A DNA stretch of 60,704 nt, filler included, from Dimargaris cristalligena (GCA_003614675.1; 3 parts of 3 records of this genome joined end to end with filler, not necessarily neighbours in it), one strand, 5' to 3'; numbered from the whole stretch's first letter, positions 1 through 60,704 are shown. Notes: generated by a model from the letters alone, not told the origin. Numbers and translations are program-made.

Positions 1-64
1 ATAAAATATAATAATAGAAAAAATAATATAATAATGAAAATAGAGGAAAAATGACCATACTCAT

Positions 65-88
65 CAGGGGCAGGGGCAGGGGCAGGGG
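65..88 (+). repeat. (CAGGGG)x4 tandem repeat
   Basis: Four exact CAGGGG units read directly from the sequence. Confidence 0.9.
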
Positions 89-115
89 CTCATTCACTTG
101 TCAGGGGTGTACTTT

Positions 116-177
116 CAATAAGTGTGAAAAATGGATTAAAAATAAAAGTAGGTAAAAAATGTGGTAAGTTCACCACA
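116..177. repeat. Dispersed repeat, probable transposon end; copy 1
   Basis: Near-identical to the reverse complement of 20160-20221 (shared core AATAAAAGTAGGTAAAAAATGTGGTAAGTTCACCACA). Confidence 0.75.
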
Positions 178-612
178 GGGTTTTTAAGATGTATATAGAT
201 ATTTTATTAGAACATAAACCTACATTATAGTGTACTAATCCTTGTTTTATACTCTAGGTATTTTGGTATTAATGGTAAGTCTTACAACTGTTTGCTCCCT
301 ACTTGGTGGTATACTCTTACTGGGGGAGTCAGGTAACCACTCTAGTTTGGGGGGAGTAGCTCTCTCTGATGGTTTCACCACCTTACATGCTTCCAGGGTA
401 TCCTAGCTTTACTATAACATGCCATAATTATATCCCAGTCTCTACAACCACACCAATTCTTTATGAAGAACACCATCAGTATATATGGAATAAGAATAAC
501 CATCACTGTCCCCAACAATTCACACCATCATATTTACAATTCCTTTACTTGTTTACTTACTTTTACCTATTTTATTTACATACCTTGAATAAATCTTCAT
601 CTAACACCAGCA

Positions 613-1870
613 ATGACACTGAACAAAGTGAGTTTTATTCTCAACCCTTATGTCATTGCACTCCCCACTCAGACAAAGTCACACTATATCAATATTCCTG
701 ATATGACTGGTGACAAGTATAAATTGTTTAATAAGATGATTATACATTCCGAACTCCTGCAAACGGCCGTTGGATGGCTTAACTCGCCTCTATTTGTGGA
801 CAAAATAGGATATATGAACAGGGAAATAAGGTATTCTGAACTTGGAAGAATGGTGGGATTTATGGTGGCTAAAATATGGCTTGAAGTTCTAAGAAATAGG
901 TTTTTCATTGAAAATAGTGGAAACCCACATGAGGAAACTGGTTAATAAAAGCAGCCTTCAAGATTCCTGTGCTTAGTAGCAATACACTTCCACTCATCTG
1001 CCAGAGGGTGCAGTATCAGACTCAGCATTCAGGGCTGAACGACTTTTTCCACTCGATTCAGGAAAAGCCTCCATGCAGATTCCAGTGGGAGAATGCAATG
1101 TATAATAGGTGTGACTTGCCCCAGCCGGACTTCCTTGGATTGGAAAAGTGGGATATATCCCCCCCCTCACCCTTCCGCACTGTGATAGATTTGCCCTGTT
1201 CATGCTCATCCTCTTCTGTGTCACTCTGCTCCCGTGTGTAAGCATCCTGGTTCACTACTAGGTCCTAGTTCGATTCTCTCTATTCCGTCTTCAACTTCTT
1301 TTTAAAACCCACTTTTCTAATCTTACGCTGTGCAAGATTGACAATGCCATTGGTTTCAGTGTCGAGACTGTCAGATTCAAGAGCATCTGCGTGGCCAACT
1401 CCCATAATCCTGTGTTGGGTGCGTTTAGGCAGTCAATTTCGGCTATCTACAATGCAATGGATAACCTACGTAAAGTGCTGGTTATCTGCTTACAGACGGG
1501 AAAAGAACACGATGTGAGCGGACTTGCACTCGGTATTCTTGAAAATGCCGGCAAAACTCTGGCTAATGGATACATTGTTCATAGTGATTCTCGTACTTAT
1601 AATAGTCGATGCAATATCATCATAGAGCTCCAACACGATGGAAAGCCGAAACTAATCATTGAGTTCAAGAGTGACAAAGTTAATGAGCGGATTGGAAGAA
1701 TACAATTGGCCTCGTATATACTCAATGGTAATTTTCCCCATGGCCTGTTGATGTATCCCGACCAAACTATCCACTTTATTCTGGACGATGAGGGGGTACC
1801 CGTACCGGTCCATACATATACCCATACTAATGACTCAGATGCACTTGTATCTGTCGTTCGGGATATGTAG
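613..1870 (+). pseudogene. Decayed gene ending in a PD-(D/E)XK restriction-endonuclease-like domain
   Basis: ORF 1391-1870 (open back to 1337) reads RC(N)III..KPKLIIEFK..GRIQLASY..HGLL, the D..(E/D)xK..QxxxY pattern. Upstream pieces 613-945 and 969-1241 are broken by stops and a frameshift. A possible intron lies at ~1236/1238-1336. Linking the pieces into one gene is inferred. Confidence 0.55.
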
Positions 1871-2532
1871 GGTATTTGAAGTGCCATCTGGCATACTATA
1901 CTGTCAGTGGTTGATTGCTAACCCCACCCATAATCAGTCCGCCTATCCTATGATTCGCTTATTTTTATCATGGTAACCTGCTTTATGCCGACTTTTATTA
2001 TGCTGTTGCTGTGATTAATATCCTTGCAACTTTTCCATTGTTGGTATATTTCCAGCGAAACCAGTTACCATTGCTGTTGCTTTCAATTCTGGGTAGCAAC
2101 TGGGTATTTCTTTAGTATCCAAATTCGCAAATAAATGGCATTGGAATTAGTGAATGAAAAACCAGCAGTCATTTACCCATTGAAGTATTATTTCGAGGCT
2201 ATCATTTTTTTAAATAAACCATTCTTATATTTCCCAATACTTTGGTAATCATAACTCCGCATTCCCTGCAAGTCTATCCGGCATCCACCTTGAGTTTCTG
2301 CTCCTCCGAAGCCAGCCCTTTGGCATCCTTAAGCATCCCTAAACCTGCTAGCCGGGGACCCTCCCTTGCAGCATCAAAACAGCCCGAGAAGGAATGTGAG
2401 ATCATTTTGCAGCTATTTAAGCCTAGCACTATGATGATGGAGTTACCAATACTGCAACACGCTTAGTCAAACCTATCATAATATTTGAGTAATAAAGTAT
2501 TCTTACATATAAGTATAACTTGGCTTGAGTAA

Positions 2533-3114
2533 TGTTGGCCTTCCTAATCCAACTTAATCCAGACTTAACAATCATCTGCCCTTATTAGGCCTTATAGTGC
2601 TATATTAACCTTCTATGGTTACCCCTGGTACTATAGGACCACCCTACATTATATAACTATTCCCCTTCCAGACCCTGTAGTTCATACTAATCACTCCTGT
2701 ACTGATGTAATAACTATTACATTTCCCAACAGAGTCTTCCAAGTCCTTACAGCTACCCGGCTAGCTTATTATCATACCTTTAGTCTTAGTAGTATCTTCC
2801 TCTAGGGACCTCCTTTGGTGTCATCCCCCGTATATATATAACCAGCCCCCATTGGGACCAGTTTGATTCCGTAGCTTATCCTTACCCCCTAGTTTACCTT
2901 TATAAACTCTATATACACTCACCCCCTTGTACTGACCAATAAGTATGCCCACTGCATATCCCTTGCATAAACCAATCTCCTAAGCCTTTATTAATTAGTA
3001 CTATACCCCATAACTGATGCTAGCAGTCTACTTAGCCGAGTTTAAGCCCCACCTACTGTTGGAAGCCTATCCTTAGGACTCTTGACAGACTAAGAGTGGT
3101 TAACCTGGGCAACA
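2533..3114 (+). mobile_element. Decayed solo LTR (family LTR-1), ~580 bp
   Basis: TGTTGGCC...GGGCAACA inverted termini. The 5' part matches 60605-60704 and rc 20322-20498. The 3' part matches rc 19902-20132 and rc 19283-19333. Flanks AGTAA/ACTAG give only a degenerate TSD. Confidence 0.7.
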
Positions 3115-5915
3115 ACTAGCCACACTTGATTTACATCCTTACTTAGTATCATATGTCTTTGTGTTTACTTTTCTTATTGTGGGTGATATTTTATGTCAAC
3201 CCACTTTTCCCTCAACCAGTAATGGGAAACCCGTGATTTTAAATTTACTTCCCTTTTTTTTAGTTCTTGTCATTTTATTAAGCTTTATCTACCGATTTTT
3301 TTTAATGACCTATTTTGGCACATTTTTATTTTTTATTGGATTTGACAATTATGGGTCTGTTTACTTTTTTAAAAAACGCATTGCCTCTAGTAGCGCATGT
3401 ATACCAGACAATAAATTCTTATAGATGTATCTAAAATTATTTGAAGATGTTTTCTCAACTAGACCAGCAAACCAAGTGAAATTTCAAGGAAAAATAAGAA
3501 AGAAAGTCCACAAAGAGAGTGGAGACTTCAATTCACTTGGATGTATCTAATATATTTTAGCATGCCACGAATTATGTACACAGGAGGAACAGAGAAGAGG
3601 AGAGCATGGAGATAGGATTTCAATTAGGAGGGATCCCTTTATATATTCTATACACAGAGTTTAAGTGACAGAGGGAATTGACCGATTGCCAACTAATCCA
3701 GATTGACTAGCAGGTTTTACGGCCTACTAGGCAATGAGGTATAAGCTGCTGTAGTTCATAATAGGTAAGCACAGGCCAACATGCTGTGTTGGAATTTATT
3801 GATGGAGGATTGTTAGTCGGGCTATTATTTGGTTTCAAATTATTATTAGGTATTTCTCAGCCAACCCCTCACAGTGCTGATGCTCATTGATACCATGTAC
3901 TCGGAGGACACCAAGTGTCTAGCTTTGCATTATTTAACACACCCTTTTTTCAAATTGCCTCAGTCCTAAACTTTACCGCCTTTCCTCTCTACCCACTAGG
4001 ATACTTAAACTTCTAGAATATTGTAGTATTTGTATCGTGGGGGAGGGGATAAAAAATATACGGCGTGAAATTTACAATCAACAATTGGTTGTCTGGATTC
4101 ATTGTTTTTAACTTGGTATGTATTTTGGTAGGCTGATTAATGGGCGATGGGTTAGTTTGTAGTTTACAGTCAAGAGATAATTAAAAGTTTTTCAAATGGG
4201 AGGATTAGGACAAGCTTGGGTTGCCTGGTGCATAAATGTCACCAAGTGGCACACTTTTAATTTGTAGTATCATCGTTGTTAAAAGGCAGAACACTTATAT
4301 CCTCATGATATTGGGGATGTACCAGGGCCCATCTATCACCGATTAACAATCCATTAACTAACACTAGCACTGCTACACCTTGGGGATTTCTAATAGCTGC
4401 CAACATAACCACATTTTCCTGTTTCGACCAATCTCCTCCTGTGAAGCCACATAGTATCCCTGTTATCTCTGTATTAGTGCATTTTATCTACTTTATCCTA
4501 TCCCCCAATATCCTTTCATTCAAAACCAGCATTACCGCCCTTTCATATGGTGGTACATTTGGCTAGCGCCCTCTTCATTCCCAATAAAGCTACATACTTC
4601 CAATCATTATATTGCTCTAAACCAAGTATACACCATGCCCCACTATTTAATACATGAGATTTAGTACTTTTTCCGAAATCCTATGGTAACTATGGGTTCA
4701 ATTGCCACCTCCTTAATGTCATTGCAAACCATAGTGCCTGAGGTTCATATCACTTTAAATGTGTAATTAATTCTATACTGTTAAGTGCGAATGGCGGCAA
4801 CACACCAATGTACCCGTTTATTTGATAGGCCATATCTGTGCTGAACTGATGAGCTAAGAACTAGTGGATGAGCCGAGTAGTTTTAATGGGGTTTATGAGT
4901 TGGTAGTTCGACAAAAGCAATATAAATGGATTTTATTTAGTAGACAATGAGCCGCTCGCATCTATGAGAAATCCATTCCACACCATGGGCGATTAAGGAG
5001 GATACGGGGCCAATAAGATATGACCAGTTCCCTGAGCTCATACCTATTCTGGCTTGACAATACCCACACTGTCCGTATACCCACTAAGCCATCGGATTCT
5101 AATTTCTAGTACGAAACCTCACCCATTTCTCGACATATGTCGGGTGGCCCTCTCAGTGGCCATTTTCACTTCCTTTTGTACATGCAATCTATATTCTTCT
5201 AATTATATAATTCATTTCTTGATGCACTTATTCAGGCAGCTCCCATAGACTATGGAATTCTAACGGAGCAAGAAAGGGAATCCAGAGGATAAATGGAGTA
5301 AAGGGGAACGATGGCATAGCCAAAGAGATTTCAGGCCATCAAAAAAGGACACCACATTATTATTTTTGGATATATTTGGAAGTAAGTTGAAGGTGGTTGT
5401 TACACTAAGGAACGGGTTCTTGGCGTCGGAAAATCCACACACTCTCTCTCCGTATTCTCGAATAGAGAAGCCCTTCCATAGATGGAAATGGTTCACCATG
5501 GATAAGTTTAGGTGACCTTCCCTTCCCCCCTTTTCATTTTCTCACCAGAGAATAGGCCATTCGGTTCACCATCCCCCGCCCCCTCCATATTTTTTCCGAT
5601 TGCTCATTTTCGACACATTCACATAAATATATATATAGGTGAGGGTACTCCGCCTACCACTTTCAATATACCTCAATATTCCTTACTTCCCGCGCTTTCC
5701 AGCCGACTTAATACTACATTTTACCCCTCGAAATAAGGACCCTGGATACCAATAACTAGGGAACTCCACTCTGATTGCCAGCGGTACTTATTTATTAGGA
5801 TTAAACAGAACTAACTCTGCTGGTATATTTATCAACTGACTAAACCTCATCCAATTCCACTCGACACCGTTCCAGTTCGCTATCCAAACCCCCTCCCCCA
5901 CCCAAAATAATAATA

Positions 5916-6350
5916 ATGAAATTTGCTTTAATCATGGCCGCTGCTGTGGCCGTTCCTTTAACAGGGGTATTAGCCGACTTCGTCACCTCGACTACCTCCC
6001 ACCGTACACCAAGCCCATCCAACCCAGCGCTTAAAAAATACATGCATATCCTCAACAATACAGTTGATAAGCGTTACAATCTGGTCTGCTTCGTGGACGC
6101 CCTTCCCTTGGTCGAACGCTCGCCCAGCACCTATATCCAAAAAATCACCAACGCATTTTCGAGTGTGCCTGGGGAAAATACGCGGTGCTACAAATTTACC
6201 ACTGACCAATGGGTTACTTTCCATGTGAACCGCGTGTTGGATGGTTCCATGATGAACTATAGTCTGGCCCAGAAAGAATTGTATGTCAGTTCCACCAGTA
6301 GCGACGCGGGCACTTACGTACTGAGGTTTTCTGTGGAAAGGGAATACTAG
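5916..6350 (+). CDS. Small secreted protein of unknown function (144 aa)
   Basis: Intact single-exon ORF with a clear signal peptide (MKFALIMAAAVAVPLTGVLA-D). TATA-rich tract at ~5625-5637. No family recognised. Confidence 0.65.
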   Translation: MKFALIMAAAVAVPLTGVLADFVTSTTSHRTPSPSNPALKKYMHILNNTVDKRYNLVCFVDALPLVERSPSTYIQKITNAFSSVPGENTRCYKFTTDQWVTFHVNRVLDGSMMNYSLAQKELYVSSTSSDAGTYVLRFSVEREY

Positions 6351-6794
6351 TCTCTCTCCTACTCCGGGGAGCAATAGTTTTCCCCTAATAATAACCACAT
6401 ATGTAAATAGTGCGTAAGGGTGGCGGTAAAACTGGGTCTATTCACTTTATATACTTTAAATAAATGTTCGGGTTGCTTATTGTAAAACATACCGTCCCTA
6501 TATTCTAAGCATTGGGTCCCTCTACTGGGTTGGACCATCTGGTTTATGCCTCTGTATAGCAGACCATAAATATTAAACTAGAGGTGTGTAAATGAATAAG
6601 AAGCAAAAGTTTGGTGGATTTTTCGTGGTGCTCCATGGAAGCTTGACTATAACAACTCATACTCTACAGCATTTCCCAGACTAACGACGACGCGTCCATT
6701 AGATCATACTTGGTTGATCCCTGTTACTACTACTCTCTCCTACCTAGCCAGGTACAGGCCTCCAATAGATAGGGGAAATGACCACCACTGATGA

Positions 6795-6936
6795 TATGGG
6801 TGAAGTTCAGCTTGGCTGTATAAGGGTTTAACTGATATGTGTATGGGAAAATCGGTGGGATGCTTATTTTTAACCAGTAGTATTTGCCTCATCAAATGGA
6901 TCTTTCGTTATACAGCCTCGCTGAACTACTCCCATA
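6795..6936 (-). mobile_element. 142-bp MITE (TA-flanked, Tc1/mariner-like), copy 1
   Basis: Imperfect ~27-bp TIRs TATGGG(A/T)GAA(G/A)TTCA..GCTGTATAA. The interior matches the other three copies. Confidence 0.85.
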
Positions 6937-7042
6937 TGTTAATAGCCTTTGCCTATCCCTTGCAAAAGGAAAAAAGGGGAGGTGCCACAAGAGTGGAACA
7001 CGAATTACCCAGCCGACCTATTGGGCCGGAGCACGACTGCAT

Positions 7043-7085
7043 CTTGGTGAAATGTGGACCAGTTGTATAAGGTTTTACATAGTAT
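7043..7085 (-). mobile_element. Partial MITE end (one TIR)
   Basis: TTGGTGAAATGTGGACCAGTTGTATAAGGTTTTACAT matches the MITE terminal region. Confidence 0.6.
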
Positions 7086-9108
7086 GTGCTTGAGGGGTAG
7101 GCGGGAGATTTGTCTTTAACCAGCGATATTAGCCTCTTCCAACGGTCTTTTCCCTTTACACAGCCTGGTCGGAATTCTCCCCATCTTTAAATAAGCCGAG
7201 AGGTGTATTCCGGGAAGTCGCGGCCCAGGTGAGATTATGGTTTTTCAGCGAGAGGTCTCGCCTATGGGGAGTTTATTTACCCGACACCTATTCGGCCACA
7301 CCACCAGTTCGGTGGTGTAGACATTACCCTCAACATAGCTGCTTCCTGGAGGACCGTTCCACACTTGTTATTCGAATAATTGCCAGGCTCATCAAAAATA
7401 TGCCGAAGAAAGGGTCCGGTTTATAAGCGGGATGGTCCCTGGCCAGGGCCTCCAATCCCCAATTCGCTGTAGCCTTCTACCGTTACACACAAGTATTACT
7501 TGCCCACCTCTTCAAGCCCAAATACTATACATATGCGACTTGGTGTTCCAAAAAAAATCATCAATGTTATTTTGGGGAGAGGGGGATACCTTCTCTCATT
7601 CTTGCGACTGACTCACTCATATATTCCAGGGAGGGAAGCAAATGTCCCCATCCTAACTGCCCCCGGTAGTGGTGACTTTAAGTATTACTCACACTCTTCA
7701 TTTCCGCTTTCGGATATATTGGTATACCAAAGACCGTCTATTCCCCGAATTCCCCAGGAGGGAATACAGTCCTTACCCTTGAAACGTAGGGCCAATAGTT
7801 ATTACACCCCCCCCCCCATATATCTTCACTATACCTACCATTTTGCATCGGCGCCTCGACTCCATGGACCATTGTTTCCGATATGCGTCACTCGATATGG
7901 GCAGAGCCCTGGTTTGAGCTGAACGGGGTTCCCTCAGCCCCCTGTCGATTGGAGAATTGGGCTTATTGATACTAACAGTCTGTTTTGGCGCTTCATCGCA
8001 CAGTAGGTTTATGTACTGTGCCTCATGGTAACTACATGGACAGAGTCCACCAATTGTATTAGTGATCAAATTACCCAGGTGGAACGGCCCATCCGACCAA
8101 TAACAGTTAGTGTAGCAGCCAGCTGGACGTGGGGATTCATCCCCTTCGGCTGTTATCAAAACCAAGTGCTTCCACCTCCCCCTAGTTCCGGGAAGTTCCT
8201 CCTTTTAGTATTCCTAATCGATAAACCGCTCATACACATTTCTCATTCGACCCCTACTGACTCGTGATAAAGGGATACCGCGGTATTTACTTGAAGGACG
8301 AATAGGGATGACTACTCTTCCTCCTCTGAGGACCCATGTCTCATCGTTCGCAGGAGAGGTCTTAACGGACTTGGGTTTAAAACCACCATTGTACTAATTG
8401 GGGTTGAAGTGTGCCAATTTTGTGTGATAATTATAATATAATCCTCCTCTTTGTATTCCTTCCTACTAACCAACCCAATTTGGCTTCATTTATTTTAAAA
8501 CAAAATATATTATCTGCAGTGATCATTACATAAGGACATGTCGGCTTTTTAGCGATTGTAGGCAGCGGACTTGTCCATTGCACTTTATTGGTGACACCGA
8601 TATATAACAAATCACCAACGGTATCTATCAACGATAATCAATAATTAGGTGTTTATTAAATGAGCGAACGGCACTATTCCGGAGTAAAGACTTTACATCG
8701 GCTCTTCAATATTAGGCAGTGAGAATGGCTATTAGCAAGTAGTAAACGTAATCTACACCCAAGTCTGGTCACGGATATCCAAATAACGATGCCTAGTTTT
8801 TCAGGCACACACCAGGGAACACCGTAAACTTAACTACTGAAACTTCATCAAACCTCCAAATTAACGTATAAAAGCACCAGTATATTTAATCATTGAACGG
8901 TTTACTCGGAGAGTCGCTACCAAGCCTTATTCATTGAAAAATACCGGGTATATGAAAGCCGGGGTAGGGATATAGACATGGCTATAATCAATACTGACCA
9001 CCCATCTCTCAGCTATACTAAGGACATGGGCATTAATATACCTAGTAAATTTCGAGCCTAAGTCTTCTAATCTAATCAAGCCAGTCTTAAATCCAGCATC
9101 GACATCAC

Positions 9109-11479
9109 TTAACGACCTCCTTTCTTCTTCTTCTTGGCGGTCTGTCGGTTATTTTTAGTCGGCTGGGGCTTAGTCGGGGTCGCTGCCGCGGGAGCCGGAC
9201 TGGCGGGTTCGGGCGTACGGGAGGCAGCCACCCCACTAATATTAGCACTTCCCGTGCCGCCCAATCCACCCTCCTCGCTATGGCTGACGACCCCCTGCGG
9301 TCCCGTTGATCCCACTCCGCGCTTGCGGTTTTTAGCCGATCGACGACTCTTACTAGGTTTATAGTACGAGCGTTGGACCATCGGAAGCCAACGTTCGGGA
9401 TCGACAACTGCTTTGGGATCTTGACTTTTGGGGAGTTTCTTAGCGCGGCGTTTGTTACGGGTCGCGGAGGTCCGGGCAGTGGCTTGGCGTTTAACCACAG
9501 GTCGCACCCGGATGGCGGCCAGGCGACCTTCAATCTCATCAAGTTGGGTTTCATCGACCAGACTAGGAACGGCCGGCAGCATGGATTCATAAGGAGCAGC
9601 CGCATCGAGATCTACCTGGGCTAGGGCCAGGATTAGGGCGGTCGTCGAGTGATGGTTGGTGGGATCGCGTTGGACCACCTGCTGGAAGTCAGACACAGCC
9701 TTCCTCGACTGGTTGATATGGAGATAGTAAAGTCCGCGGCGTTTGAGTAAGGCATTGGGGATCTAAATATACATGGGATGGTTGCATGGAGAATAAATAG
9801 GGAGAAAAAATTGGCATATATGATAAATGGGGTTCCAATTAGTTATTATGATTACAGCCGGGCTCTTCTATCGATTGTTGAAATCAACAGACGAAAAATG
9901 TACAAATTGGATAAAGGGTAAGGCCACTTACCTGGCCTGGTGAGCCGGGCTTCTCCCAATGGGTCGATAAATCTGCAACGAGCTTAGCTGCACGGTCAGG
10001 CTGACGGAGTTGGTCGTGGAGCCATAAAAGCACGCTTGCCATACCAGGGTCGTACTTGGTATCGTCTCCATTCTTAGCACAATAATCGTCCAAAACCTGG
10101 AGGGCCAAGGTGTACTGGCGCATCTGCAAGTGGGCGTGTACCAGACTATATACCAACACCGGGGTGGCCATATGGTCGTCCTTGACCAGTTGGGTCAGTT
10201 CGGCCACGCCCTGACCGGCCATCCCCTGTTGGAACCAAGTAGCGGCGTGCAGGATACCCAGATAGGGGTCGTTGGGATAAGTCCGCAAATGGCTACGGCA
10301 GTCGCGCCGAGTGGCCGGGTTCTGGCGCAGATAAAACTTAAGCAGAGTATTGTTAAAGGCCACGATACGGAGCTGCTCCTTGAGTAAGCGGGGGTCACTC
10401 TGTCCCACATTCTTGCGACGCAGTTTTAAGGCCGTATCGAAGATACCCGTAGCACCACGGTAGGCCGCAATGTTGTGCGCAATCAGAGCCACAGCCGCTG
10501 CATCAGTAGCCGCAGTACCCAGGTACCGGCCGTAAAGAGCCTCGGCGGCTTTTACTTTACCCTGCAACTGGTAAACATGGCCTAACTGAATGTCGATGGC
10601 AGCGAGTTCGCTCTCGCGTTCCGCCTCTGATGCGTGATTTTCGGCCAGAACTCTCTCACAGGTTTCACGGGCCACCTCCAGCAATTCTTCGGCTTCGGAG
10701 TAACGGTGAGCGCAGATGAGAAAACAGGCCGAGTTGTAGGCCAGCTCGTAAGTGCCCTTATGGATAAGAGCGGGCTGGCTATCACTATCATCAGCTGACT
10801 TGGCGTCGGCTGCTTGCTGATAAGCCAAACCCACCCGAACTGCCGTATGGTTGGTGAGCAGATCCGAATAGTCGGCGCTTTGGCGGTCCACCGATTCCAT
10901 GAGGGACTCGTAAATAGACATGGCTTCAGCGTAGTTCCCACGCCGGTAATGAATTTGAGCGTATAGCTTGCGGCAGGCCAATTGGGTCTCCGCATCCAGG
11001 CGACCCGAGGAATGCTTCGACAAGCCGTCGAGAGTTTTAAGGGAGCCTGCGAGGTCACTAACGCGATATTGACAGTAGGCTTTTTCGAATTTAAACGACT
11101 GATGACCATGTCGACCGGCTTGTTGGATGGCCGCCAAGGCAGCCTGGTACTTATCCAAGCGGACCAGACAGGCGATTAAGACCTGGTAGGCATCAGGGTC
11201 AGTGGGCTGAGCCTCCGTCACTAGAATGGTTCACACAATCATTAAGTAACAATAGTAGGTAAGTGTGGTTCCGGCGAATTGAAGGAATGGAGAATCCATG
11301 TTGTAGAGAAAGGTCATTATTTGATACCTTATTTGGATTAAAACACCGGCCGGGGCAGACCAGATGTCGTCAATGTACTCCGACTTACGAGATTGGACGA
11401 TTTGGACAGCTTGAACGAGGTCCTGAGCCTCAAGAGCGACGGACAAATCGTTATACGCGGCTTGAGTTGTAGCCGCCAT
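9109..11479 (-). CDS. SRP72: Signal recognition particle subunit SRP72
   Basis: Exons 11479-11389, 11220-9932 and 9762-9109 (GT-AG, phase-consistent, ~677 aa). N-terminal TPR-like region (FEKAYCQYR, YELAYNSAC), C-terminal RNA-binding motif DPERWLP..RSYY and a Lys-rich tail. Confidence 0.95.
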
Positions 11480-12095
11480 GGGGATCGCAATTGAATTCCA
11501 AACGACGGGATAGTAAGTGTTCGTATAGAGTTGCAATCAATAAAATGAAGAATACGCGCTTGATAAGTTAAAGTAACGAAGGAATGGGGCTAAGTGATAG
11601 GGGAGAGGGGTATTCAATGCTCAGTAAATGGGGCAATACGTAGTTTCAAACCGGGTGAGTTGGCCATCTGGTTGGTTTGTGACGATGACGAGCAGCTAAA
11701 CTGGGAACACCTCATACTAATGCGTACTAATAGTATCTTTGAAACTGCATCACCGCTTAATATCTCCAAAAATTTTGTGTATGCAATTTAGCCAAGGGCC
11801 ATTGTGCCGACTGTTGCATATATATATATCTCAATGGTTTTTTAAGGAACTTTAGTAAGAAATGGTACTTCATAACTGCTCAGCAAACTAGTAAATGTAT
11901 CATGGGTTTGGAATAAGGTGGCAACGGCGCAGGAAATTGGTAGAGGAGGGAAAACACGGGATTTAAGCGAAATGATAGTGAATAAATTTGGAGTCTGACA
12001 GTATAAGCGAAGGAGAGAATATCGGAGCAAGGAAAATATTATTAAAAGGCAAATTGTATATGTATTGGCTACTGTGTGGTAATAGCACTGCCGAA

Positions 12096-13635
12096 TTATC
12101 CGGAGAACGCGAGATTTACTGGCTCTAGTATTGCTTGAACCTCCTCCTGAGGTAGCCAGGAGGAGTCATCCAACGGATGCTTGGTTTCCTGAATTAATTT
12201 CTCGGTGACGGCCTTATGCATGTGAATGGCCACAGCGGGCTTACCCTCGAATTCACGGTAGAAATGGACATATTGGCAGGCAATCAGATCACAAAACACT
12301 TCTTAGGGGTTTCGGCCAAGGGGCCCTTGTTGGGGAATTTAGCCACCGCAACATGAAGGCCGAGTAGCTGGGCCCAGGCTCGGCAATTCTTACCGAGATA
12401 GGCTCTAACCGTGGGCAACTTCACGAGCGTGGAGTCACCGAACCCCATAATCAATAGCTGGAGAAACTCCCAATCGCAAGCGAAAAGGATTGTCTCAGAT
12501 TTCCGGGCCAATTTGATGAGTTTCACTAATTTGATAATGCTACCTTTAACCGATAGGACCGCCAATAAACCAACCAGAAATTCTCACTCGATATTGGCTT
12601 GGACGCCTGATAAACGGGGGGGGGCATTGCAATTAAGCAGACATCATTCGACCATAGAATATCTTTAATGACATCGGGGGTGGATTCAAGACCCAGACTA
12701 AGCTTTTGGAATACGGACTCAAGCCTGGAAACCGGCAGATCCAGCATGATGGTGAGGAGCGGAAAAACGGGCAATTGCTGTTCACATGACAGCGAGGAAG
12801 ACTTGATATATTCCCACTCCTGCCCAGCACGGCGTAGGCGGTTCGCGGTGCTCGGCAGTAGTTCAGGGGGTTGGGAACATTGGATTGCTAATTAAATATT
12901 ACCTTGGGCTGCATTGAGTGCTTGCTCTACACGCTGGTAATCATCAGATATGTCTTCTCGCAATACCGCACTCGCAATCTCCATGGGAATCAGTTTTTGG
13001 AAGATCGCTGCGCTAAATTTTCCACCTTTCTTAACGAAGCTGGCCTCGAATTCATACATTGGCTAGCAGCATTTCAATAATATACCCAGGCAAAAACGAC
13101 AATGGTAAGAAATAATTAGCCAAGTACCCTAACTGCTGACAATATCCCTAATCTTTTCTGACCAACCACTTGGCCATGTCGCTTACAGACATCTATCCAA
13201 TTTAATCAAGCCTGTAAATGTGCGGGCATTACTCTAGCACAGTACTATCATGGCGGCGACGGTTTAACATATAATGCTTACCCCCATAAGCGCTCGCATC
13301 CACGGGCTTTGCAAAACCATTTCCTGGCCTTTTGCACCAGTGTCGGCCATTGCCAGAAACCCGTCCCATGACACTCTATATGTTATGTTGTTGAACAATT
13401 CTTGAGGGAACCCCAGAAGTTCCGGGGTTGCCAGGATGGTATTTTGATTTGAAACCCCGCTTTCCTGATTTTCAATGACATCGAAGGGTGCATTGCCTTC
13501 GAAAAGTTCATCATCCACCAATACACTACTATCTACCTGACTGGTGGACCCGGGTTCACTTGGTTGAGGGCGACCGGAGGCTAAGCGAGTTAGGGCCAGG
13601 CCTAATAAGGCAATCGTCAAGAAATACGTTTTCAT
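12096..13635 (-). pseudogene. Disrupted secreted protein with an F-box-like motif
   Basis: Signal peptide MKTYFLTIALLGLALTRLASG-RP, then LLGFPQELFNNITYRVSWDGFLAMADT. GTAAGC donor at 13281 and an in-phase acceptor before 13062. In-frame TAA at 12894-12892 and frame changes near the poly-C run (~12620) and ~12295. Confidence 0.6.
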
Positions 13636-13829
13636 CGTTGGGACGCGCGAAGTGGTACTGCGAAGGGAGAGTGACTTGGGCTACCTCGGGATGAAGAGGA
13701 AACTACGTACTACAGTACGATGGAGGATTTCTATCAGGAAAATAGAAGGCAAGTTAGTCTAGATATAGATAAGGAGGAGGTTTAAGCCACGGAAGGGGTG
13801 CGGTAAGGATCAGAAAGGCCGGAACCGGG

Positions 13830-13847
13830 ATATATATATATATATAT
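13830..13847. repeat. (AT)9 microsatellite / TATA-like tract upstream of the 13635 start
   Basis: Read directly; ~200 nt 5' of the minus-strand ATG. Confidence 0.8.
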
Positions 13848-15329
13848 CAAATATAAGGGGGGCGGCAGTTGAGTATGCAAGTCAAATATAGACGGCAAGG
13901 TTTAGGCATCTCAAACACTATATATTGCCCATCCTTGAAACATTGAGCGAGTATCTCAATGATCAACTAACGAATGTGTCGCATTAGCACGATTTATGGC
14001 GGAAGAGTTCAAGCGAAGCTGGCATCTAGGCCCAATAACGAAACGAGAGGCAAGGTATAATGTGAATTTAGAGCTAGGGAGATGGTGGCTAAGCCAGGGT
14101 GTTAAAATATATTTCAATGGACAAGCCATCGTAATACTACGTCGCACAATTGCTAGCGAGTCTATCAGAACTAACAGCGCTCGCCCGTTCCCCCTTCCAT
14201 CTGGGGCCCCCTTTGGGCGGAAGGCCTCTCCACCAGGCCCCGCTTGCTTAGTTTAGCCGACTCCTTCATAAGTCGGGCAATATTGGGGAATATTACGGTT
14301 TCTGTCCGATTGGCATATTTGTCTATTATCCGAAAATGAAGGCAGTCCAGCCGGAGCGTAATCAATATAGGTAATATATCAACACCGCCCTTAGGAATGC
14401 AGCTCCAACAGGGCGAGAGCATATACCCAAGCAAGACCCGACAGTGTAGCTGATATTGTGAGCAAGCGGCGACATTTATAGACCGGAGGCATGTAAGAAG
14501 TACAGGGCCTGGTTAGTTTCTATAAACGACGGATTTCTTTACCCAACCATGGTGGCTATTGAAAGAAGGGGGAAGGCAATGCGAGTGGAATGTGTGGTCA
14601 ATTAGCTATTCACATAGGACCAACTCGTCGCACGTTGAATCACATAAATTTATGTCCCCAGCACATCTGTAGATGGGCCGATTGGTCAGCATTAGAAACA
14701 CCCTTTTGTCCCCGAACTTTAAAGCTCATGCACTTCAAGCGTCAAATATCCGGAAAAAAACTATGACTCGAGGCCTTTCTCACCCTACTCAACTTGAAAC
14801 ACCCCTCTCACCTAGTCTCTGCGGGTCCAAGGACCAACGGCTTATAGTCTGAGAGGGGATATATAGTGACCTAGAGGTGTTTCCGCTTGCTCAGTGGTGG
14901 CCGTTAAAATGGGCAGCGTTGCATTACTTGCATTGGTGGTAGGAATTAGTGCTAATATTTCACTGGTTTTCAAGAGACCCGATAAGATAACCCATTACCA
15001 CACAGCTGTACGATAATTTAAATTGTAGGTTAGTCTACGCCCTTAAAGTAAAACAACCACCTTCACCCCAGCTTGACAGATGTTTCTAATTCCGCGAAAT
15101 CTACTATTTTTCTGATCAGTAACCACATGCACTTACTATGCAGGAAAATATTATTATACAACAATGAAATATGCCGAAGGGGAATGCAAATATTGGAAGT
15201 CTATCTAGAAAATATAAAATTGAACGACAGTTATAACGTGAGCACCAGCTTGATTACTGTAGCTAGAGGCCAGCCACAAAAATGAAATAGAACTATGATT
15301 AAGGAGACCTCGAGTGGTAAAACTGGTCA

Positions 15330-17569
15330 TTAAGAGTGTGGTGTGGGCCACTGGGAAGAGGGTTCGTTCGCAGAGCGGTAGGCCGTGCTAAGGTGCCCCA
15401 GTCCCAATTTGGTCAGGACCGCCTGCTCCTGCTGGTAATAATCCTCGTCGGGGTTAGCAGGAAACACAGCGTGCAGTAGCGACTCACCGACCATAATCGA
15501 GGAGCCCTGCATCGATGCTTCCATCAAGAGAATTACCACTACGGCATCCTGGACAGTCACCCGAGTCCGCGCCATTAGGCGGGCGTGGGCCTGCGAGAGG
15601 CGGATCAGGCTTTCCAGTAGCCGGACCGTGGTCCGGGCCGCACTGCGCGAGTCGGCCTGGCGCTGCAACTGGTAGTACTGGGATAGGATTTGCTGGCTGT
15701 GCTGGGTCTGCTGGGGCTGGTAGGTCCCTTTGATAAACTGCAGATACCCCTGTAATTTTTCATAGTTCCAACGATCGCCAGATTGGTGGCCCTCCTGTAA
15801 TGTTTGGCCTTCGGTTTCTAAGATAAATGAGGAAATTGCCCTATAGGACCCGTTGGTAAGCGAGTGCAAATATACAAAAAAAAAACAAGAGTCGGTGAAA
15901 TCGGTATTAGCCTGGATGTAGAATACGGGGAAGGAACCTGCATCCAAACCAGGTATGGAGTAGGTGTAAGCGGGGTAGGGGCATCCTGTGGTGATATGAG
16001 AATCCCATGCACTTACCTATCCCATTCTTCGTTGGGGGTATCCAGAAGAACTAATATCAGGTCGAAGCGACTCAGCAGCGGAGAGGCCAGAGCCAGGTTG
16101 ACTGTTAGGCTCTGGTCGGGGTCGTATTTGCCCTTGGGGTTCGTTGCGGCCAGCACGGTACAGCGGGAATTCAGTTTGCACACGATGCCGGCCTTGGCAA
16201 TGGAGATAGTTTGCTGTTCCATGGCCTCCAGGATCGCCGTCTTGTCGTGTTCGCGGATACTTCCAAACTCGTCGATGCAGCACAAGCCGCGGTCGGCCAA
16301 CACCAGTGCTCCGGCCTCAAGCTGCCATTCGCCGCCATCCTTGACCGCCGTGACCGTAAGGCCGGCTGAGCTGGACCCGATCCCAGTAGTGAGTACCGAG
16401 CGGGGCACCAGTTTGGCCGCATACTTGAGGAACTGGGACTTGCCGGTGCCGGGATCGCCGACCAGCAGCAGATGGGTTTCACCTCGCACCCGGGTGCCAC
16501 TCGGGTCGACTCGTTCTACGCCCCCGATGAGAACCAGTAATACCGCCAGTTTGATGATGTAGAGTCCGCACACGGAGTCGCAGAAACTAGCCAGAATCAA
16601 GTTGCGCCCCACCATGGGCCGGCCCCGATACTGGTCCCAAAAGGCGGCAAAATCCGACTTCATTTCCTCGGTCACGGAGACACCGGCGCTTTGGTTATTG
16701 TGCAGAATCAGGTTATTGGCTAAAATAGTCAGTTCAATGTCGCAGCGGTCGTTTTCGTAGGCGGCCCGCCAGCGCCGAATCAAGTAGCCGACCACGGTGA
16801 CATCGTCCCCCGACTTGGCCCGGTCTACCAGGTCGTTCTCCAGAATCACCACGATGGAGTGGGGAATCGACCCCACCGCCAATTTGTTCACCTGCTCCTG
16901 GATTTTAAGTTCCTGGTAGTCAGTGCACGTATCCCCCACGAACCGACCATCTAAGAGCGCGGTGCTGATGGTCGAGTCACTCACCGGCATAAATTTATTG
17001 CCCCGGCAGGGCCCGTCCTGTCCGGAAGCCGGTGCTTCGGCCTGGCATCGCACCGGTTTAGGTACGAGATTATATTGTTCCATATCGGCCCGCACGCCAA
17101 AGATGCCTTTACAGGTGGTGCATGAGTAGAATCGCTGGGTTTCGACTACTTTGACCATGCCGGTTCGGATCACCGTGCCCGTCAAGCAGAGCAGGGGGCC
17201 CATGTCGTCGGAGGAGGGGATCGCGGTCCGGAAGAGCTCGGGGCAGTGAGGCAAGCTAGCGATACGTGCATGGGCCTGTTTCTTGACGGTCATGTCGGCG
17301 TGGAGCGGATGGTTATGCTTCACTCTAACTTGGGCCACCTGGAGAGCCTGGTCCAAAACGGGGAGGAGTTCGGCGGGATAGCGAAAGAGGCAGTGGCCCA
17401 GCTCGGGGCTGGTGTCCAATAGTTCGAGCAGGCTAAAGGGGAACGCATACTGTTGGTTCTCGTCCGGTTCAAATAGCAGAGTCTGGAGGGGATCGAAATA
17501 CCGGTCGACCAGTTCGTCTGTCAGGAGGAGTCGGTATTTGTCGAGATCTTCGTCGGCAATGTACTTCAT
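15330..17569 (-). CDS. MCM9: DNA helicase MCM9
   Basis: Exons 17569-16017 and 15840-15330 (~687 aa). MCM Zn finger (CTTC..C..C), Walker [10 protein letters not shown], Walker B CCIDEF and arginine finger SRFD. The segment [55 protein letters not shown] and [10 protein letters not shown] are MCM9-type. Confidence 0.92.
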
Positions 17570-18147
17570 GGAGGTGATAGAGTATCCGGGTGAACCAATG
17601 CGCTGGAAGTTGAGTGGTAGTGCTGCGGATTGTCTGTAGTGAGGTGTTTGGGCTACACCATTCGGTGGTCTCTAGAGAGAGGATCGGGCAATGGGGGGAG
17701 TAGGGGTGTGCTCGAAAGGCTAGGGGACCAGCAGGCAATTCGCACTAAACTATGTAGAACTGCTGACATATACTTGGGTTCGAATTGAACTGAGGGTTTG
17801 GTAGGGCACAGTGGTCCACGACAAAGGCAGTGGTCGCTATGCCCTAGTAATATCAATTAGACCGCTGTTTCCCAAGTGTTGGAATAGAATCGGCTTGGTG
17901 GACGAATTCCGGCCTTGGGGCTCCAAAAGAGTTTTTTTATTGCAGGCAGGAGTTGGACGCCTTTCGATGCAAGACTTGGTTCCGTTTTCCTTCCACCACT
18001 GTGTCAATTCGACATCGCTTTCTTTATGAAGCTTCAGTGCGCCATTTCCGATCTTACCCATCTTAGTAGGATTCGTATTGCTGGATTTACTATTTCTCGG
18101 ACCATTTGATTGATTACCCTCACTTTACACCATTCCACAGGTCAACC

Positions 18148-18704
18148 ATGGCTCGCGGCAAGCAAAAGGAACAGGCAAGGTAGGTGTGAAATGTGCTGGA
18201 ACTCTGTGACTCGGCCATCCTCTAAAAGGGTTTAGACCGAGATAGGACCCCCCCCGAGGTCTCTTAATCGCCTGTTTGGATAGATAACATCGTACATTGA
18301 GATATATCTAATATCTCCCAATACTGATTATATGCTGTTGGATTCTCCCCAACCAGAGATAAGGCCCAGAAATCTGCCGAAGCTCGGAAGGGAGGCAAGT
18401 CGCAGCTTGCTGCTCGCGATGCGGGACTGAAAATTATGTGCCCTGTCTGCAAGGTAGGCGTCGTGTTTTGCTGACAATCCGCTAGTGTTTTTGGCACCAA
18501 TGTTATAATTGAACCATTTATTTGAGAAATGCTAATTTCTTTACCCCCTTGTCTAGTCAGAAATGTCTAAACCATCTATATGCCTACTTCGACCCCTTGA
18601 TTCCGTGATTCTAGAACCCCACCTCCCATTATAAAGTGCTCAAGGAACACATGGAGGCCAAACACCCAAAAGAGCCTGTTCCTCCTGAAAGCTCATTCCA
18701 ATAA
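18148..18704 (+). CDS. Small 4F5/SERF-like N-terminus + C2H2 zinc-finger protein (ZNF706/At2g23090 family), 72 aa
   Basis: Exons 18148-18179, 18357-18453 and 18615-18704 splice in phase to MARGKQKEQARDKAQKSAEARKGGKSQLAARDAGLKIMCPVCKNPTSHYKVLKEHMEAKHPKEPVPPESSFQ. Not in the ORF track. Confidence 0.9.
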
Positions 18705-19282
18705 CTATTCACCATTGACACTCCAATATAGTGGTTCTGTATTGCTGCATAGTGCAGGTTAAAGGGAGGCTTATTTTTATCAATTTCTTTATTGGTTTTA
18801 TCAGAACTAGATTGTTACTGAAAATATCCCTGTCTATCCTAAAATAAGCATTGTTAATGAGCTCATAAGGTGCTGAAAGAGAGCAGCTGGGACCAGATAA
18901 ATAATTGTTGATGGCTTATTTGGTGCCTGTTTACCAAAGTTATCTTAGTCATACAACCCAGGTATTTAAACCTGCCTATTTTACTCCCTAGTTTGGAGAG
19001 ATACTAACCCTGAATGAACTAGTCTATATCACCCATCCTTTAACTGTATCCATTTCATATAAAAAACACCTTTATAAAAAACTCTATATAATATTCTATT
19101 TCATTAATTAATTCATTTATTAAGGCTGTTGAAGAGTGAATTAAAGCAACCACAGTCTTCAAGCTTAAATATATTTATTTTATGAAAAACAGAACAATTT
19201 ATTAAAATACTATAATTATTTTTAAAAAGTAACACCATATTCCATTCTAAGCACCCTTTTATTGGAAACCCCAAAGCATCCC

Positions 19283-20132
19283 TATCACCCAGGTTAAACA
19301 CTTAGTCCTTCAAGAGTCCTGAGGATAGGCTTCTGTGGTGCCATGGGAATTGATGCTGACAGCACACACAGTTGATCCGGCTGATAGCAAGCAATATGAC
19401 CATCTAATTTGTGATTTGTACTGATAATAAGCCACTGATGGCAAGTCAATCAAAGCCAGCATTACAAGACTGTGTATTTTTGTATATTATAATATACATT
19501 TTATTTTTATTTGTAAAAAATCATTATATTTTTGTTTGATAGTACTATTGACTGATCCTGAGATGAAAGGAATTGTCCTTTGTTAAGGGAAAAGTTTCTT
19601 AGTGAACAGATAAATTGGGACAATGATACATCACCAATTTGTTTGATGGATGGATAGAGAGACCAATAAAAACATAAACCTGGCAATATACTGCTGCAAA
19701 AGAGAAAGATATCAGTAATCATTATCATTTCTGGCAAATATTATTACTACTGTCCCATTTTTTTAATAAACTTACTTCCATTTTTAACAATGTCCTTGAC
19801 TGATGGAACTGAAGCTCAGAAGGGTGTCATAACCATAGGGCCTTTGAACACCATACATGGTGATATGGGGAGTGTAAACCCTATGACCACTGAACCCAAC
19901 ACTTCCAATGGTAGGTGGGGCTTAGGCTCAGCCAAGTGGGCTATTAACATCAAGTACAGGCATAGTACTAACTAATAAAGGCTAAGTACAGGTATAGGTA
20001 AGGGATGTTCAGCAGGCACACTTACTAGTTAGTACAAAGGGAGTGAGTGTATATAGAATTTATTGGGGGTAAACTAAGGGGTAAGAATAAGATAAGGAAT
20101 TTAACTGGGTCTAATAGGGCCTAGTTATACAT
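19283..20132 (-). mobile_element. Decayed LTR-1 copy (3' half), split by a nested insertion
   Basis: rc 19902-20132 matches ~2833-3065 and rc 19283-19333 matches ~3062-3114, continuing exactly across the insertion. Confidence 0.75.
19334..19901. mobile_element. Nested 568-bp TG...CA insertion (probable solo LTR of a second family) with 4-bp TSD
   Basis: Begins TGTGG and ends CAACA. Flanked by CTTC at 19330-19333 and 19902-19905; this site is single-copy in the uninterrupted LTR-1 at ~3062. Confidence 0.75.
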
Positions 20133-20159
20133 GGCCTGATCCAAAAGTTTTGTCACTAG

Positions 20160-20221
20160 TGTGGTGAACTTACCACATTTTTTACCTACTTTTATTTTTT
20201 ATCTATTTTTTGCACTTATCG
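20160..20221. repeat. Dispersed repeat, probable transposon end; copy 2, truncated by gap
   Basis: Reverse complement of 116-177. Confidence 0.75.
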
Positions 20222-20321
20222 NNNNNNNNNNNNNNNNNNNNNNNNNNNNNNNNNNNNNNNNNNNNTTAATTAATTAANNNNNNNNNNNNNNNNNNNNNNN
20301 NNNNNNNNNNNNNNNNNNNNN
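20222..20321. other. Assembly gap with TTAATTAATTAA spacer
   Basis: 100-nt N run containing the artificial six-frame-stop linker; the same construct is at 40493-40592. Confidence 0.97.
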
Positions 20322-20498
20322 TGGAAGGCACTAAGATCACCTACGAGTGATTAGTGCGAACTCCGGGAGGCCTGGCCGGTTAAGGGGCTATCAATGATGT
20401 TCGGCCTGGTTAGGGCCGGGGGGTACACTATGGCGCTATACGGCCTGATATGACGGCGGTCATATCGGTTGGATTAGGACGGATTAGGAGGGGCGACA
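20322..20498 (-). mobile_element. Young LTR-1 5' end, truncated by gap
   Basis: rc begins TGTCGCCCCTCCTAATCCGTCCTAATCC and is nearly identical to 60605-60704. Confidence 0.8.
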
Positions 20499-20879
20499 GA
20501 ATATCGCATGTAAATTTGTTCAAAAATATTGTAGTGTAATGAACTACCACTGATAAATCCGGCATTGGCACAATCAGGTAGCACGAGCCGGAAATAGCAG
20601 TTGCCAGTTAAATAAGGTAATAGATGATGTATTTACATCAGATCGGATATCCACTAGAGGCGGGAGACATTGAAAAGATTTTGTATCTATATGAATACCA
20701 AAATACATCTAGACAATTCAATTTTCGCCAGAGGGATATATTTTTAAAATATCCTAGGCAATTATCGTCTCTGAATATAGAGAATATTAAGGTGCCAGTC
20801 ATCGATTTGTAAACATTGACTTGTTACATGAAGACCAAATCGGAAACTGACAAATATGGTTTTATTGGAGCTAGAATGA

Positions 20880-22140
20880 AGTTTTTTGGGCACTCTATAA
20901 GCCATATTCGCTTAGCATCCTAGAATCTAGTTTGAATGTCGGATAGTCATCGCGCCCCTTTAAAACCCATCCAAAGGGTTTAAAAAAAGAATAAAGCTAC
21001 CAATGTAGTATGGCCACTACTACGCCTATTACTATTCAAACCTTAACCTCCTTTTTAATCTATCAGCATAACCCTATCAACAAGCCAACTCAGTATTTTT
21101 CTTCACAGCTATCAAAGGACTTTTTCTGCATTTCTTGCATTATCAATGCAGCCACAATGTCATTATAAACATTATGGATAAGTTCAAACTAAGAGATACA
21201 TTCCACTGAACGTAAAGTATTGCTGTTTAGTTATATATTTATTTGATTAATTAATAACCGAAGTTCCAGATATAAAAAGAAGAATTCCCGCCATTCAAAA
21301 AACATACAGGTTCAAACATGATTTTTTTTTTAATATACGAACCATTTAACCTGCACATTGGCAGGCACCGCCCAGGTTGAAATTAACCGGCGGCTGGTTT
21401 TCGTGGCCGACCCCTGTCTTGATCAGTGAGGGTGGCAAAGGGGTCGGCAGTGGGGTAGTCCTCTGAAAAATTCAGGGATATGCCCCTGGAGCCACCCTGT
21501 TGGGGATGGCTATTGTGATTATTTACCTGCGTTGTCGCAGGGAGCGGCCTCCATACTTTGATGAAGGCAGCCCAGATAGAGGTAAAAACGATCTTTGATC
21601 TGGCCATTTGTAAGGAAATATGTATATAAAGAAATATGTGGATAAAGCAAGTGAAGGGGCAAGTGGTAATGGTGTAAGTGCTGTGACTTTCGGGCTATCA
21701 ACTAGAAGTGGGAAAAGGAGACGGGGTTTCTTTGTCTTTTTATACTGAAGCCAAATGGCATTGTGTAATAATTTGGAGAGGTATAGAATGGTCAACTGGG
21801 TGTTCAAAGTAGGTTTAGACCATAGGGCCATCCAGTGTATTCACCGAGGGAACAATGACACAATTGGCGACTTGGGTTCATAATTGGGCAAGACATGGTT
21901 AGCATGCCTACTCATTCCCATTGACAGCCATCCAGATGACTATAGGGAAGTCCGCCACCAAGTATTCAGTATTGGGTTAGTTTCTGGGTTTTGGACTAAC
22001 GTAGCCAATCAATGCTATGGCCAAGGATACCTCCTATACTACCTGGTAACGGGACAGGACCACGAGAATGGCCAGTGACATTGAATGAAGGCTTCTACAA
22101 AGTGCGGTATTTTTTATTACTGTACAGAAAATCACCTTGG
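20880..22140 (+). mobile_element. Unclassified dispersed element (family X), diverged copy A; boundaries approximate
   Basis: Shares TATAAAAAG, the CATTTAACCTGCACATTGGCAGG module and colinear flanking similarity with copies at ~28.3-29.9 kb and ~38.8-40.5 kb. Confidence 0.6.
21343..21541 (+). ncRNA. Candidate structured RNA module, copy A
   Basis: Six predicted hairpins conserved in order in three copies, with compensatory changes. TATAAAAAG at 21271. Transcription is not demonstrated. Confidence 0.5.
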
Positions 22141-25100
22141 GAAATTTAATATCAATTCACAATAGGATGATCAGACTAACAATAATAGTTAGGCCCTACC
22201 ACGAAGCCCGCTACATTGCCTATTGAAAGGGATTTGGCCCTGTCAGTTATTACAATGCAATACCGGCGTAACTGAGTATACTCTACAATACTAGCCCTAC
22301 CACCTACCAGATGGACACCAATTAGACACGACGTAGTCGATACCAACCACAATGCCCTTAATATTAAGGCAAGGCCCGGTTATTTCAGGATTTTCTTAAT
22401 CTATTGACGAACTGGGAATGACTTATAGCCACCGCAGTACGGTTGTGGTTTAACATTTAATATACACCGCTGGTTTTTTATTTTGGTGACAGTAGTAAGT
22501 TAGGGAAGAGGATGGGACGCCCGAATTGTAAATATTGAATGATCCAGTGGCTGTTTTGGACACCATCTTGGACTCGATACTACAATGGGGTCTCCAATGA
22601 GCCATCACACATTCAAACCTCGGACTATTGTTGTGATTTCCACTACCGTTGCTAAGCCTTATCCCTACATTAATGGTCTCATTTAACTGTACTAGTGGGT
22701 CCCCATCTGTAATGGGCCATTGCGTTGTCGGCATCATAGACAAAAGAGTACCTACAAGATTAATGCTAGAGTTTTATTTAGACAAGTAAGCGGTAGTAGA
22801 TTCCATTAGTAAAGTGCCAGTCACACGATTTAGAAGGTACTATGCCTGACAATACAACAGTGCCCAAATTCCCAGGATGACCCAATTGGCATCTTGAATC
22901 TGAAGGGGCATCCATTGTAATGACTACGGATACCACTTGCATACTGGTTAGCTGTTCAGGTGACTAGTCTATAACTCTTTGGTTGACACTATAGTATCCT
23001 TTAAATGGCATATGGCCGATTACGAATAGTGTTCATATATATAGAGGATCCTTTTAGACCGCCTGGCTAGGCCCAATACTATTTGACCTTGTCTAGTGTA
23101 AAAATATTGAACACCTTGCCTGATATATCAATGAGTTATGCCGGATTTAGTCTTATTTGTAATTTTGCCGACAATGGCTTCCTGACATTAGATATATTGT
23201 CATATCACTACTCTCACCCCTCCTACCCCTAAATTCATCTTAAATCTATTGCCAGACCAGTCTTTAATCCATCACCATTTGGGCCATGCTGCAAGTGACT
23301 AGAATTGTTTTATCATTCAGTTTTCTTCAAATGGGCTAAATAATGGTTTGGTTTAGTGTCAACCTCCAGTTCAAGGGCATTTTAGTTGCTGTCATTTTTT
23401 CTCACAGTTCACATATTATTATGTTCCCCCTTTTAGTTTTTGATATTGGTTATATAAAGCTGTTTATTGCTTTTCTGATTGAAATAATGTGCTTTAATCC
23501 TCAATATTATAACTCGCCGTGTTTAGCTAATCATCCATACATACCCTCAATGGCCATTGGCTTTGACTAGATTTCAACGTGTTCATTTACGAGGATTGGT
23601 ATAATATAGTTTGACACCTGTACCGCTCACCCGTAGCCCTCTCCCCAGCAAAAACTACCCATCAGTTTCCTCTGGTTCCCATATACTAACAAATGTCTTT
23701 CAACTAATAATGAGGCACCAGATGGCTATAAGCCTGCCTAATTCACTGCCAATGAAGGTTGTATCCATTTATTCACACAATGACAAGTGCACCTATATTA
23801 TTCCAGTTAAGCCGCTACATTTATAGTCAGATGTTCTGACAATGTTCCCTATCCTGGACTGTTCGTATTAACCACTATTGAAATTCTATTTTTCAATAGA
23901 CTACCATTTTGCAAAGTCTGTAACTTATGTGTTTTATAGAATACTTCGGGATGAGGTGATTGTTCAGCAACCTAACCACCAATATTTATATTTGGGTTAT
24001 GTCCCATAGGCACTTTATCATAGAGCAGCCTTATCACTTACATTGCCAAGAACACTGTATAGTATCTTCTACTTAATTTAATTATTAGGAAGTGGCTTGG
24101 CAAGTTGGTGTAGTGTGCTACGCATGACAACCGCATTTTTATAATCAGACACATGGGCTGATCAGTCTGGCCTCGGGCTACAGCAGTTAGTTGCTTAGGG
24201 CTGGCTTGCCAGATACTCCGTTACTGGAAGTGGCCCTGAAGGGCCTTGTTCTCTGACTATCTGCCAAGTCTCTGGGGATTCCAATCAGTACCCCGTCTTA
24301 ACTAGTGTAGTTGGTTACCTGACCCCCCCCCATCTGGCTATTCTTTTAGGCAAACCTTACCCCAATATCCGAGGACTAGATACAGATTATCCCATTCAGT
24401 CCCATCGGGAACTAGTGCTTTTATAAATATCTTAATCCGCCCAAATCCCCACCAATGTCCCGAATTTAGGTACGCCATTCCCTATATTTGAAATTCCTCC
24501 TTCACTACCAACATTCTCTGGTTGACGGACATCCCCAGTCTAGTAGGTTTCCAAATTCAGTGGACTCGCATGTGGCACTAAAGTAGTCTGCCATTGCGGC
24601 ATCCCTGGTCCTCGAGTACCCCTGGTCACATCTAGTCTAGCGTTTGACACGGGTTAACGATGGCCATCCCTGACGATAAGCTACATTGAATATGGATTCT
24701 AAACAACAAAGCTGTACTCATTTAGATGGAATGGGTGGAAACCAAGATGATGGCAATTTGAGCCAGTCTTTCTGTGTTCTGTGAAACCATGCTGCCAATT
24801 GCCCACGTTAACAAGTATAGTTTATCCACTACAATGAATCATAAATTATAATACTTTAGTCAACTGCACCCATTAAGTAATACTGCCATTACGTGCATGC
24901 CCATATAAAATCCAAAACCAAAATGCTGCCAATGTACTGTAAGCCATTGTTTAGTTATTTAGACGAGTCAGTGAGAGAAATGTAGTTGGCTGGCCAATTA
25001 TGGCGGACATTATAGGGAAAATCGAGGGCCCGGCTGAAAAAAAAACCAAAGTACGAGTAGATTTGGTTATAAAATTTGATTGGTGAGAGAGAGTAGGCGA

Positions 25101-25202
25101 GCACGCCTCTAAATCCCTATACCTATAATGATTTGAAAAAGGGAAAATGACAAACCCCAAGGAGAAGGAGACCCCAATTCCAGACCCTGGGTCAGTATTT
25201 CC

Positions 25203-27062
25203 TCAGCTTTTCTTGACTTTGATGGTCGAATCACCGTTAAAAATCCAGATACCACAAAATACTAAAAAGCTGACCATCAAGGAGCCAGCGCTGATGTAGT
25301 ACGGGTAGGCCGATACCAAATAGCGATCGTATTCATTGTGTTTGAAGGGTAGGATGGGGACCACATCAGTATGCTTCACGTGCGACAGTCCGCGGCGGAG
25401 GAAGTCGACCTTGAAGGTGAAAACACCGTAAACATCGGGCAGATCAATGATCTGACTGTAGACCGCCGCAGTACCAGTGCGCGACTCGGCCTCGAGAGTC
25501 TGGCGAACGTAGGGGTCCAACATGACGGCCTCGAATTGGAGTTGGTTCACCTGGGCTGGGTGCCACTGGTCAGCATAGTACTCACTGAGGTTAATCGAGT
25601 ACTTGATGCGGTCGCTAACGCGGAATGATCCGGGATTGGCGCTGGGGTTCGATTCCTTCTTCTCATCGCTTTCATTCGGTCCCACCACATGGTAGCTGAC
25701 GGAATTAACCCGCACGACGCTCTTTTCCTGGAAGGTCCATTCAGTCAAATCCCGCACAAACTGATCGTTGCCATTGGGTTTGGGGGAGGTAAGGACCGTA
25801 GACGAGGGAACCGGGGTAGCGAAAAAGGCATCGCTGAAGAGGCTAGTGGAGCCTACCACCATGACTCGGGCATTATTACGGGCCTGAAAGGCACTGACTA
25901 GGTGCATTTTGGAGCCAGATAAAAGGCTATCCTTGGAAGTGACGACCTGGCCTTCGGAGGTATCAAAGGAATAGGTGGTCGGATACCCAGTCAGCACAGA
26001 CCACAGCATAGTCGGTTGGGAGTTGGTCATGTGGCGGTGTCCCACGCCTTGGTAGAGAATCGGACCACCTTGGCGCACTTGATCGCCTACAATGTAGGTA
26101 GAATTGGTGTACTGATCGGTCAGAATGCGGGTGTGGTTCTCCGGATCACGTACTCCGGCTTCGGTCTCCGGTGCGGGCAGATAGTGGAAATGATCAACTG
26201 CTACGTTTCCCCTCAAGTCAAAGTCAATCCCAAGCTGCTTGGCAAAATCCCGCTGGGCCCCGCCAAAATCTGATCCCGCAGCCATGACAATATTGCCACC
26301 ATCATCGATAAACTCGACCAGGGATTTGGCCGTAATTCCGTTACCGAGTCCTGGTAGGGGAAAGTCGGCATATTAGGTCGGGATTTCATAGTAATAGGGT
26401 ATACATGAAGAAAGGGTTAATTGCGAATTTAAAGGGAAGGTGTGTGATATATGTAACAGGTGCTCGACTCAACCATAGTGCCTCTCAATAATAAACTTAC
26501 GTTTGGCTTTGGGGGCAAGAAGGACAAGGTGGTCGAATTGACGCTCGCCATAAACAAAAAGATTGAGTTTGTTCGAAGTCGCCGTTTGAAAGGTGACTGA
26601 GAAGCCGCGCGCTACAGAAGTCCAACAGGAATACCGGAATAGTCAACCCGAGGGAGTCCGCAAGGAGATCGGATCATTAAATACATGAATATATAGGGAG
26701 AGGGGAAGGTCGACATTGAATAGACGTCGCTTATTGTATGGTCAGAAGCCGGCCCAAAGACTATATACGTCAGTAATATCAAACCACTTCTTAAAAGGTT
26801 ATACTGGTAAATAGGTGCTTGGAATGAAGCACATCATCCAGGCGGACTTTAGAAGGTGTTGATAGAGACCAGGCGAACGACGGCAATGATAGATGTTCTT
26901 ACATTTTAGGGATTCGACGAATCGGCCATAATCTTCGGGCTTGGCCTCAGTAGCCTTGGGTAGCACGAGTAATGCACGATCGCCAGTTAGGGACTTGGCT
27001 TGGCCTTCGGGTATAGATGTATAGGCCAGCGTAGCGGCCAGTAAAAGATGGAAGAACCGCAT
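25203..27062 (-). CDS. WBP1: Oligosaccharyltransferase subunit WBP1/OST48 (DDOST)
   Basis: Exons 27062-26903, 26611-26501 and 26350-25203 (~472 aa). Signal peptide, QARNNARV, MLDPYVR, LPDVYGVFTFKVD, YPYY followed by a C-terminal TM helix and a KxKxx ER-retrieval tail (KVKKS). Confidence 0.96.
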
Positions 27063-28254
27063 GGCAAGGATTAGAAAACTTAATGGAACGATGTATATAA
27101 GGGTGTATATATAAATAGACAAGTCGCGCTAAAGATGAAGAAACAGGGCCGATACTGATGGGAGTAAGGAGGCCATGTCCATCTTGGCAAGACCCGCGCA
27201 ACACTACATTAAGGATATTTATGTTAGAAGCTCATTTCTCTCGCCCCACTGATTATATATACCTTAGGGTTATATCGTTTCATACTCGGGGGTCAATAAT
27301 ATTGATCTCATCTTTTACCTAACTTAATAAAACCAATGTACGGCATCCAGCGATACTACTTGCGGTTCCTTCTCTGGTTTCACACCCATTTAAGTTGCAC
27401 TAGGAAGCACTTCCAGAATTAGGACACTAACCGAACCTACCTGTACTTTAGGCACACCTGTTCTGTCTGTTCTGGTGGCATCCTAATTACCCAATCACCA
27501 TTACAATGTACACTCCATTACCTATGAAGCTGACAAGGTGGTTCCACGGATAAAATGTGGGGACACCTGTCCAAGTCATGAAATCATGACACTATCACCA
27601 AACCATTTATCATTGAAACTTGACATTCCCCTTGTTGCTGTCGTACTTAATACCACAAGGTAATATAGCCTGATAACCTTATCAGGGCCGGCTGGAGCAG
27701 TGACAGTCCGATGGTAAAACTAGCTAACTATAGGAAAACACGCACTTGGTGGTGACGATTCTTATCTGATCTTCAGACAGGGACAACTAGGCAACTGGGG
27801 ATCACTCAGGGATCCTTCTAGTACGCGGCGGAAAGGCACAATGAATGGACTTGGGCCAAATGACGACGTGGATAGAACAAAACCGGGGATCGAAATAAAA
27901 CTTAATGGTGTAAAAACCGCCTGTTTTTATTTAAGAGAATGCCCAACGGGTATTTATGTAAAATGTAACATAGCGACTTACTGGTGCTATGATGATACTA
28001 GATAATAGAATAATGAAGGCCGCCAATGTTGGCGGCTTTGGAGGTGCAAAGGCTGGGGATACGCCCCAGACTTCTATAACTAGAAAATCCTTAGACTACG
28101 AATACTACTATGAATATTGAATAATGGAAAGGTGGCCTATAAATGGGTGGGAAAAGATGAAGACTGACCTTCGGTGATGTTCTTCATCTTTTCTAAGCTA
28201 GAAATAGCTTGGCCGGGATATACTATTAGAGATTAAGCAAGCCTGGCTACAACA

Positions 28255-29890
28255 CCTTAGGCAATCACGACAGGTTTTAATGTAGGAAATTGATGGTTAC
28301 ACGCGAAGGATTTATCACAGGAATATTTCAAATATTATCTGCATATTCTAAACCACCTGTTTTCAAACACTATTGGACAAGGTCACTTTCATCTTCGCGT
28401 TTGGCGACATTGTGCTTGTAATTAGCTATACTATAGCTAAGCAGTGAGCACCTAATCGGGAGTTCAACTAATCTAGTAGGATATGGTCAGATCTATTGGT
28501 AATAAATTAATATCTGACAGGGTTTGATCTTCACAAATTCATTATATAGCAGATTCCACAGCAGGGTCTAACTGTCTTCACTATATCGACCACTATAGTG
28601 CGAAAATAGACAAATAGCCATGAGGTGTCATTCTGTGGTCACCATGAATATCAAGTTTTGTAGAAGCTACCATTGAAGAATTTTGGTACAACCACTATCC
28701 CACGACCAGGTGCCGTAAGTAGTGCCTTTGGCCATTGCATTAAGCCATTGTGGCTAGCCTTTTCCAAGTGACTAGCCTGACTCCAGGCACTTCATAATAA
28801 GATGCCATGGATCCAGTTGAATAGTTAATCTCGCTAATCCGTGGACATGGTCACTATTCCTTGTCAAGCTTCAACAATAATTTAGCAATTGGCCCATAGT
28901 TCCCCCGATGGATATATATAATGACCATGCAATTGTAAGTTCACTTAAGAGGGGCAGTCGGCTATCCTATAGCGCACCTGCTTCATACGGGTGTTATTTC
29001 GATTTCTGATAAATAGGTGGATGAACGGCCTCCCACTAAATATTATATCGGACAGAAACAAATTTCTTATGCACTGGTCCTCACACTTATAGTACTCTTT
29101 AGTGAAACATCAAAGCTTTTGATTATTCCTTCTTGGGCAGTTCCCACTTTCTCACCTCCTTCTTTTTCGTATAGCCACTCCAAGGCCGGTATTTTCCAAC
29201 TCGGGCACCTATAGCAAGGTGTACAGACCGCTCCTTGCAGAAATGCAAGCAAAACATATAATTATTCGCCCTCAACAAGGTACAAACGGCAATCCCTCCC
29301 TCGTCTTAGGGAGGGACTATACAACGGCCAACCCCTCTGCCAAGCTCTCCGAGGCAGACAAGGGTCGGCCCAATGTGCCAGCCACCCCATAATCCAAGCC
29401 CGGGTGATGCCTGCCAATGTGCAGGTTAAATGCGATACCAATAAATTTTACATTTTTCAGATTAGTTTTATTAATATGGTTGAATTCGATAAGAAGTATC
29501 CTTTTTATATTGGTATTTTGTTGGTTGGGTTGATAATTTTTGAAGTATATAATTGTATCAAAACCAGTGAAGGATAAAGACTAGTAACAAAGCAGTTGGT
29601 AAAAAGACATCTATATGCATGATAATGCCACAGTGACTGTTTAAATAATGCTGAGGCGGTGGATGTGTTTTGTTGGGTTAGATGCAAAACATTGATTATT
29701 CTAGTTAAAATCACTATACTGAAATCTATAATAATAGGGTTCATTGTATATTTCTGTGAGCGAGTGGCAACATATTCATTTGAGCTTGGGACTGGGCATA
29801 CTCATTATATGTGTTTTTCGGGTATGTATAGACGGTTCCAAACGTAGTTTGGGGATTTAATGGATTATTATATTTTACCCATAAATTGCA
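28255..29890 (-). mobile_element. Family X element, copy B; boundaries approximate
   Basis: Clearly alignable to rc 38830-40492 (e.g. 28620-28920 vs 39800-40100). Stop-riddled in all frames. Confidence 0.75.
29233..29432 (-). ncRNA. Candidate structured RNA module, copy B
   Basis: Same hairpin series. TATAAAAAG on the minus strand at 29509-29501. Confidence 0.5.
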
Positions 29891-30592
29891 CTGTTAACTT
29901 ATGTACAATACCATATATAGTATGATATCCCGCGTGGTTGCCGTACTGATAGACGCGAGGCCCCTGGCCTATCGGTGGGGCTTTAAGTCGTGGTGATTTA
30001 ATGCACAGCGACAGCTTTCATGTTGCTTCCCATCTGGGAGTGATTCAAGCGACTGTTTCTCCTGGACACTACATACACCTTACGATCACTAATATCGGAA
30101 ATCCGCCTCAGGAAGGGCAGTATGCTACCCAAACTTATTTACCAATTCGTTGTATACATTGTTTACATTCGCCCCCTGTGTACCTCGTGTTTAGACAAAT
30201 TGTTTGTATGTTGGAAAATCCCCCTCGGCTTCTATTAATTCCTGGTTGATGACGTCGCCGTTCTAGTAGAATCCCGTCCATTGGAACACGAGGAAATGTG
30301 ATATTTCTGTTTCAACTGACCGTGGTACAATATCAACAAAATACCACTAATTACTGTCCAAACCTCAAGTTACCGCCATTAGTACCCCCGAATTGCGTAA
30401 GTCTTCAGAGCGGGATTATGGAAACCGGTTGCAACCCAGCTCCTTTCGACTTTCCTCTTAGTCCAAAAGCCATACTCTACTGCCGACTACCCTTCCCTTT
30501 AAATATTAAAACACAGCACCTAGAACTGGTGGCCCATGGCTACCCGGGATTCTATTTTTCATAATTACTGGATTCGAAATATTATATAACAA

Positions 30593-30734
30593 TATGGGAG
30601 AAGTTCATTCAGGCTGTATAACGAAAAGTCCATTGGATGAGGCCAATATTACTGGTTAAAATCTATTCTCAGATATATTCACCCTTACATGTATTATGTA
30701 AAACCTTATACAGCTGGTTTGAATTTCACCCATA
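30593..30734 (+). mobile_element. 142-bp MITE, copy 2
   Basis: TATGGGAGAAGTTCATTCAGGCTGTATAA...TTATACAGCTGGTTTGAATTTCACCCATA. Confidence 0.88.
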
Positions 30735-30917
30735 TCCATCCTCTCCCTAGTCAGTATCACTGATTAGCCGAGGGAATTGTTCGGATAACTCTATTTATTA
30801 CAAGTAGCAGTGATCGTACAGTATGTGATTGAAGCTAAACAAGAACACAAGGGGGAGAGGTGGATGACACGCATAAGAATCATTCCCTTCCCTCTCTCTT
30901 TCTACAATGTCCATCCA

Positions 30918-33900
30918 TTAGGTTTGTTTCGTTCGTTTTCGTTTAACCGCCGAGAGGCTCATTGTTTTACCTGGCCGGGAAGTAGTAGTCCGGGTCAAGC
31001 GGGGTGTTTCACTAACGGATGGGGATAAGGATGGGGTCGAGGACGTATCGCCGGGCCGGGGCGACGGGCTCATTTTACGCTTGGTTGACTGCGGGGTCGT
31101 TAGCTGGGCCATGTCGCTGACTTTAGGGTTGAGCACCTTCGACATTAAAGCAAGGTAGGTGGTTTGGACCAGGGGCAGGTCAATCATGGTTTGCCCAATG
31201 GCCTTCAGTTCACCCACCGCAGGATCCATACGCCCCTTGTTTTTGCCTTTACTGCTTGGGCGGTTACATATCCAAGGGGGTAAACCCGTGGGGACGCCGT
31301 GTTGGTCGTGATCGACGGTTAGGAAATTGTGGATAAATTCGGTCGTGACGCATAGGCATTGCTGTTCTACTACCAAAATGTCCAACATATCGCGGCGGAG
31401 CTGGTTAACCACGTCCTTGTCCACAATAAGGTGGGTAAATACCTGGGTAGCCAGGGTGCGGAGTTTCTCGCGTTGCTCGCTAATTTTACAGGCAACGACC
31501 TGCGCCCCGCCCGCCTGGATTATGCGCGTGTAGCAGTCGAGTTTACGGTCACTGGCGCATAGTAAAACCCGCCAAGCCACGAAGGCGCCCCGCACGGAGT
31601 GGGTGGTCCGACTTGATTTGGTCAAATGTTCCCTCCACTGTTGTGCGGCAAAGGCCAAATTCGCCTCATCCGGGGGGATATTATGGTTCTGTGACCATTC
31701 ATAGGGGGTTTCGTCTAGAAACTTACCCTGTTTGGCACTCTCTTCGAGATAGCTAGGTTGCAGAACCCTAAGTTAAGTTATCGTAAATCGGATATTATAG
31801 AATAGCGGAGAATTAGTACTAATTTATCATTCGAGTTATTCAGGAAACTCCAAATGGGGCCCTATCATTTTATGCAGAAAATTCACAAACAGATATACAT
31901 ATGAATTTCAACTTACCATAATCCCATCGAAATTGCCGCAATCAGTTTCTCGCTACGATTGGCGTACCCGGCAATCAGGTGGGTACAGGTAGGGTCGAAC
32001 CCGTCCTTATCAACCACCCGACCGCCCAGTTTTTCTAAGAGCGCGACGATTTTCTTGCGCTTGACGGGCGGAATACTGGATAGTTGAAAGATACGGACTT
32101 TAGCGGGCGGAGCAGTCCTATTCCTGCTTTGTTTCGAAGGCGACGAGCTCCTAGAATTAACCGACAGGGATGCGTCGCGTAAGGAAATGGGAGGGGGCTC
32201 CGAGCCTAGCAAGTCCAAATTGGAATCGTTCTCGACCGACTTGGAATTAGCGGCGCGGGTCGACAAGATGTCTGATGTAGTAGTCGTTGCTGGCTTTGCA
32301 GCCTCCCCGCCGTCCGATAAATGGGTGGCGGATGATGGTAATATTCGGGCGTCCAAGTCAGATGAGGTAAGCGCAGTTTCAAAGAGGGACAGGTCGCTAT
32401 CGGCTCGGGGTAAGGGGGCCACAGGTGGTACACCCAAGGTTTTGCCCGACCGTGGAACAGTTGGGACAGTGAGGGCTGCGGCAGAGGTTGGGGACAACCC
32501 TGACTCCAGGAACGGATTCTCATAATGGGTATCAATCCCAACTTGGCTGCCAGTTCCCTGGTGATTCCCGGGGGTCTGCGTGCTGCAGCCTGCCGAAGTA
32601 CCCGATGGCATTGGTGACGCAGCAGCCTCGGAGGCCGTGCTACTATTGCTTGCATTGCTATTGGACCTATGGTGCGAAGTATCCCTTAGGCGATTAAGTA
32701 GTAGGCTTCGTTCCCGCTGGGCCTCGGGGTCTTGGTATTGGACCGTTAATTGTTCTTGTGTCATTAGGAATAGAGCCGGGCTCATTCCGCCCGTTTCCGC
32801 ACCGGGGGCAGGTGGGACTGGTGTCGACTGGGCCAGGCTATTCCCTGAATCCGGGCGCGCCGATGGCTGTGGGGCGGTAGTCGTAGGTGTGGTGGCCACC
32901 TCAGTCCATACAGGCGACTTGGCTTCAACTACAGTAGCGGGTGCCATAGTAGTAGTAGTAGTGGTGGTGGAGGTGGTGGTAGCCGTAACTTTCAGCTCCT
33001 CTGGGCCTCGGTAGCGGCGCTTTAGGGATATTTTTGGGTCTCGCAGGGTCGGCATTTTCCCCAACAGAGTCTCGATTTCGGAGGCGTAGTCCTTGACTGG
33101 TACCGCAGGGACGGGGTGAGTAGGCGGGGGAGGGGGCAGACTGGCCTCAGGGGTTGCTGGGGAGGCCGATTGAACAATAATGCTAGGGGTCTGAGGCATT
33201 GTTGGTGGGTGACTTACAGCCGCTGGAGGCGGCGTTGGTGTGGGTGGTACGGCAGCCGTAACGATTGGAGTGGAGGGTCTGGCATTCGGCTCATCAGCAG
33301 CGTTAGGGAGGGCAGGTTGGAGATTTAATAATAAACAGGGGTTGAATGTATGGGGAAAGCCCGATACCGACAACCGGCGGCCTTCTTCGAGACAGCGGTA
33401 AAGCCACCAGGGAGAGACAATCAGTTTATGCATACCCCGGGCCTGCTTGAACTCTTTGAAAGTCTCCTGCACCCGATTGCCCTGGTGTATATAATGGGTG
33501 CACGAGTCGTTCAGGGACCATACTACATGGGCTCCCATGCGGCGGGCCAAGTCGGTTAGTTCGGATCGCCGGTGATTGATCCGAGTGCTTATATAGAGTA
33601 CAGCGCCTCGCAATATTGATTCGGGTGAAGGGGGGGTGTTGGAATCTGTAGCCGAAAACGCGCTCCAAGCCGAATCTCCTGAATGCTGATAATGAGGTGA
33701 ATGCAATGAGGCGGACAATAATGGCTGGCCCGTGACACGGGCCATAATTTCACGAGTGGGGGTTTTCAGGTCCAGTAGGGCATCGGTGATGTCGAATTGA
33801 AGGCCAGAGGGGGAATCGAGGCTGAAGCGGGCGTCCCGGGTATGGCCACCAAGAACAGGGTGCATGGGAGTCCCTAGGGGAGTATGAGAGGCCGACAGGG

Positions 33901-36424
33901 CCAGTGAAATAGCTGGGGTCGGAGTTAAGGGCTCGGCTACGCTCACGGCTGGAGTGGTACTTGAGCTCGGGTCGGCTGTTCGCCCAGCTGTGGAAGGAGT
34001 GAAGGTTTCGTAGAAATTCAAATGTACTGGTGTAACGGGGGCCGGTTGCCCGGCGGGTGTTAACAAATGGCTAATCGGGGGTGAAGCTGGTTTGCTTGGG
34101 TTTATCTCAGGATGTAGTTCGACGGAAGGCTCGTCCGGCGGTGACTGTTCAACGGGACGGGCCAGTTGGTACACCCAGTCTGCCCCATGGACGGGGATGC
34201 CCCATTCCAGGGCCTTGGTATATTTGGCTCCCGAGGCGTGCAGAGCCACTAGGTGGGTGTGCCGCCGGGAGAATTTCACATTGCACGCGACTCCGAGGGT
34301 ATTAAGGAGCTTGAGAAGGTGCCCCCGTTCGAGACCTTCAAACCCACTAATGCTGATCAAACAAGATGAGAGGGCAGACAACGGCCGCGGAACTTCAAGG
34401 GGTCGGTAGTGGATCGCACTGTATTCATCATATACAATATGATCTTCTAAGCATTTTTCCAGCCAGCACTCGGTTACAATGTGCAGAGTTGAGCGGCCAT
34501 CGGCTAGGACAGGGGTATGCCGGGTCCGAGTTAGGAGGGCCTTGAAACGGTGCGGCTGGGGGACAGCATCGGCCGAGGAACCCCCAAGAGGGGTAATGAT
34601 GTAGACGACTTTAGATGGTGATGATTCACGGGTTCCTGAAGGGAAAGGCATACTTCGCAATTGATCGAGGACCGCGGCTGACTGATCCGATAACAACAGG
34701 TCCAAATCACTGTTGGTGAGGGCTGATTCCCAGATGCGGCCCCCGTGTTGGGTAATGACTCGGTGTAGTACGGCTAGCTGCTGTGAACTGAAATACAGGG
34801 TTATAAAAAGCACATGGGCCAAAAGAGCTGGGGTCTCGTTATTCGCCGACTGGATAGCCTTCGGACTCTGCTCTCTCAATGGATCTGGCAAAAGGGCTGG
34901 TAAAGGGACTGAGCCGGTACATGGTGTGGCCATAGTGCGACTAAGTAATGGGTGGACTTCACCGGCTATTTGGGGCCCAACTCGGCGAATGTAGGGCGAG
35001 TCAGGAGGACCATTCTTAGTAAATTCCGAGGTGAAGTCGTGACACGATGACTTGGCCCGCCGAATGGTATTGGGGGGCTTAGATTCCAACACCCCGGGCA
35101 CGGGGTTACTTGGCGACAGGTAGCTAGGTGTATTTATATTTTCGGCTGAGGCCGTCATTAGATTGGTTTTGCCAGAGAGGGTTGAGATGGAGGCCAGTCG
35201 CCGGGAAAGTGGGGTAGGGGTGTCGGGATTCGCACCAGTTTCCCGCCGCGCCAACAAATCGACTTCCATTGCAAATTCATTGGGGGGCTCGACGGTTCGA
35301 GGAAAGGAAATCAGATAAGGAGTAATGGGCAATTGCGTGCGCTGATGGTAACAGTCCCGCAGCCAGCGCTGATTTACGATATGGAAGCCAGAGCTGAGGT
35401 GGGAGGTGAGCAAGATGCGGTCCTTGGCGGAAAGCTGGGAGCTAAAGGTGACGAAATGGGTAATGGAGGCCGCTGGGAACCGATTGAGTCTAACCCCACC
35501 TCCTTCGTCGATTATTTTTTTCAGGTGCAGCAACTTTGTGGGGCTGAATCCGTAGCCCAGATAAATGAAGCAACCGGCCAAATAGTGGGGGGCACTACCC
35601 CCCTCTAATTTAATGGGGATATGTAAGTGCGTCCCAGTGACGGGCTGAGGCTCGGGCGTAGGAGTGAAAGTGGGAGTAGGTGACCGGGCGGTAACTGCGG
35701 TGGAATTATCCTCAGCCGGACCCTTTGGGGGGTCCGTCTCGCCCATTCGACCATCGGAGGCGGCCCGGCATAACGGCCGGCGAGGGGGGGAGTTCGGACC
35801 CTCGGGGGCAGTCGCCGCGCGTTGGAGTTTCGAGCCTGTGGAAGAGTGGGCCACTGGTACGGGATATAGGGATTCGTCCGCACAGGCCCCCATCTTCACG
35901 CTATCGTGGACCCAGTCCATATTGACGATATGAGTGCCGCCCCACCCCTGTGCCAACCGGTACTTTTCCCCCCTAGCGGCTTGGGCCACCAAATGGGTGC
36001 AGCGGGGAGTGGCAGACCGGTCGTACAGGCCGCCATGGTGGGTGATAAGGCCCTGAATTTCCGACCGAAGCGTCGTGCTGGGGAACCCGGTGAGATGCAC
36101 GCGGCAGCCAGCGAAGGGGGGTAAAAGGAACCGCTTAAGGGTCACTTCAGGATCCAAATGCGCGGAAGAAGGAGTGACCTCCTCCGCTAGGGCGTGACGG
36201 TGGGTGTACACCCATTCGGGTCGCACAATCGGCTTGGAGACCCGGACGGCTAGTTTGTACTTGTCTGAGCCGGTTTTTTCCGCGATAAGCACGTTGACGT
36301 CTTCGGTGTAATCGCCCGTATACCGACCACCACACTCTTGGATGGCAGCAGCCAGCTCTTGCCGCTGAGTAGGGCCAAGTCCCGTACTGCATATTAAATA
36401 GCGATTCAATGGACCAGGAGCCAT
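30918..36424 (-). CDS. TOPBP1: TopBP1/Dpb11/Rad4(Cut5)-family multi-BRCT checkpoint and replication scaffold
   Basis: Exons 36424-31917 and 31767-30918 (~1785 aa). Eight recognisable BRCT repeats, including a C-terminal pair (RSEKLIAAISMGLWVLQPSYLEES..YEW; GAFVAWRVLL) matching TopBP1 BRCT7/8. Confidence 0.88.
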
Positions 36425-38509
36425 GGGGCATGTGGGGTCGAGCCTCGGGCTACGATGTATTGAATTTCTGAAGAACCACTAGGAGAATTTACTAGGGCTG
36501 GTCAATAAAAAAAAGACTGGTGTACAATAGCTTGGCTCGCTGGTGACTGGCACTAATGTAGAAGAAAGAGGGACTACTTGGCAGGCTAATGTACCAAAAA
36601 AATAAATAGAAAAACAATGGTAGCACAGTGATGTGGCGGAGTTTGATAAGTGAAAAGCCACTAGAATTTATATATATAGGGGCCTAGGAATAACATTACA
36701 AAGGAAGTTTAGTACAACTGAAGGATATATATTAGTAAGGGAGCAAGGCAAATGAGCCCAGAAAAAAAGAGAACAATAATACACTGTTGGAGGTCAGAAA
36801 GAGTCGAGTGGACTAATGGTGATCTATACTAATACTAATTCCACGCCACCAACGGTGGGTTTCCGCAGCAGGCCTCGTCCCCTAGCCCATTTAAAGTAAC
36901 TCTGATAATAATTTTCGACGCACAAGCAATCAGAGTTCACCGTAAGGAGCCAATTAGGAGCACCGGTAAATATATCATACGGGGAACTTGATAGATATAA
37001 TTCCAAATGAATTCACTCAGGAATTATGTCTGCATAATTGGGTGGCATATTTATGTGGCTAACGGTTATCTATAGTGACATTCCCATCGTAACCCAGCGG
37101 TTCATGATATACAAAGGAAAGGACACGATCCCCCTGGCCAATTTAGTCAAAGACCAAGGCCGAGCTGGTGGGCAAAGCCGATATATGCTGTACACTATTG
37201 TTAATAAAAAGAATTGCAGTTATAAGGTCTATCACACAGTTTGGAAAAATCGTGAAATAATTACCTGATAGACTGAATGAATAGAATATAGTGGGCCATA
37301 CTTCTTCCGAGAGGCATTTATATAGACAGACCGACTAGGCAATGTGGGGCCACAATTTCTGAATAGACAGTCAGAATCACTCTTTCAAGAAACTACAGTC
37401 ATACATGGTATTAATTTTTAGAAGCTAAGGCATAGTCCAACGAACTGTGGAAACTTACTGATTTGGGGCTGCTTCATTCTAGGCAGTATCCAATACCTTA
37501 ACCAATGAGAATACTAAAGCAGCAGTGGAATCTTGGCCATTGAAATTTTAATTTGGAACCAGCATCAATATCAAGTGAATTCGCCTCTGAACAGTAGACC
37601 TTTATAGTAAAACATTGAGTATTCACTCATGCATTATTCCTCAAAAAGTTATATATATAAGAGGTAGCACCCAGTAATTAAAATTCAATATAATATTAAG
37701 AAAATAGTAGACCATGTTGCCAAAACCCCATTTCAGAGCCAAGGGGCTGGGGGGAAGGAGGGGGACTTTTATTTTTGTAATAATGGGGTACTGGCTTTTA
37801 GGGAGATGGGATGCCTGTTATCTTCTGGTATATACTATGAAGGTGTAGCTGGGGCATTGCTATGTACCAGGTCTTATGTCAAGTAGGAGAAGGATCGTTC
37901 AGTGCCAAAATGGTCAAATGTGAAAGGTGTCCATCATTTACCTGAGAAGCCATTTACAGTTACACTTATTTTTCATGGATAGCCATAATACAAAATTATG
38001 TATAGAGTACAGAAAAGTGGCATGGCAAAGTAAAGATGTTGAAGTACAAGGAATTGTTATTGGAAATTCATTTCCCCCGTCCCACTGATTCCATCTCTGT
38101 GATTGGCTCGTCCTATACTCGGGACTATATTCTAGCCATTACTATATCATTCTATACCTGGGACTTCGTCCTAATTATTATTACTGCTATTATCCAATTC
38201 AATAAAACCAACCGCGGGCATCTAGCCTTGCCCCTTGCGGTTTTCTCTCTCTTCTTTAAATCTTTATAGTTGCAACTGAAGGTACTTGCATTTACCATTA
38301 TATTTATATTTCTAACAATTGTTACCAAGTAATTCACAATAGGCAAAATCAGGTAAATCACATTGGTGAAAAAACCACCAGTTGGAGCAATTATAGACAA
38401 TACATTTGCCATTCCATTTTGTATACATTAGCTGTAGAAGTATTGTGAAAAATATGTGTCAGTGAGGTTCCCAAAATCAATTCCAACAAAGAAGCCAATG
38501 GCTGCAGGA

Positions 38510-38651
38510 TATGGGAGAGGTTTAACCGAGCTGTATAACAAAAAATCCATTAGATGAAGCAAATATTACTGATTAAAAATAAATCTCTCATGTATTATCA
38601 CACACACTTGTCATTTAAAACCTTATACAGCTAGGCCTGATTTCACCCATA
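38510..38651 (+). mobile_element. 142-bp MITE, copy 3
   Basis: Same TIRs, length and interior; more diverged. Confidence 0.85.
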
Positions 38652-38829
38652 TGTTATTCACAATAAATTTATCTAAGGGCATCTTTAAAAATATATACCA
38701 TAGCCAAATGACTTGATATGTAAAAATAGGTGCCTTCCATCAGTATTGTGTAGATTTATGGCAGTTGGTAAGGCAAAGGGCAGATCTGTATTATATAAGG
38801 AACAAATAAGTATAAAAGGGGAGTATATT

Positions 38830-40492
38830 TTGTAGCTATAAAATTATATTAGGCCAATCAAAAGATGGTACTAAGTGGTTTTCTAGAGACTTACTGTTAC
38901 TAATAATACATATAGTGATGTAGATGAGTAATATTGATTGACCTAGATAAGCCCAAAAATATCACACTAGCTGACATGTCCAGTTAAACCTAGTACAGTC
39001 GTAGCCAGAAAGAGTGAGGCAAAATATTGAATCTAACTGAACAAAGAACCTCATCCACCACCCATGCATCATTCAAACTGCCGCCTTGCAATTGTCATAA
39101 GCACGGAAGAATCTAAACCAATTGTCTTGGTACTAACCTTTATTTTACGCCAGTTTCAAAATAAATCCTTGTTTAATAAGTTATATTTAATTCACCAATA
39201 TAAAAAGGCCATTATTTCCTATCGAATTCAACCAGGCATACAAATTTATTAAGAAAATAAAAATTTAATTATACACACATTTAACCTGCACATTGGCAGG
39301 TACCACCCGGGTATGGATTATGAGGTGGCTGGTACATTGGGTCGACCCCTGTGCCGCGGAGAGCTTGGCAGAGGGTTTAGCCGTGGTATAGTCCCTGCCT
39401 AATACCAGGGAGGGATTACTACTTACACCCCACCGGGGGTGCATATCTGGGTTTTTAGCCTGCTTTGTAGCAGGAGGCAATCGGAATATTGCCATACAGA
39501 TAGCTAATGAGTAAAGAGGAGACCTGAATGTGGTCCCACGAAATAGTGGTAGAAGATAACGGAAGCAATTCCAAAAAAAACAAGCAAGACCTTGGAGATT
39601 TCTTAGTAATAATACTAGGTGTGGGAAAGTGTAAAGCACGATGACAGCAGAGGGGTGCACATGGCATGTGTTTTTGTCTGATATAATGTTTAGTGGAGGG
39701 CCGCTCACCCTCCTTTATATATTAAAATTTATGCTCATATGAAGTAGGTGTTCTATAAGATGGCCAATTGAACTTCCAAAGTATGCTTGCATCAAAAGAT
39801 ATTATATATATTCTTCGGGTGAACAATAGGCCAATTGGATATTTATTGTCGAAGCTTGACAAGGGATAGTAGCCATGTCCGCAGATTGGCTAGGATAACT
39901 ATTCAGCTGGATTCATGAATTCTTTTTATGAAATACCTGATGTCAGGCTAGTCACTTGGAAAAGGCCAGTCACAATGGCTTAATATGACGACCAAAGGCA
40001 CTACTTACGATGCCTGGCTGTGGGATAGTGATTGTACCAAGATTCTTCAATAGTAACTTTTACAAAACTTGATATTCATGATGACTACAAAATGACACTC
40101 CACCGCTGCATGCTTGCCTGTTTTCAAACAATAGACACCTAGTCAGGGAAGGAATCCAATCCCTGTTATGAGACCTACTGTACAATGTATTTGGGTTATT
40201 CAAACCCAATCGGAAATTAAAATTTATCACCGATAAACCCGGTCATATCCTGCTAGATTAGTTGAACTCCCAATCAGGTGCTCATTGTCTCGACATATCA
40301 ATGTCATTCTCATACACAATGTCGCTAATCACGAAGATGAAGTTAGTTTAGTTTAGTAGTGTATTTAAAAATACATAACTTGTACATCGTGGATGACCTT
40401 CGGTGTGTGCTTGTGGTGTATCATGTAAATGCAGTCACAGGCTTCTTACATTGGAATCAATAGTTATTGGTATGAGGAAATGTAAGTCTCAA
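38830..40492 (+). mobile_element. Family X element, copy C, truncated by gap; left boundary approximate
   Basis: Inverted homolog of copy B. Confidence 0.75.
39278..39474 (+). ncRNA. Candidate structured RNA module, copy C
   Basis: Same hairpin series. TATAAAAAG at 39199. Confidence 0.5.
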
Positions 40493-40592
40493 NNNNNNNN
40501 NNNNNNNNNNNNNNNNNNNNNNNNNNNNNNNNNNNNTTAATTAATTAANNNNNNNNNNNNNNNNNNNNNNNNNNNNNNNNNNNNNNNNNNNN
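40493..40592. other. Assembly gap with TTAATTAATTAA spacer
   Basis: 100-nt N run with artificial linker. Confidence 0.97.
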
Positions 40593-41521
40593 GGTGGTTT
40601 TAAAGGAAATGGCCTTTATTACGACTAATAAACAGAGGTGTTGGGTTTTCATTCCCAAAAGTAGGTGGTGTAGTCAATTATTGAAAATGTTATTTTGCAG
40701 GCACTTTTTCTCACCCTGGCCCCGGCTTTAATTTTAACATTGTGATCAACTTCTAGGTATTATTCGTGGACAGGAAAAACGAATGGCCCGCCTCAATTAA
40801 GACAGTTATAGTCGAATGCTCATGTTGGTCATTATTGAATCTCATTCTAGTTTGAGGGTTTAATTATTGAAATGACCCAACAGGGCCTGGTTACTACTAA
40901 AAACAACATCATCTACTAGGCAACAGTGCAGGAATTACCCTCAAATCTCCTCCCCCTCCCGTGTCTTCTTCCATCCACTGTTTAACACTGCGTGATTAGT
41001 TTATATTCCAATTGCCAGCCTAAAGGTATGCTGATCAATCCAATTACGAAATACCAACGTGGTACAGTCCAGCTTCCCCCCCCCCCAACTCTATGTCCCC
41101 CCCCCAAGTCCCACTGAGCTGGAACATAATTACGTGGTCAGTCAAGTCTCAAACTTAGTCACTTGTACAGAGTTAGCTCTGCCCTAACCTATCAGCCTTG
41201 ACTGCTACTCCCCCTCCTCGTTCGGTGTTTTTTGTGGCGATAGTTACCCCAGATTGCCGAACAATACACCTACATGTCTATTTTATCTTGGCTGTACACT
41301 CCGAATTCCCCTTATTCTACATTACCATTGTCCTCTTTCGCTTCTTCTGGCGTAATCCTCTGCGAAAATACACAGCGTGCGCTCCTTACCAGTGTCCATT
41401 GACCAGCCCATCTCTTTCTCTGTGATATCCCCCATACAGCCTGTCTACTTACGTCCGCCCTTGAAGCCGTCGTCCCACCCCACCATCCTGGCCCTGAGTT
41501 TGACCGCGGCGGCTCGACAGA

Positions 41522-44500
41522 ATGAGCACCAACCGCCAGGTGTCAAAACGTACTATAACCTACGTCATTGGCCCCCGACCCGCATCGAGTACGCCAACCC
41601 ATCTGCTCGGGGTTAACTCACTCGCTTTCGATCCCCAGGCCGCATGCCTCGACAGTGGAGGAGACCTACCTGAAACCCATGCGCCACATTCCCCCACCCA
41701 AGGTGTATTGTACTCGGCAGGTCGGGATGGTTTGACCCTGGCCTGGGATCTCAATTTCCCAACGGGCCCTACCGGCGACATTGACCGTACTACGCTCAAG
41801 ACCAAAGGGCTTCGACCGGCCTACCGCTGTGCCTCGCAGCATCACGCCGACTGGGTGAACGATATTACCTTGTGCGCCAATAACCAAGCATGTAAGTGTA
41901 GCTATGGAATACGCCTGGCTGAACCGTGCGCTAGACTAGTTCGCTCTACAGCACCCATCGTTTAACTCGGCGAGAGAGTTGGTACCGAAATAATACTGAA
42001 TACCCGGAATATTGCTCTCCGCGTGGTGTATTTATTACTAGCATCAGTGTATTTGTAATACCAATTAACCTCGTCCTGTTTAACACCCCTCGCAATTCCC
42101 GATGTCCACCCACCTGTGTGTGGTTGGTCCCTATATGCGTACATCTATCAATACCTAACCCTGTCCTTTTCCTTAACTCTGCGGGTGCTCTTCCCCCTCT
42201 CTGCCTCCTCTTCTTTACTCCCATCCATTGCTTTGGGTAATCGAACCGTCATTAGTGGCCAGTGCGTCGTCCGATCGGACCATCAAATTATGGCGCCCGC
42301 GGCCCAGTGGTGGTGGTGGGACATTGCCGCCCACGGTAACTACGGTTGGTTACCACACCGATTATGTCAAATCGCTAGCGCACGCATCCGGGCCCCAGTG
42401 GCTGGCTAGTGGTGGACTCGACCGCCGCATTCACCTGTGGGACCTCGCTGCCCAGCGTAACGCCCCCATAGTAACATTTGCCCTATCGAGATCGGTATAT
42501 GCGCTGTCCACCAATCCCCAGGGAAGCTTGCTGGTTTCGGGGTCCCCCGAGAAGACTGTGCGAGTATGGGACCCCCGGTCGGGTCGGGCAGTGACTAATC
42601 TCACCGGCCATACCGACAACATCCGCACGGTATTGCTCAGTCAAGACGGCGAATTGATTTTATCCGGCTCGTCCGATACCACCATCAAGCTGTGGTCCCT
42701 CACCGCCGGACGCTGCATTGCAACATATACCTACCATTCCGACTCCGTCTGGTCCCTTTTCTCAGACCACCCCCGGTTGAGCTACTTCTACTCGGGTGGA
42801 AAAGACGGGCTCATCGCCAAAACACTGACTAACGGGGTCACTTTCACAACCCCGTCGGCCCAGGGAACCCCTAGTGGAGAAGGCCTCCCGTCTGACCTAG
42901 GGTCGCCCGCCGAACGAGGGCCAGCCCAGTATTCCACCCCCGCTCCACCTTTACGATCCAGTTTAGATCTGCGCATAAGCCAGCACTTTGGGTCCACCTT
43001 TTCACTGGCTCAACCGGCTGTCCTGCCGCCTACTGAAAGCGAGAGCGTGGCGATTGCGCGCGAGTCTACCGGTATCGTTAAGCTAGTGGCTCTCAACAAC
43101 CACTACATCTGGACCGCCACCCAATCCTCGGATATTAAATGCTGGCGTGATATTCGGTATGACCAGCCGCAAGTATGTGACCTGTGGGCCAACAGGGATA
43201 CTGATCCTGTGACCTCGCCAACCCCTGACCCTGTTGCTGACAAGGTTAATAGTGCATATCCGACCTCCTTGGCTTCCCAGCTGCTCGGTTCCCAGGCTTT
43301 ACCCACGGATATCTCCCCTCGCTCGTCATTGGAGCAGCTCCAGTCGCCCCTCGCTAATCAGCCTGATTTCGCCCACCTTTCGATGGATTCTCCCCATAAC
43401 TCTCGGCTGATACCCCCCGGCCGCTCATCGAATTTGGAATCCCAGTCTGTCCGAACCTTTTCGCAATCACCGCCCTCCCCAGTCCCTCCGGCGGCCATGT
43501 TAAGCGGTTCAATCGGAAATGGTCGAGATCGGTATGGGCCCCCAGCAATGGACGATATGTTTAGCGGCGACTCTAGCGACGCGGGTGACCAACCCACTCA
43601 TGCCACACCTTTCCCGACGTTACCACCCGAAGGGAGTCTCGCCCAGTATCGGGTTAGCAGTGAGAAGCGGCGGTCCCAGGGTACTGACGAGCATATCTTA
43701 GCCGAGTCCGAATCCACCGTGGTTCGGGAGGCCCCTGATAACATTATTCGCGGGGACCACGGTTTGATCCGGAGCCATGTTTTAAACAACAAGTACCAGG
43801 CCGTGGCCCTCGACACCTCCGGTATAGTCTCACTTTGGGATATTATTCGGTGCCGGCGGGTCAAGAATTTGGGGCCTCTCAGCCAGCTCGTGGCACCTAT
43901 GCGGCCAGCGGTCTTTGAAGGCAAATTGGTCCAGTTCCAGGTGGAGAACAGCCGCGCCAATATCTCCGAAATGTGGGACCAGTGCGTGGAACAATTAAAT
44001 ACGGATGACGTGGTGCCACCTTGGTGCGTCGTGGATACTAAAATCGGGGCCCTGTCCGTCCATTTGGATATTAATCGTTGCTTTGACACTGAGCAATATG
44101 CCGATATCGTGCTCGCCTCGGGGTCTGAGGCCGACTCTGAGGCAGATGGCGGTGAAACCCCGGCTGCCCACACCCAGTTCGAGCGGACCTTAACCAAAAT
44201 TAACAGTCCGACCGTGTTGGGTAGCCCCCGAGGTAAACCGGAAATCCCCCAGGACCAGCGAATGAATCTGGGCCGGTGGGTGCTCCGCTATTTGTTTGAA
44301 GGCTATACGGACACACGCCTCACGCTGGGTGGCATTCAAGAGGCCCTTAAACGGCCCTATCTACCCCGACCTATGGCCCGGCCTCATCCCCGACCATTGC
44401 CGCCTGCGCCCACCATAGTACCACCCCCATCCTCGGAACAGAAGTCCGATTCGGGAGCACCGGTCCCTGCCGCCCCTGTCCCAATTGAACTCCCGCCGGA

Positions 44501-47252
44501 AGTCGACCCGAGCGAGCCCGTACCCACTATTGTCGTCCCCAAAGCCGACCCTGAGCCGCCTGTGACCCCTCGCCGTGCTTCCGAATCTTCAGTACACTCT
44601 GATACATCGAGCGGCCATTCCGAGCAGTCGGTATCAGAACCCGGGTCGCCGACTACCCCCAGCTCCACCGCCGAAGAAATCGACAATATCGTACCCGGGG
44701 TTGACCAACCTGAGGCCGATGCGGGCACTTCTCCGCCCAGCTCACTGACCTCGGGATCTTATGACGACCACCTTGCACCCGGGGATGTGTCTAAGAAGGG
44801 CCGGTTCGGTCGACGTGTACGCAAATTCGGCCTTAAAACGTTCGGTGGCACCATCAATGGCACGGGTTCCCGCTTTCCTAAATCGGTTTCCCAAGATAAA
44901 CTTGGGTTGACTCAACCAGGTGCCACCTCGTCTAACGATGGTATCGTGAACACTGGCTTAATGTCGTCCAAATCGCAGGAGTTTCTGAAGAGTGCGAGTA
45001 GTACGGATTCGACCGCTCAGAACCCCCAAACCCCCACTAGCTCCTCACGGACACTAAATCGACCCAAATCATCGAGCCTTTCCCGGGTGACTATTCCGCC
45101 CATCGAAGCCGGGGCTTATACCGCAACTCTTGCCATCAAAAACAGCAAATCGCCCCGACTTCGCTCCCCCATGTCGTTGACCCAGTTCTTCCCTTTAGGA
45201 GGGGGCTCCTCCTCTAGCCAGGCCGGCGCGGGGGGCTCCCAAGGCCGTTCGAAAGGGAAGCGCAAGAAGGCCTCCAAGAATGGCAAGGACCTCACGGTTC
45301 ATTCCAATGGCTCCCCCACCTCCGGGGTGACTGCGTCGGGGCATCCCACCGAGTCGCCAACTGCCGATGTACAGCGTAAACTCCAACAATTTATGCGTGG
45401 ATCAGGGCAAACATTTGAAACCCTCGAAAGCAAGTCCATTCCGCCCCGGCTTAAGGCCGCGCCTGATGGTGACGGTAGTGCTGGTGGTGGTGACCTGACT
45501 ATCCCTGGAGATGAGGGAGTACCATCACAAACTGAACCCCCATTAAGCCCGCTTCTCCCACCGACCACTCCAACAGCACTACCCGGATCGGGAGCCGGGA
45601 GCCCCTCTAAACTTATAGGAAAGCTAAAAAATTTCTCGTCCCGACGGAAACGTACCCCATCGAATGCCTCGCAGGCCACCACCCCTGGGCTCGAAGTAAA
45701 CTCAGCGGACCTACCACCCGTTCCCGAAATTCCCTTGGCCTCGGGACCCGGTAATCTCGCTGGTCGTGAAACGACACAATCAACCGAAACTCCATCCGCA
45801 GTCCCCGTCCCAGCTGCAGCAGTAGCAGTAACAGTAACGGCTACGGTCGAGCCCGCTACAGCCCCTACCCCGTCTGCGGTACCGACTCCGACTTCAACTT
45901 CTAGTGCCGCTCCACCAGTTGCCTCCTCCCTACCCAAGTCTAAGCCCAATTTGGCTGTTCCGGAGCCAGCTCCCCTTGCGCCGGAACCTGAACCTGAGCC
46001 TGAGCCCGAATCTACCACAGAAACGCAGGAATGGGCCCGACCTGAAACCGATGCTGCATTTTCCTGCTTACCCCAGCAAGTGGGTCGTCCGCCACCGTCC
46101 GAGGCCAACCAAATGGTCCAACTCTATATCCACCACCAGCGGTTCAACATTGATCGGTCTATTTTGTACCCCTATAACGAATGTCCCCCCATCATGATCC
46201 CCCCCGAAACCACCGTCTTGATTTTTGAAGAGTCGGCTGAATCGAGCGCCTCTTTCCCGCTTTATCGGGGCTCGATTGGCAGTTTTCTGCGGATCAAAAA
46301 AATAGTATTGGACGCCCGGTACCAAGCCTCGCGCCAGTTGCCAGCAAATGGGGGTCCCAAAGGGAATGGCAAGCAACCACTATCCAGAGACTCACCCAAC
46401 CCGACCACTGCAAGTGAATCGCCCGGAGCATCTGCGTCGTCCACTTCGTCGCCCTTGAACTCTTCCCAGTCGGGCTGGATCCCCGCCGCCCCCTCGCTCG
46501 ATGTCCGGATCCCGCTCCGAACCTTACAGACCATTGAATACTTTGAAGGGGCGGCTCCACCGTGGCTCTTGGACTTCTTGCTCTGTAACCACGCACCCAT
46601 TAAGGAACCCAGTAAGCTGAGTTTTGTGATGCGTCCGTGCGAAGGGGCTGTGGTGCGGTGGTCATTTAGCGACAGCAAGCCGACTCAGGCCGCGGCTGGA
46701 CCCCGACCTGGGGGTAGTAGTGGCGGGGTTGGAGCTAACAACCCAGGCCCGAAGCACCAGGGCAGCATCCGCTTAGTAGCCAATCGGCTGCTCCGAATCC
46801 GTAAAGTCATTTCCTATGCCGTGGAAAAATTGAAACTGCTGCCCCCGTCTGCCTCGCATTTGTGGGCGCTCCAGGAAGACGATCGTAAGACGCGGGTCAG
46901 ACGCCTGGGGGGTAAGACTTCCCAGGGGTCTCAGGAATCTACCCTTCCAAGAGATGTGCCACCGGAAATTTGGCTGGAGGTGTATTGCAATGAACAGGTA
47001 AGTGTTCAGAGGGCAGATGGGATGATTTACTTTGTAGAAATGGAAATGGACATGATTTTTCTGAATGTTCTAAGGTTAAATTTGCCATAACAATTTTATT
47101 TAGCTCTATACTCAAATGCCCATACTTTTCCATGTATTTTTTCTTTATAGGTACTACCGGTCACCATGACCCTTGGGTCCGTCAAACAGCATATTTGGAA
47201 ATCCAATCGGGACATTGTGTTTGAGTATCGCTACAGGCCGCTGCCATCCTAA
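41522..47252 (+). CDS. WDR48: WD40 deubiquitinase cofactor WDR48/UAF1 (Duf1/Bun107 family)
   Basis: Exons 41522-41891, 42256-46997 and 47151-47252 (~1737 aa). [60 protein letters not shown] and a C-terminal SUMO-like end (C..QVLP..MTL..VK.HIWK..DIV..YR). Confidence 0.92.
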
Positions 47253-48970
47253 ATATAACCATCGAACGAGGGTTGCGACGTCTTTTATCGCACTCACCCA
47301 CTGCATGGTTCCAAATGCCGGCCTGCAATATTTTGGGGAATTAACCGTGAGTCGAGTGGCTCGCCGGTATTTATGCGCCCCGTCTCTGAAATTGGCGAAT
47401 TAACTGAATCTAGCCGCGGCGAACATGATGCCATCCTTTGTAATCACTAATTATATACACGTTTCTTAGCTTATCAGTTGGTCAATTAAAATTGTTTCCA
47501 GCAGGACATTACCATTAAACCCTACATTTTACCTTTGTATTTTCAGAAAGCTAGTCTTGAATGATGCCGTTAGTATCAAGGTGCTACTTGTCCGAATGTA
47601 ATTTACTGTTTCAGTCCCAATAATGCTAGATCTAATGACCGTGCCTCTCCGGCGGTATATAAGAACCCAGCTGACAGAATAAATTACATATTTAGCGAGT
47701 GACCAAGTAAAGTACAGGGGGGCTGCACCAGGAAGGGGAGAGGGCCAATGAATTAAATACCAGGTACATTGTTCTACCCAGGGGGAAGCTAATGCGGACA
47801 AGTAATGAGTGTCAACCGCGTCTTGCACTTCAAGCAAGAAATTGATAAAGTAATACGTGCTTCGATGTGTCGGTTTACATGATGGAGACTGTAATGAATC
47901 ATTAACTACTTTTTTTGCTATACTGTGTCAGGAAGGGAGGCGGAGGCGGAGTCACATCATGTGGTGGTTACCCTCGCGAAACTTGTAGACTAGTCCAGAG
48001 TGGGTAATCACTGCAGCATTAGAATCAGTTGAACTTCGCAAGGGGGGGTGCAATTTAGTCACTGGGACAGCTCAATTCTATTTTATTTATTTGTTGAGGG
48101 TCAGTATTTAATTGCATTAGGGTGAAGGTCACGCTACTACATAATCGAACTTGATTAGGATTGCGCACTTATTTAAAGATATATATTTCAAATGAAAGAT
48201 AATACTACCAAATACTACTACATATGGGAGCCATTAAAAAGTAGGATCGACTAATATGAAGGAGAGGAGGGGGTGTCATTGAAACTAATTCGCAGTATAA
48301 CTAACTAGCCAACCGACCAACCAGTCGGACCTATAGTCCATTTTGGCCTCGTCGGAATACACTATGATTCGCGCGGCTTATAATCGCGACTTATACGCAA
48401 CACCTAACCTAACCTACCTGCCTTATTTTATGCGGCTGGCCGACCATAGTCAATCTCTCTTTTTGTAACTCGCTCTCACCCCTTTAAAATGCAGGGGGAG
48501 TCGCGCTTCGGACTGATTCATTAATGCTATGTACTTTTTTAAAAAAGGCAATGACTACCAATTTAGTCCAGTACCAAGCCATACGCACAACGGCACTGAG
48601 TGCGAGTGTTGGAGAGTTAGATGGACCTCCCCCCCCTCCTTCCCGAATCATCTGCAACTATTACTGCTAATACGTCAGCACCCTGTATATAGAGAGAATG
48701 TGTGTGTGGCGGAAAATCCCATCAGGAGGAAGGTGAGGTTTATTGAATGTAGTCGGGTGAAGAGGAAGGGGTTGTACAGGATGCAAATTTTGAGAAGGGG
48801 CTAAATGGATGATGGTATCGCAGGGAGGTGGTCATTAGTTGGGTCATTAGGAAGGTACGAATCTATCAGCAATTACAATCGGGTATAGAATGAATAATGA
48901 AGGCAAGGCTGACTAAAGCGTAATAGGTATGCGAAGATATGGTGGGTAAGTGTGTATAGACGAAAGGGGT

Positions 48971-48989
48971 ATGGATGGATGGATGGATG
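48971..48989. repeat. (ATGG)n microsatellite
   Basis: Read directly. Confidence 0.8.
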
Positions 48990-49218
48990 TATGTATAAGG
49001 GTAAGTCTAACGGTATGGTATGTAGATTGGGTATGGCATGCGTAGGAATATCGAATGTTTAGGGGGGATAAAATCGGGACAACTGTACAAAGTCAAGAAT
49101 AATAATTATACATAAGGGGGAAATATAGGGGTATTGATAGAGGCCCCAAAATGCATACTTCATAGATGGGTGGGGGATATATTTGGCAGAATGACAAGAA
49201 ACAGCACCGGGTGGACTT

Positions 49219-50670
49219 TTAACCGCTCACTGAAAATTTAGGTTCACTTAAGTAGTTGGATGTCTGAGAGGTCCGGTTGCTTATCAGCGAAACGGGTCGC
49301 CCACTAGCCGGCCGTTTGGAGGCCGACCGACGGGGGAGTTGGCTTTCCAGCACCGCGTGGGACGACCGGCTGCCAATGGATGGTCTTGGCACGGAAGCGG
49401 CACGCACAGTGGCATCGATGGCGGCCGCGGAGGCATTAAGGGACATGAGACTACGTTCGATTTCGGCGGGATTGAAAGTATCCGAGGTGCTGGACTCCGA
49501 GACGGTGGGGGGTTCAACGATAACCGGCGGGGGATCCGATGCATTGGCGGTCACACAGACCAAGGGCACGGTACCCTCCTGCTCGGTATCCAGATTGTAG
49601 GCCACCGCCCAGCCGTCGTCGAACGTCTTGAAGAGGAGGAGGCTCTGGCCGGGGAGTAGCGCAATTTCGTCCTCCATACGGGGCACAAAGGGGTGGATAA
49701 CCCGGCAGCGAAGGGGGTCGGTCGAAAGGTGCTTGTAGGTCACCGTGGGCGAGGCGCGGCCCACCTTGCCGCTGAACATGCGCTGGTTCCGGCGCGTGGC
49801 GGTGGGGAGCAGTTGCTTGACCATGGTTTGGCGGGCCCGGCGGCGGCGGTAGAGCAGCAGCACGGCTAATAGAACCAGGAGTGCCAAGGTACCCAGGACA
49901 ATGGGTAGGACGATGGCCAAGATGCGATTTCGGTGGCTGCCGGAGGTGTCGGGGTTGGGTGGAACCGTAGAGCCGTCGGTGGCATCGATAATACTTAAGT
50001 CGTCGGTGGGGCAGTTGGTTGTGGCAAAGGTGGTTTGGCAACAGGCGGAAGCACTATTAGCCGGGTCCTTACAGTACTTACAAGCCACGGCAGCGCCTTG
50101 GATGGGCAGAAACCCACAGAGGTTAGGCTCGTTATCCTCCCCCGAGACGCACTGCAGACCCGCCTGGTTCGTATTGGTTTCGGAGATGGTGCAGCTGGTG
50201 AGCATGTCCTGGTAAATGGACTGGGTTAGTCCTTGGTTAGGACACAGTGTCTCGTCGGACACCAGGGACTGCCAACCCTCGACGAACTGGGTACAGGTGC
50301 TACCACAGAGGGGCGGTAGGCTTGTATCCGGATTGCACTGCTGCGAGGCCACCTGGGAGAGTAGTGAATGGCACAAATTAGTAATGCGGTACCGGGGCGT
50401 GTTGGTTCCGTTCCAGCCCCGGCACCCGAACTGTTGGTTTATTTGGGTGATGTCACCCGCCGAACCCACATAGCTGTCTATCATCCGGTCAAACTGTTCG
50501 ACGTTGCTGGCGGAGTTACTGCCGGCCCGGACGAACTGAGATATTTGGAACTGCCCAAAGGCCGTCCCACAGTATTTGGAATTTTTGAGGGAATAGCAGC
50601 TGGGGTCGGCGGCACCCCGGGCCACCGTGGCCGCGAGAAGAGCGAAAAGGGTGGTCACGAGTGGACCCAT
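49219..50670 (-). CDS. Type I membrane protein: signal peptide, Cys-rich ectodomain, TM helix, cytoplasmic SH3 domain
   Basis: Intact 483-aa ORF. TM ILAIVLPIVLGTLALLVLLAVLLLY followed by RRRR. SH3 signature VIHPF.P..EDEI.L.PG....DDGW......EG.VP..CV. Confidence 0.88.
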   Translation of the reverse strand: MGPLVTTLFALLAATVARGAADPSCYSLKNSKYCGTAFGQFQISQFVRAGSNSASNVEQFDRMIDSYVGSAGDITQINQQFGCRGWNGTNTPRYRITNLCHSLLSQVASQQCNPDTSLPPLCGSTCTQFVEGWQSLVSDETLCPNQGLTQSIYQDMLTSCTISETNTNQAGLQCVSGEDNEPNLCGFLPIQGAAVACKYCKDPANSASACCQTTFATTNCPTDDLSIIDATDGSTVPPNPDTSGSHRNRILAIVLPIVLGTLALLVLLAVLLLYRRRRARQTMVKQLLPTATRRNQRMFSGKVGRASPTVTYKHLSTDPLRCRVIHPFVPRMEDEIALLPGQSLLLFKTFDDGWAVAYNLDTEQEGTVPLVCVTANASDPPPVIVEPPTVSESSTSDTFNPAEIERSLMSLNASAAAIDATVRAASVPRPSIGSRSSHAVLESQLPRRSASKRPASGRPVSLISNRTSQTSNYLSEPKFSVSG

Positions 50671-53600
50671 GGGAACGGGAAGGTTTCCTGAAACGGGTTA
50701 GCGGGCCGGATATGTGGGCGTAGTATAATAACCCGAAATAATAATAATAATACTAACTCTCTCTATATATTAGAACCGGTAGTGTGGTTGGCTGTTCAGC
50801 GGCAATGAAAAATAAGGGATGCTTATAATAAAATGTGGCAACTGGGTGTACGAAGGTGGAGAGGGTGTGGTCCTATCTAGGGTGGGCTGTGGTTAGCCAA
50901 CCGCGTGGTTACAGTATCCGCGGTATAGTAGAGTAAGCCCGCTATATAGGAACAACACGGGCTGTGAATGATGGACGGACCAGAGAGGCCTAAGCTAGGC
51001 TTGGTAGTAAGTGGAGTGGTAAGAGCGGGCGCACATGAATCTCAATCAGGCGGAGGAGTGTAGCGCTCAGGTTGGAGTAAGATTTTCAATTATAGGTTTA
51101 TCCAAGGAAAGCAGTAGCAGGAGGAGAGGCGAGATATTAGAAGGAAGCAGGCAGTAGCAGAGAATCGAGGTTTACAAAGAGAGGAGAACAAGGGGCATAA
51201 AAATGGAGTCTGAGAAAGAGAGAACTTCAAGAAAACGAGTAAAAATAGCGGACATTTAAGAAGCAGCAGGCGGGGGGCAAGGCGGAATATATAGCTTGGA
51301 AAGAGAAGAAGCAGAGCCAAAAAGACGTGGATTTGGCCAGGAGAAGCAGCACTGATTTCAATCCATCCAATCTGTCGGTTGCAGTGAGGGGGCCGACCGC
51401 GGCTTATATCGATGGAGGGCGATCTCTCTCTCTCTTTCTCTCCTTTTCTGCCCCATATATACAATATATATATATACACTCACTGCCATTGATAGATATG
51501 GGAGGACTGAGGCCACACGGGAGTGTAAGTGAAAAAATGACCGATATCGCCCCCCATTGGAGAATGAGAGAAATGTCAAGAGTGTACAGCGCCAATCTGC
51601 ACAAGTATTCTGAGTTACCGTCATTGCGAATTCTGGTTTAATCCCCTTGGCTACTGCCCCGCACGCGGCCTCGATTAGGGAGTGAAGACAAGAACCCCCC
51701 CTCTCTCCTCCCAGATGCAAGCACGTACACCACAAAGGAGAGGGGGGAGTTCCCCTCTATCTGCCCTTTTACTCTTCCTTCGCACACGCGTCAACCCCAT
51801 GTCGCCCATTCCTCAGTTGAAATCTGGGGCGAGGGGAGTGAAGAAGGCGAAGAAGAAGAAAATGAGGCGGAAGAAGCCGAACAGGGCCAAAGGAGGAAGA
51901 AGCGGCGACGCTGGCATTAATGAGCACCCTGCCCCCTCCTTCTTCCAGGGCATCTTTGTATTGGGAGCCTCTCAGTACACAAGTACAAGCACTGTCCTAA
52001 TCCATTTGTTTTGTTTGGCCGGATTGCCCTCTCTGTTTCCCCCCTCCTCCCCTATCATTAACCTCCCTGTATCCTGCGCTGGCGTGGTTCGTTGCGTCAG
52101 GACCAGCAAGAAGCTGGTGTAAGGCCCCACCCTCCCTCCTTCCTTCCTCAATTAGTCTCAAACAAGGCAATTAGGTGGGAGGGGTCGTCCTGAAGGCGCC
52201 GTTATGCTCCTGCATTGGCCCTCTTTTTCTAGCCATTGTTACGAAGTGGAGCTCCATCTGTATTAGGAAGGGCCTTGTTTACCCGATCGCCCTCACTAAG
52301 CACACCGAATTCCCTCATTTTTTCCCCAGGCTTCACTAGACATGTTGTTAAGGAACAGTTCGCTAAATCTTTGTTATGATCAGTTTCCATGGGATCTCCC
52401 GGAGGCTGTAACTGGTGTTCCTGGCCATATTGCCACCGTAGCTGAGCGGTAGGGTGGAAACACCCATCAGTGCTATTGCCAATAATTGCGAGGTATGGAA
52501 GTTGTCGACACCTGCCAAATGAACACCGACTGGGTGCGCGATCAATAAAAAATGCCCTACAGTATATATCGCCTAGTCCGCCCGACCGGGAGGATTATCT
52601 CATGTATTCCAGATGATACATATGTCCATTCCCACTCTACATATCAAACTTGTGCCAATTTCGGACACTTGGTATACACGGCTGTGGTTGAAGTATCTTT
52701 GGTGAGGTCGGTGATATTCACAGGGCTTCATTGCCCGGTTTAGGCAGAACCCAGGCGTCATTTCACAACGGCGGCATTCGCCAATGCCCCTAATATCGGC
52801 CATCCCAATAATTTGTTGGTGGGATCAGGGCCGCCATCCGAACCACCACCCCCCCTGGCCGATTGGCCATCCCAGAGAAATACAAATGGGCCATCAAAGG
52901 TTAATTCAAATTCATATTCAATTAGTCGCATATCCATATTTTGCTAATAAAAACAACAACCGATAATAGCATTTCATTATTTTTAGGGACATTTCCTCCC
53001 CCCTGCCGTGTAACGAGGGTGCTTAATCCGTCCAATTCATCAAAACAGGTTATTGGCGATGTAGCAGCAGTCGCCTAGGAGGCCCCATCGTACAGTCTCA
53101 TGTGCCTTTTAATCGACGTCCTATCCCTGTGACCCAAATGCTAGGGTAGGGGATCACTGTGGGTAGGGCCTAGTAGTCGGTGTAGGCTTCATCCCAGAAC
53201 CCCGGCATAGGTATATACACGGGTCATTTCAGTTTCGACTCATTGCGGACTTTGAATTGGGCTAGGGTCCCATAGCCTTATGATAAAGTACCGTGTAATG
53301 AGTCTGTAACCTTTCAGCCATTAACCAGCCCTAAAATGGTGATGCGTAGTATACTTCGATACAGCCCCCCTTCCCCATTTCTTTGCATGTTAATTAGTCG
53401 TATCGTCCCAACCCCAAAAGCCTCTACCCTCTTTATTAAAGTGACCGCTTATAACTAGGTATATCCACCTTTGAAAGCGGAAAACCGCCTCACCGATGTA
53501 GACCCACGCCATTATTCCTCCAAAGTCGCCCCGGCAGCCGATATAGCAGGGGTGGAATGGTTTCACCAGCGAACCTCCACCACTCTATTACTCCTAGTCC

Positions 53601-54781
53601 ATTGTCAAACCACCGTCTTCAATCGGCCGCCTTTCCGTTTAGTTTACTTTAATAATTTAGTTAAATTTGGCCAATCTCTATAATTAGGCAGCCCCCCCCC
53701 AAAAAAAATAATATATATGGCAGAGTCAGAAAACCCGCATGCATCAGTTCGTACCAAAAAAGGCTGTCTGTATTTTATTTTGATTTCTTTTGGTGGCACC
53801 GTCTTCTCGTGCACCTGCCGTGCGACCTGGTGGTGGGGCCGAAAGAAGGGGAGATGACACCGAAGGCGTGTGCGACTTGGCCCTGCATGGGTGTGAGGAG
53901 TGTTGGGTCATATGGGCTACCTTGGCAGTGTATAACGCCCCCCCTCTCCAAAAGCAGTAATTAGTGTAGCTATTTCTATAATCGGCCCCGTATGTAATAC
54001 GCTACACTCCCCTCATCGTAATACCCCTCCCCCACCTTCCCCGTTTACTTTTTTGCCAAAGTTGCGGTGACTCAAATGGTTTGGCCAATTTCGGTCCCTC
54101 TCAGGCAGGACTGTTTTGCCTCACCGTAACTCCGCTTTTCGCACCACTTATTGCCCACCCCTCCCACCTTAACTATCTTCGATTTCTCTTTGTGGCTTCT
54201 ACCCGGGCTAGGTAATGCCAAACAAGGCCAAGCCTGTTTCTTTATAAAACAAAAATAAAATGACCAGTGACCTTTTAAGCTGCCAAGTCATCTGCAAAAT
54301 ATATATACATCAACTTACTTAACTCACTGATTCACACATTTCACATACCCACCCACGACATACAGGCTGATTTAAAACGCTTTCAGCGTTAGAAAAGAAA
54401 ACAGCCACCAACGCAGTCATGACATTCAGTAGAATGGTCAGTTTTGAAAAGCCTCCATTATTTTTATATTGAATTACTTTAACATTTGGAGGGGAGGGGA
54501 GTAAGGGGGAAATGGTGGTCGTAGTCAAATAGCCGAAACTGTGACGCAGGGAGAGGGTTTTGTCGGCGTTTGTAAATGCCAATGCTGTAAACCAGTTGCG
54601 TGAAAAAATTTATGGTCTCCTATAGGGTAACCGCCTCCGCCAGATTAATGCCAGCTCTACATTTCATAAATGCAAGAAAGGAAGGTTGCTGCATAGATTC
54701 CGAAACAAGAAGTTGGGTTTAACATGGCGCACTTGATTGGTGGAATCGAAGACCTTTAACCGCCGAGGTATGTCCCGCGTC

Positions 54782-56129
54782 TCAGTGTTTAGCCTGGGTG
54801 AATTCGGCAAATTGGGCCAAGGCCCGCTTAGCACGTTTCGATGCAATACTCTCCCGGGCCTTCTGAACTCCCTCCACGTACGTTTCTGCCACCCCTGAAA
54901 CCACCAGCAGGGCCGAGGTGTTGAGCAGGATAAAATCTAAGATGGGTGAGTCGGTGATTTCTCCGTCGAGAATACGGTCCAAGTAGCGGGCGTTGGCTTC
55001 CCCGGAGTGGCCCTTGACCGTTTCGAGCGAATGGCAGGATAGACCGAAATCCGTAGTGGGATGGATACGGCCCGGCTCGACCTGGTTATCCCGAATATGC
55101 CATACCAGAGTATCCCCCTGGGGAGAGATTTCATCCAATCCCTCGACACCGCACACGACCATCCCGCGGGAAGTGCCGCTCAGCCGAAGGGCTTCGGCGA
55201 TAATGGGGCCTAAATAGGCGGAGTGGACGCCCACGATGATGTTGGTGGGCACGACGGGGTTGATCAGGGGCCCGATAATGTTGAAAATTGAGGGTGCGCC
55301 AATTTCCTTCCGCACCTGGGCCACCCGACCCATCAAAGGGTGGAAGCGCGGGGCGTACAGGAAGCAGAATTCCCCCGTCTTGAGGAAATCGATGATGGAT
55401 TCGGGCGGGAAGCCGCTTAGATTGCAGCCCAGGGATTCGAGCAGGTCGGCGGAACCGCTGTTAGAAGTGGAGGACCGGTTACCGTGCTGTGGAGTCATAT
55501 AGGTTGGGTGGGGTGGCGGGGAATTAGATTCAGTAGATTTAGATCAACAGCACGGTTAATCGGACAGAGTCAAGGTAATGCACGGGTGTATGATATACCA
55601 ATGTCTCGGCCATTTGGGGCAAAAGTGCCGAGGTGCAGAAAAATCCCCCTAATATACATATATATATATGGCATGTATGTTATAGCTTATTATATTTCGT
55701 TGTTCCAGACATCAGATATATCGATTCACTTACCTTGGCCACTTTGCACCCAGCACCAGCCGCTACAATAGCCGATGAGGTTGATACGTTGAACGTGTTA
55801 TGTCCGTCACCGCCCGTACCCACAATATCGACCACGCCGCGGGTCCAGGTATGTTCGGGTTTGATATTGAGTCGCACGGCATAGGATAACAAGGTCTCGG
55901 CGGCCGCGGCTATCATGTCCGGCCGCTGGTCCACCTTGGTCAGTCGAAGAGCCACCAACAGGGCGGCGATTTGGGCCGAACTGCCCTCCCCTTGGAAAAA
56001 GAGATGCAGACAGCGGCGGAGATGCTCCGGCTCGAAGGTGTCGGGGTGATTGACGAGCCGTTTAAGAATTTGCACTATCTCGACATTGGGAACGCTCGGC
56101 GTGGTGGCGGGGGCAGTATTGGTGGACAT
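54782..56129 (-). CDS. TRP4: Anthranilate phosphoribosyltransferase
   Basis: Exons 56129-55734 and 55486-54782 (~366 aa). DIVGTGGDGHNTFNVST, KHGNRSSTSNSGSAD, GLDEISP. Confidence 0.97.
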
Positions 56130-57235
56130 GGCGGGATAAGTGGGCCGGTATGGGAAGAATTAGAAGGGGTTGAGATGCGTCGCCGCCAAAAGACCTGGAA
56201 TCAAGCCGATAGTGCTTTAAAAAGATATTGTAGTGGGAATAAACCTAAAAAAGGACGGCGTGTGTGTCACGAAAGGAATGGCAATGGCGAAGATAGAGTG
56301 GCATAGTGGGTGTCGGGGAGTCTGGTCAGCGGCTATTTACAGGCAGCGAATAACTTTATAAAGGGCCACTCCAAGCATATGCGTGACTCAGTCGCGGCAT
56401 TCCATTGCAGAGAGTACCCACCCAATGGGCGGTATCCGATACAATCCACCCAAAGTGTGGCGGTAATGAATTGGGCAATGAGAGAACTGCACCATCCCAA
56501 GCTCGGGGCAGTAAAGCTTCGTTCACCATCCAATGAGCGCCACTTAAAAGAGGATGATGGGGGGGGCCCTTGCCCACAGTGCAGCTGGTCCAGCTTTAAT
56601 GAGTCAGCGGACAAAACGGGGGGCATACTCCCGTGAAGTAGCGATAAGTAGTAATTGAGACATACTTACCCGTTCAATGGCTCGACGGGTTTGCCAACGA
56701 CAGATGCGCAAGTAACAATAAAGACAGTTAAATGGCCAGGGGACACCATAGAAGGTAGGTGTGACATTGGCCGTATATATATAAGTATTTGTATTTATAG
56801 TTGGCATATGTTGGAGCAGGATCAGCAACACACAAAAAACAAGATGGGGTACATCAGGGCCATCGATCGTGGCAATAGTGGCGGTATCTTAAAATAGAAT
56901 ACCAATCGGCCGAGAGAACGGATGATGGTAGCGACCCTTGATGAGTACAAGACGATTAAATTAGTGCACCGGGGTTTCCTGGCCGCGTCAGATAATAAGG
57001 CACGTCACTTTCCTCCGAAGCGAAAAGTTCTAGTAAGGAGGGGAAAGAGGGGGATACCACGATATGATCTAAATATAAATTCGCCGGCTGAGTACTATCC
57101 AAAGAGTCGTGGGATGCACTCGGGATGGCAGCTCGGGTCTATTGGGCTGGGGGCGACTCATACTGACAACGTCATTAGGCCCAAATTTTATTTGGTTGGA
57201 TTTGACCAGATACTGAATGGAGTGGGGTAATACCA

Positions 57236-57377
57236 TATGGATGAAATTCAAACCAGCTGTATAAGGTTCTATATAATACGTGTATGGACGAGTGTGTATG
57301 AGAATAGCTTTTAACCAGTAATATTGGCCTCATCCAATGGATTTTTCATTATACAGCCTGAATGAACTTCTCCCATA
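57236..57377 (-). mobile_element. 142-bp MITE, copy 4
   Basis: Reverse complement highly similar to 30593-30734. Confidence 0.88.
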
Positions 57378-59216
57378 TAATAGTCGGCGTTAGATATGGT
57401 TAGTTATATCCAAACGCTTAAGGAGTACATGGTTTAACATCAGTCAATTTGTATACAATAATTAATATGCCCGATATGTATGCCACCCCCTCAGCACCCA
57501 TACCTAAATTACCCGACCCCTTCGATGATTTGTTTAGCAGCAATGCTTCTGTCAAAGCCCCGCCTTTCTTACCCTAAAACCAAAGTTATCCACCCTCAGC
57601 GACATACACTCACTGGTTGCTAACTAGACTATTTCTAAATAACTAAATTAGCCAGGGTGTACCACAGCGACCCACATGCCCAAACAACCACTCCACCTCT
57701 AGTGTTAAATTCAATGTTTATATCATTTTCACGGATGCGTGGGGATATCTATTTGAGACCATTTCTATTACAAACATCAATCAATCAATGATCCCGCCCG
57801 GCCTTCCATCTTTCAATCACCCATGCATATTCCCTTTCATGAAATGTATTTATTAGTTCACCATCCTATCAGTTTGGCATTTAGTATTTAATTTGAGTTG
57901 GTATCGAGTTCTGCAGCTCAATGAATATTCACGATTTATAAATGTATTAGATTAGGTTCAATCAGTGTTTAACTCTATTGGTTCAGTTCGGCCTAGATCA
58001 ATGTAACTGTTGGTGGTGGTCTTGTGAGCCCGAAATTTGAGTTGTTCAGCGGAGCCATTACCTCAGCCTATACCAACCTTTTCGCTAACACATCGGTTCC
58101 CCGGTATCGGCCAGTAGCAGTTTTTAAAGTAGTAAACACTATGGGGCGGGTGGTACCGACTTCATTATGGTGTACTAGATCGGCTCTCTATACCTGATTT
58201 TAGTGGTCTCCATTGAAGTGGTGGATACTAATTTCTATATTAATTGGTAGGCCCCTCTCCCCCTATCGACTGCTCTAGATACACCATAGATACATTGTTA
58301 TACCATAGTTGGGGCCCAAAAGGTTGTCTATAGCAAAATTTGCTTTCCTATCTGACTGAATATTGGCCCCACAGGGCCTACGCCTGTGGTGGGGTTACAC
58401 TGCCAGTAATCTGAAACTGCCTTATTGGGCCTAGATTCCCGAACGAATTAATTTAATGACACCGGTGTCAATTTTAAAAAATACTCATAGATGTGCCCCA
58501 TTTTCTCCAAACACAACGTCCGACTGTAAACGCCGACTTCACTTCATGAGCCACTTAACTAAGTAGCACTTATTCATGACCACTAATTCTTGCTGGAAAT
58601 TGGGGCCGGGTTGGCTATTGGTGTGTATAGTTAGGATCGATAACTATATTGATTTACACTCCCCCATTTGCAACCGAGACTGTGTCTACGACTACAAGGA
58701 ACACCCCCTTCCCCCCCTTGGCTGTGTATTACCGTAGACACGGGTCACCACGGTCTTTGCAGGCCAATTGATTAGCATTTCTTCAAAATATATGATAAAA
58801 TCATGTTTCACACGGGCTCGAGACATGCTGATTTCGTAAACCGGAATAATATTCCAAGCTCACCATTACCGCCTTCACCCCCTTTTCTTCGAGTTGATTT
58901 GGTAGGTTCCCAGCCCTAACTTGAGGTATACTAAGTGCCACATTCACTCACTCAACAGTATTATTCCATCTATTTAAACAGAACCGGTGCTTTAGTACGG
59001 ATTTTGGGATCTCAAAACCTTGACTCTATATTACAGGCCAATTCTAACTGTGTCGTAGGAAACAGTCTGGATAATGACTGAAGTGCGTACGCCAAAGAGG
59101 AGTTACAGAAAAATAACACACAAGCAGTTGATGCGAAGGGCACTTTATAGATAATAATATAGGGCATATCAAATAGGCCAAGTTGGCTAATGAAAGGGGT
59201 ATAGAAACAGATATTG

Positions 59217-59528
59217 ATTAACCAAAGAATGCCTATAGGAATTGGCCCGGTTTTATATAACCGAGCAAACTAATGATAAAGGTGCCGAACAAAGATGGAG
59301 GACGCTGAAAGACGCTACTAGATTGCAATATAAAGGATAGCTAATAATAGATTGGTAAAAAGGATAGAATATATAGAATAGATGAATCAAGTGGCGGTGA
59401 ATGACTGAATATAGGTTATCCTTTACTAAGGTAGAATTCCCGCGCCTCGTTGATAGAACTAGGCGACGATGATACCTAGTTCTTCGTGTTTAGTCGGATT
59501 TAATGCTGTCGGTTATTAAGCACAACAG
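59217..59528. repeat. Left arm of a ~312-bp diverged inverted repeat
   Basis: Reverse complement aligns colinearly with 60281-60592 (e.g. GAGGCGCGGGAATT, ATCTAGTAGCGTCTT, TCTATTATTAG). Confidence 0.8.
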
Positions 59529-60280
59529 AAATTCAACGAAAAAAATAAACAAGATTTATTAACGTCGAAGTCGGGCTTACCATCAATTCGCGGTTCAAGT
59601 AAGTCGCCTGCTGGTATACCAATCGTAATAAGGTATATTAGATATGCCATCCGGCTTAGATGCAGTAGGCATTGAGATATATATCTGTGGCCTTCACGCG
59701 GAATGTTCCTATTGAGGTACCTTGGACAGTCACCACATCTTCGTATTCGTTAATTTTCACGACATAACCTTTGTATATTTTGTAGGGATAAGCTTTAAAA
59801 GCGAACTCAATCAAGTCTAAACAAAATAAGAGCAGTAAATAAAAGTCCGCGTTAATAAGTAGTGAGTAATTCAAGTGATCCAAGAACCTATTCAGCGTCA
59901 GGATATAGGCACTGGTGAATGACCACGTTACTATCTAATCGATGAAAAGGGTACGAGAATATAAGAGAGGAAAAAGCTGGATGTCAAATATGGGATGCGC
60001 GAGTCGACTAATGGGTTTAGGGATAATCTGATTACTCACCGTACATTCCCAAAGACACCAATTCTCTGTTGAATGTTTCAACTAACATGTCTAGGCTTTA
60101 GTAGCGGTGGGAGGGGGGAGTCAAGGTCGATTTAATAATTCAAGTCAGGTGTAGAAATTACTAGCGGCGAATAGTTAGTTGTTAGTAATTGTCGAAAACC
60201 GGCAAGTGGATGGCGTGTAATATTTATACTCTTGAAAGGGAACCATATACCTTTTTTTATATCAGCTGGGCTGATCGAAT

Positions 60281-60592
60281 CTGTCGTGCTTAATAATTAA
60301 TAGGATTAAAGCCGATTGATCTTTGAGGACTAGGTACCATCATCACCCAGTTCCATCAATGAGGCGCGGGAATTTGGTTTTGCTAAAGGATCACCCTCCT
60401 TCAGCTATTCCCGCCGCCCCATTCATATATTCTATATACCCCCTTCATTATATACCCATCTATTATTAGTTATTCATATACCAATATCTAGTAGCGTCTT
60501 CCAGCATCTTCTATGCTGGTTCGACGCCTTTACCATTAGTTAGCTCAGCTATATAAAGCCGAGCCAAGTCCTATAGTTATTCTTTAGTTAAT
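60281..60592. repeat. Right arm of a ~312-bp diverged inverted repeat
   Basis: See left arm; similarity ends just before the LTR at 60605. Confidence 0.8.
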
Positions 60593-60604
60593 TGCCATTT
60601 ATTC

Positions 60605-60704
60605 TGTCGCCCCTCCTAATCCGTCCTAATCCAACCGATATGACCGCCGCCATATCAGGCCGTATAGCACCATATTGTACCCCCCGGCCCTAATAAGGCC
60701 GAGC
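60605..60704 (+). mobile_element. Young LTR-1 5' end, runs off the window
   Basis: Begins TGTCGCCC; near-identical to rc 20400-20498. Confidence 0.8.

Follow-up and report, generated by a model that had tools for sequence, protein, structure and literature searches.

Three copies (A, B and C) of a non-coding structured element of about 200 nt, each preceded by a conserved TATA box, are present in intergenic DNA of the fungus Dimargaris cristalligena, and they may represent a lineage-specific family of small structured RNA genes transcribed by Pol II, with a layout similar to that of the snRNAs. This reading, to which we give about an even chance, draws on the combination of flanks decayed to nearly random identity, a 200-nt core with persisting hairpins and a 3' half that drifts in sequence, a kept TATA box and an invariant 5' end, as expected of old duplicates in a gene family under purifying selection. 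The main rival interpretation is that the element is the transcript leader of a decayed repeat; interpretations that invoke conservation at the DNA level or an antisense coding sequence are minor ones. If the copies are real RNA genes, they make up an undescribed, promoter-equipped family of structured RNAs in the barely studied mycoparasitic Dimargaritales, a group in which, to our knowledge, annotation of non-coding RNAs is essentially absent. If they are repeat leaders, they offer a clean example of RNA-structure constraint within a non-coding repeat. Pending a demonstration of expression, both outcomes are of interest mainly to specialists, and moderately so.

The window, that is, the whole stretch of DNA that was analysed (60,704 nt), consists of three pieces of about 20 kb joined by two linkers (20222-20321 and 40493-40592), in each of which TTAATTAATTAA is flanked by 44 N on either side, and all three copies lie in its middle piece. 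The open reading frame (ORF) at 16013-17671 on the minus strand encodes MCM9 and is 100% identical to a Dimargaris cristalligena protein, the next best matches being from other Dimargaritales (69-72%). Because of this identity, and because the long ORFs nearby belong to ordinary nuclear genes (Table 1), the window is identified as fungal nuclear DNA. The OST48 and BRCT genes are the only long ORFs of the middle piece, which is about 20 kb long, and A, B and C are found within AT-rich, ORF-poor intergenic DNA between ordinary genes. The AT-rich, gene-poor stretches of the window also harbor a MITE family with clear terminal inverted repeats; no tRNA or tmRNA was found in a scan of the window. 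A preceding sequence-only reading of this DNA had placed the element inside a mobile or viral element. This placement was not borne out: the surrounding DNA is fungal and nuclear, the duplicated units around the copies are not bounded by terminal inverted repeats or LTRs, none of ten ORFs from the gene-poor stretches contains a Pfam domain, and a 21-mer from the invariant start of the element is absent from a collection of viral contigs. Contigs of prokaryote genomes likewise gave 0 matches to this 21-mer. For the more specific options raised at the same time, namely a guide RNA, a packaging signal and a relic of an endogenised virus, the window yielded no positive evidence.

The three copies were located where they had been predicted from sequence, with the first 23 nt identical across A, B and C, as had been claimed. 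The 21-mer from this invariant start occurs three times in the window when up to three mismatches are allowed, as opposed to 0.00 expected from 100 shuffles, and a covariance model that was built from A, B and C and run with filters off identifies these three copies as the only matches above chance (next best match, 6.6 bits, E 1.1). The 9-mer TATAAAAAG, treated here as a TATA box, is present upstream of every copy at the distances given by the sequence-only reading, starting at 21271, 29509 (minus strand) and 39199; in the entire window, five copies of this 9-mer were counted vs 0.88 expected. Common to the three copies are also an ATTCAA motif, 12-20 nt past the TATA box, and an upstream block that may be a promoter element.

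Table 1. Features of the window, with positions counted from its first nucleotide; z-scores compare single-sequence folds with dinucleotide shuffles
Feature	Position	Strand	Remarks
Structured element, copy A	21343-21541	+	z -3.74; covariance model 223 bits; conservation fades by ~21560
Structured element, copy B	29233-29432	-	z -3.50; covariance model 240 bits
Structured element, copy C	39278-39474	+	z -4.86; covariance model 234 bits
TATA box TATAAAAAG of A	21271-21279	+	72 nt upstream of A
TATA box TATAAAAAG of B	29501-29509	-	77 nt upstream of B; CCAA precedes
TATA box TATAAAAAG of C	39199-39207	+	79 nt upstream of C; CCAA precedes
Upstream block, A	21137-21170	+	common to three copies; ~100-135 nt before TATA box in A
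Upstream block, B	29619-29651	-	common to three copies
Upstream block, C	39066-39098	+	common to three copies
Duplicated non-coding unit A	20994-22354	+	vs B: 59% over 641 columns, 57% over 352 columns
Duplicated non-coding unit B	28360-29787	-	vs C: 69% over 1377 columns
Duplicated non-coding unit C	39020-40370	+	69% to B over 1377 columns
Module 2, unit A	21823-22140	+	second conserved non-coding block
Module 2, unit B	28617-28929	-	second conserved non-coding block
Module 2, unit C	39794-40105	+	second conserved non-coding block
OST48 gene	25203-26372	-	long ORF, ordinary nuclear gene
BRCT-repeat protein gene	30918-36478	-	long ORF, ordinary nuclear gene
WD40/DUF3337 protein gene	42177-47090	+	long ORF, ordinary nuclear gene

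The element has a marked potential to fold. The hairpins listed by the sequence-only reading (H1, H2, H3, H4 and H6) are present with every quoted sequence as given and in the same order, and the RNAalifold consensus of A, B and C recovers H1-H6 together with a weak closing helix. When each copy was compared with 200 dinucleotide shuffles of its own sequence (z-scores in Table 1), the number of shuffles that folded as well as the real copy was 0/200 for A, 1/200 for B and 0/200 for C. Along the duplicated unit in which each copy is embedded, the sense-strand z-scores of 200-nt windows range from -3.3 to -4.4 on the element vs -2.3 to +2.2 elsewhere, and the element stands out as a GC island (GC content of 0.46-0.53, compared to 0.30-0.47 in the rest of the unit). 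The evidence for covariation comes from three full sequences, together with fragments of other copies, all from one species, and the consensus structure was derived from the same three sequences that were tested, so that the pairing figures lean towards structure: 147 of the 159 consensus cells pair (92.5%), and 9 of the 53 consensus pairs are kept through change on both sides. Among 500 shuffles, which showed 4.4 +/- 1.4 two-sided changes, the value of 9 was reached once, and sliding the partners by 1-3 columns left 0-4 such changes. The compensatory changes that had been pointed out in H2 and H6 are genuine: the closing pair of H6 is G-C, A-U and U-A across the copies, H6 additionally shows a C-G to U-A double change, and in H2 a pair that is G-C in A reads A-U in the other two copies. 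Compensatory changes were detected in the internal hairpins H2, H4 and H5 as well. Copy C, which has three broken pairs within hairpin H3, may be decaying.

The fold is kept on one strand, as had been proposed, and the z-scores, the compensatory pairs, the asymmetry of G-U pairs and the confinement of the GC island to the element all agree on this point. There are 18 G-U cells on the sense strand vs 4 on the antisense strand, and because the 18 sense cells become A-C mismatches on the other strand, the number of paired cells drops from 147/159 to 133/159. With the antisense strand folded independently, the RNAalifold energy is -64.5 kcal/mol for the sense strand vs -58.3 for the antisense strand, and the covariation term changes from a bonus (-1.86) to a penalty (+2.22). 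Given the pairing, the consensus energy and the location of the TATA boxes on the sense side, the strand chosen by the sequence-only reading is the better one, by a moderate margin. The difference between the strands also bears on the possibility that conservation acts at the DNA level, with the end palindromes and the GC island functioning as protein-binding or chromatin elements and the hairpins emerging as a by-product. H1 and H6 are indeed palindromes with the same arms (CCTGC-loop-GCAGG), about 175 bp apart, and the antisense strand, too, folds better than shuffles in most windows of the element (z from -0.9 to -4.75), as expected under this scenario. We nevertheless consider it very improbable, given that the compensatory changes extend to H2, H4 and H5, which are not palindromic sites, and that the antisense strand carries the A-C mismatches and the covariation penalty just described.

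Additional copies were sought in contigs of four DNA runs (the source of the assembly may be among them), aligned to 39150-39750 with at least 80% likeness. In each run, 10-14 contig pieces matched the copy C region, copy B among them, which suggests an estimate of about eight copies in the genome. One of these, copy D, is close to C (16 differences and 13 gap letters over 39180-39378) and probably continues in a contig of 367 nt; over 39275-39336, a B-like piece has 11 differences. In each run, no fewer than three contigs align over 39278-39312 only and carry A-like sequence both onward and upstream. Position 39301, which is T in copy C, is C in 5-7 contigs per run, and among the differences listed for the contigs of the four runs there is no change in 39278-39300. 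The invariance of the start among the A-type copies is partly circular because these copies can be placed only via that stretch; no such circularity applies to A, B, C, D and the B-like piece. The pairing in H2 is supported by the A-type sister contigs, whose 30-letter loose ends mostly read GGTGG and whose difference counts fit CCACC (compare CCGCC/GGCGG in A), and by a single contig in which CCACCCAG occurs with CTGGGTGG; one loose-end consensus of the A-type contigs is GGAGG. Copy D has a change at 39379 by which a C-G pair broken in C is restored, and another at 39382 that converts a G-C pair to G-U. Among the differences listed between C and D, about 5-6 fall in 101 nt of the element and 10, along with an insertion, in 98 nt of the promoter region; in this closest pair, the element thus has no clear advantage in conservation over the promoter region, which weighs against the gene reading.

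The conservation of the element is not accounted for by a protein-coding frame, the outcome that the sequence-only reading had named as contrary to its proposal, as judged from tblastx, mismatch periodicity and Pfam. In the tblastx comparison of B with C, the six frames score alike and all contain stops, and no three-base periodicity of mismatches was observed in any part of the unit. The antisense strand does have open frames overlapping A, B and C (103, 120 and 149 codons), and the frames antisense to B and C are the only ones of at least 120 codons in the gene-poor stretches of the middle piece. Moreover, the element is faced from the antisense side by TATAAAAAG in A and by a TATA-like block on the opposite strand in B and C, an arrangement that would suit a small protein encoded antisense. 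Such a protein appears extremely improbable, however. The frame is not kept between the copies: in A and B it ends at a shared TAA within H2, and in C a 2-nt deletion is followed by continued reading in another frame. The frame of B has no start codon upstream of the element, mismatches lack the periodicity of a coding sequence, and the 149-aa frame yielded neither a homologue in the searched protein collection nor a Pfam family.

Sensitive pairwise alignment reveals that homology extends well beyond the element and spans about 1.35-1.4 kb in all three copies (Table 1); unit C may extend to the end of the piece at 40492. The sequence-only reading held that the flanks are far more diverged than the element. 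This is correct for A compared to B and C, and fails for B vs C, between which a second conserved block (module 2) is 75-88% identical; the upstream block, the TATA box and the ATTCAA motif also lie outside the element and are shared. In 40-column windows, three-way identity peaks at 0.53-0.65 in the element, falls to 0.10-0.25 within about 60 nt past H6, stays at 0.10-0.33, the lowest of the unit, between the element and module 2, and rises again to 0.42-0.50 in module 2, about 500 nt downstream, where the identity of B and C (0.75-0.88) equals that in the element. Within the element, the identity of B and C is 85-88% over the first 140 nt from the 5' end and only 53-55% over H5 to H6, with the hairpins persisting. 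The folding of module 2 is not in excess of that of shuffles (z from -1.6 to +0.4).

This pattern brings up an alternative in which a transcript of about 1.1-1.3 kb, be it a long non-coding RNA or a precursor, has the element as its structured 5' domain and also includes module 2. In all three units, the homology does continue past the TATA box for about 1.1 kb, the conservation of module 2 matches that of the element in the B vs C comparison and lies above the three-way background of 0.10-0.30, and no clear terminator was found after H6 when A was scanned and A, B and C were read by sequence. Weak matches to C/D-box-like Rfam families in the downstream block of C (SNORD27, E 0.97; snoZ266, E 0.56) point in the same direction; these are, however, at chance level, and the C-box-like UGAUGA is missing in A and altered in B. 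Further points against this alternative are that the element and module 2 are separated by the least conserved stretch of the unit and that module 2 lacks excess folding, and the TATA-rich stretch that B and C possess just before module 2 would allow a separate unit. On balance, we rate the longer transcript as unlikely. The conserved downstream block and the opposite-strand TATA-like block of B and C are nonetheless not explained by a simple 200-nt gene.

The setting of the copies also speaks against the gene reading to some extent, in that a multi-copy, non-coding unit in AT-rich, gene-poor, MITE-bearing DNA fits a decayed repeat as well. Under this main rival, which we regard as possible though doubtful, the 1.4-kb unit would be a non-autonomous or decayed repeat, such as a transposon relic, and the element would be its transcript leader serving the propagation of the repeat itself; packaging, dimerisation, priming and enzyme binding are the roles named for such a leader. 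In the LTR and leader regions of retroelements, a TATA box stands ahead of a structured leader, and the unit studied here, with its TATA box and highly structured RNA start, is like LTR leaders in this respect. The unit is non-coding and its roughly eight copies are 57-92% identical to one another; its homology reaches far beyond the RNA, to 1.35-1.4 kb; and it shares its AT-rich, gene-poor setting with the MITE family. Several findings count against this rival, however. Alignment of the upstream part with the tail of the three units gave scores of 13.5, 11.0 and 10.5, which do not exceed the shuffle level (13.5 +/- 1.4, 13.4 +/- 1.6 and 11.6 +/- 1.5, respectively) and thus provide no sign of LTR-like direct repeats. 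No terminal inverted repeats or target duplications are consistent across the three units, and the homology ends are ragged and differ between unit pairs. The 17 ORFs scanned contain no reverse transcriptase, integrase or transposase domain. Finally, the location of three of the approximately eight copies within 18 kb fits local duplication better than dispersal.

Specific classes of mobile elements were also considered and rejected. TGGCAGG as a tRNA primer-binding site fails, the letters after it varying between the copies. An LTR retrotransposon or solo LTR is contradicted by the lack of an LTR pair, TG...CA ends, target duplications, a conserved primer-binding site and gag/pol remnants, and a DNA transposon or MITE by the lack of an inverted repeat common to the three units. 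Fanzor systems occur in fungi, and the omega RNAs of TnpB and Fanzor resemble the element in being structured RNAs of roughly 100-250 nt. With the exception of the antisense frames, however, no ORF of at least 120 aa adjoins any copy, no nuclease ORF is found next to one, and the ORFs of the gene-poor stretches lack Pfam domains; unlike in omega RNAs, the constant part of the element is its 5' end, and a variable guide segment is not evident.

No match of the element to a known RNA family was found, in agreement with the sequence-only reading: Rfam 15 at gathering thresholds produced 0 matches on both strands of the 60704 bases. Around A, B and C, matches at E up to 10 were at chance level and included no snRNA family; in particular, the models of U1 and U1_yeast (RF00003 and RF00488) gave no match at the gathering score and none at E up to 10. 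Among the matches listed in a search of the literature on Dimargaris and on snRNAs of early-diverging fungi, nothing on such an RNA was present. The likeness to snRNAs suggested here is one of resemblance in layout. As in Sm-class snRNAs, including U1, a Pol II TATA-type promoter would drive an RNA of about 200 nt from multiple copies, some of which are variant and possibly decaying; the 5' end is invariant and begins single-stranded, with several hairpins following; and a U-rich single-stranded tract is succeeded by a terminal hairpin. The U-rich linker before H6 that had been noted in the sequence corresponds to the single-stranded tracts GAUUAUUUAC in A, AUGUUUUGC in B and GGUUUUUAG in C. 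These are loosely Sm-like, and none of them contains the exact Sm consensus (purine-A-U(3-6)-G-purine).

The 5' end of the element contains ACCUG and then GCAGG, as does the start of U1. In contrast to the U1 5' end complementary to the 5' splice site, with the consensus ACUUACCUG, the element begins with AUUUAACCUG in all copies, and its loops do not match the U1-70K and U1A binding motifs. The MCM9 intron, the one intron that was checked, starts with the canonical GTAAGT, and pairing of AUUUAACCUG with it is broken at intron positions +3 and +6; identification of the element as U1 on the basis of 5' splice-site pairing was rejected accordingly. Spliced-leader RNAs share with the element the clustered arrangement of multiple small genes, an invariant stretch of about 22 nt that opens a hairpin, and a U-rich site between hairpins, and differ from it in length, the element being about twice as long as usual. 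Fungi are not known to trans-splice. Past the invariant ...GGCAGG, GC is found in A, in B and in 5-7 contigs per run, and GT only in C; because GC follows the invariant stretch in most copies, there is no conserved splice donor, and a spliced-leader RNA was rejected.

In fungi, box C/D snoRNAs such as U3 and H/ACA snoRNAs are made as independent Pol II transcripts, and many are lineage-specific and missed by Rfam. A box C/D snoRNA, including U3, was rejected for the element, which has no conserved UGAUGA, contains CUGA in A only and gave no C/D match. The arrangement of six hairpins, the last of which is 16 nt long and has no pocket, is not the hairpin-hinge-hairpin-ACA structure of H/ACA snoRNAs, and this class was likewise rejected; the only H/ACA match was to SNORA42 (E 7.5, 13.5 bits vs a gathering score of 70). 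By our estimate, a 9-bp complementarity of the H1 region to the start of 18S rRNA is at the chance level.

If the copies are snRNA-like genes, Pol II would start downstream of TATAAAAAG, the simplest start being the CA at the head of the conserved block, and would produce an RNA of about 200-215 nt. The single-stranded AUUUAA and the invariant H1 would then constitute the recognition part that pairs with a target RNA or binds a protein, and the invariance of this 5' module suggests that its target is a defined one. H2-H5 could serve as a scaffold in which the sequence drifts and the pairing is kept, and, by analogy with snRNAs, the U-rich tract and H6 may help to assemble the particle and to protect the 3' end. 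Local segmental duplication, with units of about 1.4 kb being copied, appears to have enlarged the family; the flanks of these units would have decayed since, with the RNA, the TATA box and the upstream block being kept. A further extension of this scheme, which we deem distinctly improbable, would make the element a new class of small nuclear RNP RNA of early-diverging fungi, similar to U1 or spliced-leader RNAs, in which the invariant 5' module of AUUUAACCUG plus hairpin pairs with a fixed RNA target other than the canonical 5' splice site and the end hairpins switch between an open form and a panhandle. The arms of H1 and H6 are nearly alike, and in the minimum-energy folds of A and C such a panhandle forms between the 5' and 3' arms; the double changes in H6 fit the local hairpin and would break the panhandle in B.

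The ~200-nt structured element, present in the middle piece of the window as copies A, B and C, carries nearly identical arms (CCUGC / GCAGG, as seen in 39278-39474) in its first and terminal hairpins, H1 and H6, so the RNA ends could pair as a panhandle in place of two local hairpins. The covariation of H6 favours the local H1 and H6 hairpins over the panhandle. Known genes aside, the middle piece has open frames of at least 120 codons only at B and C, in antisense orientation to these copies; their reading frame is not conserved and no homologues were found.

Each duplicated 1.4-kb unit around a copy of the element also holds module 2, a further stretch of conserved non-coding sequence with 75-88% identity between B and C, in which neither excess folding nor a reading frame was found and, in the unit of C, C/D-box matches occur at chance level only. 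Besides the TATA-type 9-mers upstream of the three copies, a fourth TATAAAAAG was observed ~200 nt downstream of A on the opposite strand. In the alignment it falls on a block with good conservation between B and C, where GATATAAT occurs; the 9-mer and the aligned block could represent a convergent promoter facing the element.

Besides A, B and C, the window contains two sites that resemble the initial 14 nt of the element, one with a single mismatch and the other with two, against 0.52 expected. Both overlap weak matches (E 8-10) to the covariance model built from the three copies, and an ACCAAT motif precedes each site by 35-50 nt; decay of former copies and chance are both possible origins.

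The window comprises three ~20-kb pieces separated by two linkers, each composed of 44 N, TTAATTAATTAA and 44 N, and neighbourhood across them, for example of copy C and the WD40 gene, is not to be assumed. The window also contains five copies, each of ~150 bp, of a MITE-like family with mutual identity of 70-90% and terminal inverted repeats, which start with ATATGGG..(A)GTTCA and end with ..TGAACT.CTCCCATAT. Other inverted repeat pairs (75-95% identity) lie close to the ends of the three pieces, which suggests further dispersed repeats at contig ends.

Coordinates of the features described in the window
Feature	Position	Strand
Open frame antisense to B	29215-29577	+
Open frame antisense to C	39265-39714	-
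Module 2, unit A	21823-22140	+
Module 2, unit B	28617-28929	-
Module 2, unit C	39794-40105	+
Fourth TATAAAAAG, downstream of A	21736-21744	-
Corresponding conserved block, B	29026-29059	-
Corresponding conserved block, C	39670-39702	+
Near-match to first 14 nt	18752-18765	-
Near-match to first 14 nt	27387-27400	+
Linker 1	20222-20321	
Linker 2	40493-40592	
MITE-like copy	6793-6941	
MITE-like copy	7038-7181	
MITE-like copy	30587-30738	
MITE-like copy	38509-38652	
MITE-like copy	57235-57378	
Inverted repeat pair	118-177 with 20160-20219	
Inverted repeat pair	2834-3065 with 19902-20132	
Inverted repeat pair	20401-20503 with 60600-60702	
Inverted repeat pair	59217-59529 with 60280-60592
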